From assembly GCA_965656375.1 (NCBI GenBank), contig CBFHKH010000001.1, positions 281,319 through 345,318 on the forward strand: a DNA stretch of 64,000 nucleotides. The letters are read 5' to 3'. Made by a program: the position numbers and the translations under genes. Position 1 is the first letter of the stretch. Every line of letters starts with the position of its first letter. A model generated the notes under the pieces. It was not told the DNA's origin. It did no database searches and saw only the letters and a list, made by a program, of their open reading frames with translations. Of this stretch, positions 1 through 64,000 are shown one piece after another. The DNA is from Minisyncoccia bacterium (GTDB taxonomy: Bacteria > Patescibacteriota > Minisyncoccia > Phycocordibacterales > UBA9973).

Positions 1-21
1 CACTTCGAAATAGATCATAAT

Positions 22-50
22 AAAAACCTCTCATACATGAGAGGTTTTTA
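22..50. terminator. GC-core hairpin (aaaacctctcat/atgagaggtttt) with flanking T-runs, overlapping the rplU stop; looks bidirectional
   Basis: perfect 12-bp inverted repeat at 23-48 followed by T-tracts on both strands. Confidence 0.55.
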
Positions 51-413
51 TTTAATGGCTGAGATTTTAACTTCTATGAAAGGCTGGCGATGTCCGTTCT
101 TTTTGAGGTAGCGGCTCTTCTGCTTGTATTTTACTACTTTGACTGTCTTACCTTGGCCATACTTCTGGAAGAGTGATTCTACGCTCGCATTTGCGATATA
201 GGGAGATCCGATTGTTGTATCAACACCGTTGTCTACAAGGAGAACCTTGTCGAATACGATCTTGTCTCCGAGCTTGAATTCGCCCTTCATTTTCTCAACT
301 TTTAGCATATCGCCAACAGCAACTTTGTACTGCTTTCCACCTGTAAAAATAACAGCGAATTCCGTACTGTCTGATTTTGCCTTTTTTGTTGTTTTCTTTG
401 TAGCTGTTGCCAT
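48..413 (-). CDS. rplU: 50S ribosomal protein L21 with a Lys/Thr-rich N-terminal extension
   Basis: FAVIFTGGKQYKV...GDKIVFDKVLLV core typical of L21. Confidence 0.85.
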   Translation of the reverse strand: MATATKKTTKKAKSDSTEFAVIFTGGKQYKVAVGDMLKVEKMKGEFKLGDKIVFDKVLLVDNGVDTTIGSPYIANASVESLFQKYGQGKTVKVVKYKQKSRYLKKNGHRQPFIEVKISAIK

Positions 414-511
414 AAATCCTTATTTTGTAGACCTCATGAAAAGAGGATTACCACAGGCCCTATAATACACAAAACCTTTGAAAAACGCAAGCTAGAAGCT
501 ATACTATAGCC

Positions 512-1867
512 ATGTCACTTACTATCTACAATTCTCTTACCCGTCAAAAGGAGCAATTTTTACCTATCAATAAATCCTTGGTTTCTCTCTATACATGTGG
601 GCCTACCGTTTACAACTATCCGCATATTGGCAACTATAGAGCCTATATTTCAGCTGATATTTTAAAACGTTACCTCTCTTACAGTGATTATGATGTTAAA
701 TATGTCATGAATATTACTGATGTTGATGATAAAACAATACGAGATAGTACAGCACAAGGAAAAACGTTAAAGGAATTCACAGAGTTTTATGCTACTGAGT
801 TTTTTAAGGATCGCGATGATCTTAATATTGTTGCTCCTGATATCTACACAAAGGCAACCGATTATATCGCTGAAATGGTAGCACTTATCGAAAAGCTTTT
901 AGAAAAAGAGTATGCATACAAAGGTGATGATGGGTCAATTTATTTTAATATCAAAAAAGATACAGAGTATGGAAAACTTTCTCACTTTAAAATTTCCGAT
1001 TTGAAAGAAAACGCAGAAGGTCGAATGAAAAAAGACGAATATGATAAAGAAAACACTCAAGATTTTGCTCTCTGGAAAGCATGGGATTCAAATGACGGCG
1101 ATGTATACTGGGAAACTTCACTTGGCAAAGGTCGTCCAGGCTGGCATATCGAGTGTTCTGCGATGAGTATGGCGATACTTGGGGAAAGTATTGATATCCA
1201 TGTTGGTGGAGTTGATTTGATATTCCCACACCATGAAAATGAGATCGCTCAATCTGAATGTGCAACTTGTAAACCCTTTGTAAAATACTGGATGCATAAT
1301 GAGCATCTGATGGTTGAGGGTAAAAAAATGGCAAAATCACTCGGAAATTTCTATACGTTGCGTGATCTTTACGAAAAAGGTATGAATCCCCTCGCTTTTC
1401 GGTACTGGCTCTATACAGGCCACTACAGAACAAAAGTAAATTTTACATTTGAGGCAGTAGAGGGTGCGAGCGTAGCACTCAAGAAATTGTATGCTTTCTA
1501 TCATGATTTAGGCGCTGAAACCGGAGAGGTGAATCAACAGTATATCTATGAATTTAAAAAATGCATGGATGATGATTTGAATACCCCGCAAGCCCTTGCG
1601 CTTTTATGGGAACTTGTAAAAGATCCTCATGTATCGGATAAAGATAAGAAAGCAACAATGCTTAATCTTGATGCAGTTTTCGGGTTTGGATTAGACGCGT
1701 ACAAGGAAGAAGATATTCCGGATGCCGTCGCTTGCCTTGCAGAAGAACGAGAAAAGGCACGACTCAATAAAGACTGGGCTACGAGCGACCTGCTCCGTGA
1801 CAAGATTTCTGATCTTGGGTATGAAGTCAAAGATACTGATCACAGATCAAAAATCTCAAAAATATAA
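512..1867 (+). CDS. cysS: cysteinyl-tRNA synthetase
   Basis: class I HIGN motif (PHIGNYRAY), KMAKS (KMSKS-type) motif, Cys-binding CSAM/HHENE region. Confidence 0.9.
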
Positions 1868-1919
1868 TACGAATGTAACTGTTGGTAATTTTTCATATGC
1901 AAAAATTACCAACAGTATG

Positions 1920-3623
1920 TTATGTAATGGCGTCTAGTTGAAAGCTAAATGTCGATCCTTTGTTTGGACCTGCTGATGTAACAAAAACAGTACCTTTGTG
2001 TGCCTCGATGATCTCTTTTGCTAAGTAAAGCCCCAAACCTGACCCTCCCGTATTCATACGTGCACCATCTCCACGCGAAAATTTTTGAAAGAGCGTAGTT
2101 CGTATAGCATCAGTCATACCCATGCCTGTATCTGTAACGGCGAGTGTCACCTTTTTGTTAATGTTTTTTACAGACACATCGATGTGCCCTTCATTTGTGT
2201 ACTTGATAGAGTTATCTATAAGGTTGAGTACTACTTGGCGAATCTTTTCTTTATCACCATTTACCATGCACTCTGTATCAGGATCTGATTCAAAATTAAG
2301 TGCAAGATTCTTCTTTACGGCTACGATTGAAAGATCCGTAACCATATCTCGAGATACTTCACTCAAAGAAAATGGCGCCATTTCATACTTCATTCCTCCT
2401 TGTTCAATTTTTGACACATTCAATAGGTCTTCAACTATCTTAGTAAGGTTCATGGTCGATTGGAATACTCTCTCAGTAGCATCGCGAGCTTTTGGATTGA
2501 TATCCCCAAAATCTCCTTCAAGTATCATAGAAGTATACCCCTTGATAGCGGTGAGCGGACTTCGCAATTGGTGAGAAGCGAGAGACAAAAATTCTGTTTT
2601 GAGTTCATCAAGCCCTTTTAGTTTCTCATTCGCGTCAAAAAGCTGTTCTGAAAGTATTTGGAGCTGTTCACGCTGGGCAACCTCACGCTTTACAGATTTG
2701 ATCAAGAAATCCCCGAATATTACTACAAGGAGAAGTGTTACTCCGGTCAAAATATAACTCGTTGTAGTCTTTATAAAGATAAATTCGCATGCAGTGAGGA
2801 CCGCAAGAGCAACGACAAGAGCTTGGGTACCGATAAGTTTTATATTGAATGTCTGAAAGCGTACAATAGTATATACCAAAAATCCAATAAAAATAGGCAG
2901 TGCAAAGAATCCAATCAAGCTTATCTGCCAATTATCAGTGATGCTACTTGCCAAGTTCCCCCATGAGAATGCAAAAAGAAATAAGAATACGCCTAGGGTA
3001 ATATACGATATTTGTTTCCGAAACAATGCATCAGAAGACGTGCGGTGTTTCTTCAAATACAGTATGAGAAGCGAAACCACAAACAACCCTTCTATAATAT
3101 AGTCATAGTAACCCAAAAATCCTTCTACACTCAAACACGTAGACAGGTCAAATCCGGAAAGATTGAAATGTGTGGGAGTAAAGATAATTACTGGTAAATA
3201 TATAAGTCCGATCAGAAGCTTGAGCGTAAAAGACAAGTCTTTTTTCTCAAGAAATTGATAGATAAAATAGAACGCACAGATGTACACAAGTGGCTCTACC
3301 AGGATGTCGATTGCCCAAACGAACATTATGATATCGCTTCTGTTACTTGCCCAAAAGACAAGAGAGAAAAATATCCAGATAGCAGAGAAAAACAATACCC
3401 ATGCAAGAAGGTTGCTTGATAATTTACCTCGACCATTTTTCAAAATGAAAAATATAAAGATGAGTGAAGTAATGATCGCTGGAATATGAGCATAATACAC
3501 AAGCGAGGAGACATTTTTAGAAAAGATGAGAAATGTCGGAAATACGTCGCTACAGAGTGCTGGTAAATTCATAATAGGTATATTATAATACAGCCGGGTC
3601 AAAACGTCTAATATTAGTAACAA
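1920..3623 (-). CDS. membrane sensor histidine kinase (about 7 TM N-terminal sensor, HisKA + HATPase_c)
   Basis: H-box LSLASHQLRSPLTAIKGY; N/G1/G2 boxes (LIDNSIKYT, DTGMGM, GGSGLGL); long polytopic N-terminus. Confidence 0.85.
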   Translation of the reverse strand: MLLILDVLTRLYYNIPIMNLPALCSDVFPTFLIFSKNVSSLVYYAHIPAIITSLIFIFFILKNGRGKLSSNLLAWVLFFSAIWIFFSLVFWASNRSDIIMFVWAIDILVEPLVYICAFYFIYQFLEKKDLSFTLKLLIGLIYLPVIIFTPTHFNLSGFDLSTCLSVEGFLGYYDYIIEGLFVVSLLILYLKKHRTSSDALFRKQISYITLGVFLFLFAFSWGNLASSITDNWQISLIGFFALPIFIGFLVYTIVRFQTFNIKLIGTQALVVALAVLTACEFIFIKTTTSYILTGVTLLLVVIFGDFLIKSVKREVAQREQLQILSEQLFDANEKLKGLDELKTEFLSLASHQLRSPLTAIKGYTSMILEGDFGDINPKARDATERVFQSTMNLTKIVEDLLNVSKIEQGGMKYEMAPFSLSEVSRDMVTDLSIVAVKKNLALNFESDPDTECMVNGDKEKIRQVVLNLIDNSIKYTNEGHIDVSVKNINKKVTLAVTDTGMGMTDAIRTTLFQKFSRGDGARMNTGGSGLGLYLAKEIIEAHKGTVFVTSAGPNKGSTFSFQLDAIT

Positions 3624-3630
3624 AATTCTT

Positions 3631-4023
3631 ATGCTTTTAGTAAAAACAAAAATCGGTCCAAGTGAAATTCATGGAACAGGGCTCTTTGCAGATCAATTCA
3701 TACCCAAAGGAACAGTAACATGGGAGTGGAACGAAACATTCGATGTTGCGTTTGATGAAGAAGCAGTCAATTCCCTTCCTCCGCTTCAGAAAGCATACAT
3801 ACTCTATTATGCATACTTGGATAAAGAGCTTGGTAAGCTTATCCTTTGTGGTGATAGCCAGCGCTATATAAATCATTCTCGGGAGACAAATATCGATTCC
3901 TCACCTCGCAAAGATGTTGCAAGTAGAGATATACAACCTGGTGAAGAATTCCTTTGTAATTACAATCTTTTTGATAACACGTACTTTAGTCGAATCGGCC
4001 TCGACGAAAGCACACTTAAATAG
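3631..4023 (+). CDS. small SET-domain protein (putative protein lysine methyltransferase)
   Basis: GTGLFA..., INHSRETN (NHS motif) and ELxxNY elements of the SET fold; 130 aa. Confidence 0.6.
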   Translation: MLLVKTKIGPSEIHGTGLFADQFIPKGTVTWEWNETFDVAFDEEAVNSLPPLQKAYILYYAYLDKELGKLILCGDSQRYINHSRETNIDSSPRKDVASRDIQPGEEFLCNYNLFDNTYFSRIGLDESTLK

Positions 4024-4621
4024 CGTTTTTTATTTTTTGATAGATTCTTTTTCTCCACAAGAGAATCGTCAATGATCCATTAATTAGGAGAAGGTATAGA
4101 GCATAGATCCAATCTTTTTCTTCAAGAGTAAACCAACTACTGATAGCAACGACATTTAAAATACTTGAAATAGTTTCAAGGAGCCATGCATTGGGATCTT
4201 CTTCTTCAGGCCTCAAATAGGATTTCTGTATTGTTGGTACGAGTCCAATAAAATCAACAACAATGCTACCGATAAAGCCAATAAGCGGAGAATTGAAAAT
4301 AAGCCACAAGAGACAGGATCCTATTGCGCCACACAAACAAATTTTATCTAAAAGAGAAAACCTATCACCAGACCCATATTTCAGTGAAAGTAATGCTAGG
4401 ATAAATGGTCCGATCACATATGCTGCTTGAATCCAGATATTCTCATACAGATCAAGAGACAGTGAGCTTGAGAGTATTATTGCTCCTACAAGCGTAAGTA
4501 TCCACCATGTGGATCTGCTAGGCTTTGTTGAGCCTTTAAATATAGAAATGATGTATACGATGTATGCTGAAAATGAAAGAATTCCTGCAATCATTCCCAA
4601 ATTATCGATCAAGAAATCCAT
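4016..4621 (-). CDS. hypothetical polytopic membrane protein (about 6 TM)
   Basis: hydrophobic segments throughout; no recognisable motif. Confidence 0.5.
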   Translation of the reverse strand: MDFLIDNLGMIAGILSFSAYIVYIISIFKGSTKPSRSTWWILTLVGAIILSSSLSLDLYENIWIQAAYVIGPFILALLSLKYGSGDRFSLLDKICLCGAIGSCLLWLIFNSPLIGFIGSIVVDFIGLVPTIQKSYLRPEEEDPNAWLLETISSILNVVAISSWFTLEEKDWIYALYLLLINGSLTILLWRKRIYQKIKNAI

Positions 4622-4623
4622 AC

Positions 4624-4764
4624 TTATTGGACTCCTGCTTCATTGGCTGAAGAATTAATTACGGGGAAGTCTTTTATGGTGATATAGCGATGATATGTTA
4701 CAAATGCAGAAGCAAGTATTGCAATCAAGAATATTCCGATCAATACTTTAGATTTTTTATCCAT
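4624..4764 (-). CDS. possible 46-aa single-TM small membrane protein (MDKKSKVLIGIFLIAILASAFVTYHRY...)
   Basis: short ORF not in the supplied track (<60 aa); fills the gap between neighbouring genes; one TM helix. Confidence 0.3.
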   Translation of the reverse strand: MDKKSKVLIGIFLIAILASAFVTYHRYITIKDFPVINSSANEAGVQ

Positions 4765-4829
4765 ATGATCAAGTATACTATGCTTTTATATGATTGCAAA
4801 AGAGTAGTATTTTCTGTAGTATACGAATT

Positions 4830-5720
4830 ATGGCAACATCAATTTTAAATGAAACGAAAGTAGAAAATGCAGATGTAGTGATTGTAAGTGCAGCATATGA
4901 AAAAACTGCAAGCTCAAGAAAAGGTACTGTGCATGGTCCAAAGGCGATACTAAACTGTCTTAATACGAAACTTGAATTTTTCGATCGGACATACAAAAAA
5001 GAAGTGAATGCATTTGTAAAGATAGGGCAAAAAGATCTCGGAAAAATCAGTAGCCTAACTCCTGAGCGGGCACTCAAAAAGATAGCTGATGAATGCGAGA
5101 AATTGGTAGCGCAAGGTAAATTCGTCTTTCTCTTGGGCGGTGAGCATTCAGTGTCTCTCGGACTTTTTCAAGCACTTTCCAAGCATATTGATCCGAAGGA
5201 TACGACAATAGTGCAGATAGATGCCCACTGCGACCTTCGTGATACTGACGCTGACTATAGCGATCATCCATCGAGATATGCTCACTCATGCGTACTCCAC
5301 CGTGGAAACGAACTCGGCTACAAGCTTATCCAAGTCGGTATTCGAACCTATTCCATCGATGAGTATAATTATTTTTCTGACCCAAAGAACAATATCACTG
5401 TATATGAATGGGGCAATGGCAATAAAATCCCAAGCATTGATGAGATATTGAACGGTATTACTACAAAGAATGTATACCTCACTATCGATGTTGATGGTTT
5501 TGACCCTGCCTATATGCCAGGAACCGGTACGCCTGTCCAAGGCGGACTCGAATGGTGGTACGGTATGGAACTTGTGCAAAGACTCTCGAAAGAAAAAAAT
5601 CTCATCGGTGCTGATATCGTTGAGGTCTCCCCTATGCGCGATTCAGTTTTAACTGAATACGGCGCAGCACAGCTTGCATATACTATTATTGCAAATAAAT
5701 TCAGCAATAGACTAAAATAA
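4830..5720 (+). CDS. speB: agmatinase / ureohydrolase (arginase family)
   Basis: GGEHSVSLG, VQIDAHCDLRDT, DVDGFDPAYMPGTGTP Mn-binding motifs of the arginase/agmatinase family; start placed at MATSILNE rather than the upstream in-frame ATG. Confidence 0.8.
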   Translation: MATSILNETKVENADVVIVSAAYEKTASSRKGTVHGPKAILNCLNTKLEFFDRTYKKEVNAFVKIGQKDLGKISSLTPERALKKIADECEKLVAQGKFVFLLGGEHSVSLGLFQALSKHIDPKDTTIVQIDAHCDLRDTDADYSDHPSRYAHSCVLHRGNELGYKLIQVGIRTYSIDEYNYFSDPKNNITVYEWGNGNKIPSIDEILNGITTKNVYLTIDVDGFDPAYMPGTGTPVQGGLEWWYGMELVQRLSKEKNLIGADIVEVSPMRDSVLTEYGAAQLAYTIIANKFSNRLK

Positions 5721-5764
5721 AAAGGCTTGTTATAAGAACAGGCCTTTTGAACTATAAATTTATA

Positions 5765-6475
5765 CTATGTTTCTATTTTCCTTGCTTTATTCATGCCTAC
5801 TCCTATCAAATAGCAGAATATCGAAGCAATTGCACCGGAAATAATTATTGATTGCATCTCACTGATACTAAAAAACCATCTTCCAGTAGTATGTGTCATA
5901 CTGCAAATACAAATGATCAAAACCGTGCTAATTATATTCCTAATAATATAAGGAACTTTCTCTATTAAGCCATACATTACTGCATTAAGGAGTGCCATTA
6001 GCAATAGGAGTTTGAGAATATCAAAGTAGAGTTTAGGACCCCATGCTTTGGCAAATGAGGAATCATCTTTATCTTCTATGTATACACGATCAAGTTTATA
6101 AACTTTGAATTCCATCTCTTTCCAATCAATGTGATATCCAGTTTCTAAATATGTACTTCTTTTGTATGGCCCAACAAGCAGATATGCTTTATTTTTTAGT
6201 AGTTCCACTTTAACGGCCTTTGAACTAATTACAAATGAGTCCTCGCCTCTGAATAACACCTGCTTGTAGTAATAAGGGTCGCTCAATCGGTCGGGTACAG
6301 ACATTACTTTTACAAACACAAGTGTATCCTTTCCTACAGCTTTATAAACCAAAATTGATTTTTGGTTAGAGCCTGGTGAAAGATAAAAGCCATTTTTTGC
6401 CTTAGCAAGCGGGGTTTGGGTATATCCTAAACTCAATATAAAGAGGAAGGATATGGTGGTCATAAATTTTTTCAT
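5765..6475 (-). CDS. hypothetical secreted/membrane protein (signal peptide, extracytoplasmic domain, C-terminal TM helices)
   Basis: N-terminal MKKFMTTISFLFILSLGY signal; hydrophobic C-terminus. Confidence 0.5.
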   Translation of the reverse strand: MKKFMTTISFLFILSLGYTQTPLAKAKNGFYLSPGSNQKSILVYKAVGKDTLVFVKVMSVPDRLSDPYYYKQVLFRGEDSFVISSKAVKVELLKNKAYLLVGPYKRSTYLETGYHIDWKEMEFKVYKLDRVYIEDKDDSSFAKAWGPKLYFDILKLLLLMALLNAVMYGLIEKVPYIIRNIISTVLIICICSMTHTTGRWFFSISEMQSIIISGAIASIFCYLIGVGMNKARKIET

Positions 6476-6540
6476 GATTTAGTTTTAAATTGGTTAAAAA
6501 TTTTGCATATTTGCTCTAAAAGCCCATGCAGCCCTTAGAG

Positions 6541-6577
6541 CAAATAACAAAATACAACCAAAGCAATTTGGTTGTAT
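6541..6577 (-). terminator. intrinsic terminator downstream of the DHS-like gene
   Basis: stem atacaacca/tggttgtat followed by T-run on the minus strand. Confidence 0.5.
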
Positions 6578-6604
6578 TTTGTCACATATTAATATGTCCG
6601 TCAA

Positions 6605-7624
6605 CTAGGAGATATATTTTGCAATCAACTCATTTGCTTCTTTTGGATTTGCTTTACACTCGAGAAGTGCTGTAAGCATGAGCGGCGCTACGATGGTAGC
6701 ATCTGATTCGATAACGAACATCGGGGTATCCTTTGTGAGTTTATCCCATGTGATCTTTTCATTTGGAGTCGCGCCTGAGTATGAACCATAGGAAGTGGTA
6801 GAGTCAGAAATCTGGCAGAAGTATGCCCATGGCTTTGCTTCCTGTTCCATATCGTACTTAAGCGATGGAACTACGCAGATCGGAAAATCTCCGGCAATAC
6901 CGCCACCTATCTGGAAGAATCCGATCCCCTCTTCTTTTGAAAGCTGTTGATATTGATCATAGAATGCGCCCATGTACTCAATGCCGCTTTTTGCAATAGA
7001 CGCACTCGCATCGCCATGCTTCACATGAGAAGCAAAGATATTTCCAAATGTTGAATCTTCATATCCTGGCACTACCATTGGAATATTATTCTCAGCTGCA
7101 GCAAGGAGCCAGCACTCCTCGGCCTTACCTTCATGTTTTTCCTTATCAAGAGTCTGAATTAAATCATAAAAGTATTCATGCCAGAATTTGCGAGTGCCAT
7201 CCTTGGTAGCTTGTTCCCATACTGGCACAATGTGTTTCTCAACAGCACGGAATGCTTCGTCCTCTGGGATACTTGTATCTGTAACACGACGCATACGATT
7301 CTCGAGGATCTTCGTATCATCTTCCTTTGTAAAATATCTGTAATCAGGGAAATCCTTGTACGAATCATGAGCGACAAGGCGGAAAAGCGATTCTTCTAGA
7401 TTCGCACCGGTAACAGACATACCATGGATAAGTCCTGCACGAATTGCGGGGGCAAGGACAATACCAAGCTGGGCTGATGACATAGCTCCTGCTACTGCCC
7501 AAAACATCTTGCCTCCTTTCTCTGCATGTCGCCAATATGCGATGAGTGCATCGCGTGTTGCGCGAGCATTAAAGTTCTTGTAATTCTTGAGCACAAATTC
7601 TAATGTAGGAAGATTGTTATTCAT
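6605..7624 (-). CDS. deoxyhypusine synthase-like protein (bacterial DHS-like homospermidine synthase type)
   Basis: length and motifs of the DHS family (GMSVTGANLEE, NAD-binding Gly-rich stretches, GGGIAGDFP). Confidence 0.7.
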   Translation of the reverse strand: MNNNLPTLEFVLKNYKNFNARATRDALIAYWRHAEKGGKMFWAVAGAMSSAQLGIVLAPAIRAGLIHGMSVTGANLEESLFRLVAHDSYKDFPDYRYFTKEDDTKILENRMRRVTDTSIPEDEAFRAVEKHIVPVWEQATKDGTRKFWHEYFYDLIQTLDKEKHEGKAEECWLLAAAENNIPMVVPGYEDSTFGNIFASHVKHGDASASIAKSGIEYMGAFYDQYQQLSKEEGIGFFQIGGGIAGDFPICVVPSLKYDMEQEAKPWAYFCQISDSTTSYGSYSGATPNEKITWDKLTKDTPMFVIESDATIVAPLMLTALLECKANPKEANELIAKYIS

Positions 7625-7659
7625 AGTTATAGTATATCACTTATAATATAGGCTTCACA

Positions 7660-7743
7660 AATTATATCCTGAAAAAAGTCCTCGGATCTCCTCGCACTAA
7701 ATTCTTAGAGGAGCGAGGCCAGACTATTTTTCAGGATATAATT
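7660..7743 (+). repeat. palindromic intergenic element, copy A (terminal inverted repeats tatatcctgaaaaa/tttttcaggatata; inner cctcgc/gcgagg)
   Basis: about 90% identical to the reverse complement of 13838-13913. Confidence 0.8.
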
Positions 7744-7753
7744 TATTTCGCTC

Positions 7754-9133
7754 TTACCAGCCAAAATTTTTCCCAACATCATCAGGAGTTTCTCTTTTAC
7801 GAGATACTACGATGTGTCCGTTTTCTGCGATCAATTTGAGTGGCGATGAAAGCATGCAGTGGTGAGCTGCGAGTGGATCTTGATACGCACCGGTGTCATA
7901 CACCACTATATACATTGGTTGGCCACTTGCGCTATCATAATCAGGTAAAGTCACTGTGCCATTGACTCCTGTGTAAATATCGTCAGAATCGCAACTCGAT
8001 CCAGCAAGCCAGACGTCATTGAGATCTGCATCATGTTTGTTGTTCGCAGGAGAAATCGCCCATTTTTGACCGATAGCCCATGTATCGAGAAGATCATTCA
8101 TGAAGCTTCCATCAATCACGTACCATTTCTTTGCTGGACTCTTTTTATTTTTAATTTCCTTTGTATCAATAATCTTGAACACTGTGATCTGGGCTGGTGC
8201 CACAATATAGCGCCCCCATTCACATACAAGATTCGGATGCGGAAGGCCCCGCTTTTCGGACTCCTGTTTAATAAGTTTAAATATTTTTTCCATGAGCTTG
8301 TCTACCGGATAGCTCTTGTTGCGAGTATATGGGATTGGCATTCCACCGCCGATGTCGATTGTATCGAGTGATGGATTCTTTTCTTTAATCTTGAAATAAA
8401 CATCAAGAGCATACTTTACCGGACCAAGGACATCAGAAAGCTTCTCAATTTGAGATCCAATATGGTAATGGAGAATTTTAAGGTTTTTAAATGACCCCAT
8501 GTCGATGATCTCTTTCGCAGAAAATCCAAATCGATCGATCGGCTTATTCCAGTGTGAACTTGCTTTGATTGGCATATCAAGGCGTATACCGACATCATAT
8601 TTTGAATATTGGAGGAACTTCAACTCATTTGGTCCTTCAATAAGTGGAAAAATCTTAACTCCTTTATGCTGAAGATCATCAATAAGTGATATATATTTGT
8701 CAGTCTTTGGACCAGAACAAAGAATCCGGATATTTGGATTGAAAGTCTCCTGCTCAAGCATTTTCTTAACAAGCCAAAGATCATTATATGAGGAAGTTTC
8801 AAGATGCGCACCTTCACCGACGATCGCCATCACCACTTCTTTATTTTGATTTACTTTCATCGGATAGTGGTAAAAGAATTTACCTTGATATCCAACTTTC
8901 TTTGAGAGATCTTTAGCAAGATCAAGAAAATCTTCCAGGCGTTCCTCGATAACAAACGGCATGAGTATTTCAAGCGATGTTCCAAATTTTTCCGCCATGT
9001 AGCGAACGTTATAAATATTGTGACCTTCTTTTATGATAAGGTCACCTTCCTTGTTGAAGTCAAAATATTGAGTGTTGAATTCCTTCGCACCTATCTTCCA
9101 AAGCTTCTTTGAAGCCACAGAACGTTTAGTCAT
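7754..9133 (-). CDS. PLP-dependent fold-III decarboxylase (arginine/ornithine/diaminopimelate decarboxylase family); arginine decarboxylase proposed from context
   Basis: HYHIGSQ, GGGMPIPY, CDSDD motifs characteristic of alanine-racemase-fold decarboxylases; adjacent agmatinase. Confidence 0.65.
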   Translation of the reverse strand: MTKRSVASKKLWKIGAKEFNTQYFDFNKEGDLIIKEGHNIYNVRYMAEKFGTSLEILMPFVIEERLEDFLDLAKDLSKKVGYQGKFFYHYPMKVNQNKEVVMAIVGEGAHLETSSYNDLWLVKKMLEQETFNPNIRILCSGPKTDKYISLIDDLQHKGVKIFPLIEGPNELKFLQYSKYDVGIRLDMPIKASSHWNKPIDRFGFSAKEIIDMGSFKNLKILHYHIGSQIEKLSDVLGPVKYALDVYFKIKEKNPSLDTIDIGGGMPIPYTRNKSYPVDKLMEKIFKLIKQESEKRGLPHPNLVCEWGRYIVAPAQITVFKIIDTKEIKNKKSPAKKWYVIDGSFMNDLLDTWAIGQKWAISPANNKHDADLNDVWLAGSSCDSDDIYTGVNGTVTLPDYDSASGQPMYIVVYDTGAYQDPLAAHHCMLSSPLKLIAENGHIVVSRKRETPDDVGKNFGW

Positions 9134-9235
9134 CTCTTTTTACCAAGCAACTCTCGTGCCTGTAATAAAATAATAATAAAGTCATAATAGCAAACTGAGA
9201 GGATATGTAAATAGAGAATCCATGTATTGCAAATC

Positions 9236-9272
9236 TATACTAAAAATGGCCTGCGTATTACCGCAAGCCATT
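9236..9272 (-). terminator. intrinsic terminator downstream of the 428-aa ORF
   Basis: aatggcctgcg/cgcaagccatt hairpin followed by T-run on the minus strand. Confidence 0.5.
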
Positions 9273-9282
9273 CTAATAAAAC

Positions 9283-10569
9283 TTAACATATCTCTGCATA
9301 AATTGTATGACTATTGCCATGCAGACGACCTGAATTTACTTCGTGTGAATCTATGGAGAGGCATTCTCTGTGCCCGCCAATCCACTTTGAAACTCCATTC
9401 ACCGTTGCAATAAAGACCCGATCAATATACGCATAGGTATGTTGGTCCATTTCATTTACTAATTGCGGCGCTTCGTGTTCCGGTTGCAATATATATGAAC
9501 CACGACTACGCATATTTTGCCGCAATTTTTTACGAAAGTTTCCGTCATTCAAAGAACCAGATATATGTCCATAGCAACCGAAAGTACCTTGAATTGGTTT
9601 AGCACGAATTCTCTTTTCAGTACCGTTAATTGATAACAATGAATCTATACCTGCGATTTCTAAATACTTAGAAAACTCACTCAGATACATAAGGCTTGCT
9701 TCGTCTTTCACTTCAAACCCCATACCCATAAGCGGCAGATATCTTTTTGTATCATTAATTCTTCGTTCATCAGTTTCTTGCCAGGCTGGATTATCAACAT
9801 TAAATGTAATGCTGTATTCCTTTATGATGCGTCTGATGGCAGAATCACTTAACAAGGGATGTTCTACTACTGTCTCGGGGCGCTTCAGCTTTTCAATTGG
9901 GTCGGATGAACGAACATACAGGAGATAACCACACTTTCCGCCATTCGACGAAAGATGTTGCAGGAACTCATCAGGCCCAAAGAATGCATCGAAACCTGAA
10001 AGATGCAGAACTTCTTCGTCAGATATGCTATCTTCTGAGCCTTTGCCGAATTCTGCTGCTTTCATAGCAACATATTTTTCCTTGGTAACTGCAAGAAGTG
10101 CGATAGGAAGGCTGTGCTTCGTACGCAAATCCTGCATCATTAATTTTGTCTCCTTGCTATACAAGGTAGACTGATTATCCGTTTCGCACGCTTTGGAAAG
10201 TAATTGATACAGTGCCCAATTATTCTCCATTTCAAATATTCGGCGTTTTAAAATTGTTTGCACTTCTTCAATCTTCATTATGGCCAATTCATCAAGCAAC
10301 TCGCTTGGTAAACCACACATGTCAATCTGTACAATCCAATTTATCGGATTACCATTTTGGTAGCAGTACCTGTAATCAGTCGGCCATTCACGGTTCGCTT
10401 TCACGAGTGAACCAAAAGCCTTGTTACATTCATCGTATATCTTACAAAGCGCATCAGTAACTACCTGAGGATACTTTACTTGATAATCGTTGAATGAATA
10501 CGTTGGTGAAAGCGAGGACTGTATAATTCCTGTTGTCACGCTAGAGTTTAATGGATGTTTCATTTTCAA
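9283..10569 (-). CDS. hypothetical 428-aa soluble protein, function unknown
   Basis: long ORF with strong coding look; no motif I can assign with confidence. Confidence 0.6.
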   Translation of the reverse strand: MKMKHPLNSSVTTGIIQSSLSPTYSFNDYQVKYPQVVTDALCKIYDECNKAFGSLVKANREWPTDYRYCYQNGNPINWIVQIDMCGLPSELLDELAIMKIEEVQTILKRRIFEMENNWALYQLLSKACETDNQSTLYSKETKLMMQDLRTKHSLPIALLAVTKEKYVAMKAAEFGKGSEDSISDEEVLHLSGFDAFFGPDEFLQHLSSNGGKCGYLLYVRSSDPIEKLKRPETVVEHPLLSDSAIRRIIKEYSITFNVDNPAWQETDERRINDTKRYLPLMGMGFEVKDEASLMYLSEFSKYLEIAGIDSLLSINGTEKRIRAKPIQGTFGCYGHISGSLNDGNFRKKLRQNMRSRGSYILQPEHEAPQLVNEMDQHTYAYIDRVFIATVNGVSKWIGGHRECLSIDSHEVNSGRLHGNSHTIYAEIC

Positions 10570-10616
10570 TTTTTTTAGTTTTGAGATATTTTTATCACAA
10601 GACTTAAGTTAAGTCA

Positions 10617-10646
10617 AGAAAAGCCGCTCAATCGAGCGGCTTTTCT
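10617..10646. terminator. hairpin aaaagccgctc-aatc-gagcggctttt between dnaJ and the upstream gene
   Basis: perfect GC-rich stem with flanking A/T runs. Confidence 0.6.
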
Positions 10647-10661
10647 AATAAGGTTTGTCAT

Positions 10662-11738
10662 CTAAATTCCCTCTTCTTTAAGTCTCTCTAACGCTTCTTT
10701 TGATTTCTTGGAAAGTTTTTTTGGCATCTCGATCTGTATACGGAGAATGATGTCACCTCGGCCGCGTGAAGATGGTACACCCTTGCCACGTACTCGAAGC
10801 AGTTCTCCATGATTAATTCCTTCAGGAATCTTTACTTCGACTATATTGCCTTCAAGAGTTTTCAAATCATATTTCATTCCGAGAAGTGCATCAGTAAGTT
10901 TGATAGGTAGATCCATTGTGAGATTTAATCCATCGCGTCTAAATGTTGGATGCACTCGTACATTGACTTTAATATACAGATCCCCAGCTTGGCCTCCTTG
11001 GATAGCTTCACCCATACTGGTCATGCGAAGCATTTCCCCTGCATTGATTCCTGCAGGAATTTTAAGTTCTATTTCTTCTTGTTTGTTGCGAACACCCTTA
11101 CCAGCACACTCCGTACATTTCTCTGAAGGAATCTTTCCATTTCCATGACAAACGTCACAAACCCGTCTTGATTCAAATGAACCAAGTATAGAACGCTTCA
11201 TTTCACGAATCTGGCCATTACCATTGCAAGTCTTGCACGTATCCATCTTGACACCAGGCTTGCCACCAGTACCTTTACAAATATCGCACACTGACTGTTT
11301 AGATAGTAAAATTGTTCGTGTCACACCGAATATTGATTCTTCAAAGGAAAGATCTATTTCCGTCGAAATATCCCTGCCACGGCGTGCTTGTTTGCTACTT
11401 CGCCCACCTCCAAAGAAATCGCCAAAAATATCTCCAAGATCACCCATGTCGAACTCTACACCACCGTTCTGAAACCCTGAAAAATCAAATCCTCCAAATC
11501 CACCTTGCGCACCTCCGTTGAATCCTTGTGGACCATCTGCACCAAAGCGATCATACTGCGCACGCTTCTGGTCATCTGAAAGGGTTTGGTATGCCTGGTT
11601 TACTTCCTTGAACTTCGAATCATCACCCTTGTTCTTATCAGGGTGGTATTTGTGTGCGAGCTTATGATACGCCTTTTTAAGCTCATCTTTCGATGCACCT
11701 TTTTGTACTCCAAGTATTTCGTAATAATCTTTTGACAT
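10662..11738 (-). CDS. dnaJ: chaperone DnaJ
   Basis: J-domain with HPD (KYHPDKN), G/F-rich linker, four CxxCxGxG zinc-finger repeats. Confidence 0.95.
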
Positions 11739-11780
11739 ATTTTATATTATACACACTAACGTATATCAACACCCTAATAT

Positions 11781-11902
11781 CGTACTTCAGTAAAATAGCT
11801 CCTCTCATAGGACACGCGTAAAATTCTGCTGAATTTTCTGCTCCGCTCGACTCCGTCGAGCCTGCGCGAGTTCCTGCTCAAGGACTATTTTACTTTTGTA
11901 CG
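11781..11902 (-). repeat. palindromic intergenic element, diverged copy C, between dnaK and dnaJ (terminal IRs cgtacttcagtaaaatag / ctattttacttttgtacg)
   Basis: shares the AGTCCT...CTCGC...aaattctg...gagcg core with copies A/B. Confidence 0.55.
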
Positions 11903-11913
11903 AAAACTTGAAT

Positions 11914-13806
11914 TTATTTTTGTTCTGGATTCTCGTTTACTTCAGCGTCTTTGATTTCTTCTGCCTGTTGTTCTGCAGTTGTACTTCCTTCTGGAGTTGT
12001 TCCTGCTTTTTGCATTGCTTCACCGATCTTCGATACTTCAGCAGTAAGAGCTTCAAGTGCGGATTTAATTGCGGTAATGTCTGTTCCTTCTTTTGCAGTT
12101 TTTACTGCAGCAATTTTCTCTTCTACACTTGTTTTAAGAGTCGCATCGATTTTATCTCCGTATTCTTTCAATGATTTCTCAGCTGAGAATATCATCATTT
12201 CTGCTGTATTCTTCTCATCGACAAGTTCTTTTTTCTTTGCATCTTCATCAGCATGAGCGACGGCTTCATCTTGCATGCGCTTAATATCTGCATCTGTAAG
12301 ACCAGATGATGCTTCGATACGGATTGATGATTCTTTACCTGATGCTTTATCTTTCGCTTTTACGTTGAGGATACCATTGGCATCGACATCAAATGTTACT
12401 TCAATCTGTGGCATACCACGTGGTGCTGGTGGAATATCACCAAGAATAAATCTTCCAAGTGATTTGTTGTCAGATGCCATTGGTCGCTCACCTTGAGTGA
12501 TGTGGATCTCTACAGAAGTTTGATTGTCAGCTGCCGTTGAGAATACCTGGCTCTTTGAGCTTGGAATAGTCGTATTACGCTCTACAAGCTTTGTAGCGAC
12601 TCCACCAAGTGTTTCTATACCAAGCGAGAGCGGAATAACATCAAGAAGAAGCACATCTTTTACATCTCCCTGGAGAACTCCTGCCTGAACTGCAGCACCA
12701 AGCGCTACAACTTCATCTGGGTTAATTGAACGGTTTGGTTCTTTGCCGCCAAAGAGCTTCTTGACTGCCTCTACAATCGCAGGCATGCGTGTTTGTCCAC
12801 CCACCATGATAATCTCATTGATTTCGTTCATTTTGAATGGTGATGCTTCCATTGCTCGTTTTGTAATCTCGATAGAACGAGTCACATACTCTTCAGCTAG
12901 AGTTTCAAGCGTTGCACGTGTCATTTTAAGCAGCAAATGCTGTGGACCTGCATCTGTTGATGTTATGAATGGGATGTTGATTTCTGTTTCTGGTGTAGTT
13001 GAAAGCTCAATTTTTGCTTTTTCTGCCGCTTCATCAAGACGCTGGAGGGCAAGTGGATCTTTCGTTACATCTACACCTGATTGCTTTTTGAATTCATCAG
13101 CAATCCAATTGATAATTTTTTGGTCAATATCACGACCTCCCATGTGTGAATCTCCATCTGTTGATTTCACTTCAATAACATCATTTGAAACTTCAAGTAC
13201 TGATACATCGAACGTACCACCTCCGAAGTCATACACAACGATCTTCTCATCTTTCTTTGTGTTGAATCCATACGCAAGAGCTGCTGCTGTCGGCTCATTG
13301 ATGATACGCTTCACATCAAGACCTGCAATCTGACCAGCATCCTTAGTTGCCTTACGCTGTGCGTCATTGAAATATGCAGGTACCGTAATGATTGCTTCTG
13401 TGATCTTCTCACCAAGTTTTGCTTCGACATCAGCCTTGATCTTTGAAAGGATCATTGCTGATACTTCTTCTGGTCGATACCACTTATCACCAATATTTAC
13501 TTCTGCTCCACCATCTTTACCTTTCTGAATTTTGAATGGTGCAGTTTTTTGAGTCTTTTGGATTTCTGGATCTTCGAACATGTGACCCATGAATCGCTTG
13601 ATACCGTAGATCGTATTTTGGGGATTAGTCACCGCCTGACGCTTCGCAAGAAGACCAACTAATCGATCACTATTCTTACCGATTGCCACAATTGATGGCG
13701 TTGTACGCTGACCTTCGATATTCTCAATAATTTTTGGCTGACCACCTTCAATGATGGCAACTGCACTGTTTGTTGTACCTAAATCTATTCCTATTATTTT
13801 TGACAT
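11914..13806 (-). CDS. dnaK: chaperone DnaK (Hsp70)
   Basis: [18 protein letters not shown], and full-length Hsp70 architecture. Confidence 0.97.
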
Positions 13807-13837
13807 AGTTTTATAAAGCGAAACAAATTATTTTATG

Positions 13838-13913
13838 AAAAACAGTCTGGCCTCGCTCCGCTCCAGAATTTTGTGCGAGGAGATCCGAGGACTTTTTTCA
13901 GAATATAATTTGT
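13838..13913 (-). repeat. palindromic intergenic element, copy B, immediately upstream of dnaK
   Basis: reverse complement about 90% identical to copy A at 7660-7743. Confidence 0.8.
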
Positions 13914-13940
13914 GGAGCTCAATTAATTAATAATATTACT

Positions 13941-14207
13941 TTATTTTTCTAAATCTGATGACTGCAATGGACTCGGAATCGGTGGTGCAGTCATATCTAT
14001 GACACCAAAATCTTTCTCATACTTTTCAATTTGTTGCATGAAAAACAGTGCGATACTTTTTGCTACTTGTGGTGAAGTTGCGAATGGATCGAGACTGTTA
14101 CCAGAAGCAATTGCAAACATTATTGCTTCCTTGTTGTATGCCCCAAGAGCTCCATCTGCGAACTTCTTTGGTAACTGATTAAAATCTACTTTTGTTGGAT
14201 CTACCAT
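13941..14207 (-). CDS. hypothetical 88-aa protein upstream of dnaK
   Basis: ORF only; no motif. Confidence 0.4.
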   Translation of the reverse strand: MVDPTKVDFNQLPKKFADGALGAYNKEAIMFAIASGNSLDPFATSPQVAKSIALFFMQQIEKYEKDFGVIDMTAPPIPSPLQSSDLEK

Positions 14208-14339
14208 ATATTTTTATGCCTTAATTTTAATAATTTTCGATTTCTAAAGTCATTATATAGGATGTAAATTATTTTGACAAGTATTTCGTGTCCGCAAAAT
14301 ATATGTTGATATTATATTTATAACTGTTATACTGTCAAT

Positions 14340-14885
14340 ATGGCAAAAAAACCATCAATACAGAAGGCTATTTTAAGGAGTATTTCTAGGAACAAGGCTA
14401 CTTCTTTGGAAAACGTAAAAAAAGATCTAGAAAAGGTTCTTTTGACCGATTCTGAGATGCAAAAAGGTAGCTATGCCATTACTCGCTCTATCAAAAATCT
14501 TCTTTCTGATGGCCTTATAGAGGCCTTTAATTCAGAGCATAAGCAGTACTTTAGACTTACCGGTAATGGAAAGCAAAGACTCAATAATATTGCACTTGAA
14601 GCTGAAGGGGGGCTTATATCTACAAAATGGGATGGGTACTGGAGAATAGTGCTTCTTGACCTTCCCGAAGATCGTAAAAGTGAGCGCGAAGCACTCCGTT
14701 ACCTTCTCAAAAAAGCTGGCTTCATTTGCATCAAGAATTCGGTCTGGGTGTCAATGTATCCATTCGAACATCTTTTCACAAATATAAAAAAAGATCTCAG
14801 TCTTACGACAGAGATGATGATCATGGTCACTGATAAACTTGACAGAGATACTGAAGTCGAATTTCTAAAATTGACTCAAAAATAA
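14340..14885 (+). CDS. winged-helix transcriptional regulator, PaaX-like (wHTH + Cas2/VapD-like C-terminal fold)
   Basis: N-terminal HTH-like region; C-terminal WDGYWRIVLLDLPEDRKSEREALRYLLKKAGFICIKNSVWVS matching the PaaX C-terminal pattern. Confidence 0.5.
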   Translation: MAKKPSIQKAILRSISRNKATSLENVKKDLEKVLLTDSEMQKGSYAITRSIKNLLSDGLIEAFNSEHKQYFRLTGNGKQRLNNIALEAEGGLISTKWDGYWRIVLLDLPEDRKSEREALRYLLKKAGFICIKNSVWVSMYPFEHLFTNIKKDLSLTTEMMIMVTDKLDRDTEVEFLKLTQK

Positions 14886-14903
14886 AACTCCAATACTGGA
14901 GTT

Positions 14904-15494
14904 TTATTTTTGATATTCAAAGATAGTTACTCGCGCAGGACGCACTACTCGCTCGCCTATCTTAAATCCTGCTTGGATTACTTTTTCAATTGTATGATCT
15001 TTTGATTGATCGTCAGTCGGGATACTTTCGATAGATTGGTGGAGATTCGGATCAAATAAAACATTTGTCTTGTCAATTTTTTCTATCCCTGAATCAGCAA
15101 GTCCAGTTATGATCTGCTGGTAAATATATTCCACACCAGTACGCCAGTTTGGATCAACTTTTTCCCACGCATCTTTATTCCCCATTGCCATATCAAAACT
15201 ATCAATCGCCGGAAGTAGGTTTTCTACCATCTTTTCTTTTGTGATGATTGATGTAGCGCTTCTCACTTGATCCATTTCTTTTTGAAGATTTACATAATCG
15301 GCTTTTGCTCTTTGCCAGCCTGTCAAATATTCCTCTTTATCTAGACGGGCTTGTTTTAAATCATCGCGAAGTTTCTTTGCTACATCTTTTGTAGGTAGCG
15401 AATCTCCATCTTCTGTACTTGGAACAACTTCGACATCGTCAAATGCTTCCAAGATTTCTTCTTCTACATTTTTTGACTTGTGTTCATCACTCAT
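14904..15494 (-). CDS. grpE: nucleotide exchange factor GrpE
   Basis: coiled-coil N-terminus, LLPAIDSFDMA and C-terminal GERVVRPARVTIF beta-domain. Confidence 0.85.
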   Translation of the reverse strand: MSDEHKSKNVEEEILEAFDDVEVVPSTEDGDSLPTKDVAKKLRDDLKQARLDKEEYLTGWQRAKADYVNLQKEMDQVRSATSIITKEKMVENLLPAIDSFDMAMGNKDAWEKVDPNWRTGVEYIYQQIITGLADSGIEKIDKTNVLFDPNLHQSIESIPTDDQSKDHTIEKVIQAGFKIGERVVRPARVTIFEYQK

Positions 15495-15533
15495 AGCGTT
15501 CCCAGTATACAGAAAAATATATTTTTTTCAAAA

Positions 15534-16754
15534 TTATCTTTCTATCCTGTAAAGCTTATAAATAACACCTCTTTCATCATCTGAGATATATACAGTGCCA
15601 CCCGGAGATACCTGTATATCTACGGGCCTACCATTTTTCTTGCCATTTTTATCTAAAAAGCCCGTGATAAAATCTTCAGTGCCAAGATAATTACCTTTTT
15701 CATCGAGTTTAATTCGGACAACTTTGTATCCTGTTGGATCTGATCTATTCCATGATCCATGGTATGCAACAAGCAGGTTGTACCAGTATTCTTCTGGCCA
15801 ACCTTCCTCAGGAATAAAATCAAGTCCGAGCGGTGCTGAATGAGCTTCTAAATCTATATGTGATGGAGTTTCAAATGGCTCCATACATGGGTTTCGAATA
15901 TATGTTTTTTTATCAAACTCTGTATCATGAATATTCTTACCATAGCAAATCGGCCACCCATAATACTTTCCTTTCTCAACGATGTTAATCTCATCAGGCG
16001 GTGTAGTATCACCTAATCCATCACGTCCCATCTCCGTAGCCCATACCTTTCCATCAACAGGATTTGTAGTCATAAATACTGCGTTACGAAGACCTCTAGC
16101 GTACGTATCGAGTTTGTTTGTGACAATATTATAGGAAAGAATGGTGCCTTGTTTCTGATCCTTTTCTACACAAACATTGCATGAAGATCCTACAGAGATG
16201 AGAAGTGTATTGGAATATCCATCTGGCTCATTTGATGGTAGCCACATGATTGATCTGCTGTAGTGTCGATCCGTTGGATACGATGGGAGATCAACAAGTT
16301 TCTTGCCATTATACGCCTTCTCATCATCAAAATTATATCGAGAAAGTTTTCCATGCTCTGCTACATAAAGGTAATTTTGCCCACCTTCCCCCCACTCTGC
16401 TAATCCATGCGGTTTGTCGAGGCCATCTAAAATGACTTTCTTTGTCTCTGCCACTCCGTCATTATCAGTATCTTTTACAAGCGTTACTTTGCCTTCGCTT
16501 GTTTGGGTAACTAAAATTCCGGAACCTATGGGAAGCATTGTTCGTACACCTGGTACATCTTTTGCAAAAATCGAAATGCCAAATCCATCAGGAACCTTCA
16601 AATATGAGAGTGAAGATCCTTGATTAGTTTCATTTGAGATTTGATCATTTTTAGGAGGAATAGTAACAGAGCCGATTTCTTTTTTAAATACATACCATCC
16701 AATAAGGATCAGTCCGAGCATCGCTATGCTAATATATATTGCTTTTTTAGTCAT
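15534..16754 (-). CDS. membrane-anchored beta-propeller protein, soluble PQQ-dependent sugar (glucose/sorbosone) dehydrogenase-like
   Basis: N-terminal TM anchor; repeated propeller blades; C-terminal GRPVDIQVSPGGTVYISDDERGVIYKL typical of the SGDH/YliI family. Confidence 0.5.
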   Translation of the reverse strand: MTKKAIYISIAMLGLILIGWYVFKKEIGSVTIPPKNDQISNETNQGSSLSYLKVPDGFGISIFAKDVPGVRTMLPIGSGILVTQTSEGKVTLVKDTDNDGVAETKKVILDGLDKPHGLAEWGEGGQNYLYVAEHGKLSRYNFDDEKAYNGKKLVDLPSYPTDRHYSRSIMWLPSNEPDGYSNTLLISVGSSCNVCVEKDQKQGTILSYNIVTNKLDTYARGLRNAVFMTTNPVDGKVWATEMGRDGLGDTTPPDEINIVEKGKYYGWPICYGKNIHDTEFDKKTYIRNPCMEPFETPSHIDLEAHSAPLGLDFIPEEGWPEEYWYNLLVAYHGSWNRSDPTGYKVVRIKLDEKGNYLGTEDFITGFLDKNGKKNGRPVDIQVSPGGTVYISDDERGVIYKLYRIER

Positions 16755-16792
16755 ATTTTAATTATAGACTTATACTCAGTTGATGCAAGACA

Positions 16793-16826
16793 ACAAAAAA
16801 CATCCCTACAAAAGGGATGTTTTTTG
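16793..16826 (-). terminator. intrinsic terminator downstream of rpsI
   Basis: aaaaaacatccct-acaaa-agggatgtttttt. Confidence 0.6.
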
Positions 16827-16829
16827 TTG

Positions 16830-17240
16830 TTAACGTTTTGACCACTGTGGTGACTTTCGAGCCTTCTTGAGACCGAATTTCTTTCGCTCAACTTGGCGAG
16901 GATCACGCTTAAGCATTTTTGCTTTCTTTAGTGGTGTGCGGAGTTCTCCATCAAAGAGAACGAGCGCACGTGAGATTCCATGACGTACAGCTTCTGCCTG
17001 TGCATGTGAGCCACCACCTTTTGTTGTGACTACTACTTCAAATTTCTCACTCGGAGCTGAAGTTTCAAATGCGCCAGTAACAATTTTCTTGAGCTCTGCT
17101 GTTGGGAAATATACTGCGAGATCCTTTCCATTTATATCGTAGCTTGTCTTTGAAGCTTTGATGAGTTTTACAACCGCGGTCGCAGTTTTTCGGCGGCCGA
17201 TTGCTCTGAAGTATTCCTTTGTAGATGTTTTCTTTTCCAT
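16830..17240 (-). CDS. rpsI: 30S ribosomal protein S9
   Basis: GGGSHAQAEAVRHGISRAL motif, C-terminal KKAR...KR. Confidence 0.9.
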   Translation of the reverse strand: MEKKTSTKEYFRAIGRRKTATAVVKLIKASKTSYDINGKDLAVYFPTAELKKIVTGAFETSAPSEKFEVVVTTKGGGSHAQAEAVRHGISRALVLFDGELRTPLKKAKMLKRDPRQVERKKFGLKKARKSPQWSKR

Positions 17241-17243
17241 ATA

Positions 17244-17594
17244 TTATTCGCTAATTGTTAAGCGCTTCATCATAAGTGGGCGAAGCTTGTTGCTTGGAAG
17301 CATACCGTAGACTGCGAGCTCATAGAGACCTTTCCAACCTTTTTTCTCTACGATTTTCTGATTGGTATCTTGCTTGAAGCCGCCTGGATATCCTGAATAA
17401 CGCTCATGGAGGGTCTCCTTCATGCGGCGTTCTGACATCTTTGTCTCTTTTGCATTTGTTATGTATACGCGAACATCAGCGACTTTGTTTGGAACATAGT
17501 CAGGTGAATTCTTACCCATAAGAGCCTTAGCAGCAGCTGATGCCACTCGTCCAAAGGTTTTTCCGCTTGCGTCGATTGTGTGTGTTGTTGCCAT
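17244..17594 (-). CDS. rplM: 50S ribosomal protein L13
   Basis: GRVASAAAKALMGK and overall L13 pattern. Confidence 0.85.
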   Translation of the reverse strand: MATTHTIDASGKTFGRVASAAAKALMGKNSPDYVPNKVADVRVYITNAKETKMSERRMKETLHERYSGYPGGFKQDTNQKIVEKKGWKGLYELAVYGMLPSNKLRPLMMKRLTISE

Positions 17595-17599
17595 ATATA

Positions 17600-17953
17600 T
17601 TATATAAATTCTATTACTGCCATTTTACTTGCATCTCCAGCGCGTCGTGGGAGCTTTGTAATGCGAGTATATCCTCCTGCCTGACCTTTATACTTTGGAG
17701 CAATGGTATCGATAAGTTTGTTTGCTTCACTTGTAAGATTGTATACGCGAGATATAACCAAACGGCGTGATGCAAGCGTACCTACGTTTGCCTTTGTTAC
17801 AAGTTTCTCAATCATTGGGCGAAGTTCTTTTGCCTTGGCTTCAGTTGTTTCTATGCGGCCGTGAGCAATAAGCGCAAGCATCAAGCCTTTCAGTAGAGCT
17901 TCTCTCTGATTCTTCGGTCTTCCAAATTTTCGTACGTTGCTGTGATGTCTCAT
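17600..17953 (-). CDS. rplQ: 50S ribosomal protein L17
   Basis: MRHHSNVRKFGRPKNQREALLKGL... GGYTRI. Confidence 0.9.
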   Translation of the reverse strand: MRHHSNVRKFGRPKNQREALLKGLMLALIAHGRIETTEAKAKELRPMIEKLVTKANVGTLASRRLVISRVYNLTSEANKLIDTIAPKYKGQAGGYTRITKLPRRAGDASKMAVIEFI

Positions 17954-17961
17954 ATAATATA

Positions 17962-17989
17962 GTGCTAGTTGCTAAATGCTAATGGCTAA
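17962..17989. repeat. four tandem heptads tgctagt|tgctaaa|tgctaat|ggctaat in the rplQ 5' region
   Basis: same heptad pattern recurs at 44411-44442. Confidence 0.6.
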
Positions 17990-17992
17990 TTA

Positions 17993-18970
17993 TTACTTCA
18001 GTGTTATTCCGTATTCACCAAGAACCTTCTTGATCTCTTGTATACCTTTATCACCAATGCCTTCGATCTCAAGTAAATCCTCTTTCTTCTTACGTGCAAC
18101 GCCACCGATAGTACGGATATTTGCACCTGTAAGCGCATTTAGCGTGCGAGTAGAAAGATCAAGGGTATCAATACGAGTCTTTAATATATCAGTGAACTCA
18201 TTCCCGCCAGTAACTTCTTTTGATTCTTTGCTTTCTGCTGATTCAATTTCAGGCATTGAAGCTACATTTCTTTTTGACTCAATAGTAAATCCAACAATTG
18301 CCTGTAATTGTTCTACCATAATAGTGATAGCCTGTTCAAGTGCTTCACGAGGAGTCATCGTGCCGTCTGTTTCAATCGTCATGCGAAGGCGATTGTGATT
18401 AGTTTTATCACCAACACGCATGTTTTCTACTTCATAAGAAACACGACGAATCGGAGTAAAGATTGCATCTACAGCAATAGTGCCAACTTCTGTTTTGGCT
18501 TTTTGATGAACATCCTTTGGTACAAATCCAAGACCTTTTTCCACAACCATTTCAATAGAAAGAGTGTTCTTACCTGTAACCTCAGCAATGTGAAGATTCT
18601 TGTTCAGTACTTCTACTTGACCAGAAACTTCAATATCACCTGCAGTAACAGTCTTTGGTCCTTTGATTGAAAGTTTGACTGTCTGTGGCTCATCAGTTGT
18701 AAGGCGGAAACGAACCTGCTTGAGGTGAAGTAGTATTGTAATGACATCTTCCTTTACGCCATCAAGCACAGAGAATTCGTGATCAGCACCTTCAATTTTG
18801 AGACTTGTAATAGCAGCACCAGTAAGTGACGAGAGTATAATACGGCGAAGTGAATTGCCGAGGGTATGCCCATACCCAGGGTAAAGACCATCAATTTCAT
18901 AGACACCTTTTGTGTCTACTTCAGAAACGATAGATAATTTTGATGGTAATATGATATTTAGATCAGTCAT
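17993..18970 (-). CDS. rpoA: DNA-directed RNA polymerase alpha subunit
   Basis: NTD/CTD architecture, GNSLRRILLSS and C-terminal helix-hairpin-helix region. Confidence 0.92.
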   Translation of the reverse strand: MTDLNIILPSKLSIVSEVDTKGVYEIDGLYPGYGHTLGNSLRRIILSSLTGAAITSLKIEGADHEFSVLDGVKEDVITILLHLKQVRFRLTTDEPQTVKLSIKGPKTVTAGDIEVSGQVEVLNKNLHIAEVTGKNTLSIEMVVEKGLGFVPKDVHQKAKTEVGTIAVDAIFTPIRRVSYEVENMRVGDKTNHNRLRMTIETDGTMTPREALEQAITIMVEQLQAIVGFTIESKRNVASMPEIESAESKESKEVTGGNEFTDILKTRIDTLDLSTRTLNALTGANIRTIGGVARKKKEDLLEIEGIGDKGIQEIKKVLGEYGITLK

Positions 18971-19031
18971 ATGTATATAAAGCTATAAAGCTTGCAAATT
19001 AATTATAAAAAATTAACCGATGCGTATGTCT

Positions 19032-19640
19032 TTAACGACTATAGAACTCAAGCACAGTGTTAAGGTCAAGGTAGCCTTCTACATTTTTTGGCTTGCCTTG
19101 CACTACTCCAGATAATTTCTCAACATCAAAAGTAAGCCAGTTCGGAAGTGTATACTCTTTCATTTTCTTTGCCATATCAGCGAATAAGACACTTTTTTGA
19201 CTTCCTGGACGAACTGCGATCACATCTCCAACTTTTACTTTCTGTGAAGCAATCGTAGTTTTCTTGCCATTTACAGTAATGTGCCCATGGGAGACCATTT
19301 GTCGTGAAAGTCTGCGAGTATGCGCAAGGCCGTAACGGTACACAACGTTATCGAGACGTGTTTCGAGAAGTTCAAAAAGATGTTCAGTTGCTGGTGCACC
19401 TTTGAAAGCAACAGCTTCGTTGATGTAGTTTTGGAATTGCTTTTCACTGATTCCATACATAAAACGAACTTTCTGTTTTTCAACGAATTGAAGTGCGTAG
19501 CCAGAAAGTTGCTTTGGGCGCTTGCTTTTTGAAGCCTTAGCATGGCGAGCTTCAGACGCAACGAACTTTGGTGTTTGACATTTTTCAAATACTCCTGGTC
19601 CTAGACGTCTGCACATTTTATATTTTTGAACTGTTTTCAT
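19032..19640 (-). CDS. rpsD: 30S ribosomal protein S4
   Basis: CRRLG, S4 RNA-binding domain (LDNVVYRYGLAHTRRLSRQMVSHGHITVNGKK). Confidence 0.9.
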   Translation of the reverse strand: MKTVQKYKMCRRLGPGVFEKCQTPKFVASEARHAKASKSKRPKQLSGYALQFVEKQKVRFMYGISEKQFQNYINEAVAFKGAPATEHLFELLETRLDNVVYRYGLAHTRRLSRQMVSHGHITVNGKKTTIASQKVKVGDVIAVRPGSQKSVLFADMAKKMKEYTLPNWLTFDVEKLSGVVQGKPKNVEGYLDLNTVLEFYSR

Positions 19641-19657
19641 ATGTATTGTTTAAAAAA

Positions 19658-20110
19658 TTATACTCGGCGAGGCTTTTTTGGCTTTGGGCCATTGTGTGGC
19701 ACTGGGGTAACATCTCGAACACCTGTAATCTCTATATCGTATGCCATAAATGCGCGAATTGTTGGCTCACGGCCTGATCCGACGCCGGTAACTTTCACAT
19801 CAACTTCGCGAATTCCAAGAGCTTTTGCTTTCTCTCCAATAATTGATCCTGCTTTAGAAGCTGCGAATGGGGTGCCTTTTTTTGCACCTTTAAATCCAAG
19901 TGAGCCAGCTGAGGTCCAAAAGATAGTATTACCTTCCTTGTCTGAAAGTACAACTTTTGTATTGTTAAATGTCGCTTCAACGTGAAGTGTTCCTGCAACG
20001 ATCTTTTTCTTCGGAACTTTAACTCCAGATTTTGGTGCGCTTTCAACAAGAGTGACATCATTGTCTCCATTCTTTTCTTCTTCTTTAGTTATGATTTTTA
20101 CCTTTCCCAT
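19658..20110 (-). CDS. rpsK: 30S ribosomal protein S11
   Basis: NNTKVVLSD..GN..WTSAGSLGFKG...A; C-terminal VTPVPHNG..P. Confidence 0.9.
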   Translation of the reverse strand: MGKVKIITKEEEKNGDNDVTLVESAPKSGVKVPKKKIVAGTLHVEATFNNTKVVLSDKEGNTIFWTSAGSLGFKGAKKGTPFAASKAGSIIGEKAKALGIREVDVKVTGVGSGREPTIRAFMAYDIEITGVRDVTPVPHNGPKPKKPRRV

Positions 20111-20115
20111 ATTAA

Positions 20116-20496
20116 TTATGTTTTACTTTCCTTACGGCGACCAGATGCCATTGTTTTACGAACATTACCACGGATAGTACGAGAGTTTGTTTTTGTTCTC
20201 TGTCCATTAACTGGAAGGCGGCGCATATGACGAACTCCACGGTAGGCTTTGATGTCTTTTAAACGCTTGATGTTTGAAGCGATTTCACGCTTGAGACCAC
20301 CTTCGATAGACATAGTTTCGATGACCTTGCGGATTGCGTTTTCTTGGTCGACAGTGAGAGAATCGGCTTTGATAGTTGGATCAATATCTACTTCTTTGAG
20401 TATTGAACGTGCTCGTGAAATACCGATACCGTAGAGCGATGTAAGACCAATGTCTAAATGTTTGTTATTTGGAATGTTGATACCTAAAATTCTCAT
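20116..20496 (-). CDS. rpsM: 30S ribosomal protein S13
   Basis: MRILGINIP..K....LTSLYGIG, AYRGVRHMRRLPV. Confidence 0.92.
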   Translation of the reverse strand: MRILGINIPNNKHLDIGLTSLYGIGISRARSILKEVDIDPTIKADSLTVDQENAIRKVIETMSIEGGLKREIASNIKRLKDIKAYRGVRHMRRLPVNGQRTKTNSRTIRGNVRKTMASGRRKESKT

Positions 20497-20511
20497 AATT
20501 ATAATTTTTGA

Positions 20512-20625
20512 TTATTGCTTCTGTTTATGCTTAGGGTTTGAGCAAATAACACGAAGATGACCCTCGCGCTTCACAAGTTTACATTTTGCACAAATTTTTT
20601 TAACTGCTGATTTAATCTTCATAAT
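20512..20625 (-). CDS. rpmJ: 50S ribosomal protein L36 (37 aa; the supplied 60-aa ORF is an upstream in-frame extension)
   Basis: [36 protein letters not shown] with C-x2-C...C-x4-H zinc ribbon. Confidence 0.85.
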
Positions 20626-20738
20626 TACCTTAATGCGAAAGAAAAACAGAGGGTTTTCACCCTGTATCAATGTCTTATGCGTATGTCGTACCATAGTACA
20701 CTATCCTCAGAAAAAAGGCAAGGGGCACTTGTGTCTGC

Positions 20739-20954
20739 CTAGTTTCTCTTTATGATTCGTCCTTTTCCGCCATATGGATCAAGAAGGACTTCTACTTTAT
20801 CACCTACTAATACCTTGATACGATGCATGCGCATCTTCCCTGCAAGATATGTGATGATGACATTGCCATCACCAATATCAACGCGAAAAAGTGTGTTCGG
20901 AAGTGCTTCAGTAACGGTACCTATCACTGTATTATTTTCGTCTTTTTGATTCAT
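20739..20954 (-). CDS. infA: translation initiation factor IF-1
   Basis: S1-like OB fold; GKMRMHRIKVLVGDKVEVLLDPYGGKGRIIKR. Confidence 0.9.
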   Translation of the reverse strand: MNQKDENNTVIGTVTEALPNTLFRVDIGDGNVIITYLAGKMRMHRIKVLVGDKVEVLLDPYGGKGRIIKRN

Positions 20955-20996
20955 TAGTGTGTTTATATAGTACTAAAATGTAACTCGTCCGTCAAA

Positions 20997-22487
20997 CTAC
21001 AATGCGGTTACATGTATTTTTGAAATATCAGTCGGGAGGGATTTCTGCCATGGTGGGAAGAGCGTTGCACGCGCTTCGGCAATACCGGGATCAGTTTTAA
21101 AAAGTGATGGCAACATATCTTTTGAAACTCCTACTATTCGTGCTTTAAAATTCTCTATATCAGGGTGCCAAATTGCCGTTGCCTTCCCCGTTAAATTAAA
21201 TGCAACAGTATGCATATCTTTAGTAATGATCTGATTTTCATTCAAGAATGAGAATTTAAGTTTTGCTATTTCTGGTATATCAATTTCCTTTCGTTCAATA
21301 GTGCCGATGCTAGATAATTTATTTTTGATGAGAGCATCTTCTAAATCACTTTCTTTGAAAATTATTGCGGCAAGCGTCCCAGTGATACCGACGGTAGCTT
21401 CGGGGGTTGAAGATCTCACTGCCTCATCGACAGTATAAGTAAAGGTAAATGCATCAGGATAGAGAATATATCCTTTTGGTACCTCTGCATTTACTTTCTT
21501 TATTAGTCTACTTTTAAAAGTTGATTGTGCTGTTGCGCTTACATTTCCCTTCTCGGTTGCACCAAGGATATAGGCAAGTCCTTGTGCACCGCCCTTGATA
21601 GGCTGTACTGCTTTCGCATATATTTTCTTGAATTTAGTTGTACCTTTGTAGGCAGAGATTGTAAAATCAGTCGAAGTGCTATTGTAGGCATCTCCGGGTA
21701 GAAATGCAGTTATCCTAACATCTACAGTCCCCGGAATTATTTGAGTGCCAGAAGTTTTATATCCAGGAATTGTAACTTTAGTATCAGTGAGGTAGGTTTT
21801 GCCATTTGCATCTGCCAAATGAGAACGCGGAGCAATAGTAACAGGCGTCGTACTGAATTCATTATAGAGGGTTACTGTACCTGTTGCATTACGTTTGGCA
21901 TCTTCAGTTTCTGTTAAAACAATATTCTTAGCATCACTATCAGTGACAATCATTATTTCAAATGAGATATCGGTATCAGTATTTTTTGAGGCTATGAATT
22001 CTGTAGCGTCGAGAACAAGCTCTTCATGTTTCTCTTGTATGACAACAGTTGTTCTTTCAAAATACATTGCGCCATGATAAAGAACCGCTAGGAGTATTGA
22101 AAACATAAAAAGGAAAACTATAGATTTGCGGACACTTTTCTTGTTTCCTCTCATTCGTGGAGTTCCTGTAAGCCGCTTAACAGGTTCTTCCTTTCTTATT
22201 TCGATAGTATCTCGAGGTACTTTTGCTTGCCATCCAGATGTAAAGACTGCAGCTTTTTGTAATGATTCTCTGTCAGAAAATCCTTTCTCAGAAGTTTCAG
22301 TTGGGATCTGGACGACTTCGCGTGCAGGCATTTCTTTCTCTTGTGGTTTTATTTGGACAGGAGGTACTCCGCGTACTTTCTCTAACTCAATTCTGCTCGG
22401 TGTACCTGGAGCTTTAATTTCCGTATTTGAAGCTTTTACGTTTTTTCTGCTTGTAAGCTTCATATCCATCATTATTTTCTTTGACAT
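20997..22487 (-). CDS. hypothetical bitopic membrane protein (about 115-aa basic cytoplasmic N-terminus, one TM, about 360-aa external domain); possibly PilN/PilO-like partner of the adjacent ATPase
   Basis: topology only; directly downstream of and near-overlapping the actin-like ATPase gene. Confidence 0.45.
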   Translation of the reverse strand: MSKKIMMDMKLTSRKNVKASNTEIKAPGTPSRIELEKVRGVPPVQIKPQEKEMPAREVVQIPTETSEKGFSDRESLQKAAVFTSGWQAKVPRDTIEIRKEEPVKRLTGTPRMRGNKKSVRKSIVFLFMFSILLAVLYHGAMYFERTTVVIQEKHEELVLDATEFIASKNTDTDISFEIMIVTDSDAKNIVLTETEDAKRNATGTVTLYNEFSTTPVTIAPRSHLADANGKTYLTDTKVTIPGYKTSGTQIIPGTVDVRITAFLPGDAYNSTSTDFTISAYKGTTKFKKIYAKAVQPIKGGAQGLAYILGATEKGNVSATAQSTFKSRLIKKVNAEVPKGYILYPDAFTFTYTVDEAVRSSTPEATVGITGTLAAIIFKESDLEDALIKNKLSSIGTIERKEIDIPEIAKLKFSFLNENQIITKDMHTVAFNLTGKATAIWHPDIENFKARIVGVSKDMLPSLFKTDPGIAEARATLFPPWQKSLPTDISKIHVTAL

Positions 22488-22488
22488 A

Positions 22489-23673
22489 TTATTTATATTC
22501 TTTCTTTCTCATTATTGCTATTGCTTCTATCATCAAGAATGGATCACAGAGTCCATCTTTGACTCTACACATATTCAAAAATTCTGGACCTTCAAGAGTT
22601 ACCACTGTAGAGGTATGATCGGCAACCATTGACTGAATATATTCTTCATTGCGTACAACGTTTGCAAACCAATCACGAATATCGTTATCAGCAGTGAGGA
22701 ATATTGTCCCTGGTAGTGTGAGCGTATGGGGAAGCGTGCCAATACACTGGCGAAACGCTTCACTCCATGAATTTTCAATTGATTTAAAAAGTGGGCCGAG
22801 TTTATCTTTAAATTTCTCTGATATCACACCTTTTGTATGGAGCGCAAATAATTCTTTTGCATCACGGAGCTCTATCTCAAGTTTGCTACACATATATTTA
22901 AAAAATGTCTTCTTTCCAAAAGGAAATGAGAGCGTCGCCCGTAGTATCCCTTTTGACACAATGCCAACATCTGTGATTTCACCATTAATATCAAGCAAGA
23001 GATAAGAATCTGGAGTCACATACCTGTCACGAACAGCGATAAATGATGCAACCATAAATGAAGAGAATGTGACTGGTTTTGAGTGATATGTTTTTGAAAG
23101 TGTTTTTTTAATTCTTTCAAGACATATCTTTGGAGAAAGCGAAATAATCATATTCATTTCAATAGCTTTAGTCTTTTTTCCGAATGGATCAAGCACTGGA
23201 TAGCCATTGAGTGATACCCCCATAATATGGTGCTCTATTACTTCAGGTGCGCTCTCTACTCCACCATATTTTTTTTGGTACATTTCGGTGAGTGATACAA
23301 TTTCTTTTTGAAAGAGTTCATCTCCGAGGCGCCTTGTAAATACGAATGGAACTTCTTTAGACATCTTGATCGTTCGAGTTTCTGATATATACCATGGAGA
23401 TGCAACTACACAGACAATCTCATCAGGTGCACCTAGCTTTGCTTTATATAGTTCTGATGCGGTTGTATTAAGTGCGGTAAGCATATCACTCAAGAATATA
23501 TTGAAGTCGAGCACATTTTGAAATGTAATCTGAGTGCGAGCAGACTTTATAATTTCAGGAACTCCGGTACCATCATCTGGTATACGAGCGAGAGCTCCAC
23601 CAACAGATCCTGAACCAATATCGAAAATCGCCACGAGGCGCTCTTTGTGTGATGATGAAGAAAACAATCCCAT
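22489..23673 (-). CDS. actin-like (ASKHA) ATPase, PilM/FtsA-like
   Basis: phosphate-1 AIFDIGSGSVGGAL and phosphate-2 LLLDINGEITDVGIV (DIGGGTTD-type) motifs; a bona fide FtsA is encoded separately at 41873. Confidence 0.5.
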   Translation of the reverse strand: MGLFSSSSHKERLVAIFDIGSGSVGGALARIPDDGTGVPEIIKSARTQITFQNVLDFNIFLSDMLTALNTTASELYKAKLGAPDEIVCVVASPWYISETRTIKMSKEVPFVFTRRLGDELFQKEIVSLTEMYQKKYGGVESAPEVIEHHIMGVSLNGYPVLDPFGKKTKAIEMNMIISLSPKICLERIKKTLSKTYHSKPVTFSSFMVASFIAVRDRYVTPDSYLLLDINGEITDVGIVSKGILRATLSFPFGKKTFFKYMCSKLEIELRDAKELFALHTKGVISEKFKDKLGPLFKSIENSWSEAFRQCIGTLPHTLTLPGTIFLTADNDIRDWFANVVRNEEYIQSMVADHTSTVVTLEGPEFLNMCRVKDGLCDPFLMIEAIAIMRKKEYK

Positions 23674-23724
23674 AGGATTATTATACTATAGTTTAATATA
23701 AAATATCTATATATTTGAGAGTAA

Positions 23725-25371
23725 TTAACTGAGTATCGCTTTAATACGACGTATACCTTGTGCGACAGCTTCTTCTTTTTGTATTTTGAAATGTCCGAGC
23801 TCACTTGTGTTGGATACATGAGGACCTCCACAGAACTCTTTAGAAATCGGATTTCCATCCTCGTCTTCAATAAAATAAAGAGATACAGTCTCCGGATATT
23901 TCGCTCCGAATTCCATTTCAGCACCTAGTTTCTCCGCTTCATGAAGCGGCATCTCTTTACGAACTACTGCCAATCCTTGAGAAATTTTATCATTTACCCA
24001 CTTTTCTACTGCCATTTTTTCTTCATCAGTAAGCTTATGGTCACATAAAAAATCGATTCTCAAACGCTCTTCCGTGATATTACTTCCCCGCTGTTTGATA
24101 CTCGAACTTACAACTGCTTGAAGCGCTGCAAGGAGCAAGTGGTGTGCAGTGTGCAGTTTGATGGTTTTGGGTTCATGGTTCGCAAGTCCACCTTTGAACA
24201 TCCCCGCGGACGCAGTTTGAGAAAGCTTCTGATGTTCAGTCATTTTTGCAGTAAATGCTTCTTTATCTATATGGATACCTTTTTCTCTTGCTAATTCTTC
24301 GGTTAGTTCGATTGGAAATCCGTAAGTGGTAGCTAAAACAAACGGATCTGTACCTTTTTCAAACTCCTTAAGACCTGTTTCGAGAGTTTTTCGAAATTTT
24401 TCTTCTTCTTTTTGTATTTCGTCCTTCTCATCAAGAACATACACACTAGCATACATTTTTTTTATCATTTCAATCTGGCCAATAAGAGGTTCTTTTGAAA
24501 ATTTTACTGCGCGACGAATAAGCCGGCGAAGTACATACCCTCTGCCAGTGTTACCTGGAATAACTCCATCTGAAATCATAAAGAGTGCTGCTTTAACATG
24601 ATCCGCAACAATCCGTTCTTCCTTAGATTTTTCCGTATTAAATACATCAGTATCATATACACTTTTCTTGTTCTGCACAGTTGCAAGTAATCGTTCGAAG
24701 CCCATTCCAGTATCAATCCCAAGTGTATCTAGTTTTTTTAGGGTAGCTTCCCCGCGATCAAGTTTCTCTCGAGAGCCATCGCAAAAATATTCATTAAAGA
24801 CAATATTCCATATCTCCACATCATCGCCATTTGCATTCTTGCAATAAATCTCGGTTGTCGGACCGCATGGGCCTGAGTCTCCAGTCGGACCCCAGAATAC
24901 ATCACTTCCGTCTTCACGAATATCAAGATTCGGATCTATGCGTGCCCAGATATTTTTTGATTCTTCATCCTTAGGAACTACACCTTCACCTTTATAGAAG
25001 GTTACATACGAAATACGTAATCCTAATTCCTTGGTTATGAATTCATGCGCATACTCTATCGCTTCCTTTCTCCCATATCCACCAAATGAGAAGTTCCCGA
25101 GCATTTCAAAGAATGAAAGATGTGTATCATCCCCCACTTCATCAATATCACCTGTACGGACGCATTTTTGTGCAGTTACAATATTTTTATTACCAAAATC
25201 TTTAATAGCATTATCAGGTGCACCATAATACGGTTTGAATTGTTGCATTCCTGCAGTCGTAAACAATACAGAAATATCACCTTCTGGAACAAGAGATGAT
25301 GAAGGGAGCCGTGTATGACCTTTTGATTCAAAGAATGAAAGGAATTTCTCGCGTAATTCGTTTGATTGCAT
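23725..25371 (-). CDS. alaS: alanyl-tRNA synthetase, short form (catalytic + editing domains, no C-Ala domain)
   Basis: N-terminal FTTAGMQQFKP class II core; editing HTAHHLL...CGGPHV motifs; 548 aa vs about 870 for canonical. Confidence 0.85.
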   Translation of the reverse strand: MQSNELREKFLSFFESKGHTRLPSSSLVPEGDISVLFTTAGMQQFKPYYGAPDNAIKDFGNKNIVTAQKCVRTGDIDEVGDDTHLSFFEMLGNFSFGGYGRKEAIEYAHEFITKELGLRISYVTFYKGEGVVPKDEESKNIWARIDPNLDIREDGSDVFWGPTGDSGPCGPTTEIYCKNANGDDVEIWNIVFNEYFCDGSREKLDRGEATLKKLDTLGIDTGMGFERLLATVQNKKSVYDTDVFNTEKSKEERIVADHVKAALFMISDGVIPGNTGRGYVLRRLIRRAVKFSKEPLIGQIEMIKKMYASVYVLDEKDEIQKEEEKFRKTLETGLKEFEKGTDPFVLATTYGFPIELTEELAREKGIHIDKEAFTAKMTEHQKLSQTASAGMFKGGLANHEPKTIKLHTAHHLLLAALQAVVSSSIKQRGSNITEERLRIDFLCDHKLTDEEKMAVEKWVNDKISQGLAVVRKEMPLHEAEKLGAEMEFGAKYPETVSLYFIEDEDGNPISKEFCGGPHVSNTSELGHFKIQKEEAVAQGIRRIKAILS

Positions 25372-25400
25372 ACACCCATACTATACCAAAACATGAGAAC

Positions 25401-25433
25401 AGAAAAGCCCTTCTCTTTAAAAGGGCGTTTGTT
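25401..25433 (-). terminator. intrinsic terminator downstream of the mgtC-family gene
   Basis: gccctt-ctcttta-aagggc followed by T-run on the minus strand. Confidence 0.5.
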
Positions 25434-25436
25434 GTC

Positions 25437-25934
25437 TTAATGTTCTCCAGGAGATGATTCTTTAAAAAGTTTTGTTTTTCTAAACTGTTCCTCGAGGAAC
25501 CAGAGTACGATAAATATAAACAAGGTCAGAAATGTAGCAATGATGGCGATTTTGTACGCACCAAAGCCAGATGCCATACCGATACCAGCCGAAACCCAGA
25601 GCCCTGTTGCAGTTGTGAGACCCATAAGCTTGTTGTCCTTTGTAAATATCAATCCAGTTCCTATAAAACCGACACCGACAATTATCTGTGCTACGATATG
25701 AAGTGGATTCATACCTGGAACATTCATGTATGTTTGAACCATTTGTTCAGACACCACTACAAATAACGCTGAACCCATAGCTACGAGTGCATAGGTGCGC
25801 ATACCAGCAGTTTTGTGAGCCCACACACGCTCAGTGCCGATAATGAGACCCAATACTACCGCAACAAAAAGCCGTATAATAATTTCCATCGTTGCCCCAT
25901 CAAAAAAATTTTCCATATGGAGTAAGTATACCAA
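25437..25934 (-). CDS. MgtC/SapB family membrane protein
   Basis: LGLIIGTERVWAHKTAGMRTYALVAMGSALF signature. Confidence 0.8.
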   Translation of the reverse strand: MVYLLHMENFFDGATMEIIIRLFVAVVLGLIIGTERVWAHKTAGMRTYALVAMGSALFVVVSEQMVQTYMNVPGMNPLHIVAQIIVGVGFIGTGLIFTKDNKLMGLTTATGLWVSAGIGMASGFGAYKIAIIATFLTLFIFIVLWFLEEQFRKTKLFKESSPGEH

Positions 25935-25938
25935 ACAA

Positions 25939-27009
25939 TTACATAACTACGCCACCGCCCACGCAGATATCCCCATCATAAAGAACTATAGATTGACCAG
26001 GTGAAACTATAGTAGGTTTATGAAATAAAATAGTGGTATTTTCTATTGTGCATGGTAGTTCTTCTCCATGGTAGCGAATTTGAGCTCTGTATACCTTATT
26101 CTCTTGTGGATTACTAGAAATCCAATTTATTTTTTGCAATTTGAATGATTGCGTATCGGTATCACCACCGACTGCTATAGCTGAGTGTGGTGATACTGTT
26201 ATAGTATTTTTTTCTATATCTTTTGCTACAACATAGAGCGGTCCATCATCATTAGAATGCTTCGTAATTGTAAACCCATGTCGTTCTCCAAGAGTGAAAA
26301 ATACAGCTCCTCTGTGGGAACCCACGACCTCTCCATTTTCGCCAAGAACAACACCTATTTTTTCAGGGATGTAATGCTTCAAAAAAGATTTCATATCGAG
26401 CGGTCCAAGGAAACAGACTCCTTGGCTATCTTTCTTTGTTGCAGTTGGTAAGCCATATTTTTCTGCAAGCTTTCTTACTTCTTTCTTTTCTAGATGCCCA
26501 ATAGGAAAAAGTGTATGGGACAGATCATCTTGCGTTAGTGTCCATAAAAAATATGATTGATCTTTATCCTTGTCTGGGGATCTTTTGAGAAAAGAATTGT
26601 CATTGATTGCATAGTGTCCCGTCGCAATAGCATCTGCACCATGTGCTTTTGCAAAATTCCAAAAAATACCGAATTTCACTTCACGATTACACATAACATC
26701 TGGGTTAGGAGTATTACCCTTTTTGTATTCTTCGATCATATAGTCTGCTACTCCTTTCTTATAAGCATCCTCTGCATCACACTCAAGAAATGGAATCGAG
26801 AGATGAGCGCAGACACGCATCGCATCGCGCCGCTCATCGCGCCATGTACACTCAATGAAATCTGGTTGCCAGGTGCGAATAAAAACACCAACTACATCGT
26901 AGCCTTGATCCTTAAGGAGCGCTGCAGATACAGATGAATCAACTCCACCTGATACGCCTATAAATACGGTTTTATGTATCCTCTCTGCCATCTCGCAAAT
27001 ATACCACAT
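25939..27009 (-). CDS. mnmA: tRNA-specific 2-thiouridylase MnmA
   Basis: PP-loop SGGVDSS, catalytic Cys region, overall MnmA length; start may be the internal MAERIH. Confidence 0.9.
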   Translation of the reverse strand: MWYICEMAERIHKTVFIGVSGGVDSSVSAALLKDQGYDVVGVFIRTWQPDFIECTWRDERRDAMRVCAHLSIPFLECDAEDAYKKGVADYMIEEYKKGNTPNPDVMCNREVKFGIFWNFAKAHGADAIATGHYAINDNSFLKRSPDKDKDQSYFLWTLTQDDLSHTLFPIGHLEKKEVRKLAEKYGLPTATKKDSQGVCFLGPLDMKSFLKHYIPEKIGVVLGENGEVVGSHRGAVFFTLGERHGFTITKHSNDDGPLYVVAKDIEKNTITVSPHSAIAVGGDTDTQSFKLQKINWISSNPQENKVYRAQIRYHGEELPCTIENTTILFHKPTIVSPGQSIVLYDGDICVGGGVVM

Positions 27010-27851
27010 GGAAGCAGTTTGTCTGAGCCCGATTGCTCGATTGTAAGTTCACCTATTTCGATACTCCCTTTCTTCCCTTCCATCATGTCATTCAAATTAT
27101 TCTGATATGCAATTGGTGAGTAACCTGCAGTGTAGCCGTTAATAAGAATAAATAATGGATCATCAGTTAATATACCCTTACAAAGTTTCATAAGTTCCAG
27201 GAAATGCTCTTCAATCTTCCAGAGTTCGTCTTTTGGCCCATGCCCAAAAGATGGCGGGTCCATTATAATCGCATCATATCTGTTACCTCGTTTAATCTCT
27301 CGTTTCAAGAAAAGTATGCAATCTTCAACGATCCATCGTATTGGCTTGTCTTGGAGGCCTGAGAGTGCAGCATTATCTCGTGCCCATGCTACTGCAGTTT
27401 TCGACCCATCTACATGGCATACTTCTGCACCTGCTTTTGCAGCTGCGAGAGTCGCTCCTCCCGTGTATGCAAATAAATTGAGGACTTTGATTGGTCTCTT
27501 GTACAACCCTTGATTCTTTTTTATAACTTCTTCTGTCCACTGCCAATTAGGAAGCTGCTCTGGGAAAAGTCCTGTGTGTTTAAAAGATGAAGGCGCAATT
27601 CGGAAAGTAAGACCACCTAATTCTATGGTCCAATTTTTAGGAACTCCCTCTTTTATATTCCACTTTGTGCGAGTACCCTTTCGAACAAATACAAGATCGG
27701 CATTATTCCACATATCGCTACTCTGTGATCTCTGCCACAGCGCCTCTGGATCAGGACGGAGAAATATATAGGGGCCATAGCGTTCAAGCTTCTGTCCCAT
27801 ACCTGCATCAATGAGTTCATAATCTTTTTCTTTTGTAGTTTTAAGTATCAT
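26958..27851 (-). CDS. class I SAM-dependent RNA methyltransferase, RlmI/YccW-like core
   Basis: LNLFAYTGGATL (motif I) and IIMDPPSFGHG (motif IV DPPxF); overlaps the mnmA start. Confidence 0.55.
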   Translation of the reverse strand: MILKTTKEKDYELIDAGMGQKLERYGPYIFLRPDPEALWQRSQSSDMWNNADLVFVRKGTRTKWNIKEGVPKNWTIELGGLTFRIAPSSFKHTGLFPEQLPNWQWTEEVIKKNQGLYKRPIKVLNLFAYTGGATLAAAKAGAEVCHVDGSKTAVAWARDNAALSGLQDKPIRWIVEDCILFLKREIKRGNRYDAIIMDPPSFGHGPKDELWKIEEHFLELMKLCKGILTDDPLFILINGYTAGYSPIAYQNNLNDMMEGKKGSIEIGELTIEQSGSDKLLPCGIFARWQRGYIKPYL

Positions 27852-28784
27852 TTATCGTAAATAGGTATCAATATTTCTTTTATGCTCGCCATAGGTTTTC
27901 GCAAAATGGACTGTACCATCTTTTCCATGAAGATAAAAGAGATAGGGAGATTCGCTTGGATTAATTGCTGCCTGTATTGAGGAAAGTCCTGGGTTTGCAA
28001 TGGGAGCAGTTGGAAGGCCTGTCTTTTTATATGTTTCAGGTGCAGCATCAACTTGAAGTGGCATTCCTTTCTCGAGTCGCTTCCATAATATTCCGGAAAT
28101 AAGATCGATGTCATTTTTGCCCTTTGCTTCTTTTTCCAAAATCGATGCCATGATGATGATATCCTCGAGAGAATGTCCACTCTTACTAATATCTTCCGTA
28201 AGTGTTTTGATCCGCGTAGAAAAGTTTGCGGTTAGATCAGAGATCATTTCATATGATGTTGTAAATGGGAAGAAAAAATATGTATCAGGAAACAAGTATC
28301 CTTGTTTCGCACGAGAATCTGAAAGGAATAGATCTCTTCGGAACGCGGATGTTTTTTGTGCAAGGATATCTGCCATTTCTTCATTTGTAATTCCCTCTTT
28401 AAATGTTATCTTCACTGGATCGATTCGATGTTCACCAGATGCAAGCATCCATGCTACACGCCAAACTGGCATAGTGTAATCAAAGCGGTAATCTCCTCTA
28501 TCAACTTGCCTGTCCATTCTTAAAATTTTAGTAAAAGCTTTGAGAAGTACCGCATGTCTCACAATATTTTTTGCTTCAAGATCCCGAGCAACCGAATCAA
28601 GGGACTCGCCTTGGTCGATATGAACAATTGTTGGCTCTCTATTTGCTCTTCCCTGAGTTATATCAGGCGCCGACATTGCTCTATAGCCCCATATACCAAG
28701 AAGGAGAAGGAGAAAAACAGGATAGAGCACCTTGTGAGAGCGAAAGAAAGAAGGCTTTTTTGTTTCTTCTGATACTTGCTCCAT
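27852..28784 (-). CDS. mltG: endolytic murein transglycosylase MltG (YceG family)
   Basis: N-terminal TM anchor; GYLFPDTYFF and LQVDA motifs. Confidence 0.8.
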   Translation of the reverse strand: MEQVSEETKKPSFFRSHKVLYPVFLLLLLGIWGYRAMSAPDITQGRANREPTIVHIDQGESLDSVARDLEAKNIVRHAVLLKAFTKILRMDRQVDRGDYRFDYTMPVWRVAWMLASGEHRIDPVKITFKEGITNEEMADILAQKTSAFRRDLFLSDSRAKQGYLFPDTYFFFPFTTSYEMISDLTANFSTRIKTLTEDISKSGHSLEDIIIMASILEKEAKGKNDIDLISGILWKRLEKGMPLQVDAAPETYKKTGLPTAPIANPGLSSIQAAINPSESPYLFYLHGKDGTVHFAKTYGEHKRNIDTYLR

Positions 28785-28790
28785 ATTGTA

Positions 28791-30086
28791 TTACATCGGC
28801 AAATTGGAAGGTGGCTTTGCAATCTTTGACTCAATTCGCTTGAAGCTTGGAGTCTCTGAGACCATGCCTGGGAAGTGGAAAATTGTTGCAAGTTCTCGAG
28901 AAGACATTACGAATATTTGTGGAGAGCCAGAAGGAAAGAAAGCAGCAAGGACCTTTGGATATTTAAATGAATATTGGATAGGTGGGTGGAAAAATGTACG
29001 CATTCGAAAGAAATCGAGTGTGCGCTTTTTATATTTAGTAAGAGCAAGCCCTGTAGGATCAGACCATGGTGCATCGAATTGTGTAGAGTTGATACGATTA
29101 AGTTCGTTAACATCAGGCTGTGCATATTGACGCCAGATAAGACGTGAATTACGTCTTAAATTCATAAATTGTTCCTCAGTGCAGAGATTTTTATTCGAGA
29201 GTGTCACCACTCGAATGCCGCAATCGAAATGGATCAAACTCGCATTTTCTACCATTACTTTTACTTTATTCTTGAGTGGTTCTGGAGTACGCATATCCAT
29301 ACCCATAGTATCTCCATTATCATTTCTTTGGATACGAGTATACGGTAAGAGCATATTTTCAATAAATTCATATGTAGCGGCATAGAAATCAATGTGTTTG
29401 CCGGTGTGGTGACTATGATATGTCTTTATGTTCTGACGTATGACAATTTGCACCCACATTTGCTGACCACGAGGCAGTGACCCTAAAAATTCTATAACTG
29501 GTGTAATCGGATCGATCTTGTATTCTTCTTTGGTGCCGCTGTCCATTTCTTCCATGTCTCGATAGGTACGGATCGGCAAGAAATCTTCTTTCATCTTGGT
29601 GTATTCGCACCCCCACATATCCCACTCTCCATTTTTTCGATATTGAGGAACATGGAGTGTATAATCTTCGGCTTCAACGACTTTCGCTTGCGGATACTGC
29701 GCGTAGATCTGTGTTTCTACGAGCTCCCGCATACGAGACGGAGTACGTATAAAGAAGTGAACTTTGCCATCAATGGATGCCATCTCAAGTGAGAACCAGA
29801 ACCATGGTGCACCTTGGATGTATTGCTCCCAAAAACCTTTTATACTTTTTTGATAGAACGCATTTGAGAATATTAACTCCATGGCTGCCGGAGATTTAAT
29901 GACATCGCGTGGAACATGAATCTCGAGAAGCACCCACTTGATACCCATGATGAAGCGCTCCTGGCGATAGTGATGCCAGAGTCTAAGCGCGATCATGGTC
30001 AGTGGAATAGGCATCAGATACCCGATCGTGACGAGAAGAATTTGCACAAGATTAAAACTATGAGTAGCAAAGAAATCTGAAAGCAT
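28791..30086 (-). CDS. hypothetical 431-aa membrane-anchored protein
   Basis: N-terminal TM segments, large soluble domain, no assignable motif. Confidence 0.5.
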   Translation of the reverse strand: MLSDFFATHSFNLVQILLVTIGYLMPIPLTMIALRLWHHYRQERFIMGIKWVLLEIHVPRDVIKSPAAMELIFSNAFYQKSIKGFWEQYIQGAPWFWFSLEMASIDGKVHFFIRTPSRMRELVETQIYAQYPQAKVVEAEDYTLHVPQYRKNGEWDMWGCEYTKMKEDFLPIRTYRDMEEMDSGTKEEYKIDPITPVIEFLGSLPRGQQMWVQIVIRQNIKTYHSHHTGKHIDFYAATYEFIENMLLPYTRIQRNDNGDTMGMDMRTPEPLKNKVKVMVENASLIHFDCGIRVVTLSNKNLCTEEQFMNLRRNSRLIWRQYAQPDVNELNRINSTQFDAPWSDPTGLALTKYKKRTLDFFRMRTFFHPPIQYSFKYPKVLAAFFPSGSPQIFVMSSRELATIFHFPGMVSETPSFKRIESKIAKPPSNLPM

Positions 30087-30249
30087 AATTAATTTGTATA
30101 TACTTCGGTAGTAGTTGTCGTTGTTTCGCGTACACTTGATTTGGATACAGAGAACATGCCTATGAGTATTGCTGCGATAACAAGACCGATAATTATCATA
30201 ATGATATGTATAATACCTCTATTGTACATATACCTAGTATATCATATCA

Positions 30250-30288
30250 AAAAAGAAAATCCCTCTGATCAGAGGGATTTTCTTTTTA
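30250..30288. terminator. hairpin gaaaatccctctgatcagagggattttc with flanking A/T runs
   Basis: perfect 12-bp stem; abuts the stop of the 30289 gene. Confidence 0.6.
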
Positions 30289-31320
30289 TTAGAGAGCGCT
30301 GTAAAGTCCTGCTTTGTTCTTTTTGAAATATTTTGAGTTCTGAAGATTAACGAGAATGGTATTTTTCTTGAGGTACCGCTCCTTCATAACCTGTTCGACG
30401 ATATCTTCTTTTGACATTGGGCCATTCTTTCGAAGAAGCTCTTTAATCACATCACGCACTACACCGGACTTATATCCCCATTCTGAAAGTGCGTAAATAC
30501 CGCGACCGACAAGTACAAAACGAGGATCTTTGATGAGTTCATTGTGGCATGTTGCAGTGTGACACTTCTTGTCGAATGTATTTGCAACTGCTTTTGCAAC
30601 TTCACGGAAGTGCATTGGTGAGCCGTGCTTACGCATCATAAGGAATGCATAGTCTTTGACCCCTCGAGTTTTGATACTCGAAGAGGTAGCCTTGCCCCAC
30701 TCTCCGAGAGGGTTGCGGCTAATATTTTTAGACATACTGAGCCAACGTTTTGCCATTTCTTCATTTTTGTATTGTTCAGAAAGGTCTTTCACTTCATCAA
30801 GGAATCGAGCTATAAGCTCAGATTCAGGAACAAGCTCATCATCTGAAAGATTTTCAAAAAGATTCTTGAGTGATTTATGTACTTCTTCTGATACATCGCT
30901 ATCGACACTCCATCTTGTTTTAAAATCATCGTCTTCTTTGTGTTTTGTAAATTCATCACCAAGAGTCAAATAGAGATGAATATGATTTTGTGTAAGTTTA
31001 TCTTTTGAAAGATGATTCAACAGATCCTGTTCAGAAACAATTGCTCCGAGGGTATGTATAAGCTTTTTTAATTCTTCGAATACAGCCTTTTCATCTTTGA
31101 ATGCTTGAGATTTTCGTATTAGCGCAAGTGCTGCGTTCTCAATCTGGCGAACACGCTCACGTGTGATACCGTATTTCTGGCCGATAGCTTCAAGTGTCTT
31201 CCGCTGTGCATCATCAGTGAGGCCAAAGCGATTTGTGATCACCTCGTAGGCGCGATCAGGCAGATGTGAGAGCATCCGCTTTGTAACTTGCTTTGGTTTA
31301 AATGTAACAGTGGTGGCCAT
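30289..31320 (-). CDS. sigma-70 region-4 HTH protein with two C-terminal HARE-HTH-like winged-helix modules
   Basis: N-terminal YEVITNRFGL..QRKTLEAIGQKYGITRERVRQIENAALALIR (sigma r4); C-terminal HFREVAKAV...RFVLVGRGIYALSEWGY and SKEDIVEQVMK...KYFKKNKAGLYS. Confidence 0.55.
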   Translation of the reverse strand: MATTVTFKPKQVTKRMLSHLPDRAYEVITNRFGLTDDAQRKTLEAIGQKYGITRERVRQIENAALALIRKSQAFKDEKAVFEELKKLIHTLGAIVSEQDLLNHLSKDKLTQNHIHLYLTLGDEFTKHKEDDDFKTRWSVDSDVSEEVHKSLKNLFENLSDDELVPESELIARFLDEVKDLSEQYKNEEMAKRWLSMSKNISRNPLGEWGKATSSSIKTRGVKDYAFLMMRKHGSPMHFREVAKAVANTFDKKCHTATCHNELIKDPRFVLVGRGIYALSEWGYKSGVVRDVIKELLRKNGPMSKEDIVEQVMKERYLKKNTILVNLQNSKYFKKNKAGLYSAL

Positions 31321-31425
31321 ATGAATAAAAAATTAAAGTTATAATTAAATTTGTATTTTTATAATATCACTAGTATCAAATAAAGTCAACTTTTGTGGTA
31401 AAATCGGTTAAAAAACCCAGAATAC

Positions 31426-33243
31426 CTATTTTTTACTAGTTGTTTTTGCCTTTGCTCGTGCGGTCTCAGTAAGGAATTTCTTGCGTAAACGGACGTTCTT
31501 TGGTGTAATTTCGAGGTATTCGTCGTCTGCCATAACTTCGAGACCACGCTCAATCGAGAGTTTATATGGGGGCTTCACATTAATTGCTTCATCGGCACCA
31601 CTTGAACGCATGTTTGAGAGCTGTTTACCCTTTGTAGGGTTCACAGACATCTCTTCCCCTTTTGTTACGTTTCCAACTACCATTCCTTCGTACACTTCAT
31701 CACCGTGTTCAATATACAATGTACCTCTTTCCTGAAGAGTCCAGAGTGAGAACGCTGCCGTTTTACCGGCAATCATAGAAGTCATTGAGCCGACATCGCG
31801 TTTCTTTATCTCTCCTGCGTATTCACGAAATTCGATAAACCGTGATGCAAGCAAACCTTCTCCTTTTGTATCGACAACAAACTGACCTCTATAGCCCAAG
31901 AGTCCGCGTGTAGGGATATCAATCAACATACGAGTGATGCCTTCTTTCTCATGCATGTTCGTGATCATTCCACGTCGAGCGGTGAGTTTTTCGATAACTG
32001 CTCCAGCGTATTCATTACGAACATCGATAGTCACTTCTTCATACGGTTCCAATTTTTTGCCACCTTCTTCTTTTATAATAACGTGTGGCTGCGATACTTG
32101 GAGTTCGTATCCTTCGCGACGCATATTCTCAAGTAAAACTGCAATATGAAGTTCTCCGCGACCATAGACAAGGTATCCTTCTTGCATCTCTTCTTCATCC
32201 GTACCATCAAAATTTATTTTAAGCCCTACGTTGATCTCGAGCTCCTTCTCAAGTCGTTCTCGAATCTGACGACTCGTAACGTATTTTCCCTCACGGCCCG
32301 CAAATGGTGAATCGTTAACCAGAAAGTTGAGAGAGATAGTCGGCTCATCGATCGCGATAGAGGGAAGCGCTTTTGTATCTGTAGTATCAGTAAGTGTCTC
32401 ACCGATAAAGACATCTGAAATACCAGCGATAATAGCAATATCCCCTGTGCCGAGAACATCAACTTCTTTACGAGAAATACCTTCGAATGTAAACATTTTG
32501 GTAATACGCGCATTGCGTGAATTACCTTTGTCATCTTTGACGATAAGATTTGAACCAGTCTTTATAGATCCTGCATATGCGCGAGCGATCGCAAGACGAC
32601 CGAGAAAGTTATCATATCCCAAATTAAACACCTGAGCTTGGAATGGCGCATCGTGATCTTTTGAGGCTTCTGGAACCTCTTGTAGCACAAGATCAAGAAG
32701 TGGAGTGAGATCTTTAGATTCATCCTCCAAATTTAGCTTTGCAATTCCTTGGCGACCAATTGCATAAATAGTTTTAAAGTCGATTTGTGCGTCTGTCGCG
32801 CCGAGTTCTATAAAGAGTTCGAGAATCTCATCATGAACACGGTGTGGATTCGCAGCAGGTTTATCGATCTTATTTATCACAACGATTGGTTTGAGGCCAA
32901 GTTCGAGTGATTTCTTGAGTACAAACCGGGTCTGCGGCATCGGACCCTCTTGAGCATCAACAAGAAGAAGAACCGAGTCAATCGCACGAAGCACACGTTC
33001 TACTTCTGAACCAAAGTCGCTGTGGCCCGGTGTATCAACAATATTGATTTTAGTCCCTTTGTAATTTACCGAAGTATTCTTTGAGTAAATGGTAATACCA
33101 CGCTCTTGTTCGAGAGCGTTTGAGTCCATTGTGGCACCGTCATCATTCATGCCACATTGCTTCATTAACTCATCGGTAAGTGTGGTCTTACCATGGTCCA
33201 CGTGAGCGATGATAGCGATATTTCGAATTTCTGTTGGTTTCAT
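31426..33243 (-). CDS. typA: translational GTPase TypA/BipA
   Basis: [14 protein letters not shown]1, DTPGH G3, NKID G4, EF-G-like domains. Confidence 0.92.
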
Positions 33244-33261
33244 GTACTAGTTGTGTAATTA

Positions 33262-33292
33262 GGATAAAAAATAAAACGCCATGTGGCGAAAT
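33262..33292 (-). terminator. weak intrinsic terminator downstream of rseP
   Basis: cgcca-tg-tggcg stem then T-run on the minus strand. Confidence 0.35.
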
Positions 33293-33333
33293 GTAAATTT
33301 AATATATCATAGATTTTTAAGAATGTAAAATAC

Positions 33334-34428
33334 CTATAATAATTTTACAATGTCATTATATGTGATAACTACCATAAGTATCATAAGTAAAATGAAACCA
33401 ATGGCATTGGCAGTATTTGCAAAACTCGGCTTGATTCGAGATCCTTTTATTTTTTCTATTAGCAGGAAGAGAAGTCGCCCACCATCAAGTGCTGGGAATG
33501 GTATAAGGTTAATTACTGCGAGATTGATAGAAATAAGTGCAGTAAATGAAAGAAGATAGATGAATCCAAACTCTGCTGCATCCCCTACTACTCCGACAAT
33601 TCCCACAGGTCCAGTCACAGAAGAGAGATTCCCATGGCCCATAACACTATCATGTATGAGCGTATAAAATCCATGTACTGTTGCAAGAACAATATTCCAT
33701 GAAAGTTTTAATCCTTCCCAGAGTGCTTTGTGAATTGGGAGTTTTAATGTGCCAATAATATCCATACTAATACCAATCATCGGTGTATGAGTTGTCTCAT
33801 TTGTTTCTGGAGTAATTATTGTTTCTTGATTTGCTTTGCCTCGTATATATGAAACAGTAATAGGTTCACCATTGTGCCGTCTAACAAAGTACTGCACACT
33901 CTCTGCTGAAGGAGTTTCGGTGGTATCTGTAGGTGTTTCTAGATGCATGATCTTATCACCAATTTTAAGTCCAGCTTTTTCTGCAGGAGAACTTGCCACA
34001 ACACTTGTAACAGTAAGAGCTTGATCATGTATTGTCACACCGCTTGGTGCTGTACCGACTGATGTTGGAAGTCCAGACATGAATCCAACAGAAAGCAGCA
34101 GCCACGCAACAAGGAAATTCATGACCACCCCGGCGACCATTACCGAAGCTTGAACAGCTTTAGATTTATAGACAATACTCCGTGCTTTATCAGGACCATT
34201 GATAGAATCCTCATCTGGATTCTCACCAAAGATCTTTACATATCCTCCAATAGGAAACGCATTAAAACGGTATGTAGTCTCACCTCTTTTAATACTCAAC
34301 AGTTTTGGACCCATGCCGAATGCAAATTCATCTACGCGTATACCGTTTTTCTTTGCAACAATAAAATGCCCCCATTCATGAGCAATAACGAGCACAAGCA
34401 AAATTAGTATAAAAATAATAATATTCAT
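33334..34428 (-). CDS. rseP: RseP-like site-2 protease (M50 family) with PDZ domain
   Basis: HEWGHF (HExxH), PDZ region (GLKIGDKI), C-terminal LIPFPALDGG. Confidence 0.88.
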   Translation of the reverse strand: MNIIIFILILLVLVIAHEWGHFIVAKKNGIRVDEFAFGMGPKLLSIKRGETTYRFNAFPIGGYVKIFGENPDEDSINGPDKARSIVYKSKAVQASVMVAGVVMNFLVAWLLLSVGFMSGLPTSVGTAPSGVTIHDQALTVTSVVASSPAEKAGLKIGDKIMHLETPTDTTETPSAESVQYFVRRHNGEPITVSYIRGKANQETIITPETNETTHTPMIGISMDIIGTLKLPIHKALWEGLKLSWNIVLATVHGFYTLIHDSVMGHGNLSSVTGPVGIVGVVGDAAEFGFIYLLSFTALISINLAVINLIPFPALDGGRLLFLLIEKIKGSRIKPSFANTANAIGFILLMILMVVITYNDIVKLL

Positions 34429-34441
34429 TTAAGTTTTAAAA

Positions 34442-35026
34442 TTATATCACAAAATCTTGTATCTTCTTAATAACAGCAGGGTTACTGAGATCAATTTTTG
34501 CAATATAAATAACGGGCTCTGGAGAAGGAACTTTCGAATTCTTCATATGCACCTGAGAAACTTCGAAACCAAAAGACTTATAATTATTAAGTGATTTTTG
34601 ATTCCAAGCTATGAAACCAGCATCAGCTTCAGTTCCACCTCGTTTTAATATTTCTTTAAGTCTCAGAGCTATCATTTTCTTCTGAATACCCTGACCTCTA
34701 AATTCTCTTTTTACATAATCCCATTGAAGTCTCCAGATAGTATCTGTTTTGGATTTTTTAATAGCACGTCCAAATCCAGCATATTCGGTTTGAGTTTTTG
34801 GTAATACAAAAATTTTATCCTGGGAAAGTATGTCATTTTGCCACTCTTCTTTCGTTTTATTTTTTTCTTGCTCCAATTCTTCTTCTGTGATATATCCAAA
34901 CATTTCAGAATAGTCACCCGATATTTCCAAAAGTCTAAGTTCTTTGCATTTTTCCCAATCATCTATAGTTGCAAATTCTATTTTTACAGGAGCTTGCTCT
35001 TGATGGGGATTAAATCTTTCTATCAT
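34442..35026 (-). CDS. GNAT family N-acetyltransferase
   Basis: motif A FRGQGIQKKMIALRLKEI. Confidence 0.55.
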   Translation of the reverse strand: MIERFNPHQEQAPVKIEFATIDDWEKCKELRLLEISGDYSEMFGYITEEELEQEKNKTKEEWQNDILSQDKIFVLPKTQTEYAGFGRAIKKSKTDTIWRLQWDYVKREFRGQGIQKKMIALRLKEILKRGGTEADAGFIAWNQKSLNNYKSFGFEVSQVHMKNSKVPSPEPVIYIAKIDLSNPAVIKKIQDFVI

Positions 35027-35030
35027 AGAG

Positions 35031-35585
35031 TTAATTCATCACATCTATTTCTTTCTTTGCAAATATTGCTTCGAGGTTTTGGTTCGATTCATCAACACAT
35101 TTCTGAATATCTTCTTTTGCTCGCTTCATATCGTCTTCTGGCATATCTTTGAGATTGTCCATTTCGTCCTGGCGTGCTTTACGAACACTGATACGAGCAT
35201 CCTCGAGTTTTTCTTTTAAGATCTTCGCAAGTTTTGTACGATTCTCTGTTGTAAGCATTGGAAATATAACCCGAACACCATCACTATCGGACATGACTGA
35301 AAGCCCAAGGTCAGCTTCATTAATTGCGCTTTCTATATCTCTGATTTGATTTTTGTCCCATGGAGCGACGCGAAGTGTTTTTGAATCCTCGATTGTTATT
35401 CCTGCGACATTTTTGATGGGCATTCTCGATCCATAGCTCTCAACTGAAATACTATCGAGGATCATTGGAGTTGCTTTACCAGTATGCACTGAAGAGTACT
35501 CCTTCGAAAGCCATTCTTCTATTTTTCGTAATTCTTGTTTTAAATTCGCCGTATTGTATGCCATATAAAATATATTATAGCACAA
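35031..35585 (-). CDS. frr: ribosome recycling factor
   Basis: RRF pattern (ISVESYGSRMPIKNVAGITIEDSKTLRVAPWDK...). Confidence 0.9.
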   Translation of the reverse strand: MCYNIFYMAYNTANLKQELRKIEEWLSKEYSSVHTGKATPMILDSISVESYGSRMPIKNVAGITIEDSKTLRVAPWDKNQIRDIESAINEADLGLSVMSDSDGVRVIFPMLTTENRTKLAKILKEKLEDARISVRKARQDEMDNLKDMPEDDMKRAKEDIQKCVDESNQNLEAIFAKKEIDVMN

Positions 35586-36273
35586 GGGCTATGTGTTCTA
35601 AAATCATTTTCACCGAAGCTCCCGGCGTGCTTAAATAGTCACGGCTATTTTCTAACTCTCTCAGAATAAATCTTATTTTTTCATCTTTTATATTTGATTT
35701 GAACTTCTTATATAGTGTGCGCTCTATTTCATTTATAAGGGCTGTAGCTTGGTATCGAAGCTCACCGCTTGTCTCATTGTCTTTATTTTCTTTTATGAGA
35801 TCAGCTACCAATTCAATTCGTTCCCGTGGCGTTGATTTGATGAAAGCTTCTGATTTCTTTGACGGAGAATCACCAATCCCGCCTACCTTTATAAGGTGGG
35901 TTCGAGACTGAATCGTATCGGCAAGCATAGCGGCACGTGGCACAACAAGAAAAAAGTGTGTGTCAGCTTGCGGCTCTTCAATGATCTTAAGGAGAGATTG
36001 CTCAGCTTCCCGATTGATAAACTTTGCTCCGATGATACAAACTCTTTTCTGTTCGGTAAGACCACGAGTACTATGCCATTCCTTTATAGTCTGTGCGTCA
36101 GCAATCGTAAATGATTCATATATATGGTGAAAAAAATCTGGATTACGTGCTCCTATATCTTCGCGTCCTTCGAGAAATACACGCAGAAGATCGACGGTAT
36201 CACTTGGATCCCCTTCGACGATATAACTATGATAGAGATCGGTTGGAAAAAGTTTTGCCAAGCTATTCATAGC
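35575..36273 (-). CDS. holB: DNA polymerase III delta-prime subunit-like (clamp loader)
   Basis: HSYIVEGD..., LLKIIEEPQADTHFFLV box; start chosen at MNSLAKLF to avoid overlap with the upstream gene. Confidence 0.6.
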   Translation of the reverse strand, partial: AMNSLAKLFPTDLYHSYIVEGDPSDTVDLLRVFLEGREDIGARNPDFFHHIYESFTIADAQTIKEWHSTRGLTEQKRVCIIGAKFINREAEQSLLKIIEEPQADTHFFLVVPRAAMLADTIQSRTHLIKVGGIGDSPSKKSEAFIKSTPRERIELVADLIKENKDNETSGELRYQATALINEIERTLYKKFKSNIKDEKIRFILRELENSRDYLSTPGASVKMILEHIALVL

Positions 36274-36274
36274 T

Positions 36275-37342
36275 TTATTGTACCTCAAGCGGGAATATAT
36301 CCGAAAGTTCGCCAGAATAATAGAATTCGTATGCAATATCTCCGAATGCATAATCGACTCCGTTTATATTTATGATCGTTCCACCTACTTTTGGATCTGC
36401 TTTTGGCTGTGAATAATAAAATCCAAGATTATAGAGCGTAGCAAGTACATCCGGTCGATTGCTAATATCATATCCAGCTTGCTTCCACTGGGCTTCTATT
36501 TGCCTCATATAAAGTCCAATATACAAATATGAATAATATGGATTCTTTGGATCAGTAATACGCGTAAGTCGAGCACTTTCGGTATCTTCTCCTGGGCTAT
36601 AATCAACTATATGTTCCATATCTCTACCCAGATAAAACGGTGATTTAGTATCTTTCAAATATGTCTCAATGGTCGCAACAGTTTTAGGCTTGAGTCCAGC
36701 GATACCGAATGAAGTATTCGAAAGTGAAGCAAGAATTTTGAGTGGTTCAAAATAGCTTTTGAAAGATTCGCGTCTACTATTGAAAAATCTAAATTGTTCG
36801 CCAATCACACCTGAGAGGATGAGTCGCGGTGAAATACCTGCATCATGTGCAGCTTTCCGAATAATATCCTGATCACGAGTAAAGACATTTTTCATCAGAT
36901 CCCACTGATCAGTATCTGCCCAGTTGAACGCGGAAAGCGGAACATTGAATGTTTGCGTGCTCGGAGCATTACAATTATTCATGAGAATACGAAAGCTTGG
37001 ATCACTTTCGAAGCGTTTAGAAGCAACACGGACCATTTGCTGAAGAAGAGTCTCAGTACCACCCCGCGAAAGAGTTTTATAAATATTTGTAGCAGTTAAC
37101 GGCGCGTATTTACCAAGCACATTTATCCGGCACGTAAGAACGAGATCGCTCGAAAGAGTATGTTCATCATTCGATGCTTTTTGGATATTGAAATATGAAT
37201 TACGCTCAGAGATAGACCCCTTTACGTTTAGGAGGCCTGTATGCATCGCTATATATACGGCCACAAATATAAGCCCTATCACAGCAAAGATATAGAGAAG
37301 TACGCGAAATATTTTTTTGTAAATATTTGTAGTATATTTCAT
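36275..37342 (-). CDS. hypothetical N-terminally anchored protein downstream of mreB
   Basis: single N-terminal TM, about 320-aa soluble domain, no motif. Confidence 0.5.
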   Translation of the reverse strand: MKYTTNIYKKIFRVLLYIFAVIGLIFVAVYIAMHTGLLNVKGSISERNSYFNIQKASNDEHTLSSDLVLTCRINVLGKYAPLTATNIYKTLSRGGTETLLQQMVRVASKRFESDPSFRILMNNCNAPSTQTFNVPLSAFNWADTDQWDLMKNVFTRDQDIIRKAAHDAGISPRLILSGVIGEQFRFFNSRRESFKSYFEPLKILASLSNTSFGIAGLKPKTVATIETYLKDTKSPFYLGRDMEHIVDYSPGEDTESARLTRITDPKNPYYSYLYIGLYMRQIEAQWKQAGYDISNRPDVLATLYNLGFYYSQPKADPKVGGTIININGVDYAFGDIAYEFYYSGELSDIFPLEVQ

Positions 37343-37344
37343 TC

Positions 37345-38364
37345 TTATCGTTTACTGAGAATTGTTTTTTTGTATGTATCGAGGTGATTAAGAGCTTCCC
37401 CTGTTCCCTTTGCAACACAAAGAAGCGGCTCATCAGCAACACGAGCTTTGACACCAGTTCGTCTATAGATCAAATCAGCGAGATTCCGAAGCTGCGATGT
37501 ACCGCCCGTCATAATAACACCATCATCTATGATATCTGATGCAAGTTCCGGTGGTGTCAACGCAAGGACATCTTTGACTGCGTTGATCATCATACGCAAT
37601 TCTTTATCAATAGCGCGTACAATCTCGTTTGTAGATATTTGGGCTGTGCGCGGAAGCCCTTGGATGAAGTCACGTCCTTTGATAGTAATGACAAGTTCTT
37701 CTTCAAGCGGCACTGCTGCACCAATTTTCATTTTAATTGCTTCAGCTGTTTTGTCCCCGATTGCCAAATTGAATGTCTTTTTAATATAGTCAGCAATTGC
37801 CTGGTCGATCTTGTCTCCCGCGCATTTGACTGATGTCGAAGCGACAATACCGCCAAGAGAGATAACTGCAACGTCTGTTGTTCCTCCCCCAATATCCATA
37901 ATCATATGACCTTTTGATTCTTGAATAGGGATTCCCGCACCAATAGCAGCAAGAATTGGTTCCTTCACAATATATGCGTTCTTTGCCCCAGCACGAACTG
38001 CTGCTTCGATAACTGCACGGCGTTCTGTTGAGGTGATACCTGCAGGTACGGAGACCATCACATCCGGTTTCCAGAGATTATATTTACCAAGAGCTTTGTT
38101 TATAAAATACCGGAGCATTGCTTCAGTGACCCGATAATCAGCGATCACTCCATCTTTCATCGGACGGTATACAATAATGCTTTCTGGGGTTTTACCGATC
38201 ATCTCCTTTGCCTCAAGTCCGATAGCAAGTATTGAATTATCTTGCTCTGAAACAGCTACCACTGAAGGCTCATTTAAAACAATGCCTTTTGTTGGCAAAT
38301 ACACAAGAGTATTGGCAGTCCCTAGATCTATACCTAATTTTTTAGAAAAAAATGCCATATGCAT
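37345..38364 (-). CDS. mreB: rod shape-determining protein MreB
   Basis: LGIDLGTANT, DIGGGTTD, full actin fold. Confidence 0.95.
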   Translation of the reverse strand: MHMAFFSKKLGIDLGTANTLVYLPTKGIVLNEPSVVAVSEQDNSILAIGLEAKEMIGKTPESIIVYRPMKDGVIADYRVTEAMLRYFINKALGKYNLWKPDVMVSVPAGITSTERRAVIEAAVRAGAKNAYIVKEPILAAIGAGIPIQESKGHMIMDIGGGTTDVAVISLGGIVASTSVKCAGDKIDQAIADYIKKTFNLAIGDKTAEAIKMKIGAAVPLEEELVITIKGRDFIQGLPRTAQISTNEIVRAIDKELRMMINAVKDVLALTPPELASDIIDDGVIMTGGTSQLRNLADLIYRRTGVKARVADEPLLCVAKGTGEALNHLDTYKKTILSKR

Positions 38365-38432
38365 TGCTACTATAGCATAAAATTATAATAACTAAGTATA
38401 TTTCATACTAGTGTTTGATATCAAGATTAGAT

Positions 38433-38461
38433 TTGACAAAATTTAAGAAATACATTATAGT
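38433..38461 (+). promoter_or_regulatory. sigma70-like promoter TTGACA-17-TATAGT upstream of the 38502 gene
   Basis: consensus -35, exact 17-nt spacer, near-consensus -10. Confidence 0.5.
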
Positions 38462-38501
38462 TTTTAAAAAATAATTACATTCAACTTTAAAAAACCAACT
38501 C

Positions 38502-39116
38502 ATGAATCAGACAGAAAAATTGAATTTAATCTCAGATGTTATTAAAAAACTAGCTGGAAATAATGCATGCACATGGTTTGAGGCCGTTAATGCAGCAATA
38601 AATAAAAAAGAATACTGGAAGGATATTAATGTAATTCCTAACAAAATATCTGTTGGAAAATTAACAGAAAAAACTTTGATACATCGACTCAATAGTATTA
38701 AATGTGAAATTCTTTATTATGCAAAAAAATTAATGGAGCATGAGGATTTCTACATTACAAAATCGAGATCAAAAGTGAAATTTGCAATTGTACCAACAGC
38801 GACTTTCATGAGGAAGGAAGATAATAAAAATGGCTATCCGATTGAAGAATTGATTGAAAAAATAAGACGTAGTCCAAAATATGGATTATGTGAACCTTCA
38901 GATGCTTTTTTTGTACGTTTGGATTATCACAATCAATCCTTGGCACAAACACTACTTACAGCAATGGACCCAATTACAATATCAAAAACAGGGAATCCTG
39001 GCGGTGTGTTCTGTCTTAAGACCAGCGAAGATAATACAGAGACTATTGATAGCTATCAACACTATCCTCACCTAAGTTTGTATAATCACGTACCGTGGCT
39101 TGTGAGAGTAAAGTAA
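38502..39116 (+). CDS. hypothetical 204-aa protein, orphan, in an AT-rich island with its own promoter and terminator
   Basis: ORF only. Confidence 0.5.
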   Translation: MNQTEKLNLISDVIKKLAGNNACTWFEAVNAAINKKEYWKDINVIPNKISVGKLTEKTLIHRLNSIKCEILYYAKKLMEHEDFYITKSRSKVKFAIVPTATFMRKEDNKNGYPIEELIEKIRRSPKYGLCEPSDAFFVRLDYHNQSLAQTLLTAMDPITISKTGNPGGVFCLKTSEDNTETIDSYQHYPHLSLYNHVPWLVRVK

Positions 39117-39140
39117 TTAAAAAACATATTAGAGAATCTA

Positions 39141-39183
39141 GACTCCTTTGCAAGGTAATAAACCAGCAAAGGAGTTTTATTAT
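39141..39183 (+). terminator. intrinsic terminator after the 204-aa gene
   Basis: ctcctttgc...gcaaaggag + TTTTATT. Confidence 0.6.
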
Positions 39184-39216
39184 TTAATTATCTTCGTCCT
39201 ATGCTAGGATAAAGGT

Positions 39217-41169
39217 ATGTATATCGCTACTGTCATACCTATACAAAAAGGCCATCAGAAGGAGCATCTTTCATATTTTTCGGCGAGCGATATACCCCTC
39301 GGATCTATCGTAACAATCCCCGTGCGATCAAAGAAAGTCGATGCTATCGTCATACGTATCGAGGATGCACGTGAGATGAAGTCAGACCTCAAGCAAAGAG
39401 AATATCAACTCAAAAAAATTGAAAGTGTCAAAGGTCCATCACCATTTGGAAATGAATTCTTTGTCGCATGTAGCCGAATGAAAGACTACGCAGTAAGCAA
39501 CACCGGCGCTATCATCAAAGCGCTTCTGCCTACAGTTTTTCTAGAAAATATTTCTGAACTCAAGAATCCTGTGGCTCCACGTATCATAACGAGCACAGAA
39601 AATGTAAAACAAGAAAAGCTCATATTCCAAGCACTCACTCCAGATCGTATTAGTTGGTATCGGACTCTTATCCGCGAGGCATTTGCAAAGAAGGAATCAA
39701 TATTCCTCTGTGTACCGACACGATATGACATTGAGGAATGCACGCGAGAACTTACAAAAGGTATTGAACAGTATGTCTTCGCTTTTCATAGCGATATGAC
39801 AAAAAAAGCATTACTTCAGTCGTATAATGACGTACTCTCTCTCCCTCATCCAGTCCTGATCATTGGAACAGGAATGTTTCTTTCAATAGAAAGATCCGAC
39901 ATCAAGACTCTTATTGTAGAACATGAGAGCTCCGATACATACAAACAATTTAATAGGCCGTATCTCGATATTAGGAATTTCGCTGAAGTTCTCTCAAGTA
40001 TCAAAAACTGGAAGCTTATCCTAGCCGATACGCTTCTTCGACCAGATACGCTTTCTCGTCACGAAGAAGAAGGACTGGGAGAAGTTCATCCACCACTTTT
40101 TCGTCTTCCCGAAGTTGAGCGACAACTTGTCATCGATATGAAAGAAGAAGTAGACGACAAAGGCATCAAAAGCTTTACTGTGCTTTCTCATACAACACGG
40201 CAGATGATCGAGTTCGCCCTTGCGCATGATGAATCTGTCTTTCTCTTTTCCGTACGCAAAGGTCTGGCGGGAGTGACTGTATGTCATGATTGTGGACATA
40301 CGCTTTTATGCCCGTCATGTTCTACTCCTGTAGTGCTCTATGGTGCAAAGAGACGTGACCCAACAAAGACAGAATCGGAGCGAATATTTATGTGCAATAA
40401 ATGCGGACGGAAAGAGACAACAGAAGTGCGCTGCACAAATTGTACCAGTTGGAATCTTGTTCCACTCGGTATTGGTACTGATCGGGTGTATGAAGAGGTA
40501 GAGAAATTATTTAAAAATGCAACCATCATCCAGATTGACAAAGAATCAACGAGCACCGACAAAGAGGCTCGCGATGCAATCACCCGATTTACAAAAACAA
40601 AAGGTGCAATACTCATCGGTACTGAGATGGTATTTTCATACCTCCATAGCGAAGTGACTCACAGCGCACTTATTTCTCTCGACGGACTCCTCTCAATCCC
40701 AAGCTTCAATATCAGCCAAAAGATTCTCCACATTATCGAGAAGCTTCATTATGCAACAACCCGCAATCTCATCATCCAAACTCGCATTCCAGATAACCAG
40801 ATACTCAAATACATATTAAGTGGTAATGTGTTACCACTCTATCGTGAAGACCTTAAAGAACGGAGAGCATTCGGATACCCACCCTTTAAGCGATTGATAA
40901 AAATTACTTTCACTGGCACCGCAAAAGAAACAGAAAAAGCTCGCTCATATCTCAATCACGTGCTCGGAGCATATGATCCGCAAATCTTTTCTGCATTCAT
41001 TGGTCGAATCAAGGGACACTATATTACAAATACGGTCATTCGAGTTGACCCTCACTTGTGGCCGCTCCCAACTACAGAACGGAAAGGTGTAGACCGATCT
41101 CTCTTGGATACTCTTTCTACCCTTCCTCCATCATTCTCTATAAATGTAGATCCAGAGGACCTTTTGTAA
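39217..41169 (+). CDS. priA: primosomal protein N' (PriA)-like with degenerate helicase Walker A/B but intact Cys-rich zinc module
   Basis: CHDCGHTLLCPSC...CNKCGRKE...CTNC zinc fingers and PriA C-terminal domain; Walker A position reads ALTPDRISWY; DEEH position reads VEHESSDTYKQ. Confidence 0.7.
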   Translation: MYIATVIPIQKGHQKEHLSYFSASDIPLGSIVTIPVRSKKVDAIVIRIEDAREMKSDLKQREYQLKKIESVKGPSPFGNEFFVACSRMKDYAVSNTGAIIKALLPTVFLENISELKNPVAPRIITSTENVKQEKLIFQALTPDRISWYRTLIREAFAKKESIFLCVPTRYDIEECTRELTKGIEQYVFAFHSDMTKKALLQSYNDVLSLPHPVLIIGTGMFLSIERSDIKTLIVEHESSDTYKQFNRPYLDIRNFAEVLSSIKNWKLILADTLLRPDTLSRHEEEGLGEVHPPLFRLPEVERQLVIDMKEEVDDKGIKSFTVLSHTTRQMIEFALAHDESVFLFSVRKGLAGVTVCHDCGHTLLCPSCSTPVVLYGAKRRDPTKTESERIFMCNKCGRKETTEVRCTNCTSWNLVPLGIGTDRVYEEVEKLFKNATIIQIDKESTSTDKEARDAITRFTKTKGAILIGTEMVFSYLHSEVTHSALISLDGLLSIPSFNISQKILHIIEKLHYATTRNLIIQTRIPDNQILKYILSGNVLPLYREDLKERRAFGYPPFKRLIKITFTGTAKETEKARSYLNHVLGAYDPQIFSAFIGRIKGHYITNTVIRVDPHLWPLPTTERKGVDRSLLDTLSTLPPSFSINVDPEDLL

Positions 41170-41214
41170 AATTCTTGCGTACTAAATTAGAATATGGTAG
41201 TATAATTCCTACAT

Positions 41215-41463
41215 ATGATTACAGTTATAGAGGTTAAGAAAAATACAAATGAGAGCAATATGAACCTGGTCCGTCGCTTTTCTCGAAAGGTTCAGGAGTC
41301 TGGCATCATTCAAAAAGTAAAGAGTAAGCGCTACAATGAACGATCACTCTCAAAGCTTAAGACTAAGCAAGCAACACTCAAGCGTATCAACCGACGCAAG
41401 AATCATGAGAAGCTCCTAAAATTAGGTAAAGCTCAGGTCGTTACAAAACGAGGTCATAGATAG
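41215..41463 (+). CDS. rpsU: 30S ribosomal protein S21
   Basis: VRRFSRKVQESGI...KRYNE...; highly basic, 82 aa. Confidence 0.75.
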   Translation: MITVIEVKKNTNESNMNLVRRFSRKVQESGIIQKVKSKRYNERSLSKLKTKQATLKRINRRKNHEKLLKLGKAQVVTKRGHR

Positions 41464-41466
41464 GAC

Positions 41467-41850
41467 ATGACTGTCGAATTCTGCACAATCACAAACAAGA
41501 CAAAAGGCAAGCTTCCACGCTTGCCTTTTGCTTCGATAAAGGAGGCTATTTTGGGGCCGACCTATGATCTTTCAGTAAGCTTTGTTGGAAAAGGTACTCA
41601 AAAGAAGTTCAATAGCATCTACCGAGGAAAAGACAAAACTACAAATGTACTTTCCTTTCCTCTTTCAAAAAATTCTGGAGAAATTACTTTTGATCTTGTA
41701 CAAGTAAAACGTGATGCTCCACTCTTTGAGATGACCTATTCGCAATTCTTAAAATTCCTCTTTATCCACGGATGCTTGCATTTGAAAGGTTTCGAACATA
41801 GTAGTACAATGGAGAAACAGGAGAAGAAATTTCTTGCGATGTTTTCGTAA
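41467..41850 (+). CDS. ybeY: rRNA maturation endoribonuclease YbeY
   Basis: HGCLHLKGFEH (H3xH5xH zinc motif). Confidence 0.85.
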   Translation: MTVEFCTITNKTKGKLPRLPFASIKEAILGPTYDLSVSFVGKGTQKKFNSIYRGKDKTTNVLSFPLSKNSGEITFDLVQVKRDAPLFEMTYSQFLKFLFIHGCLHLKGFEHSSTMEKQEKKFLAMFS

Positions 41851-41872
41851 CTAATCACTTCTCTCAATCACC

Positions 41873-43048
41873 ATGGCAAGAAGCAATTACACATGCGGCA
41901 TCGATATAGGTACTCACACGACTCGAGTCGTTATTATCGGTACCAGTAAGGATGGCAAAAATCCTGAACTTCTCGCAGTCGGTGCAGCTCCAACAAATGG
42001 CATGCGGCTCGGATACATCACCAATACTGATCACGTAGCACAAAGCATTAAACAAGCAGTCGCACAAGCAGAAAAAGCATTTGGAGGGAAAGTCCGTCGC
42101 GCACTTGTCTCTATCGGTGGGATTGGTCTTGCCTCCGTGATTTCAACAGGATCAGTTGTAGTTTCTCGAGCTGATCAAGAAATTACCCACCTCGATATTT
42201 CTAAAGCACTTGCAGATAGCGAAGAAAATCTCGAGATCATCAACAAAAAGATTGTTCATATAATTCCCTTGTCGTACAAGCTCGATGGTAAGGACATACA
42301 CGGTAGACCAGAAGGAATGAAAGGAATCAAGCTCGAAGTACGAACTCTTTTTGTCACTTGCCTCAAGCAAAATGTAGAAGATCTGATCACTGCCTGCGCA
42401 CTCGCTCATATTGAAGTAGAAGATGTCATCGCTTCACCTATCGCAGGCTCTTTAGTCCTACTTGGAACAAAACAAAAAGCTGCTGGCTGTGCCCTTATCG
42501 ATATTGGAGCAGAAACCGTATCGCTTGCTGTATTTGAAAACAATCTCCTTATCTCACTTCATGTATTTTCTATCGGCAGTATGGATATTACGAAGGATAT
42601 TGCACTCGGATTTAAAATCGCACTCGAAGAAGCAGAAAGTATTAAATTGGGCTCAGTCATTGGAGGTGATTATTCAAAAAAGAAACTAGATGAGATTATA
42701 GAAGCTCGCCTTGGCGATATATTTGAACTTGTGGAACGGGAACTTAAACGCATTCGACGCAATGAATTGCTTCCGGCTGGTGTGATACTTACTGGTGGTG
42801 GTGCATATGTAGCAAAGATAGAAGAACTCGCACGCACCGCACTTAAACTTCCCGCTCGAGTCGGGCCAGCTGACGGAACTCTCACGAGTAAATGGAAAAT
42901 CCGAGACGCGTCATGGTACACCGCGTTCGGACTTGCGCTCTCAATGCGCGATAGCGGAGGTTCAAACACACTTCATAGCTCAATCGGAGATAATGTAAAA
43001 GAAGTGAAGGGATTTTTCAAATCCATTCTCTCTCAACTTTTGCCATAA
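41873..43048 (+). CDS. ftsA: cell division protein FtsA
   Basis: CGIDIGTHTTRVVI, actin-fold motifs, immediately upstream of ftsZ. Confidence 0.85.
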   Translation: MARSNYTCGIDIGTHTTRVVIIGTSKDGKNPELLAVGAAPTNGMRLGYITNTDHVAQSIKQAVAQAEKAFGGKVRRALVSIGGIGLASVISTGSVVVSRADQEITHLDISKALADSEENLEIINKKIVHIIPLSYKLDGKDIHGRPEGMKGIKLEVRTLFVTCLKQNVEDLITACALAHIEVEDVIASPIAGSLVLLGTKQKAAGCALIDIGAETVSLAVFENNLLISLHVFSIGSMDITKDIALGFKIALEEAESIKLGSVIGGDYSKKKLDEIIEARLGDIFELVERELKRIRRNELLPAGVILTGGGAYVAKIEELARTALKLPARVGPADGTLTSKWKIRDASWYTAFGLALSMRDSGGSNTLHSSIGDNVKEVKGFFKSILSQLLP

Positions 43049-43165
43049 GTTCTGCTTTTGTCAAAAAAGACGAATCTAGCCTTTTTGGAAATTTCTGCTA
43101 TCATATACATACGTAGGTCTTACACCTGTAGTTATTAATAAGAAAAGGCACACGCCTTATAATAT

Positions 43166-44338
43166 ATGCCTAAAATTAATCCAGACATAGAATCATTCGC
43201 TCGCATTAAAGTTATTGGTATTGGCGGTTCAGGAAAGAATGCGCTTAATCACATGATCACCTCGAAGGTTCGTGGTGTTGAATTCATCGTAATGAATACT
43301 GACACACAGGACCTGCACAACTCATTTGCTGAAAAGAAAGTTCATCTTGGTAAGAATCTTACCAAAGGTCTTGGTGCGGGAATGAACCCTGAGATCGGCA
43401 AACGTGCCGCTGAAGAAACAAAAGCTGAAATTCAAGATGTCATCAAAGGCGCAGACATGGTATTTATCGCCTGCGGTATGGGAGGTGGTACTGGTACTGG
43501 TGCAGCACCGATAGTTGCGCAAGCTGCTAAAGAACAAGGTATCCTCACTGTCGCTGTCGTGACAAAGCCGTTTTCATTTGAAGGCAACCAGCGCATGAAA
43601 CTCGCAGAAGAAGGTCTCGCCCTTCTTGAGCGTGAAGTTGATGCGATACTTGTTATTCCCAATGACCGATTGATCGCTATTTCAAGCAAAGAAGTTGGCT
43701 TCCGTCAGGCATTTGCGATGTGTGACGAAGTTCTAAAGCAAGCAGTTGAAGGTATCTCCGAACTTATTACAACTCCAGGTATGATCAATGTAGACTTTGC
43801 TGATATTCGTGCAGTTATGCATGATGCTGGATCTGCTCTCATGGGAGTCGGTATTGCTGCAGGTGACGGTAGAGCAGAAAAAGCAGCACTTGAAGCGATC
43901 AATTCTCCTCTCCTTGATCTTTCTATTTCTGGTGCACGTGGAGTGCTCTTTGCAATCTCAGGTGGTGATGATCTCACAATCCATGAGATTCAAGAAGCTG
44001 CAAAGATCATCACTGAGTCTATAGACAAAGATGCAAAGGTTATATTTGGAACTATTCGTGATGACAAGCTCAAGAAGGGCGAGATGAAAGTCACTGTTAT
44101 CGCTACTGGCTTCCCTACTGATATGCCAAAACGCTCTCTATTCCAGAGTCAGGTAAAGATGGGTGGAGATACGGTCGCAACCGCAAGCAAAGAAGACATC
44201 CTTCAAGCGGTTACAAAAGAAACAGGTAAAGATCTCTCAAATGATTACGTGAAAAAGGCAGACAAGGATAATGATTTATTTATAGATGACACAGATGACT
44301 GGAGCACTGTTCCGGCATTCCTCCGAAGGAAAAAATAG
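43166..44338 (+). CDS. ftsZ: cell division protein FtsZ
   Basis: GIGGSGKNA, tubulin signature GGGTGTG, C-terminal conserved DDW...PAFLRRK tail. Confidence 0.97.
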   Translation: MPKINPDIESFARIKVIGIGGSGKNALNHMITSKVRGVEFIVMNTDTQDLHNSFAEKKVHLGKNLTKGLGAGMNPEIGKRAAEETKAEIQDVIKGADMVFIACGMGGGTGTGAAPIVAQAAKEQGILTVAVVTKPFSFEGNQRMKLAEEGLALLEREVDAILVIPNDRLIAISSKEVGFRQAFAMCDEVLKQAVEGISELITTPGMINVDFADIRAVMHDAGSALMGVGIAAGDGRAEKAALEAINSPLLDLSISGARGVLFAISGGDDLTIHEIQEAAKIITESIDKDAKVIFGTIRDDKLKKGEMKVTVIATGFPTDMPKRSLFQSQVKMGGDTVATASKEDILQAVTKETGKDLSNDYVKKADKDNDLFIDDTDDWSTVPAFLRRKK

Positions 44339-44346
44339 TAACTACC

Positions 44347-44386
44347 CTAAAACGACCTCATACACGAGGTCGTTTTGGTTTTTTAC
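44347..44386 (+). terminator. intrinsic terminator after ftsZ
   Basis: aaaacgacctc-ataca-cgaggtcgtttt + T-run. Confidence 0.65.
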
Positions 44387-44410
44387 TAAATCTATATTAT
44401 AATTCTCCTA

Positions 44411-44442
44411 CTGCTAGCTGCTAATTGCTAGTAGCTAAAAGC
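44411..44442. repeat. heptad repeat ctgctag|ctgctaa|ttgctag|tagctaa|aagcta immediately upstream of trxB
   Basis: same TGCTAR heptad motif as at 17962-17989. Confidence 0.6.
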
Positions 44443-44448
44443 TATATT

Positions 44449-45396
44449 ATGTACGATTTAATTATTCTCGGTGGAGGACCAGCAGGAACAGCTGCAGCTG
44501 TGTACGCTGCTCGTAAACAATTAAAAACAGCGATCATTACTGCCGAATTTGGTGGCCAATCTACCGTATCTGAACTTATATATAACTGGATCGGTACTCC
44601 TGAAATTTCCGGAGCAGATCTTGGTAAAAATTTGAAAGCACACACGTTATACTACAAAGGTCCATATCTTGATGTCTTTGATGGTGAAAAAGTGACGAAA
44701 GTTACCAAAGACAAAAATGGTGTTGAAGTAATCACAGAAGGAGGTACTACATATACATCCCACGCTCTTCTTGTGGCCACAGGTAGTGGTAGACGTAAGC
44801 TCGATGCAGTGAATGCAGATCAATTCGAACATAAAGGTATTACCTACTGTGCATCATGCGATGGTCCACTATTTGCTGATCAGGATGTGCTTGTCATTGG
44901 TGGAGGTAACGCTGGATTCGAAACAGCCGCGCAACTTCTTGCCTACTGCAAGAGTGTTACACTCATTCATCGTAGTGCGGACTTTAAGGCGGATGAGATT
45001 ACTGTAAAAAAGATACTTGAGAATCCGAAGTTCAAAGCTATCACTAATGCAGACATACTTCGTGTCGATGGCCAGCCTGCGCAGGCAGGCGAGCTACAAT
45101 TTGTTGGTTCGCTGACCTATAAAGACAAGCTCACTGGACTAGAACATTCGATTGAAACCACAGGAATATTTGTCGAAGTTGGTCAGATACCTAATACTGA
45201 TTTTATGAAAGGTGTAGTAGATATAGATACAGGCGGCAAGCTCATCGTCGACCCTATGACTCAAATGACCTCAGTTGCTGGTATTTGGGCCGCGGGTGAT
45301 TGCACAAATGGTAGATATCATCAAAATAATATCGCTGCCGGCGACGCTGTCAAAGCTCTCGAAGATCTCTATATCTGGATACAGAAGAATACATAA
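44449..45396 (+). CDS. trxB: thioredoxin-disulfide reductase
   Basis: FAD GGGPAG, redox CASCDG, NADPH GGGNAG; start at MYDLIIL (the supplied ORF begins 8 codons earlier). Confidence 0.9.
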   Translation: MYDLIILGGGPAGTAAAVYAARKQLKTAIITAEFGGQSTVSELIYNWIGTPEISGADLGKNLKAHTLYYKGPYLDVFDGEKVTKVTKDKNGVEVITEGGTTYTSHALLVATGSGRRKLDAVNADQFEHKGITYCASCDGPLFADQDVLVIGGGNAGFETAAQLLAYCKSVTLIHRSADFKADEITVKKILENPKFKAITNADILRVDGQPAQAGELQFVGSLTYKDKLTGLEHSIETTGIFVEVGQIPNTDFMKGVVDIDTGGKLIVDPMTQMTSVAGIWAAGDCTNGRYHQNNIAAGDAVKALEDLYIWIQKNT

Positions 45397-45428
45397 CAAA
45401 AAAGACTGCAGAAGCAGTCTTTTTTGTT
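45397..45428. terminator. bidirectional hairpin aaaaagactgc-agaa-gcagtcttttt between convergent trxB and the GlmU-like gene
   Basis: perfect stem flanked by A-run and T-run. Confidence 0.7.
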
Positions 45429-46185
45429 ATGTATTCGTTATTAAGATTTTTTCAAGTATTTCTAGTTCAGCTTTTGAATTTGGTTGTAAACCTTCAATAA
45501 TATTGGAAACTGGAACAGCCTCAATTTTCTTACTTTGATCACACGCAATCTTGATGAGGTCAGTTAAGTAGTACTCCCCTTGTGCATTTTCATTTTTAAG
45601 TGAATCTATATTTTTCCAAAGCCATTTTGTATCAAATGCATATAAAGCAGGGTTCAATTCTTTTATTCTCTTTTCATCTTCAGTTGCATCTTTGAACTCA
45701 GTAATTTTTTTTACTGATCCATCAGAGTCACGAATGATTCTACCAAAGTTCGTATACAGACCTACTCTCCAATCTTTAAAGTCAGGAACAACAACTGTTC
45801 CTATGGTAATCGTTGGGGTTTTCTCTATATGAGTTTTAATAATGTTTTGTATCGTTTGCATTGAAATAGTAGGTTGGTCGGCTGATATAACGAGAGTTAT
45901 ATCATTCTCTGGGTTTACAGATTCTTTTGCAGAAAGAACAGCATGACCTGTACCAAGCTGCTCTTTTTGAACAGCATATGTGTAACCATCACCAAGAGCT
46001 TCACGAATATAATCCCCCTTCTGACCTATGACTATAACTGGTTTGTCACAGACACCAGATGACTCAATAGTGTCTAAAATATGCTCAATAAACGGCTTTC
46101 CATTAAGTGGAGTGAGAGCCTTTGGTATTTCAGATTGCATTCTTTTACCGTGTCCTGCAGCAAGTATTATAATTTGGGTTTTCAT
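45427..46185 (-). CDS. UDP-N-acetylglucosamine pyrophosphorylase-like nucleotidyltransferase (GlmU N-terminal domain only; no LbH acetyltransferase domain)
   Basis: ILAAGHGKRMQSEIPKAL, QLGTGHA, EYYLTD motifs of GlmU uridyltransferase domain; start may be the upstream ATG at 46227. Confidence 0.65.
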   Translation of the reverse strand: MKTQIIILAAGHGKRMQSEIPKALTPLNGKPFIEHILDTIESSGVCDKPVIVIGQKGDYIREALGDGYTYAVQKEQLGTGHAVLSAKESVNPENDITLVISADQPTISMQTIQNIIKTHIEKTPTITIGTVVVPDFKDWRVGLYTNFGRIIRDSDGSVKKITEFKDATEDEKRIKELNPALYAFDTKWLWKNIDSLKNENAQGEYYLTDLIKIACDQSKKIEAVPVSNIIEGLQPNSKAELEILEKILITNT

Positions 46186-46277
46186 ATACTTTGCTATAGT
46201 AGCAGACTTACAATCTTTTTCCAACATCGTATTTTTGTGTTTTTGATAAAAAATGCTATACTCTTTAACATGTTTTT

Positions 46278-46349
46278 GGCCCTATCGTCTAACGGTTAGG
46301 ACATCGGCTTTTCAAGCCGGTAATCCGGGTTCGATTCCCGGTAGGGTCA
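46278..46349 (+). tRNA. tRNA-Glu (anticodon UUC)
   Basis: cloverleaf ggcccta...tagggtc acceptor, anticodon loop ttTTCaa, T-loop ttcgatt. Confidence 0.85.
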
Positions 46350-46361
46350 CAGGTGCTGTAG

Positions 46362-46448
46362 GGAAAGGTGGCTGAGTGGTTGAAGGCACCGCTCTCGAAA
46401 AGCGGCAGGGGTGAAAGCTCCTCGAGGGTTCAAATCCCTCCCATTCCG
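46362..46448 (+). tRNA. tRNA-Ser (anticodon CGA), long variable arm
   Basis: D-arm gctgagtggttgaaggc, anticodon loop ctCGAaa, extended variable arm, T-loop ttcaaat; one acceptor mismatch. Confidence 0.8.
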
Positions 46449-46458
46449 CAGGAAAAAC

Positions 46459-46531
46459 GCGCGGTTAGCTCAGTTGGTAGAGCGTCCCCTTGACGTGGGG
46501 AAGGCCACAGGTTCGAATCCTGTATCGCGCA
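46459..46531 (+). tRNA. tRNA-Val (anticodon GAC)
   Basis: acceptor gcgcggt/atcgcgc, D-arm agctcagttggtagagc, anticodon loop ttGACgt, T-loop ttcgaat. Confidence 0.85.
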
Positions 46532-46737
46532 CAAATATATCTCCTTTTGCCCATATTTAGCAAGCTATTCTGGCTTGACTTTTAAGGTTATTTATGCTAT
46601 TATATTCAAGTAATTCGTTCTTTGAAAATTTAAAGCTTAGGTCTTGTTTATGAGGACAATTCTCGCCTTCCCTTCATTATTTGAAAGGTTAGCGTTGTCT
46701 TCATAAACAAAAATTCTAAACTTTTAAAATAAACACT

Positions 46738-47238
46738 ATGTCATCACACAACACTTCACACGCAACAGAAACCGAAGCTTCAGATAAAAGCATACGGGCA
46801 ACTGTACCAGAACCAAAATTGTCAATTGTATTTGGAATAATTATCGGTATCATACTACTAATTATCACATTTGTGGTTGTCAAGAACCTGTATAAAAACA
46901 GGCCACAGGAATACTTCCTAACAAAAATCGGGTACGGTGGATATCTGGAAATTGAGGTTAGACCAAACCACACTCCATACAAGATATTCCTAACACCGAG
47001 CCGGGATTTCCATCAGATCTGGTCAGAAGACGAACTTGAAGTAATCACTCTAAGCAAAAGCAAGAGTGAAACAAGAAGAATACGTGGTAGATCCATAGTT
47101 AATGGATCATCATTCTCTTCCCATGCTGACTTCAATGCAATCTTGCTAAAGAACGAAACAAATCATTCAATCACCTTCAAAATCAGCAAGTGTCGTTCTC
47201 TCGAGGACAGCATCCCTAATTTTGGAATTAAAAACTAA
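46738..47238 (+). CDS. hypothetical single-TM membrane protein
   Basis: ORF with one TM (IVFGIIIGIILLIITFVVV). Confidence 0.45.
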   Translation: MSSHNTSHATETEASDKSIRATVPEPKLSIVFGIIIGIILLIITFVVVKNLYKNRPQEYFLTKIGYGGYLEIEVRPNHTPYKIFLTPSRDFHQIWSEDELEVITLSKSKSETRRIRGRSIVNGSSFSSHADFNAILLKNETNHSITFKISKCRSLEDSIPNFGIKN

Positions 47239-48289
47239 TCACATGCAAACATTTTTTTTAAATTTCGAAATTTTTATTTGTATAGCTGTAATCTTAGCAA
47301 CAGGTAAGATAGCATTCCCAACCTACACCTATACGTACAAATTTTCTTTGATCGTATGGTGTATTGGAATATGCATTTTTGCCTTTCAGCTTATCAGCAT
47401 CTCTTCAAACATTGATGTTGAACAAACCATTGATGCTGTACAGATTGTATCGTGCGTTGTGTCCTTAGCAATATGTAGTTTTACTGCGTATTTAAACGGA
47501 AGACAACTCACATACAAAACTATGACTATAGTTGTCTCCCGGGTAACCAACAAAGCAGTAGGAGTTATCGGTCCAGGAATAGGTTCTATAGATCCGTGGT
47601 TTGAAATCACCGCAAAACCTATTAGCCTGAAAGCTGAAGAAGTTCGCATTAAAGAAACACCATGGATGCAAACAGGTACGCGAGGCATCTTAGCTCGAAT
47701 ACTTGAAATTAGCATTATGCTTCAATGTAAAGGTAACAGTGATTCTAAATCTAAAGGTAACAGTGATCCTAAGAGTATAATTTCTCTCTATAACATTGTA
47801 GGTGGAGTAGAAACTGTTATAGAGCGCATTAAAAACTTCGCTGATGAATTCTTTTTGGATGAAGTTGGTGTTGTGGAAGCTCAAAAATTAGATACTGGTA
47901 GAAAGAAATTCAGAGAAGCTATGCGGATAAAATTAGAAAAAGAAATAAATCATTTTTGCTGTGAGAATGGATATCCCTATATAGTTAAGCAGATATTGAT
48001 AGGTGATACCGAACTTTCTAAACAGTACTACGATGCATTGGCCGAACTTGCTTTGACCATCCTAAGGGAAAATGCATTGAATAAGAGCGCAGAGATGACT
48101 GGTGAGAGGGTTAGAGCTCTTGGAAAAGTTTTATTGCCTACTGGCAGTGAATCACAGCAGTTTGAAGCTGCTCAGATAACACTGAAAGAAATCAAGAAAA
48201 CAATTGAGGATAAGAAATTTGGAGTTGATGCTGATATGGCAAAACTTATCAAATTGATTGTTCCAGTTCTTTTCAAGTCTCGCAAGTAA
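47222..48289 (+). CDS. hypothetical polytopic membrane protein with in-frame 24-nt tandem duplication (KGNSDSKS/KGNSDPKS)
   Basis: several N-terminal TM helices; duplication at 47729-47776. Confidence 0.45.
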   Translation: MELKTNHMQTFFLNFEIFICIAVILATGKIAFPTYTYTYKFSLIVWCIGICIFAFQLISISSNIDVEQTIDAVQIVSCVVSLAICSFTAYLNGRQLTYKTMTIVVSRVTNKAVGVIGPGIGSIDPWFEITAKPISLKAEEVRIKETPWMQTGTRGILARILEISIMLQCKGNSDSKSKGNSDPKSIISLYNIVGGVETVIERIKNFADEFFLDEVGVVEAQKLDTGRKKFREAMRIKLEKEINHFCCENGYPYIVKQILIGDTELSKQYYDALAELALTILRENALNKSAEMTGERVRALGKVLLPTGSESQQFEAAQITLKEIKKTIEDKKFGVDADMAKLIKLIVPVLFKSRK

Positions 48290-48302
48290 GAAAATCAAAT
48301 TT

Positions 48303-48334
48303 TAAGTCCCAGCACACGCTGGGACTTTTTTATT
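48303..48334. terminator. bidirectional hairpin agtcccagc-acac-gctgggact + T6 between convergent genes
   Basis: perfect 9-bp GC-rich stem. Confidence 0.7.
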
Positions 48335-50213
48335 TACGAGCTTCGAGTGCTACCCAGTAATCATAATTTCCAGTCCAGGTATCTTTTTGATAGTAACGTT
48401 CTTCGAGAATAACAGGAGACTGTATATCATCAACTGTCTCAACTCCTGCTTCATTGGCAATTCTGATAAGCGCGTTTTTTATAGCAATGTTTCTTGCCGC
48501 AGAGTATCCAGTACTCACACCAGAACCAATTGCTCTATAATAATTTGCATCAGATGTATATGTTGATTTGAGTGGATCTTTCTTACCACTTTCATTGCTA
48601 ACTTCTGGTATTCCCCCACTTACACTCCCTATTGGCTTGAGTGTACAATCTGCTGTTCTACCCCCTTTTATAGGCGCTCGTGCATCCATCCAAACATAAT
48701 AATTCTTCGTTTCTTTATCATATGCAGTAAGCATTCCATACTGTGCAGGTAAGTTCTGAGCAGTTTTTTCTTCAAGTAGATTATTGTCAGAAAGGAACGC
48801 TTTTCGCATTTTTGTTTTTATTTCCGTGAGAGCTCCAAACTCAGTAGTGCTTTTACCATAATCTTCCTTCCTCCAGCAAAGTGCGTTTGGTTCGTATTTT
48901 TGAAGAAACGGACTTTTTGTAAAATCTTTTATAGTGTTTTTAAGTACAGTCTGGCTGAGGTTAATCTCATCACTTGTAGCAGCAATCTTTGAGAACAAGG
49001 TAGATTCTGGCATCTCTCGCGCTTCTTTGCCTTTTACAACTGTAAGCTTAGATGCTGAACAATCCGATACCGTACCTGTACTTTTTGGTGCTCTCGCATC
49101 AAGCCACACATAGTATTTACTCGTTTTATTATTATATAAAATTATAGTCGTATAGAGTATCGGGTAATTTGCTTTGATCACCCCTGTTGTATCAGCGATC
49201 TTTGCATATTCTGCCTTCGCGCGTGTTCGTGCTTTTTCAAGAGCATCATATTCTGTTTCTGCCTCGCCCGGAACAGGCATCACCCAGCAGAGATTACTTG
49301 GTTCGTACGTTGCAAAGGGGCTCGTTGTATAGAACGTAAGCGGCAAATCTGGAGTCTCTCCGCTACTACTAATATTCTGCGATGAAAACACTGCTGCTTG
49401 GGGAATGACTGGAGCCTCTTTTAAAACCTTAAGAGTATTACAATTTTTCTCCATAGTCCCTTGTCCAATCGGAGCTCTGACATCAAGCCACGCATAATAC
49501 GTCCTTGTAGTCACGTCATACAACACCTTCGATCCAAACACTACAGGATAAGCTTTTTTACTCACATCTTTGTCGGAGATGTTATTAATTCGAAGGTATT
49601 CAGATCGAGCGAACTTCTTTACTTGATCAAGTGCATCATATTCTGTATTTGATTTCATTGGATATGCTTCTCTCCAACAAAGCGCATCTTTTTGATATGT
49701 TGGGAATGGGCTTGTAGTGAATGTTGCTTGTGGGAGCTTGGGAGTACCTGTAATAGTGCTAATGTCTTTGACGTCTGTCGTATCTCCAAAGCCAAGACCA
49801 GTGCCAGTATTATCTGCAATATCTCTATCCTTAACATCCACACCAGTAACTACAAAGTCGCCGTTATTATTAACTTTTATCTTATTCTCTCCGATAGTAG
49901 AGAGAATGATTTTCATAATACCGAATACAGCGGTCATAATAAAAAGACCAAAGACTCCCCATATCATAATTGACTTACTTTTCTTATGGACTTCTTCATT
50001 ACCCGGCGAAAGCAGGTAACGGGTAAGTCCATAAAGAAAATACGCCATAGCACACGCAAACATGAAAATAATGATAGGGTTAATAATAACCCTATCAATA
50101 CTTTTCATAAGAGTTGTAAGACTCGCTTCTGCAACTGGAATGATTTGAAAATCAACCATGGATGTTTGATTAGCAGATGACGCCTGGACCAGGGATACAA
50201 GGGATTGCATCAC
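48330..50213 (-). CDS. large surface protein: N-terminal VirB2/TrbC-like pilin module fused to a triplicated about 120-aa Cys/Trp-containing ectodomain plus distinct C-terminal domain
   Basis: N-terminal ...FLYGLTRYLLSPGNEEVHKKSKSIMIWGVFGLFIMTAVFGI like the four upstream paralogs; three repeats with ...LCW...TEYDAL...YY(A/V)W(L/M)D(V/A)RAP; true start may be the internal MVDFQ. Confidence 0.6.
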   Translation of the reverse strand: MMQSLVSLVQASSANQTSMVDFQIIPVAEASLTTLMKSIDRVIINPIIIFMFACAMAYFLYGLTRYLLSPGNEEVHKKSKSIMIWGVFGLFIMTAVFGIMKIILSTIGENKIKVNNNGDFVVTGVDVKDRDIADNTGTGLGFGDTTDVKDISTITGTPKLPQATFTTSPFPTYQKDALCWREAYPMKSNTEYDALDQVKKFARSEYLRINNISDKDVSKKAYPVVFGSKVLYDVTTRTYYAWLDVRAPIGQGTMEKNCNTLKVLKEAPVIPQAAVFSSQNISSSGETPDLPLTFYTTSPFATYEPSNLCWVMPVPGEAETEYDALEKARTRAKAEYAKIADTTGVIKANYPILYTTIILYNNKTSKYYVWLDARAPKSTGTVSDCSASKLTVVKGKEAREMPESTLFSKIAATSDEINLSQTVLKNTIKDFTKSPFLQKYEPNALCWRKEDYGKSTTEFGALTEIKTKMRKAFLSDNNLLEEKTAQNLPAQYGMLTAYDKETKNYYVWMDARAPIKGGRTADCTLKPIGSVSGGIPEVSNESGKKDPLKSTYTSDANYYRAIGSGVSTGYSAARNIAIKNALIRIANEAGVETVDDIQSPVILEERYYQKDTWTGNYDYWVALEARK

Positions 50214-50526
50214 TGTGTAGCTGTTCAGAACCTACGCCAAATGTGTTTGTAACAAGGCGGATGATTCCCCAGAATGCAACGATAACAAAGAGACCGATAA
50301 GACCCTGGATGATTTTCGCACGTGACTTTTTCTTTGCTTCTTCGTCTGATGAAAGAGTATACTGGATGACTCCCCAGATAAAGTACACAACAGCAAGCGT
50401 AATGAGCACAGGAATAAGAGTAGCCAAGATCTTGTTTATCACTGTGATGACAGAGAACGCATCAGCAGCAAAAGCCAGGAATGGCACGGAACCAAGAACA
50501 ACACCGAATGAAATGATTTTCTTCAT
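50170..50526 (-). CDS. small T4SS-pilin-like (VirB2/TrbC-like) membrane protein
   Basis: signal peptide, hydrophobic helix, SSDEEAKKKSRAK loop, second helix IIQGLIGLFVIVAFWGII. Confidence 0.55.
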   Translation of the reverse strand: MKKIISFGVVLGSVPFLAFAADAFSVITVINKILATLIPVLITLAVVYFIWGVIQYTLSSDEEAKKKSRAKIIQGLIGLFVIVAFWGIIRLVTNTFGVGSEQLHSDAIPCIPGPGVIC

Positions 50527-50648
50527 ATATTAAACGTAATAATAAACTTAATAATAACTGTATCTATTCCCGCCGACCGCAGGCAATGAGATGGGACCTC
50601 TATAGTACATATCTAGTATATCATACCTGATAGCAAGATTTGCAAGGG

Positions 50649-51029
50649 TTATTGGGAAAGCTGTGGAATAAGAGTTTTGATCCCGAACGTATTTGAAAGA
50701 ACTCCAACAAGTCCCCACATGCTCACCATGACAAAAAGCGTAATGAGTCCCCAGATCATATATGTCTTCCCTTTCTTGCGCTTTTCTTCATTGTCAGGAT
50801 TCAAGAAAAATTGAATGATGCCCCAGATGAATCCTGCTGTCGCAAGTGTAAAGAGGAATGGTATGATGAACTGGATGATGGTGCAGCTTCCCCATTTGAA
50901 GATATGCCCGAGGCTTGTAAACGGTGGTGATACCTGGCTACAATTTGCAGTAGTTCTATCAGCTGCCGCAGTTACAAGCGGAACTGATGCATACGCTAAA
51001 ACTCCGAGTGTTCTAAATGTATTTTTCAT
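50649..51029 (-). CDS. small T4SS-pilin-like (VirB2/TrbC-like) membrane protein
   Basis: signal peptide MKNTFRTLGVLAYASVPLVTAAA; helix...FFLNPDNEEKRKKGKTYMIWGLITLFVMVSMWG. Confidence 0.55.
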   Translation of the reverse strand: MKNTFRTLGVLAYASVPLVTAAADRTTANCSQVSPPFTSLGHIFKWGSCTIIQFIIPFLFTLATAGFIWGIIQFFLNPDNEEKRKKGKTYMIWGLITLFVMVSMWGLVGVLSNTFGIKTLIPQLSQ

Positions 51030-51543
51030 CTTTAATGCGTTTGGTTGTGCTTCTAATTTCATCGACCGTTCCCTTAATAGCGTTTGCTATGACATACGAG
51101 CCAAGCAGGAGCGCAGCACCAACAAGTGTGTAGAGAAGTGCTTTCTTTGCTTTGGTAAGCTTCTCACTATTACCTGCTGCTGTCACAAAAAGGAATCCAG
51201 AATATATGATGGCAAGAGCTACGATAGGTATGCCTACAGTTAATACAAAATTAAGAATAGTCTCTATAAAAGAAGGAATATCTTCTACGCCTGCGATCGG
51301 ATTCTTAATACCAGTTTCAATTTTGATTCCATCCCCATTCTTTTTAGTTTGGGTATTATCAATATTTGCTGAATTTTGTTGTGTGTTATCGATATCAGCA
51401 GTAGGACATTTAGGTTCTCCTGGTTTACCACAAGCATTTACCATTGTTCCAGGCATGAAAAACACAAGAGCGATAACGAAGATGAGACTATACTGTACCA
51501 ATAAACTTCCTATTGTGTGTTTAGTTTGATTTATTTTTTTCAT
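51013..51543 (-). CDS. T4SS-pilin-like membrane protein with longer Asn/Gln/Thr-rich N-terminal region
   Basis: ...VGIPIVALAIIYSGFLFVTAAGNSEKLTKAKKALLYTLVGAALLLGSYVIA. Confidence 0.5.
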   Translation of the reverse strand: MKKINQTKHTIGSLLVQYSLIFVIALVFFMPGTMVNACGKPGEPKCPTADIDNTQQNSANIDNTQTKKNGDGIKIETGIKNPIAGVEDIPSFIETILNFVLTVGIPIVALAIIYSGFLFVTAAGNSEKLTKAKKALLYTLVGAALLLGSYVIANAIKGTVDEIRSTTKRIKDEKYI

Positions 51544-51560
51544 AATTTACAAATTAATAA

Positions 51561-51968
51561 TTAACGTATTAAAAAAGTTTCCCCTTTGAAACCAAGCGTT
51601 ACAAAGATTGTCTTGATAATAAGCCATGCTGCAAGAGCAATTATATACCCTATAATAACATTCTTTATAATTTTCTTTGCTTTTGTAACTTTTTCGGAAC
51701 TACCGCCTGAGAATAACAATTGCGCTCCAGCAATACAAAGCGCAAGTGCTGCAAGTGGTGCAGCAATCTTAAAGAGAAGAAAATCAATAACATTATTAAT
51801 GAGCTCGATAAAGGAATTAAAATTACATTGCTCTGTAATCGTTCGTCTTCCATCTGACTCAGTTATAATCTTCCCACAATCAGGAACCAACCCTGCTGCA
51901 TGTACAATAAGATATGGAGCAAAGATAATCACGAATGCAATGATGAATCCAAATAGTTTTCTTTTCAT
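51561..51968 (-). CDS. small T4SS-pilin-like (VirB2/TrbC-like) membrane protein
   Basis: signal peptide; IAAPLAALALCIAGAQLLFSGGSSEKVTKAKKIIKNVIIGYIIALAAWLII. Confidence 0.55.
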   Translation of the reverse strand: MKRKLFGFIIAFVIIFAPYLIVHAAGLVPDCGKIITESDGRRTITEQCNFNSFIELINNVIDFLLFKIAAPLAALALCIAGAQLLFSGGSSEKVTKAKKIIKNVIIGYIIALAAWLIIKTIFVTLGFKGETFLIR

Positions 51969-51972
51969 AAAA

Positions 51973-53277
51973 TTATTTCTTAGTTATAAATTCTAACTGT
52001 GCTTGTGCCTTGTTGATCGCATCATCAGTCGAAAGCTTGCTTGAGAGGACATTCTGAATCAATTCAGAGAAGATCTGGTCGCTTCCTTTCGTATCAGGAT
52101 CAAGCCACGTGCGTGATATAACTGCAGAGTTAAAGAAAGTAAATAGATACGGATCTACCGGTCTCTCTGCAAGAAGTGTGCGCGATGCAGGCGGAAGTGA
52201 TACAGCACTCGCAAAATTCTTTGCAGTGTCTCCAGTTGTGAGCAACCCAGCAACACTAAATGCAGTGGTTAGATTTGTAGATTTCTTGTTTACCGCAAGC
52301 GCATAAATAGTACCGTACGTACGCTTAGTATTGGTTCCGCGAGTTTGGAGCATTTGTGTAACATCAAAGCTTAAGTTTGGATTAACAGATTGAATTTTGA
52401 AAAGCTCGCTTGCTCGGCCAAGATAAAATACAAGCTTTCCTCCTGTAAATAGATCAATTGAGTTTGGCAATGCTCTATTCCATGAATACGCCGGTGCGGT
52501 CGGACTTGAAAACTCTGTGAAAAAGTTAATGACTGATTCTATTGGCGATACTGGAAGAGCAGAAGTATTCTCATTAAGAGCAGGAATATATCCTGTCGCT
52601 GTCGTCTTTATAATAGGGTTACCATTTTGCAAAAGGAGCGTTGCGAGAATATCTTTCGCATGGGTAATATTATCAAATCTGCCGAGTCCAATTATACTCT
52701 GGAGGATCGTTCCATCATCTTTTTTTATAGTTAGATCAGGCACGAGTGGAAAAAGTTCATCCCAATATTCAGGTAGCTTTGCGATACCCGCATTTGAGAT
52801 GAGATCTTTGTTGTAGTAGAGCACCATTGGATCAGTTACCATCGGAAAGCCGATGATTCCATCACTTGCAAGGTATACATTTGCACCATCGATAAATGCA
52901 TCCTGGAATGATTTTTGCGGATAGTTTGTATATGGAATTTTATAAATAAAGTCGCGATCTTTCTGAACCATATCCGGAGAGAGGAAAAAGAGATCAGGCC
53001 CAGTACCCGCAGCAAATGCTTCAATAAGAGATTGCTGGTATGTTGACTCATTCTTCACCACATAGCTAATAGTCAGATCTCTATTAGCATCTCGCGTCTC
53101 GTCAAATACTTTATAAATGTCAGGGCTATTAAATGTTCCCCAAATCACGATCTTACCAGTAGGTTCAGTCGTATTTTTTGTTGCACCTCCTATCTTCAAA
53201 AGTCCCGAGAATATCAAAACGGCAAATACGAAAAATGCCATGAAGATTGCAACTAAGATTGTTTGGAAGTTATTCAT
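51973..53277 (-). CDS. membrane-anchored extracellular solute-binding protein (SBP family 1, sugar-type) without adjacent ABC permease/ATPase
   Basis: N-terminal TM anchor; KIVIWGTF..., GPDLFF, LYYNKDL...LPEYWDEL, C-terminal DDAINKAQAQLE typical of SBP_bac_1. Confidence 0.55.
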   Translation of the reverse strand: MNNFQTILVAIFMAFFVFAVLIFSGLLKIGGATKNTTEPTGKIVIWGTFNSPDIYKVFDETRDANRDLTISYVVKNESTYQQSLIEAFAAGTGPDLFFLSPDMVQKDRDFIYKIPYTNYPQKSFQDAFIDGANVYLASDGIIGFPMVTDPMVLYYNKDLISNAGIAKLPEYWDELFPLVPDLTIKKDDGTILQSIIGLGRFDNITHAKDILATLLLQNGNPIIKTTATGYIPALNENTSALPVSPIESVINFFTEFSSPTAPAYSWNRALPNSIDLFTGGKLVFYLGRASELFKIQSVNPNLSFDVTQMLQTRGTNTKRTYGTIYALAVNKKSTNLTTAFSVAGLLTTGDTAKNFASAVSLPPASRTLLAERPVDPYLFTFFNSAVISRTWLDPDTKGSDQIFSELIQNVLSSKLSTDDAINKAQAQLEFITKK

Positions 53278-53798
53278 CTCTTGAAAAGTATACCATAATG
53301 ATGGTCTGGAACAGATATCGTTTTAGCTTTTTTGAATCCTCGTTTTTCAAAAAGTTCTAACGCTCTCTTTTCTGTCACTACAAAATGAGGGGCTGGTCCC
53401 ATCCCTCCGAATGAATCAGCCCAGTCTATGCAAAGAATTTCTCCATCAGTTTTTAGAATGCGCTTGGCTTCATCAATGAGACCAAGCTTGTCATCTACTT
53501 GAAATAAAACATTCGACATAATCACTCTATCAACACTAGCATCTTTAATTTTTGTGCCGTGTACTTTTTCGATATCACCCCAAATACAATCTACATTTAG
53601 GATGCCGAGGTTGTGTATCTCCGATTCAAGTTTTTTAACCAAATCTTTTTGGACTTCTACTGCATACACGTGACCAGTTCTACCGACTTTCTTGCTTACA
53701 GCTTTTACATACGCACCAGTCCCAGATCCAAGATCAGCAACACACATACCTTCTTCTATAGAAAGATGTGCAACATTTTGTTCTGGGTTTGAAAACAT
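53274..53798 (-). CDS. class I SAM-dependent methyltransferase (small, 174 aa)
   Basis: motif I VADLGSGTGAY, motif II/III (VDRVIMSNVL). Confidence 0.7.
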   Translation of the reverse strand: MFSNPEQNVAHLSIEEGMCVADLGSGTGAYVKAVSKKVGRTGHVYAVEVQKDLVKKLESEIHNLGILNVDCIWGDIEKVHGTKIKDASVDRVIMSNVLFQVDDKLGLIDEAKRILKTDGEILCIDWADSFGGMGPAPHFVVTEKRALELFEKRGFKKAKTISVPDHHYGILFKR

Positions 53799-53819
53799 GA
53801 TTTTATTATATCATTTTTA

Positions 53820-56264
53820 TTATAAACAGGTGATAGAAGCAATGCTATCTCCGGCTCGCATCTTCATAACAGTTACGCCTTGGGTCTGACGACCGGATGT
53901 AGGAATTGATTTGAGATCAACTCGAATGACCTGACCTTTCTGTGACACTGCAATAATTTCATTTTCATCTGCAACAATCTTGGCCACAATAAGTTTTCCA
54001 GTTTTTGGAGTAACTTTAGCAGTCTTTATACCTGACCCACCTCGCTTTTGAACTTTGTATTCCTTAATATTTGTCTTTTTACCGAGACCATTTGAAGAGA
54101 GTGTAAGGAGTGCGAGCGCAGTTTCCCCTTTTGGTACACGATCAACACCAATAACGACATCGCCCTTACCGAGCTTCATCGCACGTACGCCCGATGCTTG
54201 TCTTCCCATCTCACGAACATCAGATTCCTTAAAGCGAATTGATTGGCCATTTGTTGTAGCAAGCATAACATCATCATTCTTGACGACAGCGAGTACTTCT
54301 TGCAATTCATCCCCTTTCTCGAGTTTGATGGCAAGTAATCCACTTCGACGAACATCCTTGAAGCTCTCCGCAGAGACTTTCTTCACTACACCCATAGTTG
54401 TAACCAGCATCAGGTGCTCTACAGTCTTCTTTACCTCTTTGTCTATTGGCAATATTGATGTAACTCGTTCGTCACCTTCGAGAGAAAGGAAATTCATGAT
54501 TGATTTTCCTTTAGTTGCACGCTTGCCTTCTGGAATATCATACATCTTTATCTGATAGGCTTTACCGCGATTCGTAAAGAAGAGGAGGTCGCTATGCGTA
54601 TTTGCAGATACAAGCATCGTTACAAAGTCTTCTTCTTTTGGCTCTATATCTATCACGCCAACACCGCCTCTTTTCTGGGTTCGATATTCGCCTGGGTCTG
54701 TGCGCTTTACATACCCACCCTTCGTAAAGACGAGCACTGATTCTTTCTCAGGGATAAGATCTTCTTCGTTGATCGCTTTGACTCCTCCTTTGATGACGCG
54801 TGTTCTTCGTTCATCAGCATGTTTATCTTTGATCTCAGCAAGTTCATTACTGATCACGCCAAGCATTTTCTTTGGACTCGCGAGCAAGATCTCGAGCTCT
54901 TTGATAAGTGCTTGTTTTTCTTTTAATTCTAACTCAACGTTCTTTCGCTCAAGACCTGCGAGCTTCTGAAGCCTCATATCAAGAATCGCTTGAGCTTGAA
55001 GATCAGAGAATTTAAACTCTTTCATCAAGTTATGTTTTGCAGTCGCTGTATCTTTTGATGCACGTATAACAGAGATCACTTTATCTATATGATCAAGTGC
55101 TTTTTTAAGACCAAGTAAGATATGCTCACGTTCGCGGGCTTTGCGAAGGTCGTACTCCGTACGACGACGAACAATCACTACACGGTGATTAATAAATTCT
55201 GTAAGAAGACTCTTAAGTGAGAGAGTCTGTGGGACACCATCGACAAGGGCAACGATGTTGAAATTGAAAGACTGTTCGAGCTGGGTATGCTTGTAAATAT
55301 AATTCAGAACTTTCTGCGGGAATACTCCTGCCTTCAGATCGATAGCAATACGTATATCTTTTGCAGATTCATCGCGAAGCCCTTTGATGCCTTCGAGTTT
55401 TTTATCTTGGATGAGTGTAGCAATAGATTCAATGAGTGAAGATTTGTTTACACGGTACGGAATAGAAGTAATGATGATTTGGAATGTACCACTCTTAGCT
55501 TCAATGATCTCTGCCTCGCCTCGTGTGACCACTCCACCGCGTCCTGTTGAATACGCATGAATCATATCTGTTTGCCCATATACAATACCGCCAATCGGAA
55601 AATCTGGACCTTTGATGAATTCCATAAGGTCTTCTGTTGTTGCATCGGGATTATCAATAAGATGAACTGTGGCATCAATGACTTCTCCCAAGTTGTGCGG
55701 AGGAATGTTTGTTGCCATACCGACAGCAATACCAAGCGTGCCGTTTAGGAGGAGGGATGGAACTGCGGTCGGGAGAATGCTTGGCTCCTTGCGAGTCTGA
55801 TCATAGTTAGGGCGAAAATCGACAGTTTCTTTTTCGAGATCAAGAAGAAGCTGCGCAGAAATTCGAGACATCTTAGCCTCTGTATAACGCATCGCCGCAG
55901 GATTATCCCCATCGATTGAACCGAAGTTACCTTGCCCTGATATCAGAGGGTATCGGTATGAAAATTCTTGCGCCATGCCGGTCATCGAATCATACACTGC
56001 TTGATCTCCATGAGGATGATATTTACCAAGAACCTCACCGACTACCGTCGCACTCTTACGGAATCGACTTTGATAGGTAAGCCCCATCTCATGCATTGCA
56101 TACAGAATCCTGCGGTGCACTGGTTTGAGTCCATCGCGAACGTCAGGTAGTGCACGATCAGTAATAACCGACATCGCATAATCGATGAAGGATTCTTTCA
56201 TTTCAGAACCAATATTCACTGAAACGACATTTACATGCTCTGGTTTAATCTCTTCTTTTGCCAT
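53820..56264 (-). CDS. gyrA: DNA gyrase subunit A
   Basis: active-site/QRDR region [22 protein letters not shown]-terminal beta-pinwheel repeats. Confidence 0.97.
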
Positions 56265-56266
56265 AA

Positions 56267-56584
56267 TTATTGTGCAGGCTCATCTACTACAATTAAATCC
56301 ACCTGTTTTTCTGTAGTCTCTACCTTCGCCTTTGAGAAAGAAACACTACCAACACTCGCTGTAATATTCTTGAATGCGTCAGACACAGAACCAGCAAAGA
56401 GTGCAAATGGCTTTGGGCCTTGTTCTGTCTCTGCTACAACAATATTTCTCGCTTTAGTTCTATCTGTCATGCCATACACCCAGACTGATCCAACAATCGC
56501 CATACATACGGCAAGAGAGGCAACGAGAATCTGTTTACGTACTGGTTCTTCTTTTGATTGTAATTTTTTTATATATGTATGCAT
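56267..56584 (-). CDS. hypothetical small N-terminally anchored protein translationally coupled to gyrA
   Basis: stop 2 nt before gyrA start; one TM. Confidence 0.45.
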
Positions 56585-56611
56585 ATGTATCCAAATGATT
56601 ATAGTTTTAAA

Positions 56612-57238
56612 TTACGACGATAACACGACTACTTCACCTTCACGACCGATCAAGTCTTTTGCTTTTATCGTAAGTTTCTCTGAAGCTACGATTTTATCCT
56701 GCCCTGCTTCTTTCAAGAATGCTTTGAGAGTCTTGTCGTCATAATCCATCGGGATGATGAGTTTCGGCTCAAATGACACTGCGAGCTTATATGCGTCAGA
56801 AGCGCTCAACAATTCATCATTCCCAACTGGAACGAATAGTATATCGGGAGATTCAATCTCACCTTTTACCGAAGCACTCAATTTTCCTTCAGTTACACAC
56901 CCGAGAAAACAGAGCGATATATTGTCAATCGAGAGCGTATATATAGTATTGATATATTTCTTGCCTCCCATTGTCGCTTCTGTCAGGATTCCTTTTATGA
57001 AAATATCTTTTATCTCGTAGTCTCCTGGTCCCTTTATCTCAAACGGTACAGTATCACCATGTGCGACCATATCGAATCCGTTATAGTCTGGATGATTTGT
57101 CGTAGAAAGAGCAATTGCAGAGCCAAAGCGAGATGCTTTAGCGTTTGATTTTGAATCCTTACTGATCGGGTTGAATGCAAGCACCAAGTCCCCTTGGCTT
57201 ATCTTGAAGAATTGCTTGCCGAGATATGTGATAATCAT
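56612..57238 (-). CDS. MBL-fold metal-dependent hydrolase-like protein
   Basis: MIITYLGKQFFKI...LVLAFNP start typical of UPF0173/MBL-fold hydrolases; HGD motif. Confidence 0.45.
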   Translation of the reverse strand: MIITYLGKQFFKISQGDLVLAFNPISKDSKSNAKASRFGSAIALSTTNHPDYNGFDMVAHGDTVPFEIKGPGDYEIKDIFIKGILTEATMGGKKYINTIYTLSIDNISLCFLGCVTEGKLSASVKGEIESPDILFVPVGNDELLSASDAYKLAVSFEPKLIIPMDYDDKTLKAFLKEAGQDKIVASEKLTIKAKDLIGREGEVVVLSS

Positions 57239-57295
57239 AGGTCTAGTATAGCAGATCAGAGCCTAGGAATAAAGGAAAAGGGGTGTTATTTGTGC

Positions 57296-57324
57296 TTGCA
57301 AAATATACCCCTTTATAGTATAGT
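57296..57324 (+). promoter_or_regulatory. sigma70-like promoter TTGCAA-17-TATAGT
   Basis: 17-nt spacer; drives the + strand toward the hairpin/T-run at about 57405-57429. Confidence 0.35.
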
Positions 57325-57326
57325 GC

Positions 57327-57429
57327 ATACATTATAAGCCCAGGTTGAGAGTAACCCTCTTTTGGATATCCCGATTGGGATGAGACTCGAGAGAACCTCG
57401 AACTGCGCCGCAATAGTGCGGTTTTTATT
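57327..57429 (+). ncRNA. candidate about 100-nt small RNA or attenuator leader upstream of rpsA, ending in ccgca-atag-tgcgg + T5
   Basis: promoter-like box upstream, internal hairpins (atccc-gatt-gggat), terminator-like 3' end; followed by a second hairpin gcccaagg...ccttgggc just before the rpsA RBS. Confidence 0.25.
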
Positions 57430-57472
57430 GTGCCCAAGGCACATCCGCCTTGGGCGGAAGTTAATATAAAAT

Positions 57473-58606
57473 ATGAAAAAAGAAGTAGAAGAAAAAAATG
57501 TAATAGACAGTATTGCAGAACATGCAAAGATCGAACTCTCAAGTATCGGTAAAATGCTTGATAAAGCTGAAGTCCCTCCACAAGTCGATGCACTTGTTGA
57601 AGGTCCAGTTATTTCGATCGCAAAGTCATCTGTATATATCGACCTTGCACCGTTTGGTACAGGTATCATTTACGGACGTGAATTTATAAATGCAAAAGAT
57701 ATCATCAAGAAGGTTAACATCGGTGACGTCGTCAAAGCAAAAGTAGTCTCTACTGATAATGATGAAGGCTATATTGAGCTTTCTCTCAAGGAAGCAAAAC
57801 AGGCACTCATCTGGAGTGAAGCTGATAAAGCAATCAAGTCAAAGACTGCACTTGAACTTACAGTCAAAGAAGCAAACAAAGGTGGACTTATTCTCGAATG
57901 GCAAGGTATCGCTGGATTCCTTCCTGCAAGTCAGCTCAAGAGCGAACACTATCCTCGAGTAGAAGATAGTGATAAAGACAAGATATTGAAAGCACTCAAG
58001 ATGCTCGTCGGCAAGCGCATCAGTGTTGTTATGATCTCTGCACTTCCAAAGGAAGGCAAGCTCATCTTCTCTGAAAAAGACAACAATCCAGAAGAGCGCC
58101 AGGAGATCATCGGCAAGTACGCGATCGGCGATGAACTCGAATGTACTGTTGCTGGAATCGTAGACTTCGGAGTCTTCCTTAAAGTTGAAGAAGGTCTTGA
58201 AGGCCTTGTGCACATCTCAGAAATTGATTGGGGACTCGTAGAGGATCCACGCTCAATGTTCAAAGTTGGTGATGCGGTAAAGGCAAAGATCATCGAGATC
58301 AAAGATGGCAAGATTTCACTTTCTATCAAAGCGCTTAAGGAAAATCCATGGAATGAATTTGAATCTACACTCAAGAAAGGAGATATCATCTCTGGAGTTG
58401 TCATCAAGTTCAACAAGCATGGTGCCCTCGTTTCTATCAAGCAAGGTGTTGCAGGACTCGTCCACAACTCAAGCTTTGGATCTGAAGAGAAACTCAAGAA
58501 GAGCCTCGAACTCGGAAAGACATATAACTTCCAAGTTACTCTCTTTGAACCAAAAGATCAGCGTATGACACTCGTCTACCTCGAAGACGGAAAGAAGGCT
58601 GAATAA
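57473..58606 (+). CDS. rpsA: 30S ribosomal protein S1-like (four S1 domains, short form)
   Basis: repeated S1 OB-fold signatures (GDVVKAKVV..., GLVHISEIDWG...VGDAVKAKIIEI, GALVSIKQGVAGLVH). Confidence 0.8.
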   Translation: MKKEVEEKNVIDSIAEHAKIELSSIGKMLDKAEVPPQVDALVEGPVISIAKSSVYIDLAPFGTGIIYGREFINAKDIIKKVNIGDVVKAKVVSTDNDEGYIELSLKEAKQALIWSEADKAIKSKTALELTVKEANKGGLILEWQGIAGFLPASQLKSEHYPRVEDSDKDKILKALKMLVGKRISVVMISALPKEGKLIFSEKDNNPEERQEIIGKYAIGDELECTVAGIVDFGVFLKVEEGLEGLVHISEIDWGLVEDPRSMFKVGDAVKAKIIEIKDGKISLSIKALKENPWNEFESTLKKGDIISGVVIKFNKHGALVSIKQGVAGLVHNSSFGSEEKLKKSLELGKTYNFQVTLFEPKDQRMTLVYLEDGKKAE

Positions 58607-58614
58607 TATATCGA

Positions 58615-58646
58615 TTAAAAAATCCCCTCTATGGGGATTTTTTAAT
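58615..58646. terminator. bidirectional hairpin aaaaaatcccc-tctat-ggggatttttt between convergent rpsA and pth
   Basis: perfect stem flanked by A6/T6. Confidence 0.7.
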
Positions 58647-59229
58647 TATATAAACTCATTGCTTTATCTTTTCCGCCATTTGCGAGCGTAGAAAGAATCT
58701 CGGTAACGAGTTTTGATTGCTTCTTCAAAGTTTTGAGTTCATCTTCTTTAAATGCACCGAGAAGAAACTTCAGAACTGCCTGTTCCCCACTCGGCTTCTT
58801 GAGCTTGCCTGTCGGAGTGTGCGGCGAGACACCGATACGAATACGAACGAATTCTTTTGATTTTACTTTTTTGATTATAGATTCAACACCATTGTGCCCA
58901 CCACTTGATCGGTTGAAGGATATCTTTAGACTTCCTACTGGAATATCGAGATCATCATAGACAACGACAAGGTTTTTCAATTTCTTTTTATCATCTATAA
59001 CTTGTGCGACTGCATTACCAGAATTATTCATAAATGTCTCTGGTAACATGAAATCAAACTTCTCTCCTTCTACTTCGCCTTTTGCGCGAAGAGATTTTGT
59101 TTTCATATCATTCTTCCAATCTGAAAATTCTTCTGCGTTCGCAATGTGTTCCAAAATAATTCGCCCGGCATTGTGCCGAGTCTTTGCATATTCTTCTCCC
59201 GGATTTCCAAGTCCAACAATTAACATCAT
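58642..59229 (-). CDS. pth: peptidyl-tRNA hydrolase
   Basis: MLIVGLGNPGEEYAKTRHNAGR, HNGV motif. Confidence 0.9.
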   Translation of the reverse strand: MMLIVGLGNPGEEYAKTRHNAGRIILEHIANAEEFSDWKNDMKTKSLRAKGEVEGEKFDFMLPETFMNNSGNAVAQVIDDKKKLKNLVVVYDDLDIPVGSLKISFNRSSGGHNGVESIIKKVKSKEFVRIRIGVSPHTPTGKLKKPSGEQAVLKFLLGAFKEDELKTLKKQSKLVTEILSTLANGGKDKAMSLYN

Positions 59230-59252
59230 ATGACATATAGTAACAAATTTAT

Positions 59253-59346
59253 ACAGAGTATGCTAAAGGGGGTTTTGAGCGTGTCGACGCGAAAACTTCA
59301 GAATTTTTTAAGCTTCAAAAAATTCGTACTCTTTAACATACTCTGT
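59253..59346. repeat. nested palindromic intergenic element D (terminal IRs acagagtatgctaaag/ctttaacatactctgt; inner gaatttttt-aagctt-aaaaaattc)
   Basis: architecture, and the cgcg..aaaattctg core (on the reverse strand), resemble elements A-C. Confidence 0.5.
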
Positions 59347-59418
59347 GTAAATTTGTAAGGCTACAACACAGAAATATCTATTCTGTCAATACACGTTGTA
59401 TGGTATTATAATGCCTAT

Positions 59419-60018
59419 ATGGAAAATAATATCATAGAGAAACCGGTAGAAGTCGAACAGTCAAAGTGGAAAAAGCATGCAGCAGGTGCGTGGGATTTGG
59501 TAAAGTTCGCAGCTATCGCTCTTGCGATTGTGATCCCTATTCGTCTCTTTATTGCGCAACCATTCGTTGTTTCTGGGGATTCAATGTTCCCTACATTTCA
59601 TAATGGGCAATACTTGATTGTCGATGAGATCTCATATATCGTCAATGGTCCGCATCGCGGTGATGTTGTGATATTCAAATACCCGAACGATCCGTCACGT
59701 TACTTTATTAAACGTATTATCGGAATGCCAAATGAAACGATCACATTAAATAATGGCACTGTCACAATTAGCAATGCTAAAAATCCTGAAGGCTTTACTT
59801 TGAATGAACCGTACATAAATGAAACATTTAACGCCACTCACACCTACACTACCAAAAGCGATGAATACTTCGTAATGGGTGACAATCGTAATCGCAGTTC
59901 TGATTCCCGTTCATGGGGATCTCTTCCCCGAAAACTAATGATAGGGAGAGCATATTTGAGACTTCTCCCTGTCGCAGATGCAACATATTTACCAGGAGCA
60001 TACACAGAAGAAAAATAA
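59419..60018 (+). CDS. lepB: signal peptidase I
   Basis: SGDSMFPT (Ser box), KR box YFIKRIIGMP, GDNRNRSSDSRSWG. Confidence 0.9.
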   Translation: MENNIIEKPVEVEQSKWKKHAAGAWDLVKFAAIALAIVIPIRLFIAQPFVVSGDSMFPTFHNGQYLIVDEISYIVNGPHRGDVVIFKYPNDPSRYFIKRIIGMPNETITLNNGTVTISNAKNPEGFTLNEPYINETFNATHTYTTKSDEYFVMGDNRNRSSDSRSWGSLPRKLMIGRAYLRLLPVADATYLPGAYTEEK

Positions 60019-60032
60019 TATATACACCACAT

Positions 60033-61334
60033 ATGAGCACAGAAAAGAAAAAAAGCAGCAAAGAACCACTCGCATCAGTCAAAGGTATGCGCGACATCGT
60101 AGACGAGCAATATTACCAATTCCAAGGATTTTTCGAAAAAGCTCAGGAGATAGCAGTCTACTATGGCTTTCGCCCGATAGAGACTCCGCTACTTGAGCAC
60201 GAGAGCACATTTACTACGGCTATTGGCGTCGGTACCGATGCGATAGACAAGGAGATGTATACATTAAAGACTAAGGGTGGCGATCATCTCGCAGTTCGTC
60301 CAGAAAATACTGCGGGTGTTATGCGTGCATATATCGAGCATGGCATGCAGGCGCTTCCGCAACCAGTCATGATGTATTATTATGGCCCATTCTTCCGCCA
60401 CGACAAGCCACAACGCGGACGGTACCGTCAGTTCTATCAGTTCGGTCTTGAATCTTTGGGTTCTGAAAAAAGTATTATCGACGCACTTATCATCAAAACA
60501 ACACTTGCTATCTTAGAAGAAGCTGGTGCTCAAAATCTCTATGTCAGCATCAACTCTATCGGAGACAAAGAATGCCGAGGTTCATATATCCGCGAATTGA
60601 CCAATTACTATAAAAAGCATCTCTCGAGTCTGCCTTCTGTTGATCGTGAACGGCTCAAGACTAATCCACTTCGCATTCTCGATTCAAAAGAAGCAAAGAC
60701 GATTGAGTTAAACGCTGGAGCTCCTGATTCCCTCTCCTACCTCTGTGCATCTTGCAAAAAACACTTCAAAGAAGTTCTCGAATATCTCGAACAGATGGAA
60801 GTGCCGTACAAGATGGACAAGAACCTCGTTCGAGGTCTCTCATACTACTCACGTACAGTTTTTGAAATCATAGAAGAAGCAGGTGGTGAAGAAGGCACTC
60901 CACTTACAATCGCAGGTGGCGGTCGCTACGACTATCTCGGCAAACAGCTCGGATCAAAGAAAGATATCCCTGCGATGGGAGTCTCTATCGGTGTTGATCG
61001 CGTCGTAGAATCGACCTGGTACAAGAAACTTTGTCCTCGTATCTTGAAGAAGCCTAAAATTTATTTTATTCAACTTGGATTTGACGCAAAACTCAAATCA
61101 CTGGGTGTCATCGAAATTTTACGAAAAGGTAAAGTGCCAATCGCTCAGTCGATATCAAAAGATAATCTAGGAGCCCAGCTTGCGGTTGCTGAGAAACTCG
61201 GTATGCGATACGCGATTATCTTTGGACAAAAGGAAGCTATGGAAGGCACGGTAATTTTCCGCGACATGGACAATCGTTCCCAAGAGACGGTCAAGCTTCC
61301 AAAACTCCTTGAATATATAAAGGAACTTAAATAA
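60033..61334 (+). CDS. hisS: histidyl-tRNA synthetase
   Basis: class II motifs (GMRD..., FRHDKPQRGRYRQFYQ, GGGRYD), anticodon-binding C-terminus; start at MSTEKK (the supplied ORF extends upstream into lepB). Confidence 0.9.
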   Translation: MSTEKKKSSKEPLASVKGMRDIVDEQYYQFQGFFEKAQEIAVYYGFRPIETPLLEHESTFTTAIGVGTDAIDKEMYTLKTKGGDHLAVRPENTAGVMRAYIEHGMQALPQPVMMYYYGPFFRHDKPQRGRYRQFYQFGLESLGSEKSIIDALIIKTTLAILEEAGAQNLYVSINSIGDKECRGSYIRELTNYYKKHLSSLPSVDRERLKTNPLRILDSKEAKTIELNAGAPDSLSYLCASCKKHFKEVLEYLEQMEVPYKMDKNLVRGLSYYSRTVFEIIEEAGGEEGTPLTIAGGGRYDYLGKQLGSKKDIPAMGVSIGVDRVVESTWYKKLCPRILKKPKIYFIQLGFDAKLKSLGVIEILRKGKVPIAQSISKDNLGAQLAVAEKLGMRYAIIFGQKEAMEGTVIFRDMDNRSQETVKLPKLLEYIKELK

Positions 61335-61338
61335 TACT

Positions 61339-61890
61339 ATGGTAGAAATCGTTCAAAACGGCCATCCTGTGTTACGCAAAGTAGCCAAAGAGGTTCCTTT
61401 GAGTGATATCAGTACGCCAAAAATAGTAAACGTGTTGTCCGATATGAAGAAAGCACTCCATTCTCAGGATGATGGAGTAGCTATTGCTGCACCACAGATT
61501 GGCGAATCATATCGTATCTTTGTGGTATCAGGAAAGATCTTCGAAGAAGATTTTATTCGTGGCAAAGGATCGCAGTCGCATGCAAGGAGAGAAATCAAAA
61601 AAGCTCACCCGGATCTCGTGTTCATTAATCCAGTATTTAAAAAAATATCAAAGGATCGCAAGCTTATGGCCGAGGGATGCCTTTCCGTACGACCACTCTA
61701 TGGAAAAGTCCGTAGAGCAACTAAGGCGACGATGGAAGCCTATGATGAACACGGTAAGAAATTCACTACGTCAGGATCAGGGCTCCTTGCCCATATATTT
61801 CAGCACGAGACAGACCATTTAGATGGCATCCTCTTTATAGATAAAGCGCGCGATGTTCACGAGTCGACCTCAGAAACAGAATTTACATAG
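61339..61890 (+). CDS. def: peptide deformylase
   Basis: GVAIAAPQIG, EGCLS, QHETDHLDG (HExxH). Confidence 0.9.
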   Translation: MVEIVQNGHPVLRKVAKEVPLSDISTPKIVNVLSDMKKALHSQDDGVAIAAPQIGESYRIFVVSGKIFEEDFIRGKGSQSHARREIKKAHPDLVFINPVFKKISKDRKLMAEGCLSVRPLYGKVRRATKATMEAYDEHGKKFTTSGSGLLAHIFQHETDHLDGILFIDKARDVHESTSETEFT

Positions 61891-61891
61891 T

Positions 61892-62728
61892 ATGAAAAAT
61901 ATTCCTTTTGCATTTTTTGGTACACCCAATGTCGCATCAAAGACGCTTGATATTTTATTTTCGTCCGGATATGTACCGCGTGTAATCATCACCTCTCCTG
62001 ATGCTCGAAGTGGGCGTGGTATGCATTTATCTCCTACAGAGGTTTCTATTTGGGCAACAGAGCATTCTATAGAATGCTTGAAGCCTGAAAAAATCACTCC
62101 AGAATTCATAGAAGAGTTCAAGAAGTTCAATGTCGATCTTTCTATCGTCGTTGCCTACGGCAAAATACTTCCTGAGGTTCTAATCAATACCCCGCTTTAC
62201 GGCACTATAAATATTCACTACTCTCTCCTCCCAAAATACAGAGGAGCATCCCCGCTTGAACAAGCACTTCTAAACGGAGATACCGTCACAGGAGTAACAA
62301 TTCAACAAATGGAATTTAAACTCGACACAGGTGCGATCCTTGCGAGTGAAGAAGTGGCTATCGATATACACGAAGACAAAGAAACTATTCGCGCAAAGCT
62401 CATTCGGCTCGGAGCACAGAAACTCTGCGACATTCTTCCTACTATTGTAAAAGGAACTCTAACTCCTAGTATTCAAGATGAAGCTCAGGCGACGTATTGT
62501 ACAAAGCACAAAAAAGAAGATGGGGAGATTGACCTACACGGGGATGGGAAAGAAAATTACAACAAGTACCGCGCATTCAAAGGCTGGCCAGGAACATTTT
62601 TTTTCAAAGACGGTAAACGCATAAAAATTACAAAGGCGAAATATGAAAATGACTCATTCGTCATCGAACGAGTCATTCCTGAAGGCAAGAAAGAAATTGA
62701 CTATGCTCTATTTAATACTTCGAAGTAA
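61892..62728 (+). CDS. fmt: methionyl-tRNA formyltransferase (short)
   Basis: FFGTP start, HYSLLPKYRGASPLEQAL (SLLP motif), C-terminal beta-barrel domain. Confidence 0.85.
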   Translation: MKNIPFAFFGTPNVASKTLDILFSSGYVPRVIITSPDARSGRGMHLSPTEVSIWATEHSIECLKPEKITPEFIEEFKKFNVDLSIVVAYGKILPEVLINTPLYGTINIHYSLLPKYRGASPLEQALLNGDTVTGVTIQQMEFKLDTGAILASEEVAIDIHEDKETIRAKLIRLGAQKLCDILPTIVKGTLTPSIQDEAQATYCTKHKKEDGEIDLHGDGKENYNKYRAFKGWPGTFFFKDGKRIKITKAKYENDSFVIERVIPEGKKEIDYALFNTSK

Positions 62729-63095
62729 GCGGATTTCTGTTTGAGATACCTTTCAACATCTTTTTAACGCTCAGTGCTCCACGTTTAAACAGAGTTTTCT
62801 TACGATCTTTCGTATGAGTGATTTTCCTGACAATTTCTTCTTTTGCTTCTTCGATCGAAGCATAGAGGTCTGAAGTTTCAGCCATTGTAAAGTATCGCTC
62901 GCCGTTAATCTGTATATCAAACTCTGCTTTAAACACTTCGCCTTGTTTATGATGATTAGTTGTTTTGCCGATTTCTACATACCCAGTCATGGTGCCCTTT
63001 TTTACAAATTTTCCGATAGAAGCGAGGTGTTTATTTACAAAGTCAGTAATCGCATCCGTTAATTCTATATTTGTTCCTTTGATATTGATATTCAT
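62712..63095 (-). CDS. hpf: ribosome hibernation promoting factor (S30AE/RaiA family)
   Basis: MNINIKGTNIELTDAITDFVNKHL... pattern of HPF. Confidence 0.75.
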   Translation of the reverse strand: MNINIKGTNIELTDAITDFVNKHLASIGKFVKKGTMTGYVEIGKTTNHHKQGEVFKAEFDIQINGERYFTMAETSDLYASIEEAKEEIVRKITHTKDRKKTLFKRGALSVKKMLKGISNRNPLTSKY

Positions 63096-63176
63096 ATTAT
63101 GTATAGGTTAACTGGTAATACTTTTATTATACCAAAAACAAAATCTGCTGGCATCTTGACTACGTATGAAAATCTT

Positions 63177-63205
63177 TTGACAGAATCAAAAACCGCGCAT
63201 ATACT
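63177..63205 (+). promoter_or_regulatory. sigma70-like promoter TTGACA-17-TATACT; -10 ends 6 nt before the ATG, implying a leaderless mRNA
   Basis: consensus -35, 17-nt spacer. Confidence 0.45.
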
Positions 63206-63211
63206 GAGCTT

Positions 63212-63481
63212 ATGAATAGAATATATACAAAAAAGACGAATCGAGGTCTTGCCATAGTAGAAACATTACTTATAATTGCTGTTATATTACTCATTATTGC
63301 TTTCTTTTCCCGCTGGGGCCGTTCCGGCACAGTGTATCGTTATAATACGAATTCTCGAGGCCAGAGCACGGTTGTTACTCCTAATTCTTCTACAACCTAT
63401 ACGACAACGACGACCATCCCGAGTTCAACTACTACATATACCAATACCTATCAGGACACAACCTACCAGCCAGTGCAGTAA
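63212..63481 (+). CDS. type IV pilin-like protein (class III signal peptide G|LAIVE, hydrophobic helix, Thr/Tyr-rich tail)
   Basis: KKTNRG-LAIVETLLIIAVILLI with Glu at +5 after Gly. Confidence 0.5.
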   Translation: MNRIYTKKTNRGLAIVETLLIIAVILLIIAFFSRWGRSGTVYRYNTNSRGQSTVVTPNSSTTYTTTTTIPSSTTTYTNTYQDTTYQPVQ

Positions 63482-63496
63482 TAATAGAAAGAATAT

Positions 63497-63540
63497 ACAT
63501 AAAGACCGTAAGCAAAAGCTTACGGTCTTTATGTATATTT
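63497..63540 (+). terminator. intrinsic terminator cataaagaccgtaagc-aaaa-gcttacggtctttatg
   Basis: perfect 16-bp stem followed by T-rich run. Confidence 0.7.
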
Positions 63541-63625
63541 ACATTAATACAAAACTTGACTTTTTTATAAGAATAGGTTAGAATAATAAAAATTTAAATA
63601 GGAAATGAATAAATAACTCTCAGCT

Positions 63626-63679
63626 TCATAAGCTTGGAGTTTAGAGTTATTTATTCATAATTTCTACTCTAACCTTAAA
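63626..63679. promoter_or_regulatory. long perfect palindrome tgaataaataactct...agagttatttattca (inner agcttcataagctt) between a TTGACT-17-TAGAAT promoter (63556-63584) and the ArsR-type gene; candidate autoregulatory operator
   Basis: 15-bp arms, position between promoter and start codon. Confidence 0.45.
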
Positions 63680-63690
63680 AATTAAAGATC

Positions 63691-64000
63691 ATGATGGCTA
63701 CGCCCCAAACACGTGAGCAGGATACTACAGGTTCTGCTACTACTCATCCTATTAATTTAGATTACAATGCACTTAAAAATGCCGCCTTGGTGTTACGAGC
63801 ACTGAATCACAAGCTGCGACAGCAACTTATGAAATTAATTGAAGATGAAAAGAAACTTACTGTTACAGAAATTTATGTACGCCTGCGCCTGGAACAATCA
63901 GTTGCCTCCCAGCACCTTGCAATTTTACGCAAGGCCGGGATTGTAAACACTGAACGTGATGGAAAATTTATTTTCTATACGATAAACTACAAGCGCATTG
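63691..64000 (+). CDS. ArsR/SmtB-family winged-helix regulator (3' end beyond window)
   Basis: LTVTEIYVRLRLEQSVASQHLAILRKAGIV HTH. Confidence 0.7.
   Translation, partial: MMATPQTREQDTTGSATTHPINLDYNALKNAALVLRALNHKLRQQLMKLIEDEKKLTVTEIYVRLRLEQSVASQHLAILRKAGIVNTERDGKFIFYTINYKRI

Follow-up and report, generated by a model that had tools for sequence, protein, structure and literature searches.

A conserved tandem array of T4SS_pilin-like genes in a Paceibacteria bacterium, with a repeated ectodomain on its fifth member

The window analysed here, a 64-kb stretch of DNA from a Paceibacteria (Patescibacteria/CPR) bacterium, carries on its minus strand five consecutive ORFs, running from 51968 down to 48330, that encode two-helix hairpin proteins, p1 to p5. 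All five had been listed in an initial annotation and all were confirmed. They are preceded by gyrA, a methyltransferase and a solute-binding protein (SBP), a block shared by all 55 loci examined, which come from related Paceibacteria species. The features, in minus-strand order, are:

53274..53798, minus strand: class I SAM methyltransferase of 174 aa, with a 4-nt overlap between its stop and the start of the SBP gene
51973..53277, minus strand: membrane-anchored SBP (SBP_bac_1/SBP_bac_8), 434 aa; Pfam 58.6 and 58.2 bits
51561..51968, minus strand: p1 pilin, 135 aa; PF18895 45.8 bits; PF04956 24.7 bits (sub-threshold)
51013..51543, minus strand: p2 pilin, 176 aa; PF18895 28.9 bits; PF04956 21.2 bits (sub-threshold); positional orthology
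50649..51029, minus strand: p3 pilin, 126 aa; PF18895 35.0 bits; positional orthology, 67-75% identity
50615..50645, minus strand: p4-p5 promoter-like element, near-invariant in an alignment of 16 related loci
50564..50588, minus strand: small hairpin CATTGCCTGCGGTCGGCGGGAATAG, conserved, within the predicted p4 5' UTR; invariant centre GCGGTCGG
50170..50526, minus strand: p4 pilin, 118 aa; PF18895 35.2 bits
49845..50159, minus strand: p5 pilin module, residues 1-105 of 609; 63-80% identity to orthologues; PF18895 17.7 bits, below cut-off
49725..49844, minus strand: p5 linker, residues 106-145; unconserved, predicted disordered
49425..49724, minus strand: ectodomain repeat 1, residues 146-245; beta-alpha-beta-beta; C161, C240; self-built repeat HMM 168 bits; pLDDT >90
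49044..49337, minus strand: ectodomain repeat 2, residues 275-372; two cysteines, C291 and C367
48630..48929, minus strand: ectodomain repeat 3, residues 411-510; two cysteines, C428 and C505; the family-wide conserved last repeat
48333..48593, minus strand: C-terminal cap, residues 523-609; Cys-less, with the same beta-alpha-beta-beta layout as the repeats
48304..48327, either strand: GC-rich hairpin in the gap where p5 and a 355-aa gene converge, terminator-like on both strands

The small proteins p1 to p4 have one layout, namely an N-terminus rich in K/R followed by a hydrophobic segment and an A-x-A-type end, called signal-peptide-like by inspection, and then two long hydrophobic helices split by a Lys/Glu loop. 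The loops of p1 to p4 have a net charge of +2 to +4; across the array the range is +1 to +4, and cysteine pairs are confined to the predicted outer segments. The initial annotation had extended the layout to the large protein; it holds for p1 to p4, but no signal peptide was seen on inspection of the p5 sequence. The helix-loop-helix topology then proposed was borne out by AlphaFold2 predictions for p4 (H23-58/H62-96, pLDDT 85-94) and for the N-terminus of p5 (H14-50/H55-88).

Each small pilin also has marks of its own. A conserved VPDC...C-x-F cysteine pair lies in the outer N-terminal segment of p1, whose loop is SGGSSEKVTKAKK and all of whose best matches in other genomes occupy the first pilin position. 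In p2, this outer segment is variable and of low complexity with two cysteines, and the loop is AAGNSEKLTKAKK. p3 combines an N-terminal cysteine pair, a hairpin with FIWG/MIWG, the loop NPDNEEKRKKGK and a conserved C-terminal KTLIPQLSQ. Its start was placed at 51029 because orthologues begin at the signal peptide; a longer reading of 137 aa from 51062 is unlikely. The signal peptide of p4 ends AFA/ADAF, and its hairpin, with the loop SSDEEAKKKSRAK, is followed by an invariant C-terminal IPCIPGPGVxC cysteine loop; C110 and C118 are invariant. More than 500 homologues of p4 were found at 65-88% identity, some labelled 'pilin' by NCBI, and it is the most conserved member of the array (63-86% identity to orthologues in four related genomes).

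The element upstream of p4 consists of TTGCAA (50640-50645), a 19-nt spacer including TG, and TATACT, with an extended -10 TGaTATACT at 50615-50623. It was not listed by a generic scanner, and 35 of the 55 loci have an extended -10-like motif in the corresponding gap, a raw count without chance control. A separate conserved promoter is thereby predicted for p4-p5. The 5' UTR hairpin comprises 7 pairs by RNAalifold, 4 of them with compensatory changes, at an energy near zero, and matched no Rfam family. Because p4 is the most conserved member and would have its own conserved promoter, it is likely the major subunit.

p5 had first been read as a 627-aa ORF at 48330-50213 on the minus strand. Its start is most probably the ATG at 50159, which gives 609 aa, because NCBI has a record of exactly this 609-aa protein (P0001) and because all orthologues begin M-x-F-x-I-I-P-x-A-E-A-S directly after the p4 stop. 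The GTG at 50213, from which p5 would overlap p4 by 44 nt, was rejected. The conserved motif opens a pilin module that continues with the hairpin, the loop SPGNEEVHKKSKS and a short beta-hairpin tail. The disordered linker that follows has pLDDT <50 at residues 106-135 and 25-50% identity, over short stretches only. The extension, formerly put at about 450 aa, proved to be about 500 aa long and internally repeated, with three two-Cys beta-alpha-beta-beta repeats and the cap in that order.

In one sub-clade, the fifth pilin has gained this C-terminal ectodomain, made of a linker, 1-5 copies of a two-cysteine domain of about 100 residues and a related cap. The fusion family counts 77 members with 1-5 repeats each. 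The cap is present in all of them, the last repeat and cap are orthologous across them, and the proximal repeats were duplicated lineage by lineage; in repeat 3, conservation reaches at least 90% at C428, W429 and C505. The domain is an orphan (43 matches among 1.84 billion representatives), a set of 28 ectodomains showed no recurring Pfam family, and sequence and fold searches detected no relation to known adhesins. Compared with the small beta-alpha-beta-beta domains of FTT_1539c (PDB 4qvr), HP1454 (4kzs) and dodecins, it has 6-17% identity, with no match at E <= 1e-3. The proteins that the ectodomain does match are themselves of unknown function.

One relative has a Kazal inhibitor domain at the ectodomain's position, and the cap occurs elsewhere in standalone secreted proteins of about 133 aa with signal peptides and at the N-terminus of one p1-type pilin. 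Because of its conserved cysteine pairs, this Kazal domain and the caps behind signal peptides, the p5 ectodomain must, judging from such sequence features, be extracytoplasmic. Other lineages bear large N-terminal domains on p1-p3, and extra domains there and on the p1-type pilin fit both pilin termini facing outward. In solved conjugative pili, both termini point outward.

For all five genes, the best matches in other genomes come from the same array position. Identity to orthologues in four compared genomes is 50-86% for p1-p4 and 35-64% for p5, against 18-50% among the copies themselves. The members are conserved across the 55 species, in line with the ORF conservation expected at the outset, and 33 of the 55 loci have exactly five. 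Because of this low identity among copies and the strict positional orthology, the array was not recently amplified, and the term 'paralogs' used initially is right only in a deep sense. The five genes are, on this evidence from sequence, ancient position-specific orthologue groups and not recent duplicates. Fixed features (Cys motifs, tails, signal peptide) set the copies apart and, together with the conserved orthologue groups, give the pattern of a heteromeric machine rather than of interchangeable variants.

The gathering cut-offs are 26.6 bits for PF18895 and 27.9 bits for PF04956. In the Pfam profile search, p1-p4 passed the former with E-values of 6e-12 to 1e-6, which are not due to chance, and with the boundaries of the loop and helices in register, but p5 did not. 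In the relative RAAC4_OD1_1, all five array proteins, including a short p5 orthologue (37.6 bits), exceed it. PF04956 (VirB2/TrbC) gave only sub-threshold, if significant, matches over the hairpin of p1 and p2 (E 2.7e-5 and 3.3e-4), hhalign against real VirB2/TrbC gave a probability of 14.9% (E 0.0018), and sequence and fold searches of the PDB returned no conjugative pilin specifically. The VirB2/TrbC-like identity first proposed thus stands in part: p1-p4 fall in the Pfam T4SS_pilin family, abundant in Patescibacteria, but homology to canonical VirB2/TrbC appears marginal.

Canonical VirB2/TrbC/TraA pilins (PF04956; MPF_T and MPF_F of diderm bacteria) likewise have a signal peptide, two hydrophobic helices and a short basic loop. 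In contrast, the array proteins fall below the curated cut-off, have no adjacent VirB1/VirB3/VirB4, belong to a monoderm host, comprise five different subunits instead of one and show no sign of cyclisation or of a pilus. Bartonella Trw, with tandemly amplified trwL (VirB2) and trwJ (VirB5), likewise has a run of pilin genes tied to contact with the host-cell surface; its copies arose by recent duplication within lineages and are regarded as interchangeable variants, whereas those described here are ancient, each with its own orthologues. As a functional analogy, p5, a presumed low-copy subunit bearing an added module, recalls VirB5-type tip proteins, which are low-copy filament subunits with a binding module, and the modular type IV pilins PilB/PilC of Streptococcus sanguinis, which join a pilin module to a functional globular one. 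Nevertheless, p5 shares neither sequence nor fold relation with them, has no prepilin leader (no G/F-x-x-x-E motif by inspection), and bears an orphan beta-alpha-beta-beta repeat as its added domains.

Arrays of this type were already published (PMC12102498, PMC10633639), a point missed by the initial annotation. A survey counted 441 PF18895 arrays of 2-11 genes in Patescibacteria (Quinonero-Coronel et al. 2025, PMC12102498), and the cultivated Southlakia epibionticum has an essential six-gene array, SEML1_0014-0019, next to its T4SS genes (Wang et al. 2023, PMC10633639). These share with the present locus the Pfam family, the tandem chromosomal arrangement of divergent small hairpin proteins with signal peptides and the lack of relaxase context; the size series are similar, with 132/185/103/126/127/138 aa in S. 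epibionticum and 135/176/126/118 aa here. Unlike them, the present array is detached from T4SS genes and locked to gyrA-methyltransferase-SBP across Paceibacteria, and its last member carries a large repeated ectodomain as a fusion. The survey makes no mention of gyrA, a binding protein or pilin fusions, and detected no adhesins (PMC12102498).

The orphan SBP gene immediately upstream, invariably linked to the array, had likewise been overlooked. It directly precedes the first pilin in 49 of 49 related loci with enough flank, typically at 1-4 nt; its product is 54-75% identical to positional orthologues, has weak MalE-like matches in the PDB and is a candidate sixth operon component. The methyltransferase stands beside the array in 42 of 44 related loci (synteny), with TGATATAAT 7 nt upstream of its ATG. 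The context is housekeeping chromosome, not phage. As first stated, VirB4 and VirD4 are absent from the window, as is any ABC-transporter (permease/ATPase) gene, and VirB4 adjoins the array in none of the 55 related loci. VirB4 was found in 2,417 of 3,035 Patescibacteria assemblies, and RAAC4 has VirB6/VirB3/TrsD/VirB4 elsewhere in the genome than its array (PMC12102498 Table S3); a T4SS elsewhere in the array's own genome is assumed.

The best explanation, to which a probability of about 0.55 is given, is a core-genome operon, inherited vertically, whose five non-redundant T4SS_pilin (PF18895, VirB2/TrbC-like) members would yield a T4SS-assembled pilus or stalk, with p4 as major subunit and the p5 ectodomain as host contact element. 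Each pilin would insert into the membrane so that its two termini lie outside and its Lys-rich loop inside. A T4SS machine encoded elsewhere (VirB4/TrsD/VirB3/VirB6, as in RAAC4_OD1_1) would pull the pilins from the membrane and assemble from them a short, wall-crossing pilus or stalk, in which p1-p3 and p5 would be low-copy specialised subunits. p5 would be incorporated via its pilin module and project its ectodomain outward as a stalk of variable length, with duplicated proximal repeats and the conserved last repeat and cap at its end. We infer filament formation, T4SS dependence and adhesion, and the p5 fusion would be a putative adhesin. Against the pilus model, an ectodomain of about 500 residues may sterically preclude packing into the filament body, and no relation of it to a known adhesin was detected; p5 has neither a signal peptide nor a PF18895 score above cut-off; the array is never beside VirB4 and its likeness to VirB2/TrbC is sub-threshold (hhalign 14.9%); and a pilus of these proteins is unseen in any Patescibacterium (PMC12857230).

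In a less probable reading, the hairpin proteins stay in the membrane as a platform or as a channel or stalk part of a secretion machine, the p5 hairpin anchors a surface protein, and no filament exists. Monoderm T4SSs generally lack pili (PMC12102498), and for PF18895 proteins a pilus is termed an 'intriguing possibility', no surface filament having been demonstrated in any Patescibacterium (PMC12857230). The missing signal peptide, very large ectodomain and flexible linker of p5 are also what is expected of an anchored surface protein, and standalone secreted cap proteins occur. However, five distinct conserved hairpin subunits, one highly conserved and separately promoted, exceed the needs of an anchor, the family is weakly related to TrbC/VirB2, and extra domains at either terminus of different members suit display on a polymer. 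It is rather improbable that array and SBP form one uptake device, independent of ABC permeases, in which the SBP would bind a small molecule from the host and the pilin assembly would act as conduit or docking site. The tight SBP-pilin spacing in all 49 loci and the lack of ABC permease/ATPase genes in the window speak for it, as does a review's speculation on a patescibacterial pilus for uptake from the host (PMC12857230). Nevertheless, frozen synteny may account for the adjacency, with gyrA and the methyltransferase as equally conserved neighbours, ABC partners may sit elsewhere in the genome, SBP-pilin coupling is without precedent, and the S. epibionticum array is listed with T4SS genes and an Hsp20 gene as flanks, without a binding-protein gene.

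Two further readings are very unlikely. Recent amplification of pilin variants that serve antigenic or host-range variation, an idea put forward for Bartonella Trw pilins and also raised for Patescibacteria (PMC12102498), would suit tandem genes of low inter-copy identity (18-50%), but was already disfavoured: each position has its own orthologue group across species (50-86% identity for p1-p4 in four genomes), five members recur in 33/55 loci, and the fixed differences between copies are those of a heteromeric machine. Similarly, it is hardly credible that the small ORFs are unrelated membrane proteins (holin-like, immunity) matching the pilin model by transmembrane-helix composition alone. 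It is true that the fold is too simple to discriminate, that the profile also spuriously matches GPCR helices in the PDB and that one relative has a weak holin match; yet four independent matches exceed the curated cut-off in register, the same family stands beside VirB4 and is essential in other Patescibacteria, and the setting is not phage.

The array type itself is thus known, and what is new is the detail of the position-specific orthologue groups and their gene block, the conservation and predicted promoter of p4, and the p5 ectodomain. This stalk of repeated outer domains is previously undescribed, and it may contact the host cell.

Five pilin-type genes, here called p1 to p5, follow one another on the minus strand of the window, from 51968 down to 48330, as the initial annotation had described. 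Tandem arrays of this kind are as such already published and are not new. In a search of 3,035 genomes with the Pfam models PF18895 (T4SS_pilin) and PF04956 (TrbC/VirB2), Quinonero-Coronel et al. 2025 (PMC12102498) counted 441 arrays, defined as 2-11 pilin genes in tandem or one gene apart, with a mean identity of ~25% within arrays. An array calls for two or more PF18895/PF04956 genes in tandem, and here five stand in succession with gaps of -17 to 122 nt. The genes and the elements around them are listed below.

Array genes and flanking features (window coordinates)
53796-53813, minus strand: TGATATAAT, ending 7 nt ahead of the ATG of a SAM methyltransferase gene (MTase)
51973-53277, minus strand: membrane-anchored solute-binding protein (SBP)
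51561-51968, minus strand: p1, ORF of 135 aa
51013-51543, minus strand: p2, ORF of 176 aa
50649-51029, minus strand: p3, ORF of 126 aa
50564-50645, minus strand: promoter-like element and hairpin in the p3-p4 gap, from cross-species alignment
50170-50526, minus strand: p4, ORF of 118 aa
48330-50159, minus strand: p5, 609 aa, with this ATG start preferred over GTG 50213 (627 aa)
48304-48327, both strands: candidate bidirectional terminator, a 10-bp GC-rich hairpin at the convergent ends of p5 and a 355-aa gene
46738-47238 and 47222-48289, plus strand: two poorly conserved membrane proteins downstream of p5 and convergent to it
46278-46532: tRNA-Glu/Ser/Val cluster downstream of p5

The last ORF had been drawn at 627 aa; it is indeed a large gene, but a start at GTG 50213 overlaps p4 by 44 nt. 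ATG 50159 is the more likely start, because the resulting 609-aa product is identical residue for residue to the NCBI protein P0001, encoded on an 840,184-bp contig, because all orthologues open with M-x-F-x-I-I-P-x-A-E-A-S a few bases past the p4 stop, and because the overlap with p4 vanishes. A signal peptide had also been ascribed to each of the four small ORFs, the large one being described as starting with the same module. By inspection, the N-termini of p1-p4 are signal-peptide-like since a basic start runs into a hydrophobic stretch closed by small residues of the cleavage type, but p5 has none. Past the N-terminus, hydropathy delineates in p1-p4 two long hydrophobic helices flanking Lys/Glu loops, and p5 carries the same two helices and loop. 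In AlphaFold2 models, p4 (H23-58 / H62-96) and the p5 N-terminus (H14-50 / H55-88) are confidently predicted as helix-loop-helix. The short charged loop has a net charge of +1 to +4.

That the array belongs to the patescibacterial T4SS_pilin family is established. Against a PF18895 gathering cut-off of 26.6 bits, p1 (45.8), p2 (28.9), p3 (35.0) and p4 (35.2) all score above, while p5 stays below at 17.7 bits (E 0.004). Nevertheless, membership of p5 by orthology is supported, because its short positional orthologue in Parcubacteria bacterium RAAC4_OD1_1 (RAAC4) passes at 37.6 bits and several members of the p5 fusion family have a precomputed PF18895 match. The best score to NF045849 (Mbov_0395 family pilin-like conjugal transfer protein; cut-off 40 bits) was that of p4, just short at 39.0 bits, the others reaching 15-31 bits.

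The more specific identification as VirB2/TrbC pilins fared less well. Homology is plausible. When a profile of 105 array pilins is aligned by hhalign to seven authentic VirB2/TrbC proteins from plasmid records, the hairpins fall in register, but the probability of that alignment is only 14.9% (E 0.0018). PF04956 (cut-off 27.9 bits) likewise remained sub-threshold for p1 (24.7 bits, E 2.7e-5) and p2 (21.2 bits, E 3.3e-4), and the Pfam scan returned no PF04956 match for p3-p5. Searches of the PDB by sequence and by fold gave generic helical hairpins or composition artefacts and did not single out pilins; the 105-pilin profile retrieved from PDB sequences only GPCR transmembrane segments, which are such artefacts. 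A type IV pilin with a class III signal peptide was considered and rejected: the five N-termini are devoid, by inspection, of a G|F/M-x-x-x-E leader, and the Pfam scan found no type IV pilus match among the array proteins. The Paceibacteria 'pilin' clusters of PMC9763046 are not a relevant precedent either, that paper dealing with type IV pili, another family.

Within the window, identity between pilin positions is 18-50%, and each pilin has its best matches at the identical array position in other genomes. Such positional orthology is the mark of a putative heteromeric set of specialised subunits, and it argues against antigenic variation in the style of Bartonella, where the amplified Trw variants are nearest to each other in the genome whereas here the nearest sequences are same-position orthologues. 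Recent Trw-like duplication was thus rejected.

Among the array members, p4 is the most conserved, with 63-86% identity to its orthologues in four compared genomes, in comparison with 35-64% for p5, 54-75% for SBP and 83-92% for GyrA. It has >500 close homologues, its C-terminus bears an invariant Cys-x7-Cys loop, and p4 alone among the array genes follows a sizeable intergenic gap. In this gap, TTGCAA and a downstream TGaTATACT make up a promoter-like element that is alignable in 16 relatives and is followed by a small conserved hairpin with an invariant GCGGTCGG centre. Compensatory changes were found in 4/7 pairs of the hairpin, and its folding energy is near zero. Cross-species alignment alone revealed the element, a generic promoter scan staying at background level and missing it, and the Rfam scan showed nothing relevant for the hairpin or the rest of the locus. 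We infer that p4 is the major subunit, co-transcribed with p5 from its own predicted promoter. Upstream, the position of TGATATAAT suggests a leaderless or near-leaderless transcript for MTase-SBP-p1-p3; 26/48 related loci have a motif like it, a count made without a chance control. At the other end, T-runs flank the candidate terminator on the plus strand; on the minus strand its T-rich tail is weaker.

The p5 family comprises 77 proteins of 340-892 aa, none of them named, built from the following parts.

Modules of the p5 family
Pilin module: ~105 aa, 63-80% identity to orthologues
Linker: after the pilin module, unconserved, predicted disordered
Repeat: ~100 aa, one to five copies across the family, two conserved cysteines, motif SPF..Y...LCW...TEY.AL...YP...YY.W.DARAP...C; three copies in the window protein (residues 146-245, 275-372, 411-510)
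Cap: ~90 aa, Cys-less, beta-alpha-beta-beta like the repeats; residues 523-609 in the window protein

Orthology extends family-wide for the last repeat and the cap, and proximal repeats are closest within one protein or a near lineage; the stalk therefore grows and shrinks by duplication and loss. In distant Paceibacteria, the last array gene encodes a plain pilin of 80-130 aa that ends after a short beta-hairpin tail (33/55 loci), which makes the ectodomain a derived addition in one sub-clade; cap-type domains alone were found on the last pilin in three of the 55 loci. When 1.84 billion representative proteins were scanned in full with the ectodomain, only 43 relatives were retrieved. Among 28 ectodomains examined there was no recurrent Pfam family, and neither Pfam in these 28 nor the fold search pointed to a known adhesin or surface-repeat domain. 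No PDB fold matched at E <= 1e-3; the weak matches, FTT_1539c, HP1454 and dodecins, are small beta-alpha-beta-beta proteins whose function is unknown. An LPP20-like assignment of cap and repeats, raised by their sequence pattern, had no Pfam support in the 28 members and was abandoned. By these searches, the domain is an orphan.

Other array members also bear variant or extra outer domains (L031:7415-9124, L037:6230-7738, L058:6260-7567, L061:9347-10216 and L058:7992-8708 in related loci; protein records P0058 and P0218). The p5 of one relative has a Kazal protease-inhibitor domain placed after the pilin module and ahead of the repeat, and some ~133-aa proteins of relatives consist of a signal peptide and the cap domain alone. 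A cap-like domain was found at the N-terminus of one p1-type pilin, and p3 is a tandem double pilin in one lineage. In other lineages of Paceibacteria, p1, p2 or p3 have large N-terminal additions with weak Ig/fn3-like signals, p1 reaching 569 aa. Across array pilins the extra domains are always terminal, none lying in the loop, and the Cys pairs of p1-p4 are likewise confined to the termini. Since additions and Cys pairs are terminal and the loop is basic, a topology with both termini outside and the loop inside is supported.

The array lies in an ordinary stretch of chromosome that includes FtsA/FtsZ, MreB, GyrA, DnaK/DnaJ/GrpE, RpoA, several aminoacyl-tRNA synthetases, BipA and PriA. It was compared with four syntenic loci obtained by exact-protein look-ups and with 55 species-level loci from GTDB genomes, annotated with HMMs made from the window's genes. 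The related MAGs are labelled Paceibacteria/Paceibacterota, Nomura-, Vogel- and Campbellbacteria or Parcubacteria, and some 'uncultured Candidatus Saccharibacteria'. In all loci with enough flank, the order GyrA, SAM methyltransferase, membrane-anchored SBP_bac_1, pilin array and p5-type last pilin is kept. GyrA is present in 44/44 and MTase in 42/44 related loci. In 49/49, SBP immediately precedes the first pilin, mostly with a 1-4 nt gap, and 33 loci have a five-member array (range 3-7). The window SBP scores above cut-off for SBP_bac_1 and SBP_bac_8 (58.6 and 58.2 bits).

The absence of VirB4 and VirD4 noted initially was borne out: neither is found among the ORFs of the 64-kb window, nor is an ABC permease or ABC ATPase that could partner SBP. 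Proximity to virB4 is a frequent yet optional feature of patescibacterial arrays (1,135/1,948 assemblies in PMC12102498). No VirB4-like ATPase was detected within 10 kb of the array in the 55 related loci, where flanking ORFs of at least 480 aa were considered and ten were scanned with Pfam; the eight with matches were IF-2, PheT, histidine kinases, ClpB, recombinases and PriA. In RAAC4, VirB6, VirB3, TrsD and VirB4 are CDS 531-535, with one more pilin at CDS 537 (Table S3, PMC12102498), which puts these genes far from its gyrA-linked array. The same table gives RAAC4 a single PF18895 pilin, beside VirB4, plus a PrgF-profile match at CDS 287, and all five proteins of its gyrA-linked array (L033, 9127-11102) score over the PF18895 cut-off. 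The gyrA-linked arrays of Paceibacteria may have been under-counted in that survey.

Downstream of p5, the convergent genes at 46738-48289 are poorly conserved and replaced in relatives, and were rejected as array components. In relatives, genes for serine recombinases, for a replication protein and for restriction-modification occupy the slot matching 46278-48289, which therefore seems to be a variable or integration region. Two further sets of genes were recorded elsewhere in the window.

Other window features
4794-9133: polyamine-type cluster, with an arginase (4794-5720), an unknown 236-aa protein, a deoxyhypusine-synthase-like gene (6605-7624) and an Orn/Arg decarboxylase (7754-9133)
9283-10569, 20997-22487, 22489-23673 and 28791-30086, minus strand: four large ORFs of 394-496 aa with no Pfam match at E <= 0.01

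The locus itself shows which family the proteins belong to, signals of their topology, their conservation, an operon-like organisation and a modular architecture; a filament with an adhesin is a hypothesis as to their function. The array proteins would insert in the membrane as hairpins and be extracted and polymerised by a type IV secretion system (T4SS) encoded elsewhere; p4 would make up the bulk of the polymer and p5 would join through its pilin module, displaying toward the host a stalk of variable length with a conserved head. The main rival explanation is that the hairpins stay in the membrane and that p5 is merely an anchored surface protein. More speculatively, the array might be coupled with the adjacent orphan SBP in uptake, for which the invariant 1-4 nt adjacency is the sole evidence.

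A wider form of the filament hypothesis is tentative, with a probability of about 0.3. It holds that the array could be a core-genome host-contact organelle kept genetically apart from the secretion ATPase cluster, whose pilins would serve as modular display scaffolds. The grafted outer domains (beta-alpha-beta-beta repeats, Ig-/fn3-like modules, Kazal) would be carried, according to the lineage, at the N-terminus of p1-p3 or the C-terminus of p5. SBP might then aid the uptake of host molecules and the number of p5 repeats might tune the reach to the host envelope.

In Southlakia epibionticum, a predicted pilin gene series inside the T4SS cluster was shown to be essential (Wang et al. 2023, PMC10633639); it has six PF18895 genes, of 132, 185, 103, 126, 127 and 138 aa. 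No adhesins were detected in the survey of PMC12102498, and a pilus in monoderm Patescibacteria was called an 'intriguing possibility' in a 2025 review (PMC12857230). In the literature searched, we found no description of a pilin-ectodomain fusion with an orphan repeat, of position-specific orthology of five pilins or of a class-wide gyrA-methyltransferase-SBP linkage.

The locus bears on whether the ultra-small, monoderm Patescibacteria make a pilus of the conjugative type, and on what such a pilus would touch. If none of these readings holds, the locus is still a clean and well-delimited example of a known array type. The five-subunit orthology favours a heteromeric machine over antigenic variation, and the invariant SBP linkage suggests a testable tie to nutrient uptake. 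With a pilin array essential in the one genetically tractable species and a survey without adhesins, the pilin-ectodomain fusion provides a handle: the p5 ectodomain is soluble, well predicted and clade-specific, and would be usable for expression, for antibodies and as bait for ligands of the host envelope.

Follow-up and report, generated by a model that had tools for sequence, protein, structure and literature searches.

The pilin array and its last gene

Arrays of VirB2-like pilin genes are known in Patescibacteria, and in Southlakia epibionticum they are essential (PMC12102498, PMC10633639, PMC12857230). Such arrays have been reported to contain 2-11 pilin genes, many of which are not near virB4 (PMC12102498). 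The essential array of Ca. Southlakia epibionticum comprises six pilins, and the literature searched describes the pilins of Patescibacteria as small and nowhere mentions globular domains fused to them. The locus described here lies in a 64-kb stretch (hereafter the window) of a tiny Paceibacteria genome, within the Patescibacteria, and contains five divergent tandem paralogues of the same pilin family, PF18895. Four small T4SS_pilin genes (minus strand, 50170..51968: 51561-51968, 51013-51543, 50649-51062 and 50170-50526; PF18895 E-values: 6e-12, 1e-6, 1.5e-8 and 1.4e-8, all over the cut-off) are situated directly upstream of a fusion gene, which is the last gene of the array. In contrast to the known arrays, it is this last pilin (and in some genomes the first as well) that bears between one and six globular domains, and no virB4 gene adjoins the array inside the window. 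No VirB4, VirD4 or VirB6 was found among the ORFs scanned in the 64 kb.

The fusion gene was located within a mechanically defined ORF of 627 aa (48330..50213, minus strand), which we confirmed to be present and whose 5' limit is a GTG at 50213. Translation almost certainly begins with the ATG at 50159 instead, because 68 of 68 homologues begin at the equivalent of M19 (627-aa ORF numbering) with the N-terminus MxxFxIIPxAEAS and because this ATG follows the stop of the upstream gene by 10 nt. Judging from the ORF list and the homologue starts, the most likely translated form is a 609 aa protein (48330..50159, minus strand; stop at 48330-48332). Between the 3' ends of this gene and of a convergent gene (47222-48289), a consensus scan, the only method applied here, picked out a GC-rich hairpin with a 10-bp stem (48304..48327, no strand assigned) that is likely a terminator.

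A short leader that is conserved (MVDFQIIPVAEA) opens the protein and leads into a hairpin of the VirB2-like T4SS_pilin type (together 49875..50159, minus strand), which was identified using Pfam, BLASTP and hydropathy. In this hairpin two hydrophobic helices, seen as maxima of hydropathy at residues 25-46 and 64-88, flank a positively charged loop (SPGNEEVHKKSKS). The fusion protein itself scores 17.7 bits against PF18895 (E-value: 0.0038), under the gathering threshold of 26.6 bits, but its N-terminal 120 aa are related to the adjacent 118-aa PF18895 pilin (31% identity over 85 aa, E-value: 6e-14) and several orthologues carry a precomputed PF18895 match. Homology to bona fide members of the family and the two-helix hairpin with its charged loop thus occur together, as expected of a pilin. 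On these sequence grounds the N-terminus is assigned as a VirB2-like hairpin paralogous to the four small pilins upstream; the earlier note had likewise called this protein a pilin fusion. A linker rich in Gly, Asp, Thr and Asn (49740..49874, minus strand; approximately 31% identity among orthologues) connects the hairpin to the first repeat, and this position takes inserts in homologues, such as a Kazal_1 domain in P0077.

Three repeats and a fourth, diverged copy

Following the linker are three repeats, all on the minus strand: Repeat 1 (49404..49739), Repeat 2 (49020..49349) and Repeat 3 (48606..48941). A self-BLAST of the whole protein returned the identity match only, while BLASTP between cut segments detected the repeats with 38.8% identity over 121 aa for Repeats 1 and 2 (E-value: 1.6e-28), 40.4% over 89 aa for Repeats 1 and 3 (E-value: 1.3e-21) and 34.3% over 105 aa for Repeats 2 and 3 (E-value: 3.2e-20). 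This pairwise segment alignment reproduces the triplicated domain of approximately 110-120 aa first noticed by eye, together with its LCW, TEY-AL and YYxWxDxRAP motifs. In the 627-aa ORF, SPF is found at residues 168, 298 and 434, LCW at residues 178, 308 and 445 and RAP at residues 246, 374 and 512. The repeat period is 130-137 aa, corresponding to a domain of approximately 110 aa and a linker of 15-30 aa. At the DNA level, TRF found no repeat in the fusion gene (0 rows), from which we conclude that the duplications are old; recent duplication or recombination-driven cassette switching inside this gene is unsupported for the same reason. The nearest relatives of Repeat 2 are the middle repeats of orthologues, while Repeat 3 falls into a subfamily of last or only repeats that, from its sequence relationships, looks like the ancestral copy.

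At its N-terminus each repeat has an SPF..Y segment, and at its C-terminus an extension that bears a second conserved cysteine. One invariant cysteine per repeat had been reported earlier; this count has to be corrected to two, as exactly two are present in 139 of 140 repeats of the family. In the 627-aa ORF these are Cys179 and Cys258 (Repeat 1), Cys309 and Cys385 (Repeat 2) and Cys446 and Cys523 (Repeat 3), and the two cysteines of each repeat probably form an intradomain disulfide.

The remainder of the protein, described in the earlier note as a distinct C-terminal module, is not of a different kind. This segment of approximately 90 aa (48333..48602, minus strand) matches the profile of the repeats from end to end in hhalign (E-values: 2.5e-5 and 4.7e-5) and its predicted strands and helix have the same strand-helix-strand-strand order and matching positions. 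Based on these results, it is a diverged copy of the repeat domain. None of the 76 C-terminal modules compared contains a cysteine, and within the family this module is the part that stays constant. The vague resemblance to LPP20 that had also been noted for this part did hold up: its PF02169 match (14.8 bits, E-value: 0.039) is below the gathering threshold of 25.9 bits and only 2 of 60 C-terminal modules match LPP20, but its best structural neighbours, described below, are of the same type.

It could be argued that the repeats are due to chance, low complexity or mis-assembly, or that the ORF does not represent a genuine gene. We give this almost no credence and have rejected it for four reasons. 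First, the BLASTP E-values between repeats are of the order of 1e-20 or better. Second, 68 homologues from independent assemblies have the same architecture. Third, the AlphaFold2 models are highly confident. Fourth, synteny is kept among relatives. No support for an artefact was found.

Predicted fold and structural neighbours

FlgP, Lpp20, FlgT and dodecin have a common SHS2-like fold (PMC12222027). The AlphaFold2 model of Repeat 1 (pLDDT 97, pTM 0.86) has the elements E21-30, H33-51, E66-75, E80-90, H96-100 and E105-107, and that of the C-terminal module (pLDDT 96) has E21-30, H33-52, E64-70 and E80-89. Both models thus show the same beta-alpha-beta-beta topology, in which a helix of 19-20 residues is packed on one face of a three-stranded sheet; this strand-helix-strand-strand core is the one that defines the SHS2-like class. 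An Ig- or PKD-type all-beta sandwich, the kind of well-known domain that would have overturned the earlier description, was rejected on account of this helix, and Pfam gave no Ig or PKD match.

Neither module has a significant family in Pfam, NCBIfam or PDB-sequence profile searches, and none of 76 repeats has an LPP20 match in Pfam. The earlier statement that the domain is unlike any recognized one is therefore correct for sequence but not for structure. Using Foldseek, the best PDB neighbour of the repeat model was a dodecin and the best BFVD match of the repeats was a phage "LPP20 lipoprotein"; lipoproteins were matched as well, one with a TM-score of 0.56 and an rmsd of 2.4 Å. For the C-terminal module, the best neighbours were HP1454, FTT1539c, a Campylobacter jejuni flagellar scaffold chain (9hmf_A) and dodecins. 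All of these fold neighbours have Foldseek E-values of at least 0.009, and the models place the repeats and the C-terminal module in the SHS2/LPP20/FlgP/dodecin type with a resemblance at the level of fold only.

What these domains share with Lpp20, HP1454, FlgP, FlgT and the dodecins (PF02169; IPR024952) is the three-stranded sheet with one helix across its face. LPP20-like proteins are extracytoplasmic, as the domains of the fusion protein probably are too. Several features set the latter apart. LPP20 lipoproteins have a lipobox lipid anchor, whereas the fusion protein is anchored by the pilin hairpin and lacks a lipobox (N-terminus MVDFQIIPVAEAS). The SPF..Y segment and the cysteine-bearing extension are additions relative to LPP20-like domains and, unlike LPP20-like proteins, the fusion family has tandem arrays of one to five repeats plus the Cys-free copy.

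Since FlgP and FlgT build rings around the flagellar motor with the same fold, the domains might oligomerize into a collar or sheath across the wall, surrounding a T4SS channel or pilus base without touching a host. The presence of HP1454 and the flagellar scaffold 9hmf_A among the neighbours of the C-terminal module, the weak FlgT_N match in 2 of 60 such modules, the better conservation of this constant module and the obligate oligomerization of dodecins are all in keeping with such an envelope scaffold. The hairpin insert with which FlgP and FlgT form rings has no counterpart here, however: the corresponding segment is a loop of 11-14 residues without a predicted strand or hairpin, so these domains do not belong to that subgroup. 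A copy number that ranges from 0 to 5 at the orthologous locus would also be odd for a fixed geometry, and we regard a scaffold as quite unlikely.

Among the PDB neighbours of both models dodecins come up most often, and a solute-binding protein gene adjoins the array, so that the domains could be imagined to capture a small metabolite from the environment or the host, as in flavin- or calcium-binding dodecins. This is highly improbable and we have rejected dodecin-like ligand storage. TM-scores to dodecins are only 0.35-0.43 with 13-23% identity, and neither profile nor PDB-sequence searches matched a dodecin family. Moreover, a dodecin is a single domain of approximately 65-70 aa whose function needs a flavin-binding dodecamer of such subunits, not domains of 90-112 aa strung in tandem on a stalked membrane protein.

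Family distribution and a possible contact function

The family is tiny, with 39 cluster representatives in a set of 1.84 billion proteins, all from Paceibacteria, and is an undescribed, narrowly distributed sequence family within the LPP20/SHS2 fold. A further candidate (P0085, 1147 aa with 19 partial matches) proved to be a translated simple repeat and was not counted as a relative. The synteny of the array is kept in loci L001, L003, L005 and L014, and in all loci read it is the fusion gene that closes this array. In L014 the array also opens with a reversed fusion, in which a signal peptide and the domain precede the pilin. Orthologues at the conserved locus have 0, 1, 2, 3 or 5 repeats. 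The identity shared by orthologues falls from 0.71 in the pilin part to 0.43-0.53 in the domains and about 0.3 in the linkers, and all 17 differences between P0009 and P0091 lie beyond residue 138. Faster divergence of the domains fits a displayed part of the protein but could simply reflect weaker constraint.

The hairpin might be an anchor only, on an envelope protein unrelated to pili whose domains serve a housekeeping purpose such as wall spacing or envelope protection or organization. Consistent with this, there is no T4SS ATPase inside the 64 kb, in all relatives the genes around the array are housekeeping ones (gyrA, a methyltransferase, a solute-binding protein and FtsZ), and pilin genes distant from virB4 are common (PMC12102498). 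Nevertheless, the anchor is clearly paralogous to the neighbouring PF18895 pilins and the domain is found only fused to pilins, in both orientations, with the exception of the short P0087. We therefore consider a mere anchor unlikely.

We lean towards a different function, namely that of a contact and spacer module displayed outward on a T4SS-type pilin of Patescibacteria; the architecture is well supported and the function is what we infer from it. Residues 1 to approximately 95 form the usual two-helix membrane hairpin of VirB2-like pilins, followed by the flexible linker, and beyond it come the three two-cysteine domains of approximately 110 aa and the Cys-free fourth copy that ends the protein. 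In VirB2-type pilins both termini face outwards, with respect to the membrane as well as to the assembled filament, so the string of domains would be shown outside the cell, either at the membrane or on a T4SS-type pilus or its end. There it would most likely act in adhesion to or recognition of a host-cell surface and as a spacer towards it, with repeat number setting reach or valency. The reversed fusion in L014 fits two pilin termini on the same outer side, and the near-invariant pair of cysteines and the Kazal_1 insert in the stalk of P0077 hint at an extracytoplasmic location. Counting against this reading, the conserved N-terminus is too short for a normal Sec signal peptide. To our knowledge, a pilus has not been seen in any Patescibacterium, and as an appendage of 500 aa per subunit would be hard to pack in a VirB2-type filament, the protein would be a minor, tip or base component at most. 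The lack of T4SS machinery genes in the window and the sub-threshold PF18895 score of the fusion protein likewise count against a pilus.

Surface contact elements are a known part of other type IV systems: VirB5 is found at the tip of conjugative pili, PrgB-type adhesins act in Gram-positive T4SS, and the F-pilin C-terminus is exposed and takes fused peptides. By analogy, VirB5 and PrgB resemble the proposed module in being surface-exposed contact elements tied to a T4SS filament. They have no known homology to the fusion protein, in which a paralogue of the pilins would itself carry the contact element by covalent linkage. A more specific proposal, which is tentative and on balance doubtful, is that first- and last-gene pilins fused N- or C-terminally to LPP20-like arrays form the host-recognition tip or coat of a Patescibacteria T4SS-type pilus, with gain and loss of domains (0-5) tuning its reach and specificity.

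In the single system where this has been tested, the pilin arrays of Patescibacteria proved essential, and they have been proposed as the only pilus of a monoderm T4SS. A pilin paralogue that bears folded surface domains in varying number, probably braced by disulfides, offers a concrete candidate for a host-contact element, and the confident models make the string easy to express and test. If its function is merely structural, the family would be a modest addition to domain catalogues. If the host-recognition proposal is true, the VirB2 class would gain its first modular "adhesin-pilin", which would provide a direct handle on host engagement by CPR cells outside the Saccharibacteria.

Start codon, internal repeats and family distribution

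The ORF call for the fusion gene covers 48330..50213 on the minus strand and gives a protein of 627 aa. However, homologue N-termini and the spacing to the upstream gene indicate that translation almost certainly begins at the ATG at 50159 (609 aa) and not at the GTG (50213). The N-terminus of each homologue is equivalent to MxxFxIIPxAEAS, and the ATG lies 10 nt past the stop codon of the upstream gene, while the GTG would give a 44-nt overlap with it. This conserved N-terminus (MxxFxIIPxAEA|S; 50124-50159, minus strand) is very short in all homologues, at about 12 residues. It lacks a charged n-region, has a short hydrophobic core and aligns only with the end of the small-pilin signal peptides, which are normal.

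The three internal repeats proposed in the earlier note are borne out by pairwise comparison of protein segments. Numbered from the N-terminus, R1 and R2 are 38.8% identical over 121 residues (E 1.6e-28), R1 and R3 are 40.4% identical over 89 residues (E 1.3e-21) and R2 and R3 are 34.3% identical over 105 residues (E 3.2e-20), and the spacing of the SPF, LCW and RAP motifs from one copy to the next is 130-137 residues. Because Tandem Repeats Finder detected no repeat in the DNA of the gene, these duplications are old. The same note had assigned one invariant Cys to the repeat, but each copy contains two (179/258, 309/385 and 446/523, counted in the 627-aa ORF). Family-wide, exactly two Cys are found in 139/140 repeats and none in the C-terminal modules (0/76).

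A search of 5.8 billion proteins identified 68 homologues, all of them unnamed or annotated as "hypothetical" and, where a source label is present, assigned to Patescibacteria. When mapped with two HMMs (one built from the repeats and one from the C-terminal module), these proteins have a uniform architecture: a pilin-like hairpin at the N-terminus is followed by a linker, between one and five repeats and then the C-terminal module, which is present once per protein (three times in one subgroup). When 1.84 billion cluster representatives were scanned exhaustively with HMMER, only 39 proteins matched the repeat profile, which makes this a very narrow domain family. The genomes encoding it are labelled Candidatus Paceibacteria or Paceibacterota, with some third-party assemblies labelled Saccharibacteria.

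Certain homologues carry additional segments. The stalk that joins the pilin to the repeat contains a Kazal_1 domain (37 bits, cut-off 21), typically a secreted, disulfide-rich module, in P0077 and a common domain of ~100 aa with no Pfam match in P0069 and P0076. P0078 has a Cys-rich tail C-terminal to its C-terminal module, and in P0068 (a fragment without the pilin end) a long Q/S/A-rich repetitive stretch separates the repeats from this module.

Evolution and fold of the four modules

Clustering of the 140 repeats produced two subfamilies. The last repeats of multi-repeat proteins group with the sole repeats of one-repeat proteins (32 + 22 members), while first and middle repeats form the other subfamily (33 + 25), and nothing points to recent duplication or concerted evolution. 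R1, R2 and R3 are each closest to the same-position repeats of orthologues and not to one another. Based on these sequence relationships, the repeat adjoining the C-terminal module looks ancestral, and the proximal repeats are an older expansion, since gained and lost. Across 15 orthologues with three repeats, the mean pairwise identity is 0.71 for the pilin, 0.43-0.45 for the repeats, 0.53 for the C-terminal module and about 0.3 for the linkers. Between P0009 and P0091, homologues from one 90% cluster, 17/17 differences lie beyond residue 138.

The C-terminal module, previously described as distinct, proved to be the same kind of domain as the repeats. The two profiles align over essentially their full length (E 2.5e-5, probability 75%, 81-82 columns), with a second profile-profile alignment giving E 4.7e-5 and 68% over 81-82 columns. 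SPF..Y is paired with P[LF]..Y, YYxWxDxRAP with YDYWVAxE, and the central helices are matched. Very high-confidence AlphaFold2 models of R1 (76-sequence alignment; pLDDT 97, pTM 0.86; E21-30, H33-51, E66-75, E80-90, H96-100, E105-107) and of the C-terminal module (60 sequences; pLDDT 96, pTM 0.86; E21-30, H33-52, E64-70, E80-89) have a strand-helix-strand-strand core at the same positions. Only the repeat has a further C-terminal extension; this bears the second Cys, and a disulfide would link it to the Cys at the start of strand 1.

No Foldseek match reached E 1e-3 for either module, though the neighbours were coherent. For the repeat, the best PDB matches were dodecins (3onr, E 0.013), with HP1454 at rank 14 and the classical SHS2 proteins archease, MTH1598 and Rpb7-like A43 at lower ranks; in BFVD, rank 1 was a phage "LPP20 lipoprotein" (E 0.0087), and another phage lipoprotein matched with TM 0.56 and rmsd 2.4 A. 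The C-terminal module matched H. pylori HP1454 in the PDB (E 0.02, probability 1.0, rmsd 3.1 A), followed by Francisella FTT1539c, the C. jejuni flagellar scaffold 9HMF chain A and many dodecins. FlgP, Lpp20, FlgT and dodecin have in common a modified SHS2 fold, in which a helix crosses one face of a three-stranded sheet (PMC12222027). The "vague LPP20 look" noted earlier for the C-terminal module is thus right at the fold level and extends to all four modules, which are clearly not of Ig or PKD type. At the sequence level, the modules fall outside the LPP20 family (PF02169) by its own membership criteria, and the fusion protein has no lipobox: the C-terminal module scores 14.8 bits against a cut-off of 25.9, with LPP20 and FlgT_N matches in 2/60 members each. 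The repeats have no match in Pfam, and neither module has a match in NCBIfam or among PDB sequences. These modules constitute a new, narrowly distributed sequence family of known SHS2/LPP20-like fold. An oligomeric scaffold role like that of FlgP or FlgT, whose fold they resemble, is one of the main rivals to a contact role; it is made less likely by the variable repeat copy number and because the modules lack the ring-forming hairpin insert.

The pilin array and its surroundings

The N-terminal 120 residues of the fusion protein are 31% identical to the adjacent 118-aa protein (E 6e-14). Along with the three preceding genes, this protein passes the threshold of Pfam T4SS_pilin (PF18895); the fusion protein scores below it (17.7 bits), and a PF18895 match is on record for several of its orthologues. 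By hydropathy, residues 25-46 and 64-88 (609-aa numbering) form two hydrophobic helices on either side of a positively charged loop. The five array genes share one strand, are separated by short gaps and are followed by a GC-rich hairpin (48304-48327). As called mechanically, the ORFs for small pilins two and three (50649-51062 and 51013-51543, minus strand) overlap by 50 nt, and a later ATG (MKNTFRTL...) is the probable start of the third. A short direct repeat (DIDNTQQNSANIDNTQ) lies within the 176-aa pilin, N-terminal to its hairpin.

Housekeeping genes border the array: one flank has genes for an S1 protein, a metallo-beta-lactamase-fold protein, gyrA, a methyltransferase and a solute-binding protein, and the other flank has genes for a nucleotidyltransferase, a thioredoxin-reductase-like protein, FtsZ and FtsA. 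The order gyrA, methyltransferase, solute-binding protein, small pilins, fusion pilin is kept in every relative examined. At this orthologous position, the last pilin differs between genomes in its repeat number: zero at the related locus L014 (281 aa, C-terminal module only), one in P0055, two in P0031, three in the window and five in P0002.

Two remote matches from the exhaustive search are built in reverse: P0088 and P0089 consist of a signal peptide, one Cys/Trp domain, a linker and a C-terminal PF18895 pilin. A further search found six reverse-order clusters (PF18895 in 6/6), one of them named "pilin" by NCBI. At L014, the same syntenic array opens with a reversed fusion that has one N-terminal Cys/Trp domain (P0096, 8001-8975), and the last array gene has no Cys/Trp repeat, which suggests that either end pilin can carry the domain. 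In the textbook topology, VirB2 has both termini on the outer side, an arrangement that fusion at either pilin end would fit. The first array pilin is enlarged in related genomes, as at the P0067 locus (347 aa).

Convergent with the fusion gene are two membrane-protein genes, 46738-47238 (166 aa) and 47222-48289 (355 aa), both on the plus strand, with no family beyond a weak SPFH/Band_7 match (E 0.089). As similar-sized pairs occupy this position at the related loci L001, L003 and L005 (not L014), the two genes may belong with the array. At the P0067 locus (JGI 3300050046), serine recombinase, Schlafen/AlbA_2 and pP_pnuc_1 proteins replace them right after the fusion pilin, suggestive of a mobile or defence insertion at the array end. 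Between the nucleotidyltransferase gene and the membrane-protein pair are three tRNA genes (Glu-UUC, Ser-CGA and Val-GAC; 46278-46532, plus strand). Elsewhere in the window, three sizeable ORFs (496, 394 and 431 aa; 20997-23673 and 28791-30086, minus strand) have no Pfam match at E 1e-5.

Possible role of the fusion pilin

Excerpts of three papers describe VirB2-like pilin arrays as widespread in Patescibacteria, essential in Southlakia epibionticum and possibly building a pilus for exchange with the host; these excerpts contain no description of pilins with globular domains (PMC12102498, PMC10633639, PMC12857230). For the present protein, the results establish the architecture, the fold common to the four modules, the pilin homology and the conserved array position. 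We further infer that the domains are extracellular and disulfide-bonded and form a contact or spacer element of a T4SS-type pilin system. The other main rival, besides a scaffold, is an envelope protein independent of any pilus, a less likely reading that fits the lack of T4SS genes nearby (no VirB4-type gene was found within the 64-kb window). If the protein is instead part of a pilus, it would probably be a minor, tip or base component, because a compact filament is unlikely to accommodate an appendage of 500 residues on each of its subunits. The fusion pilin is a real, well-defined feature, and the tandem fusion of an SHS2/LPP20-like family to a known pilin family is previously undescribed; as a candidate host-contact module, it is of moderate interest.
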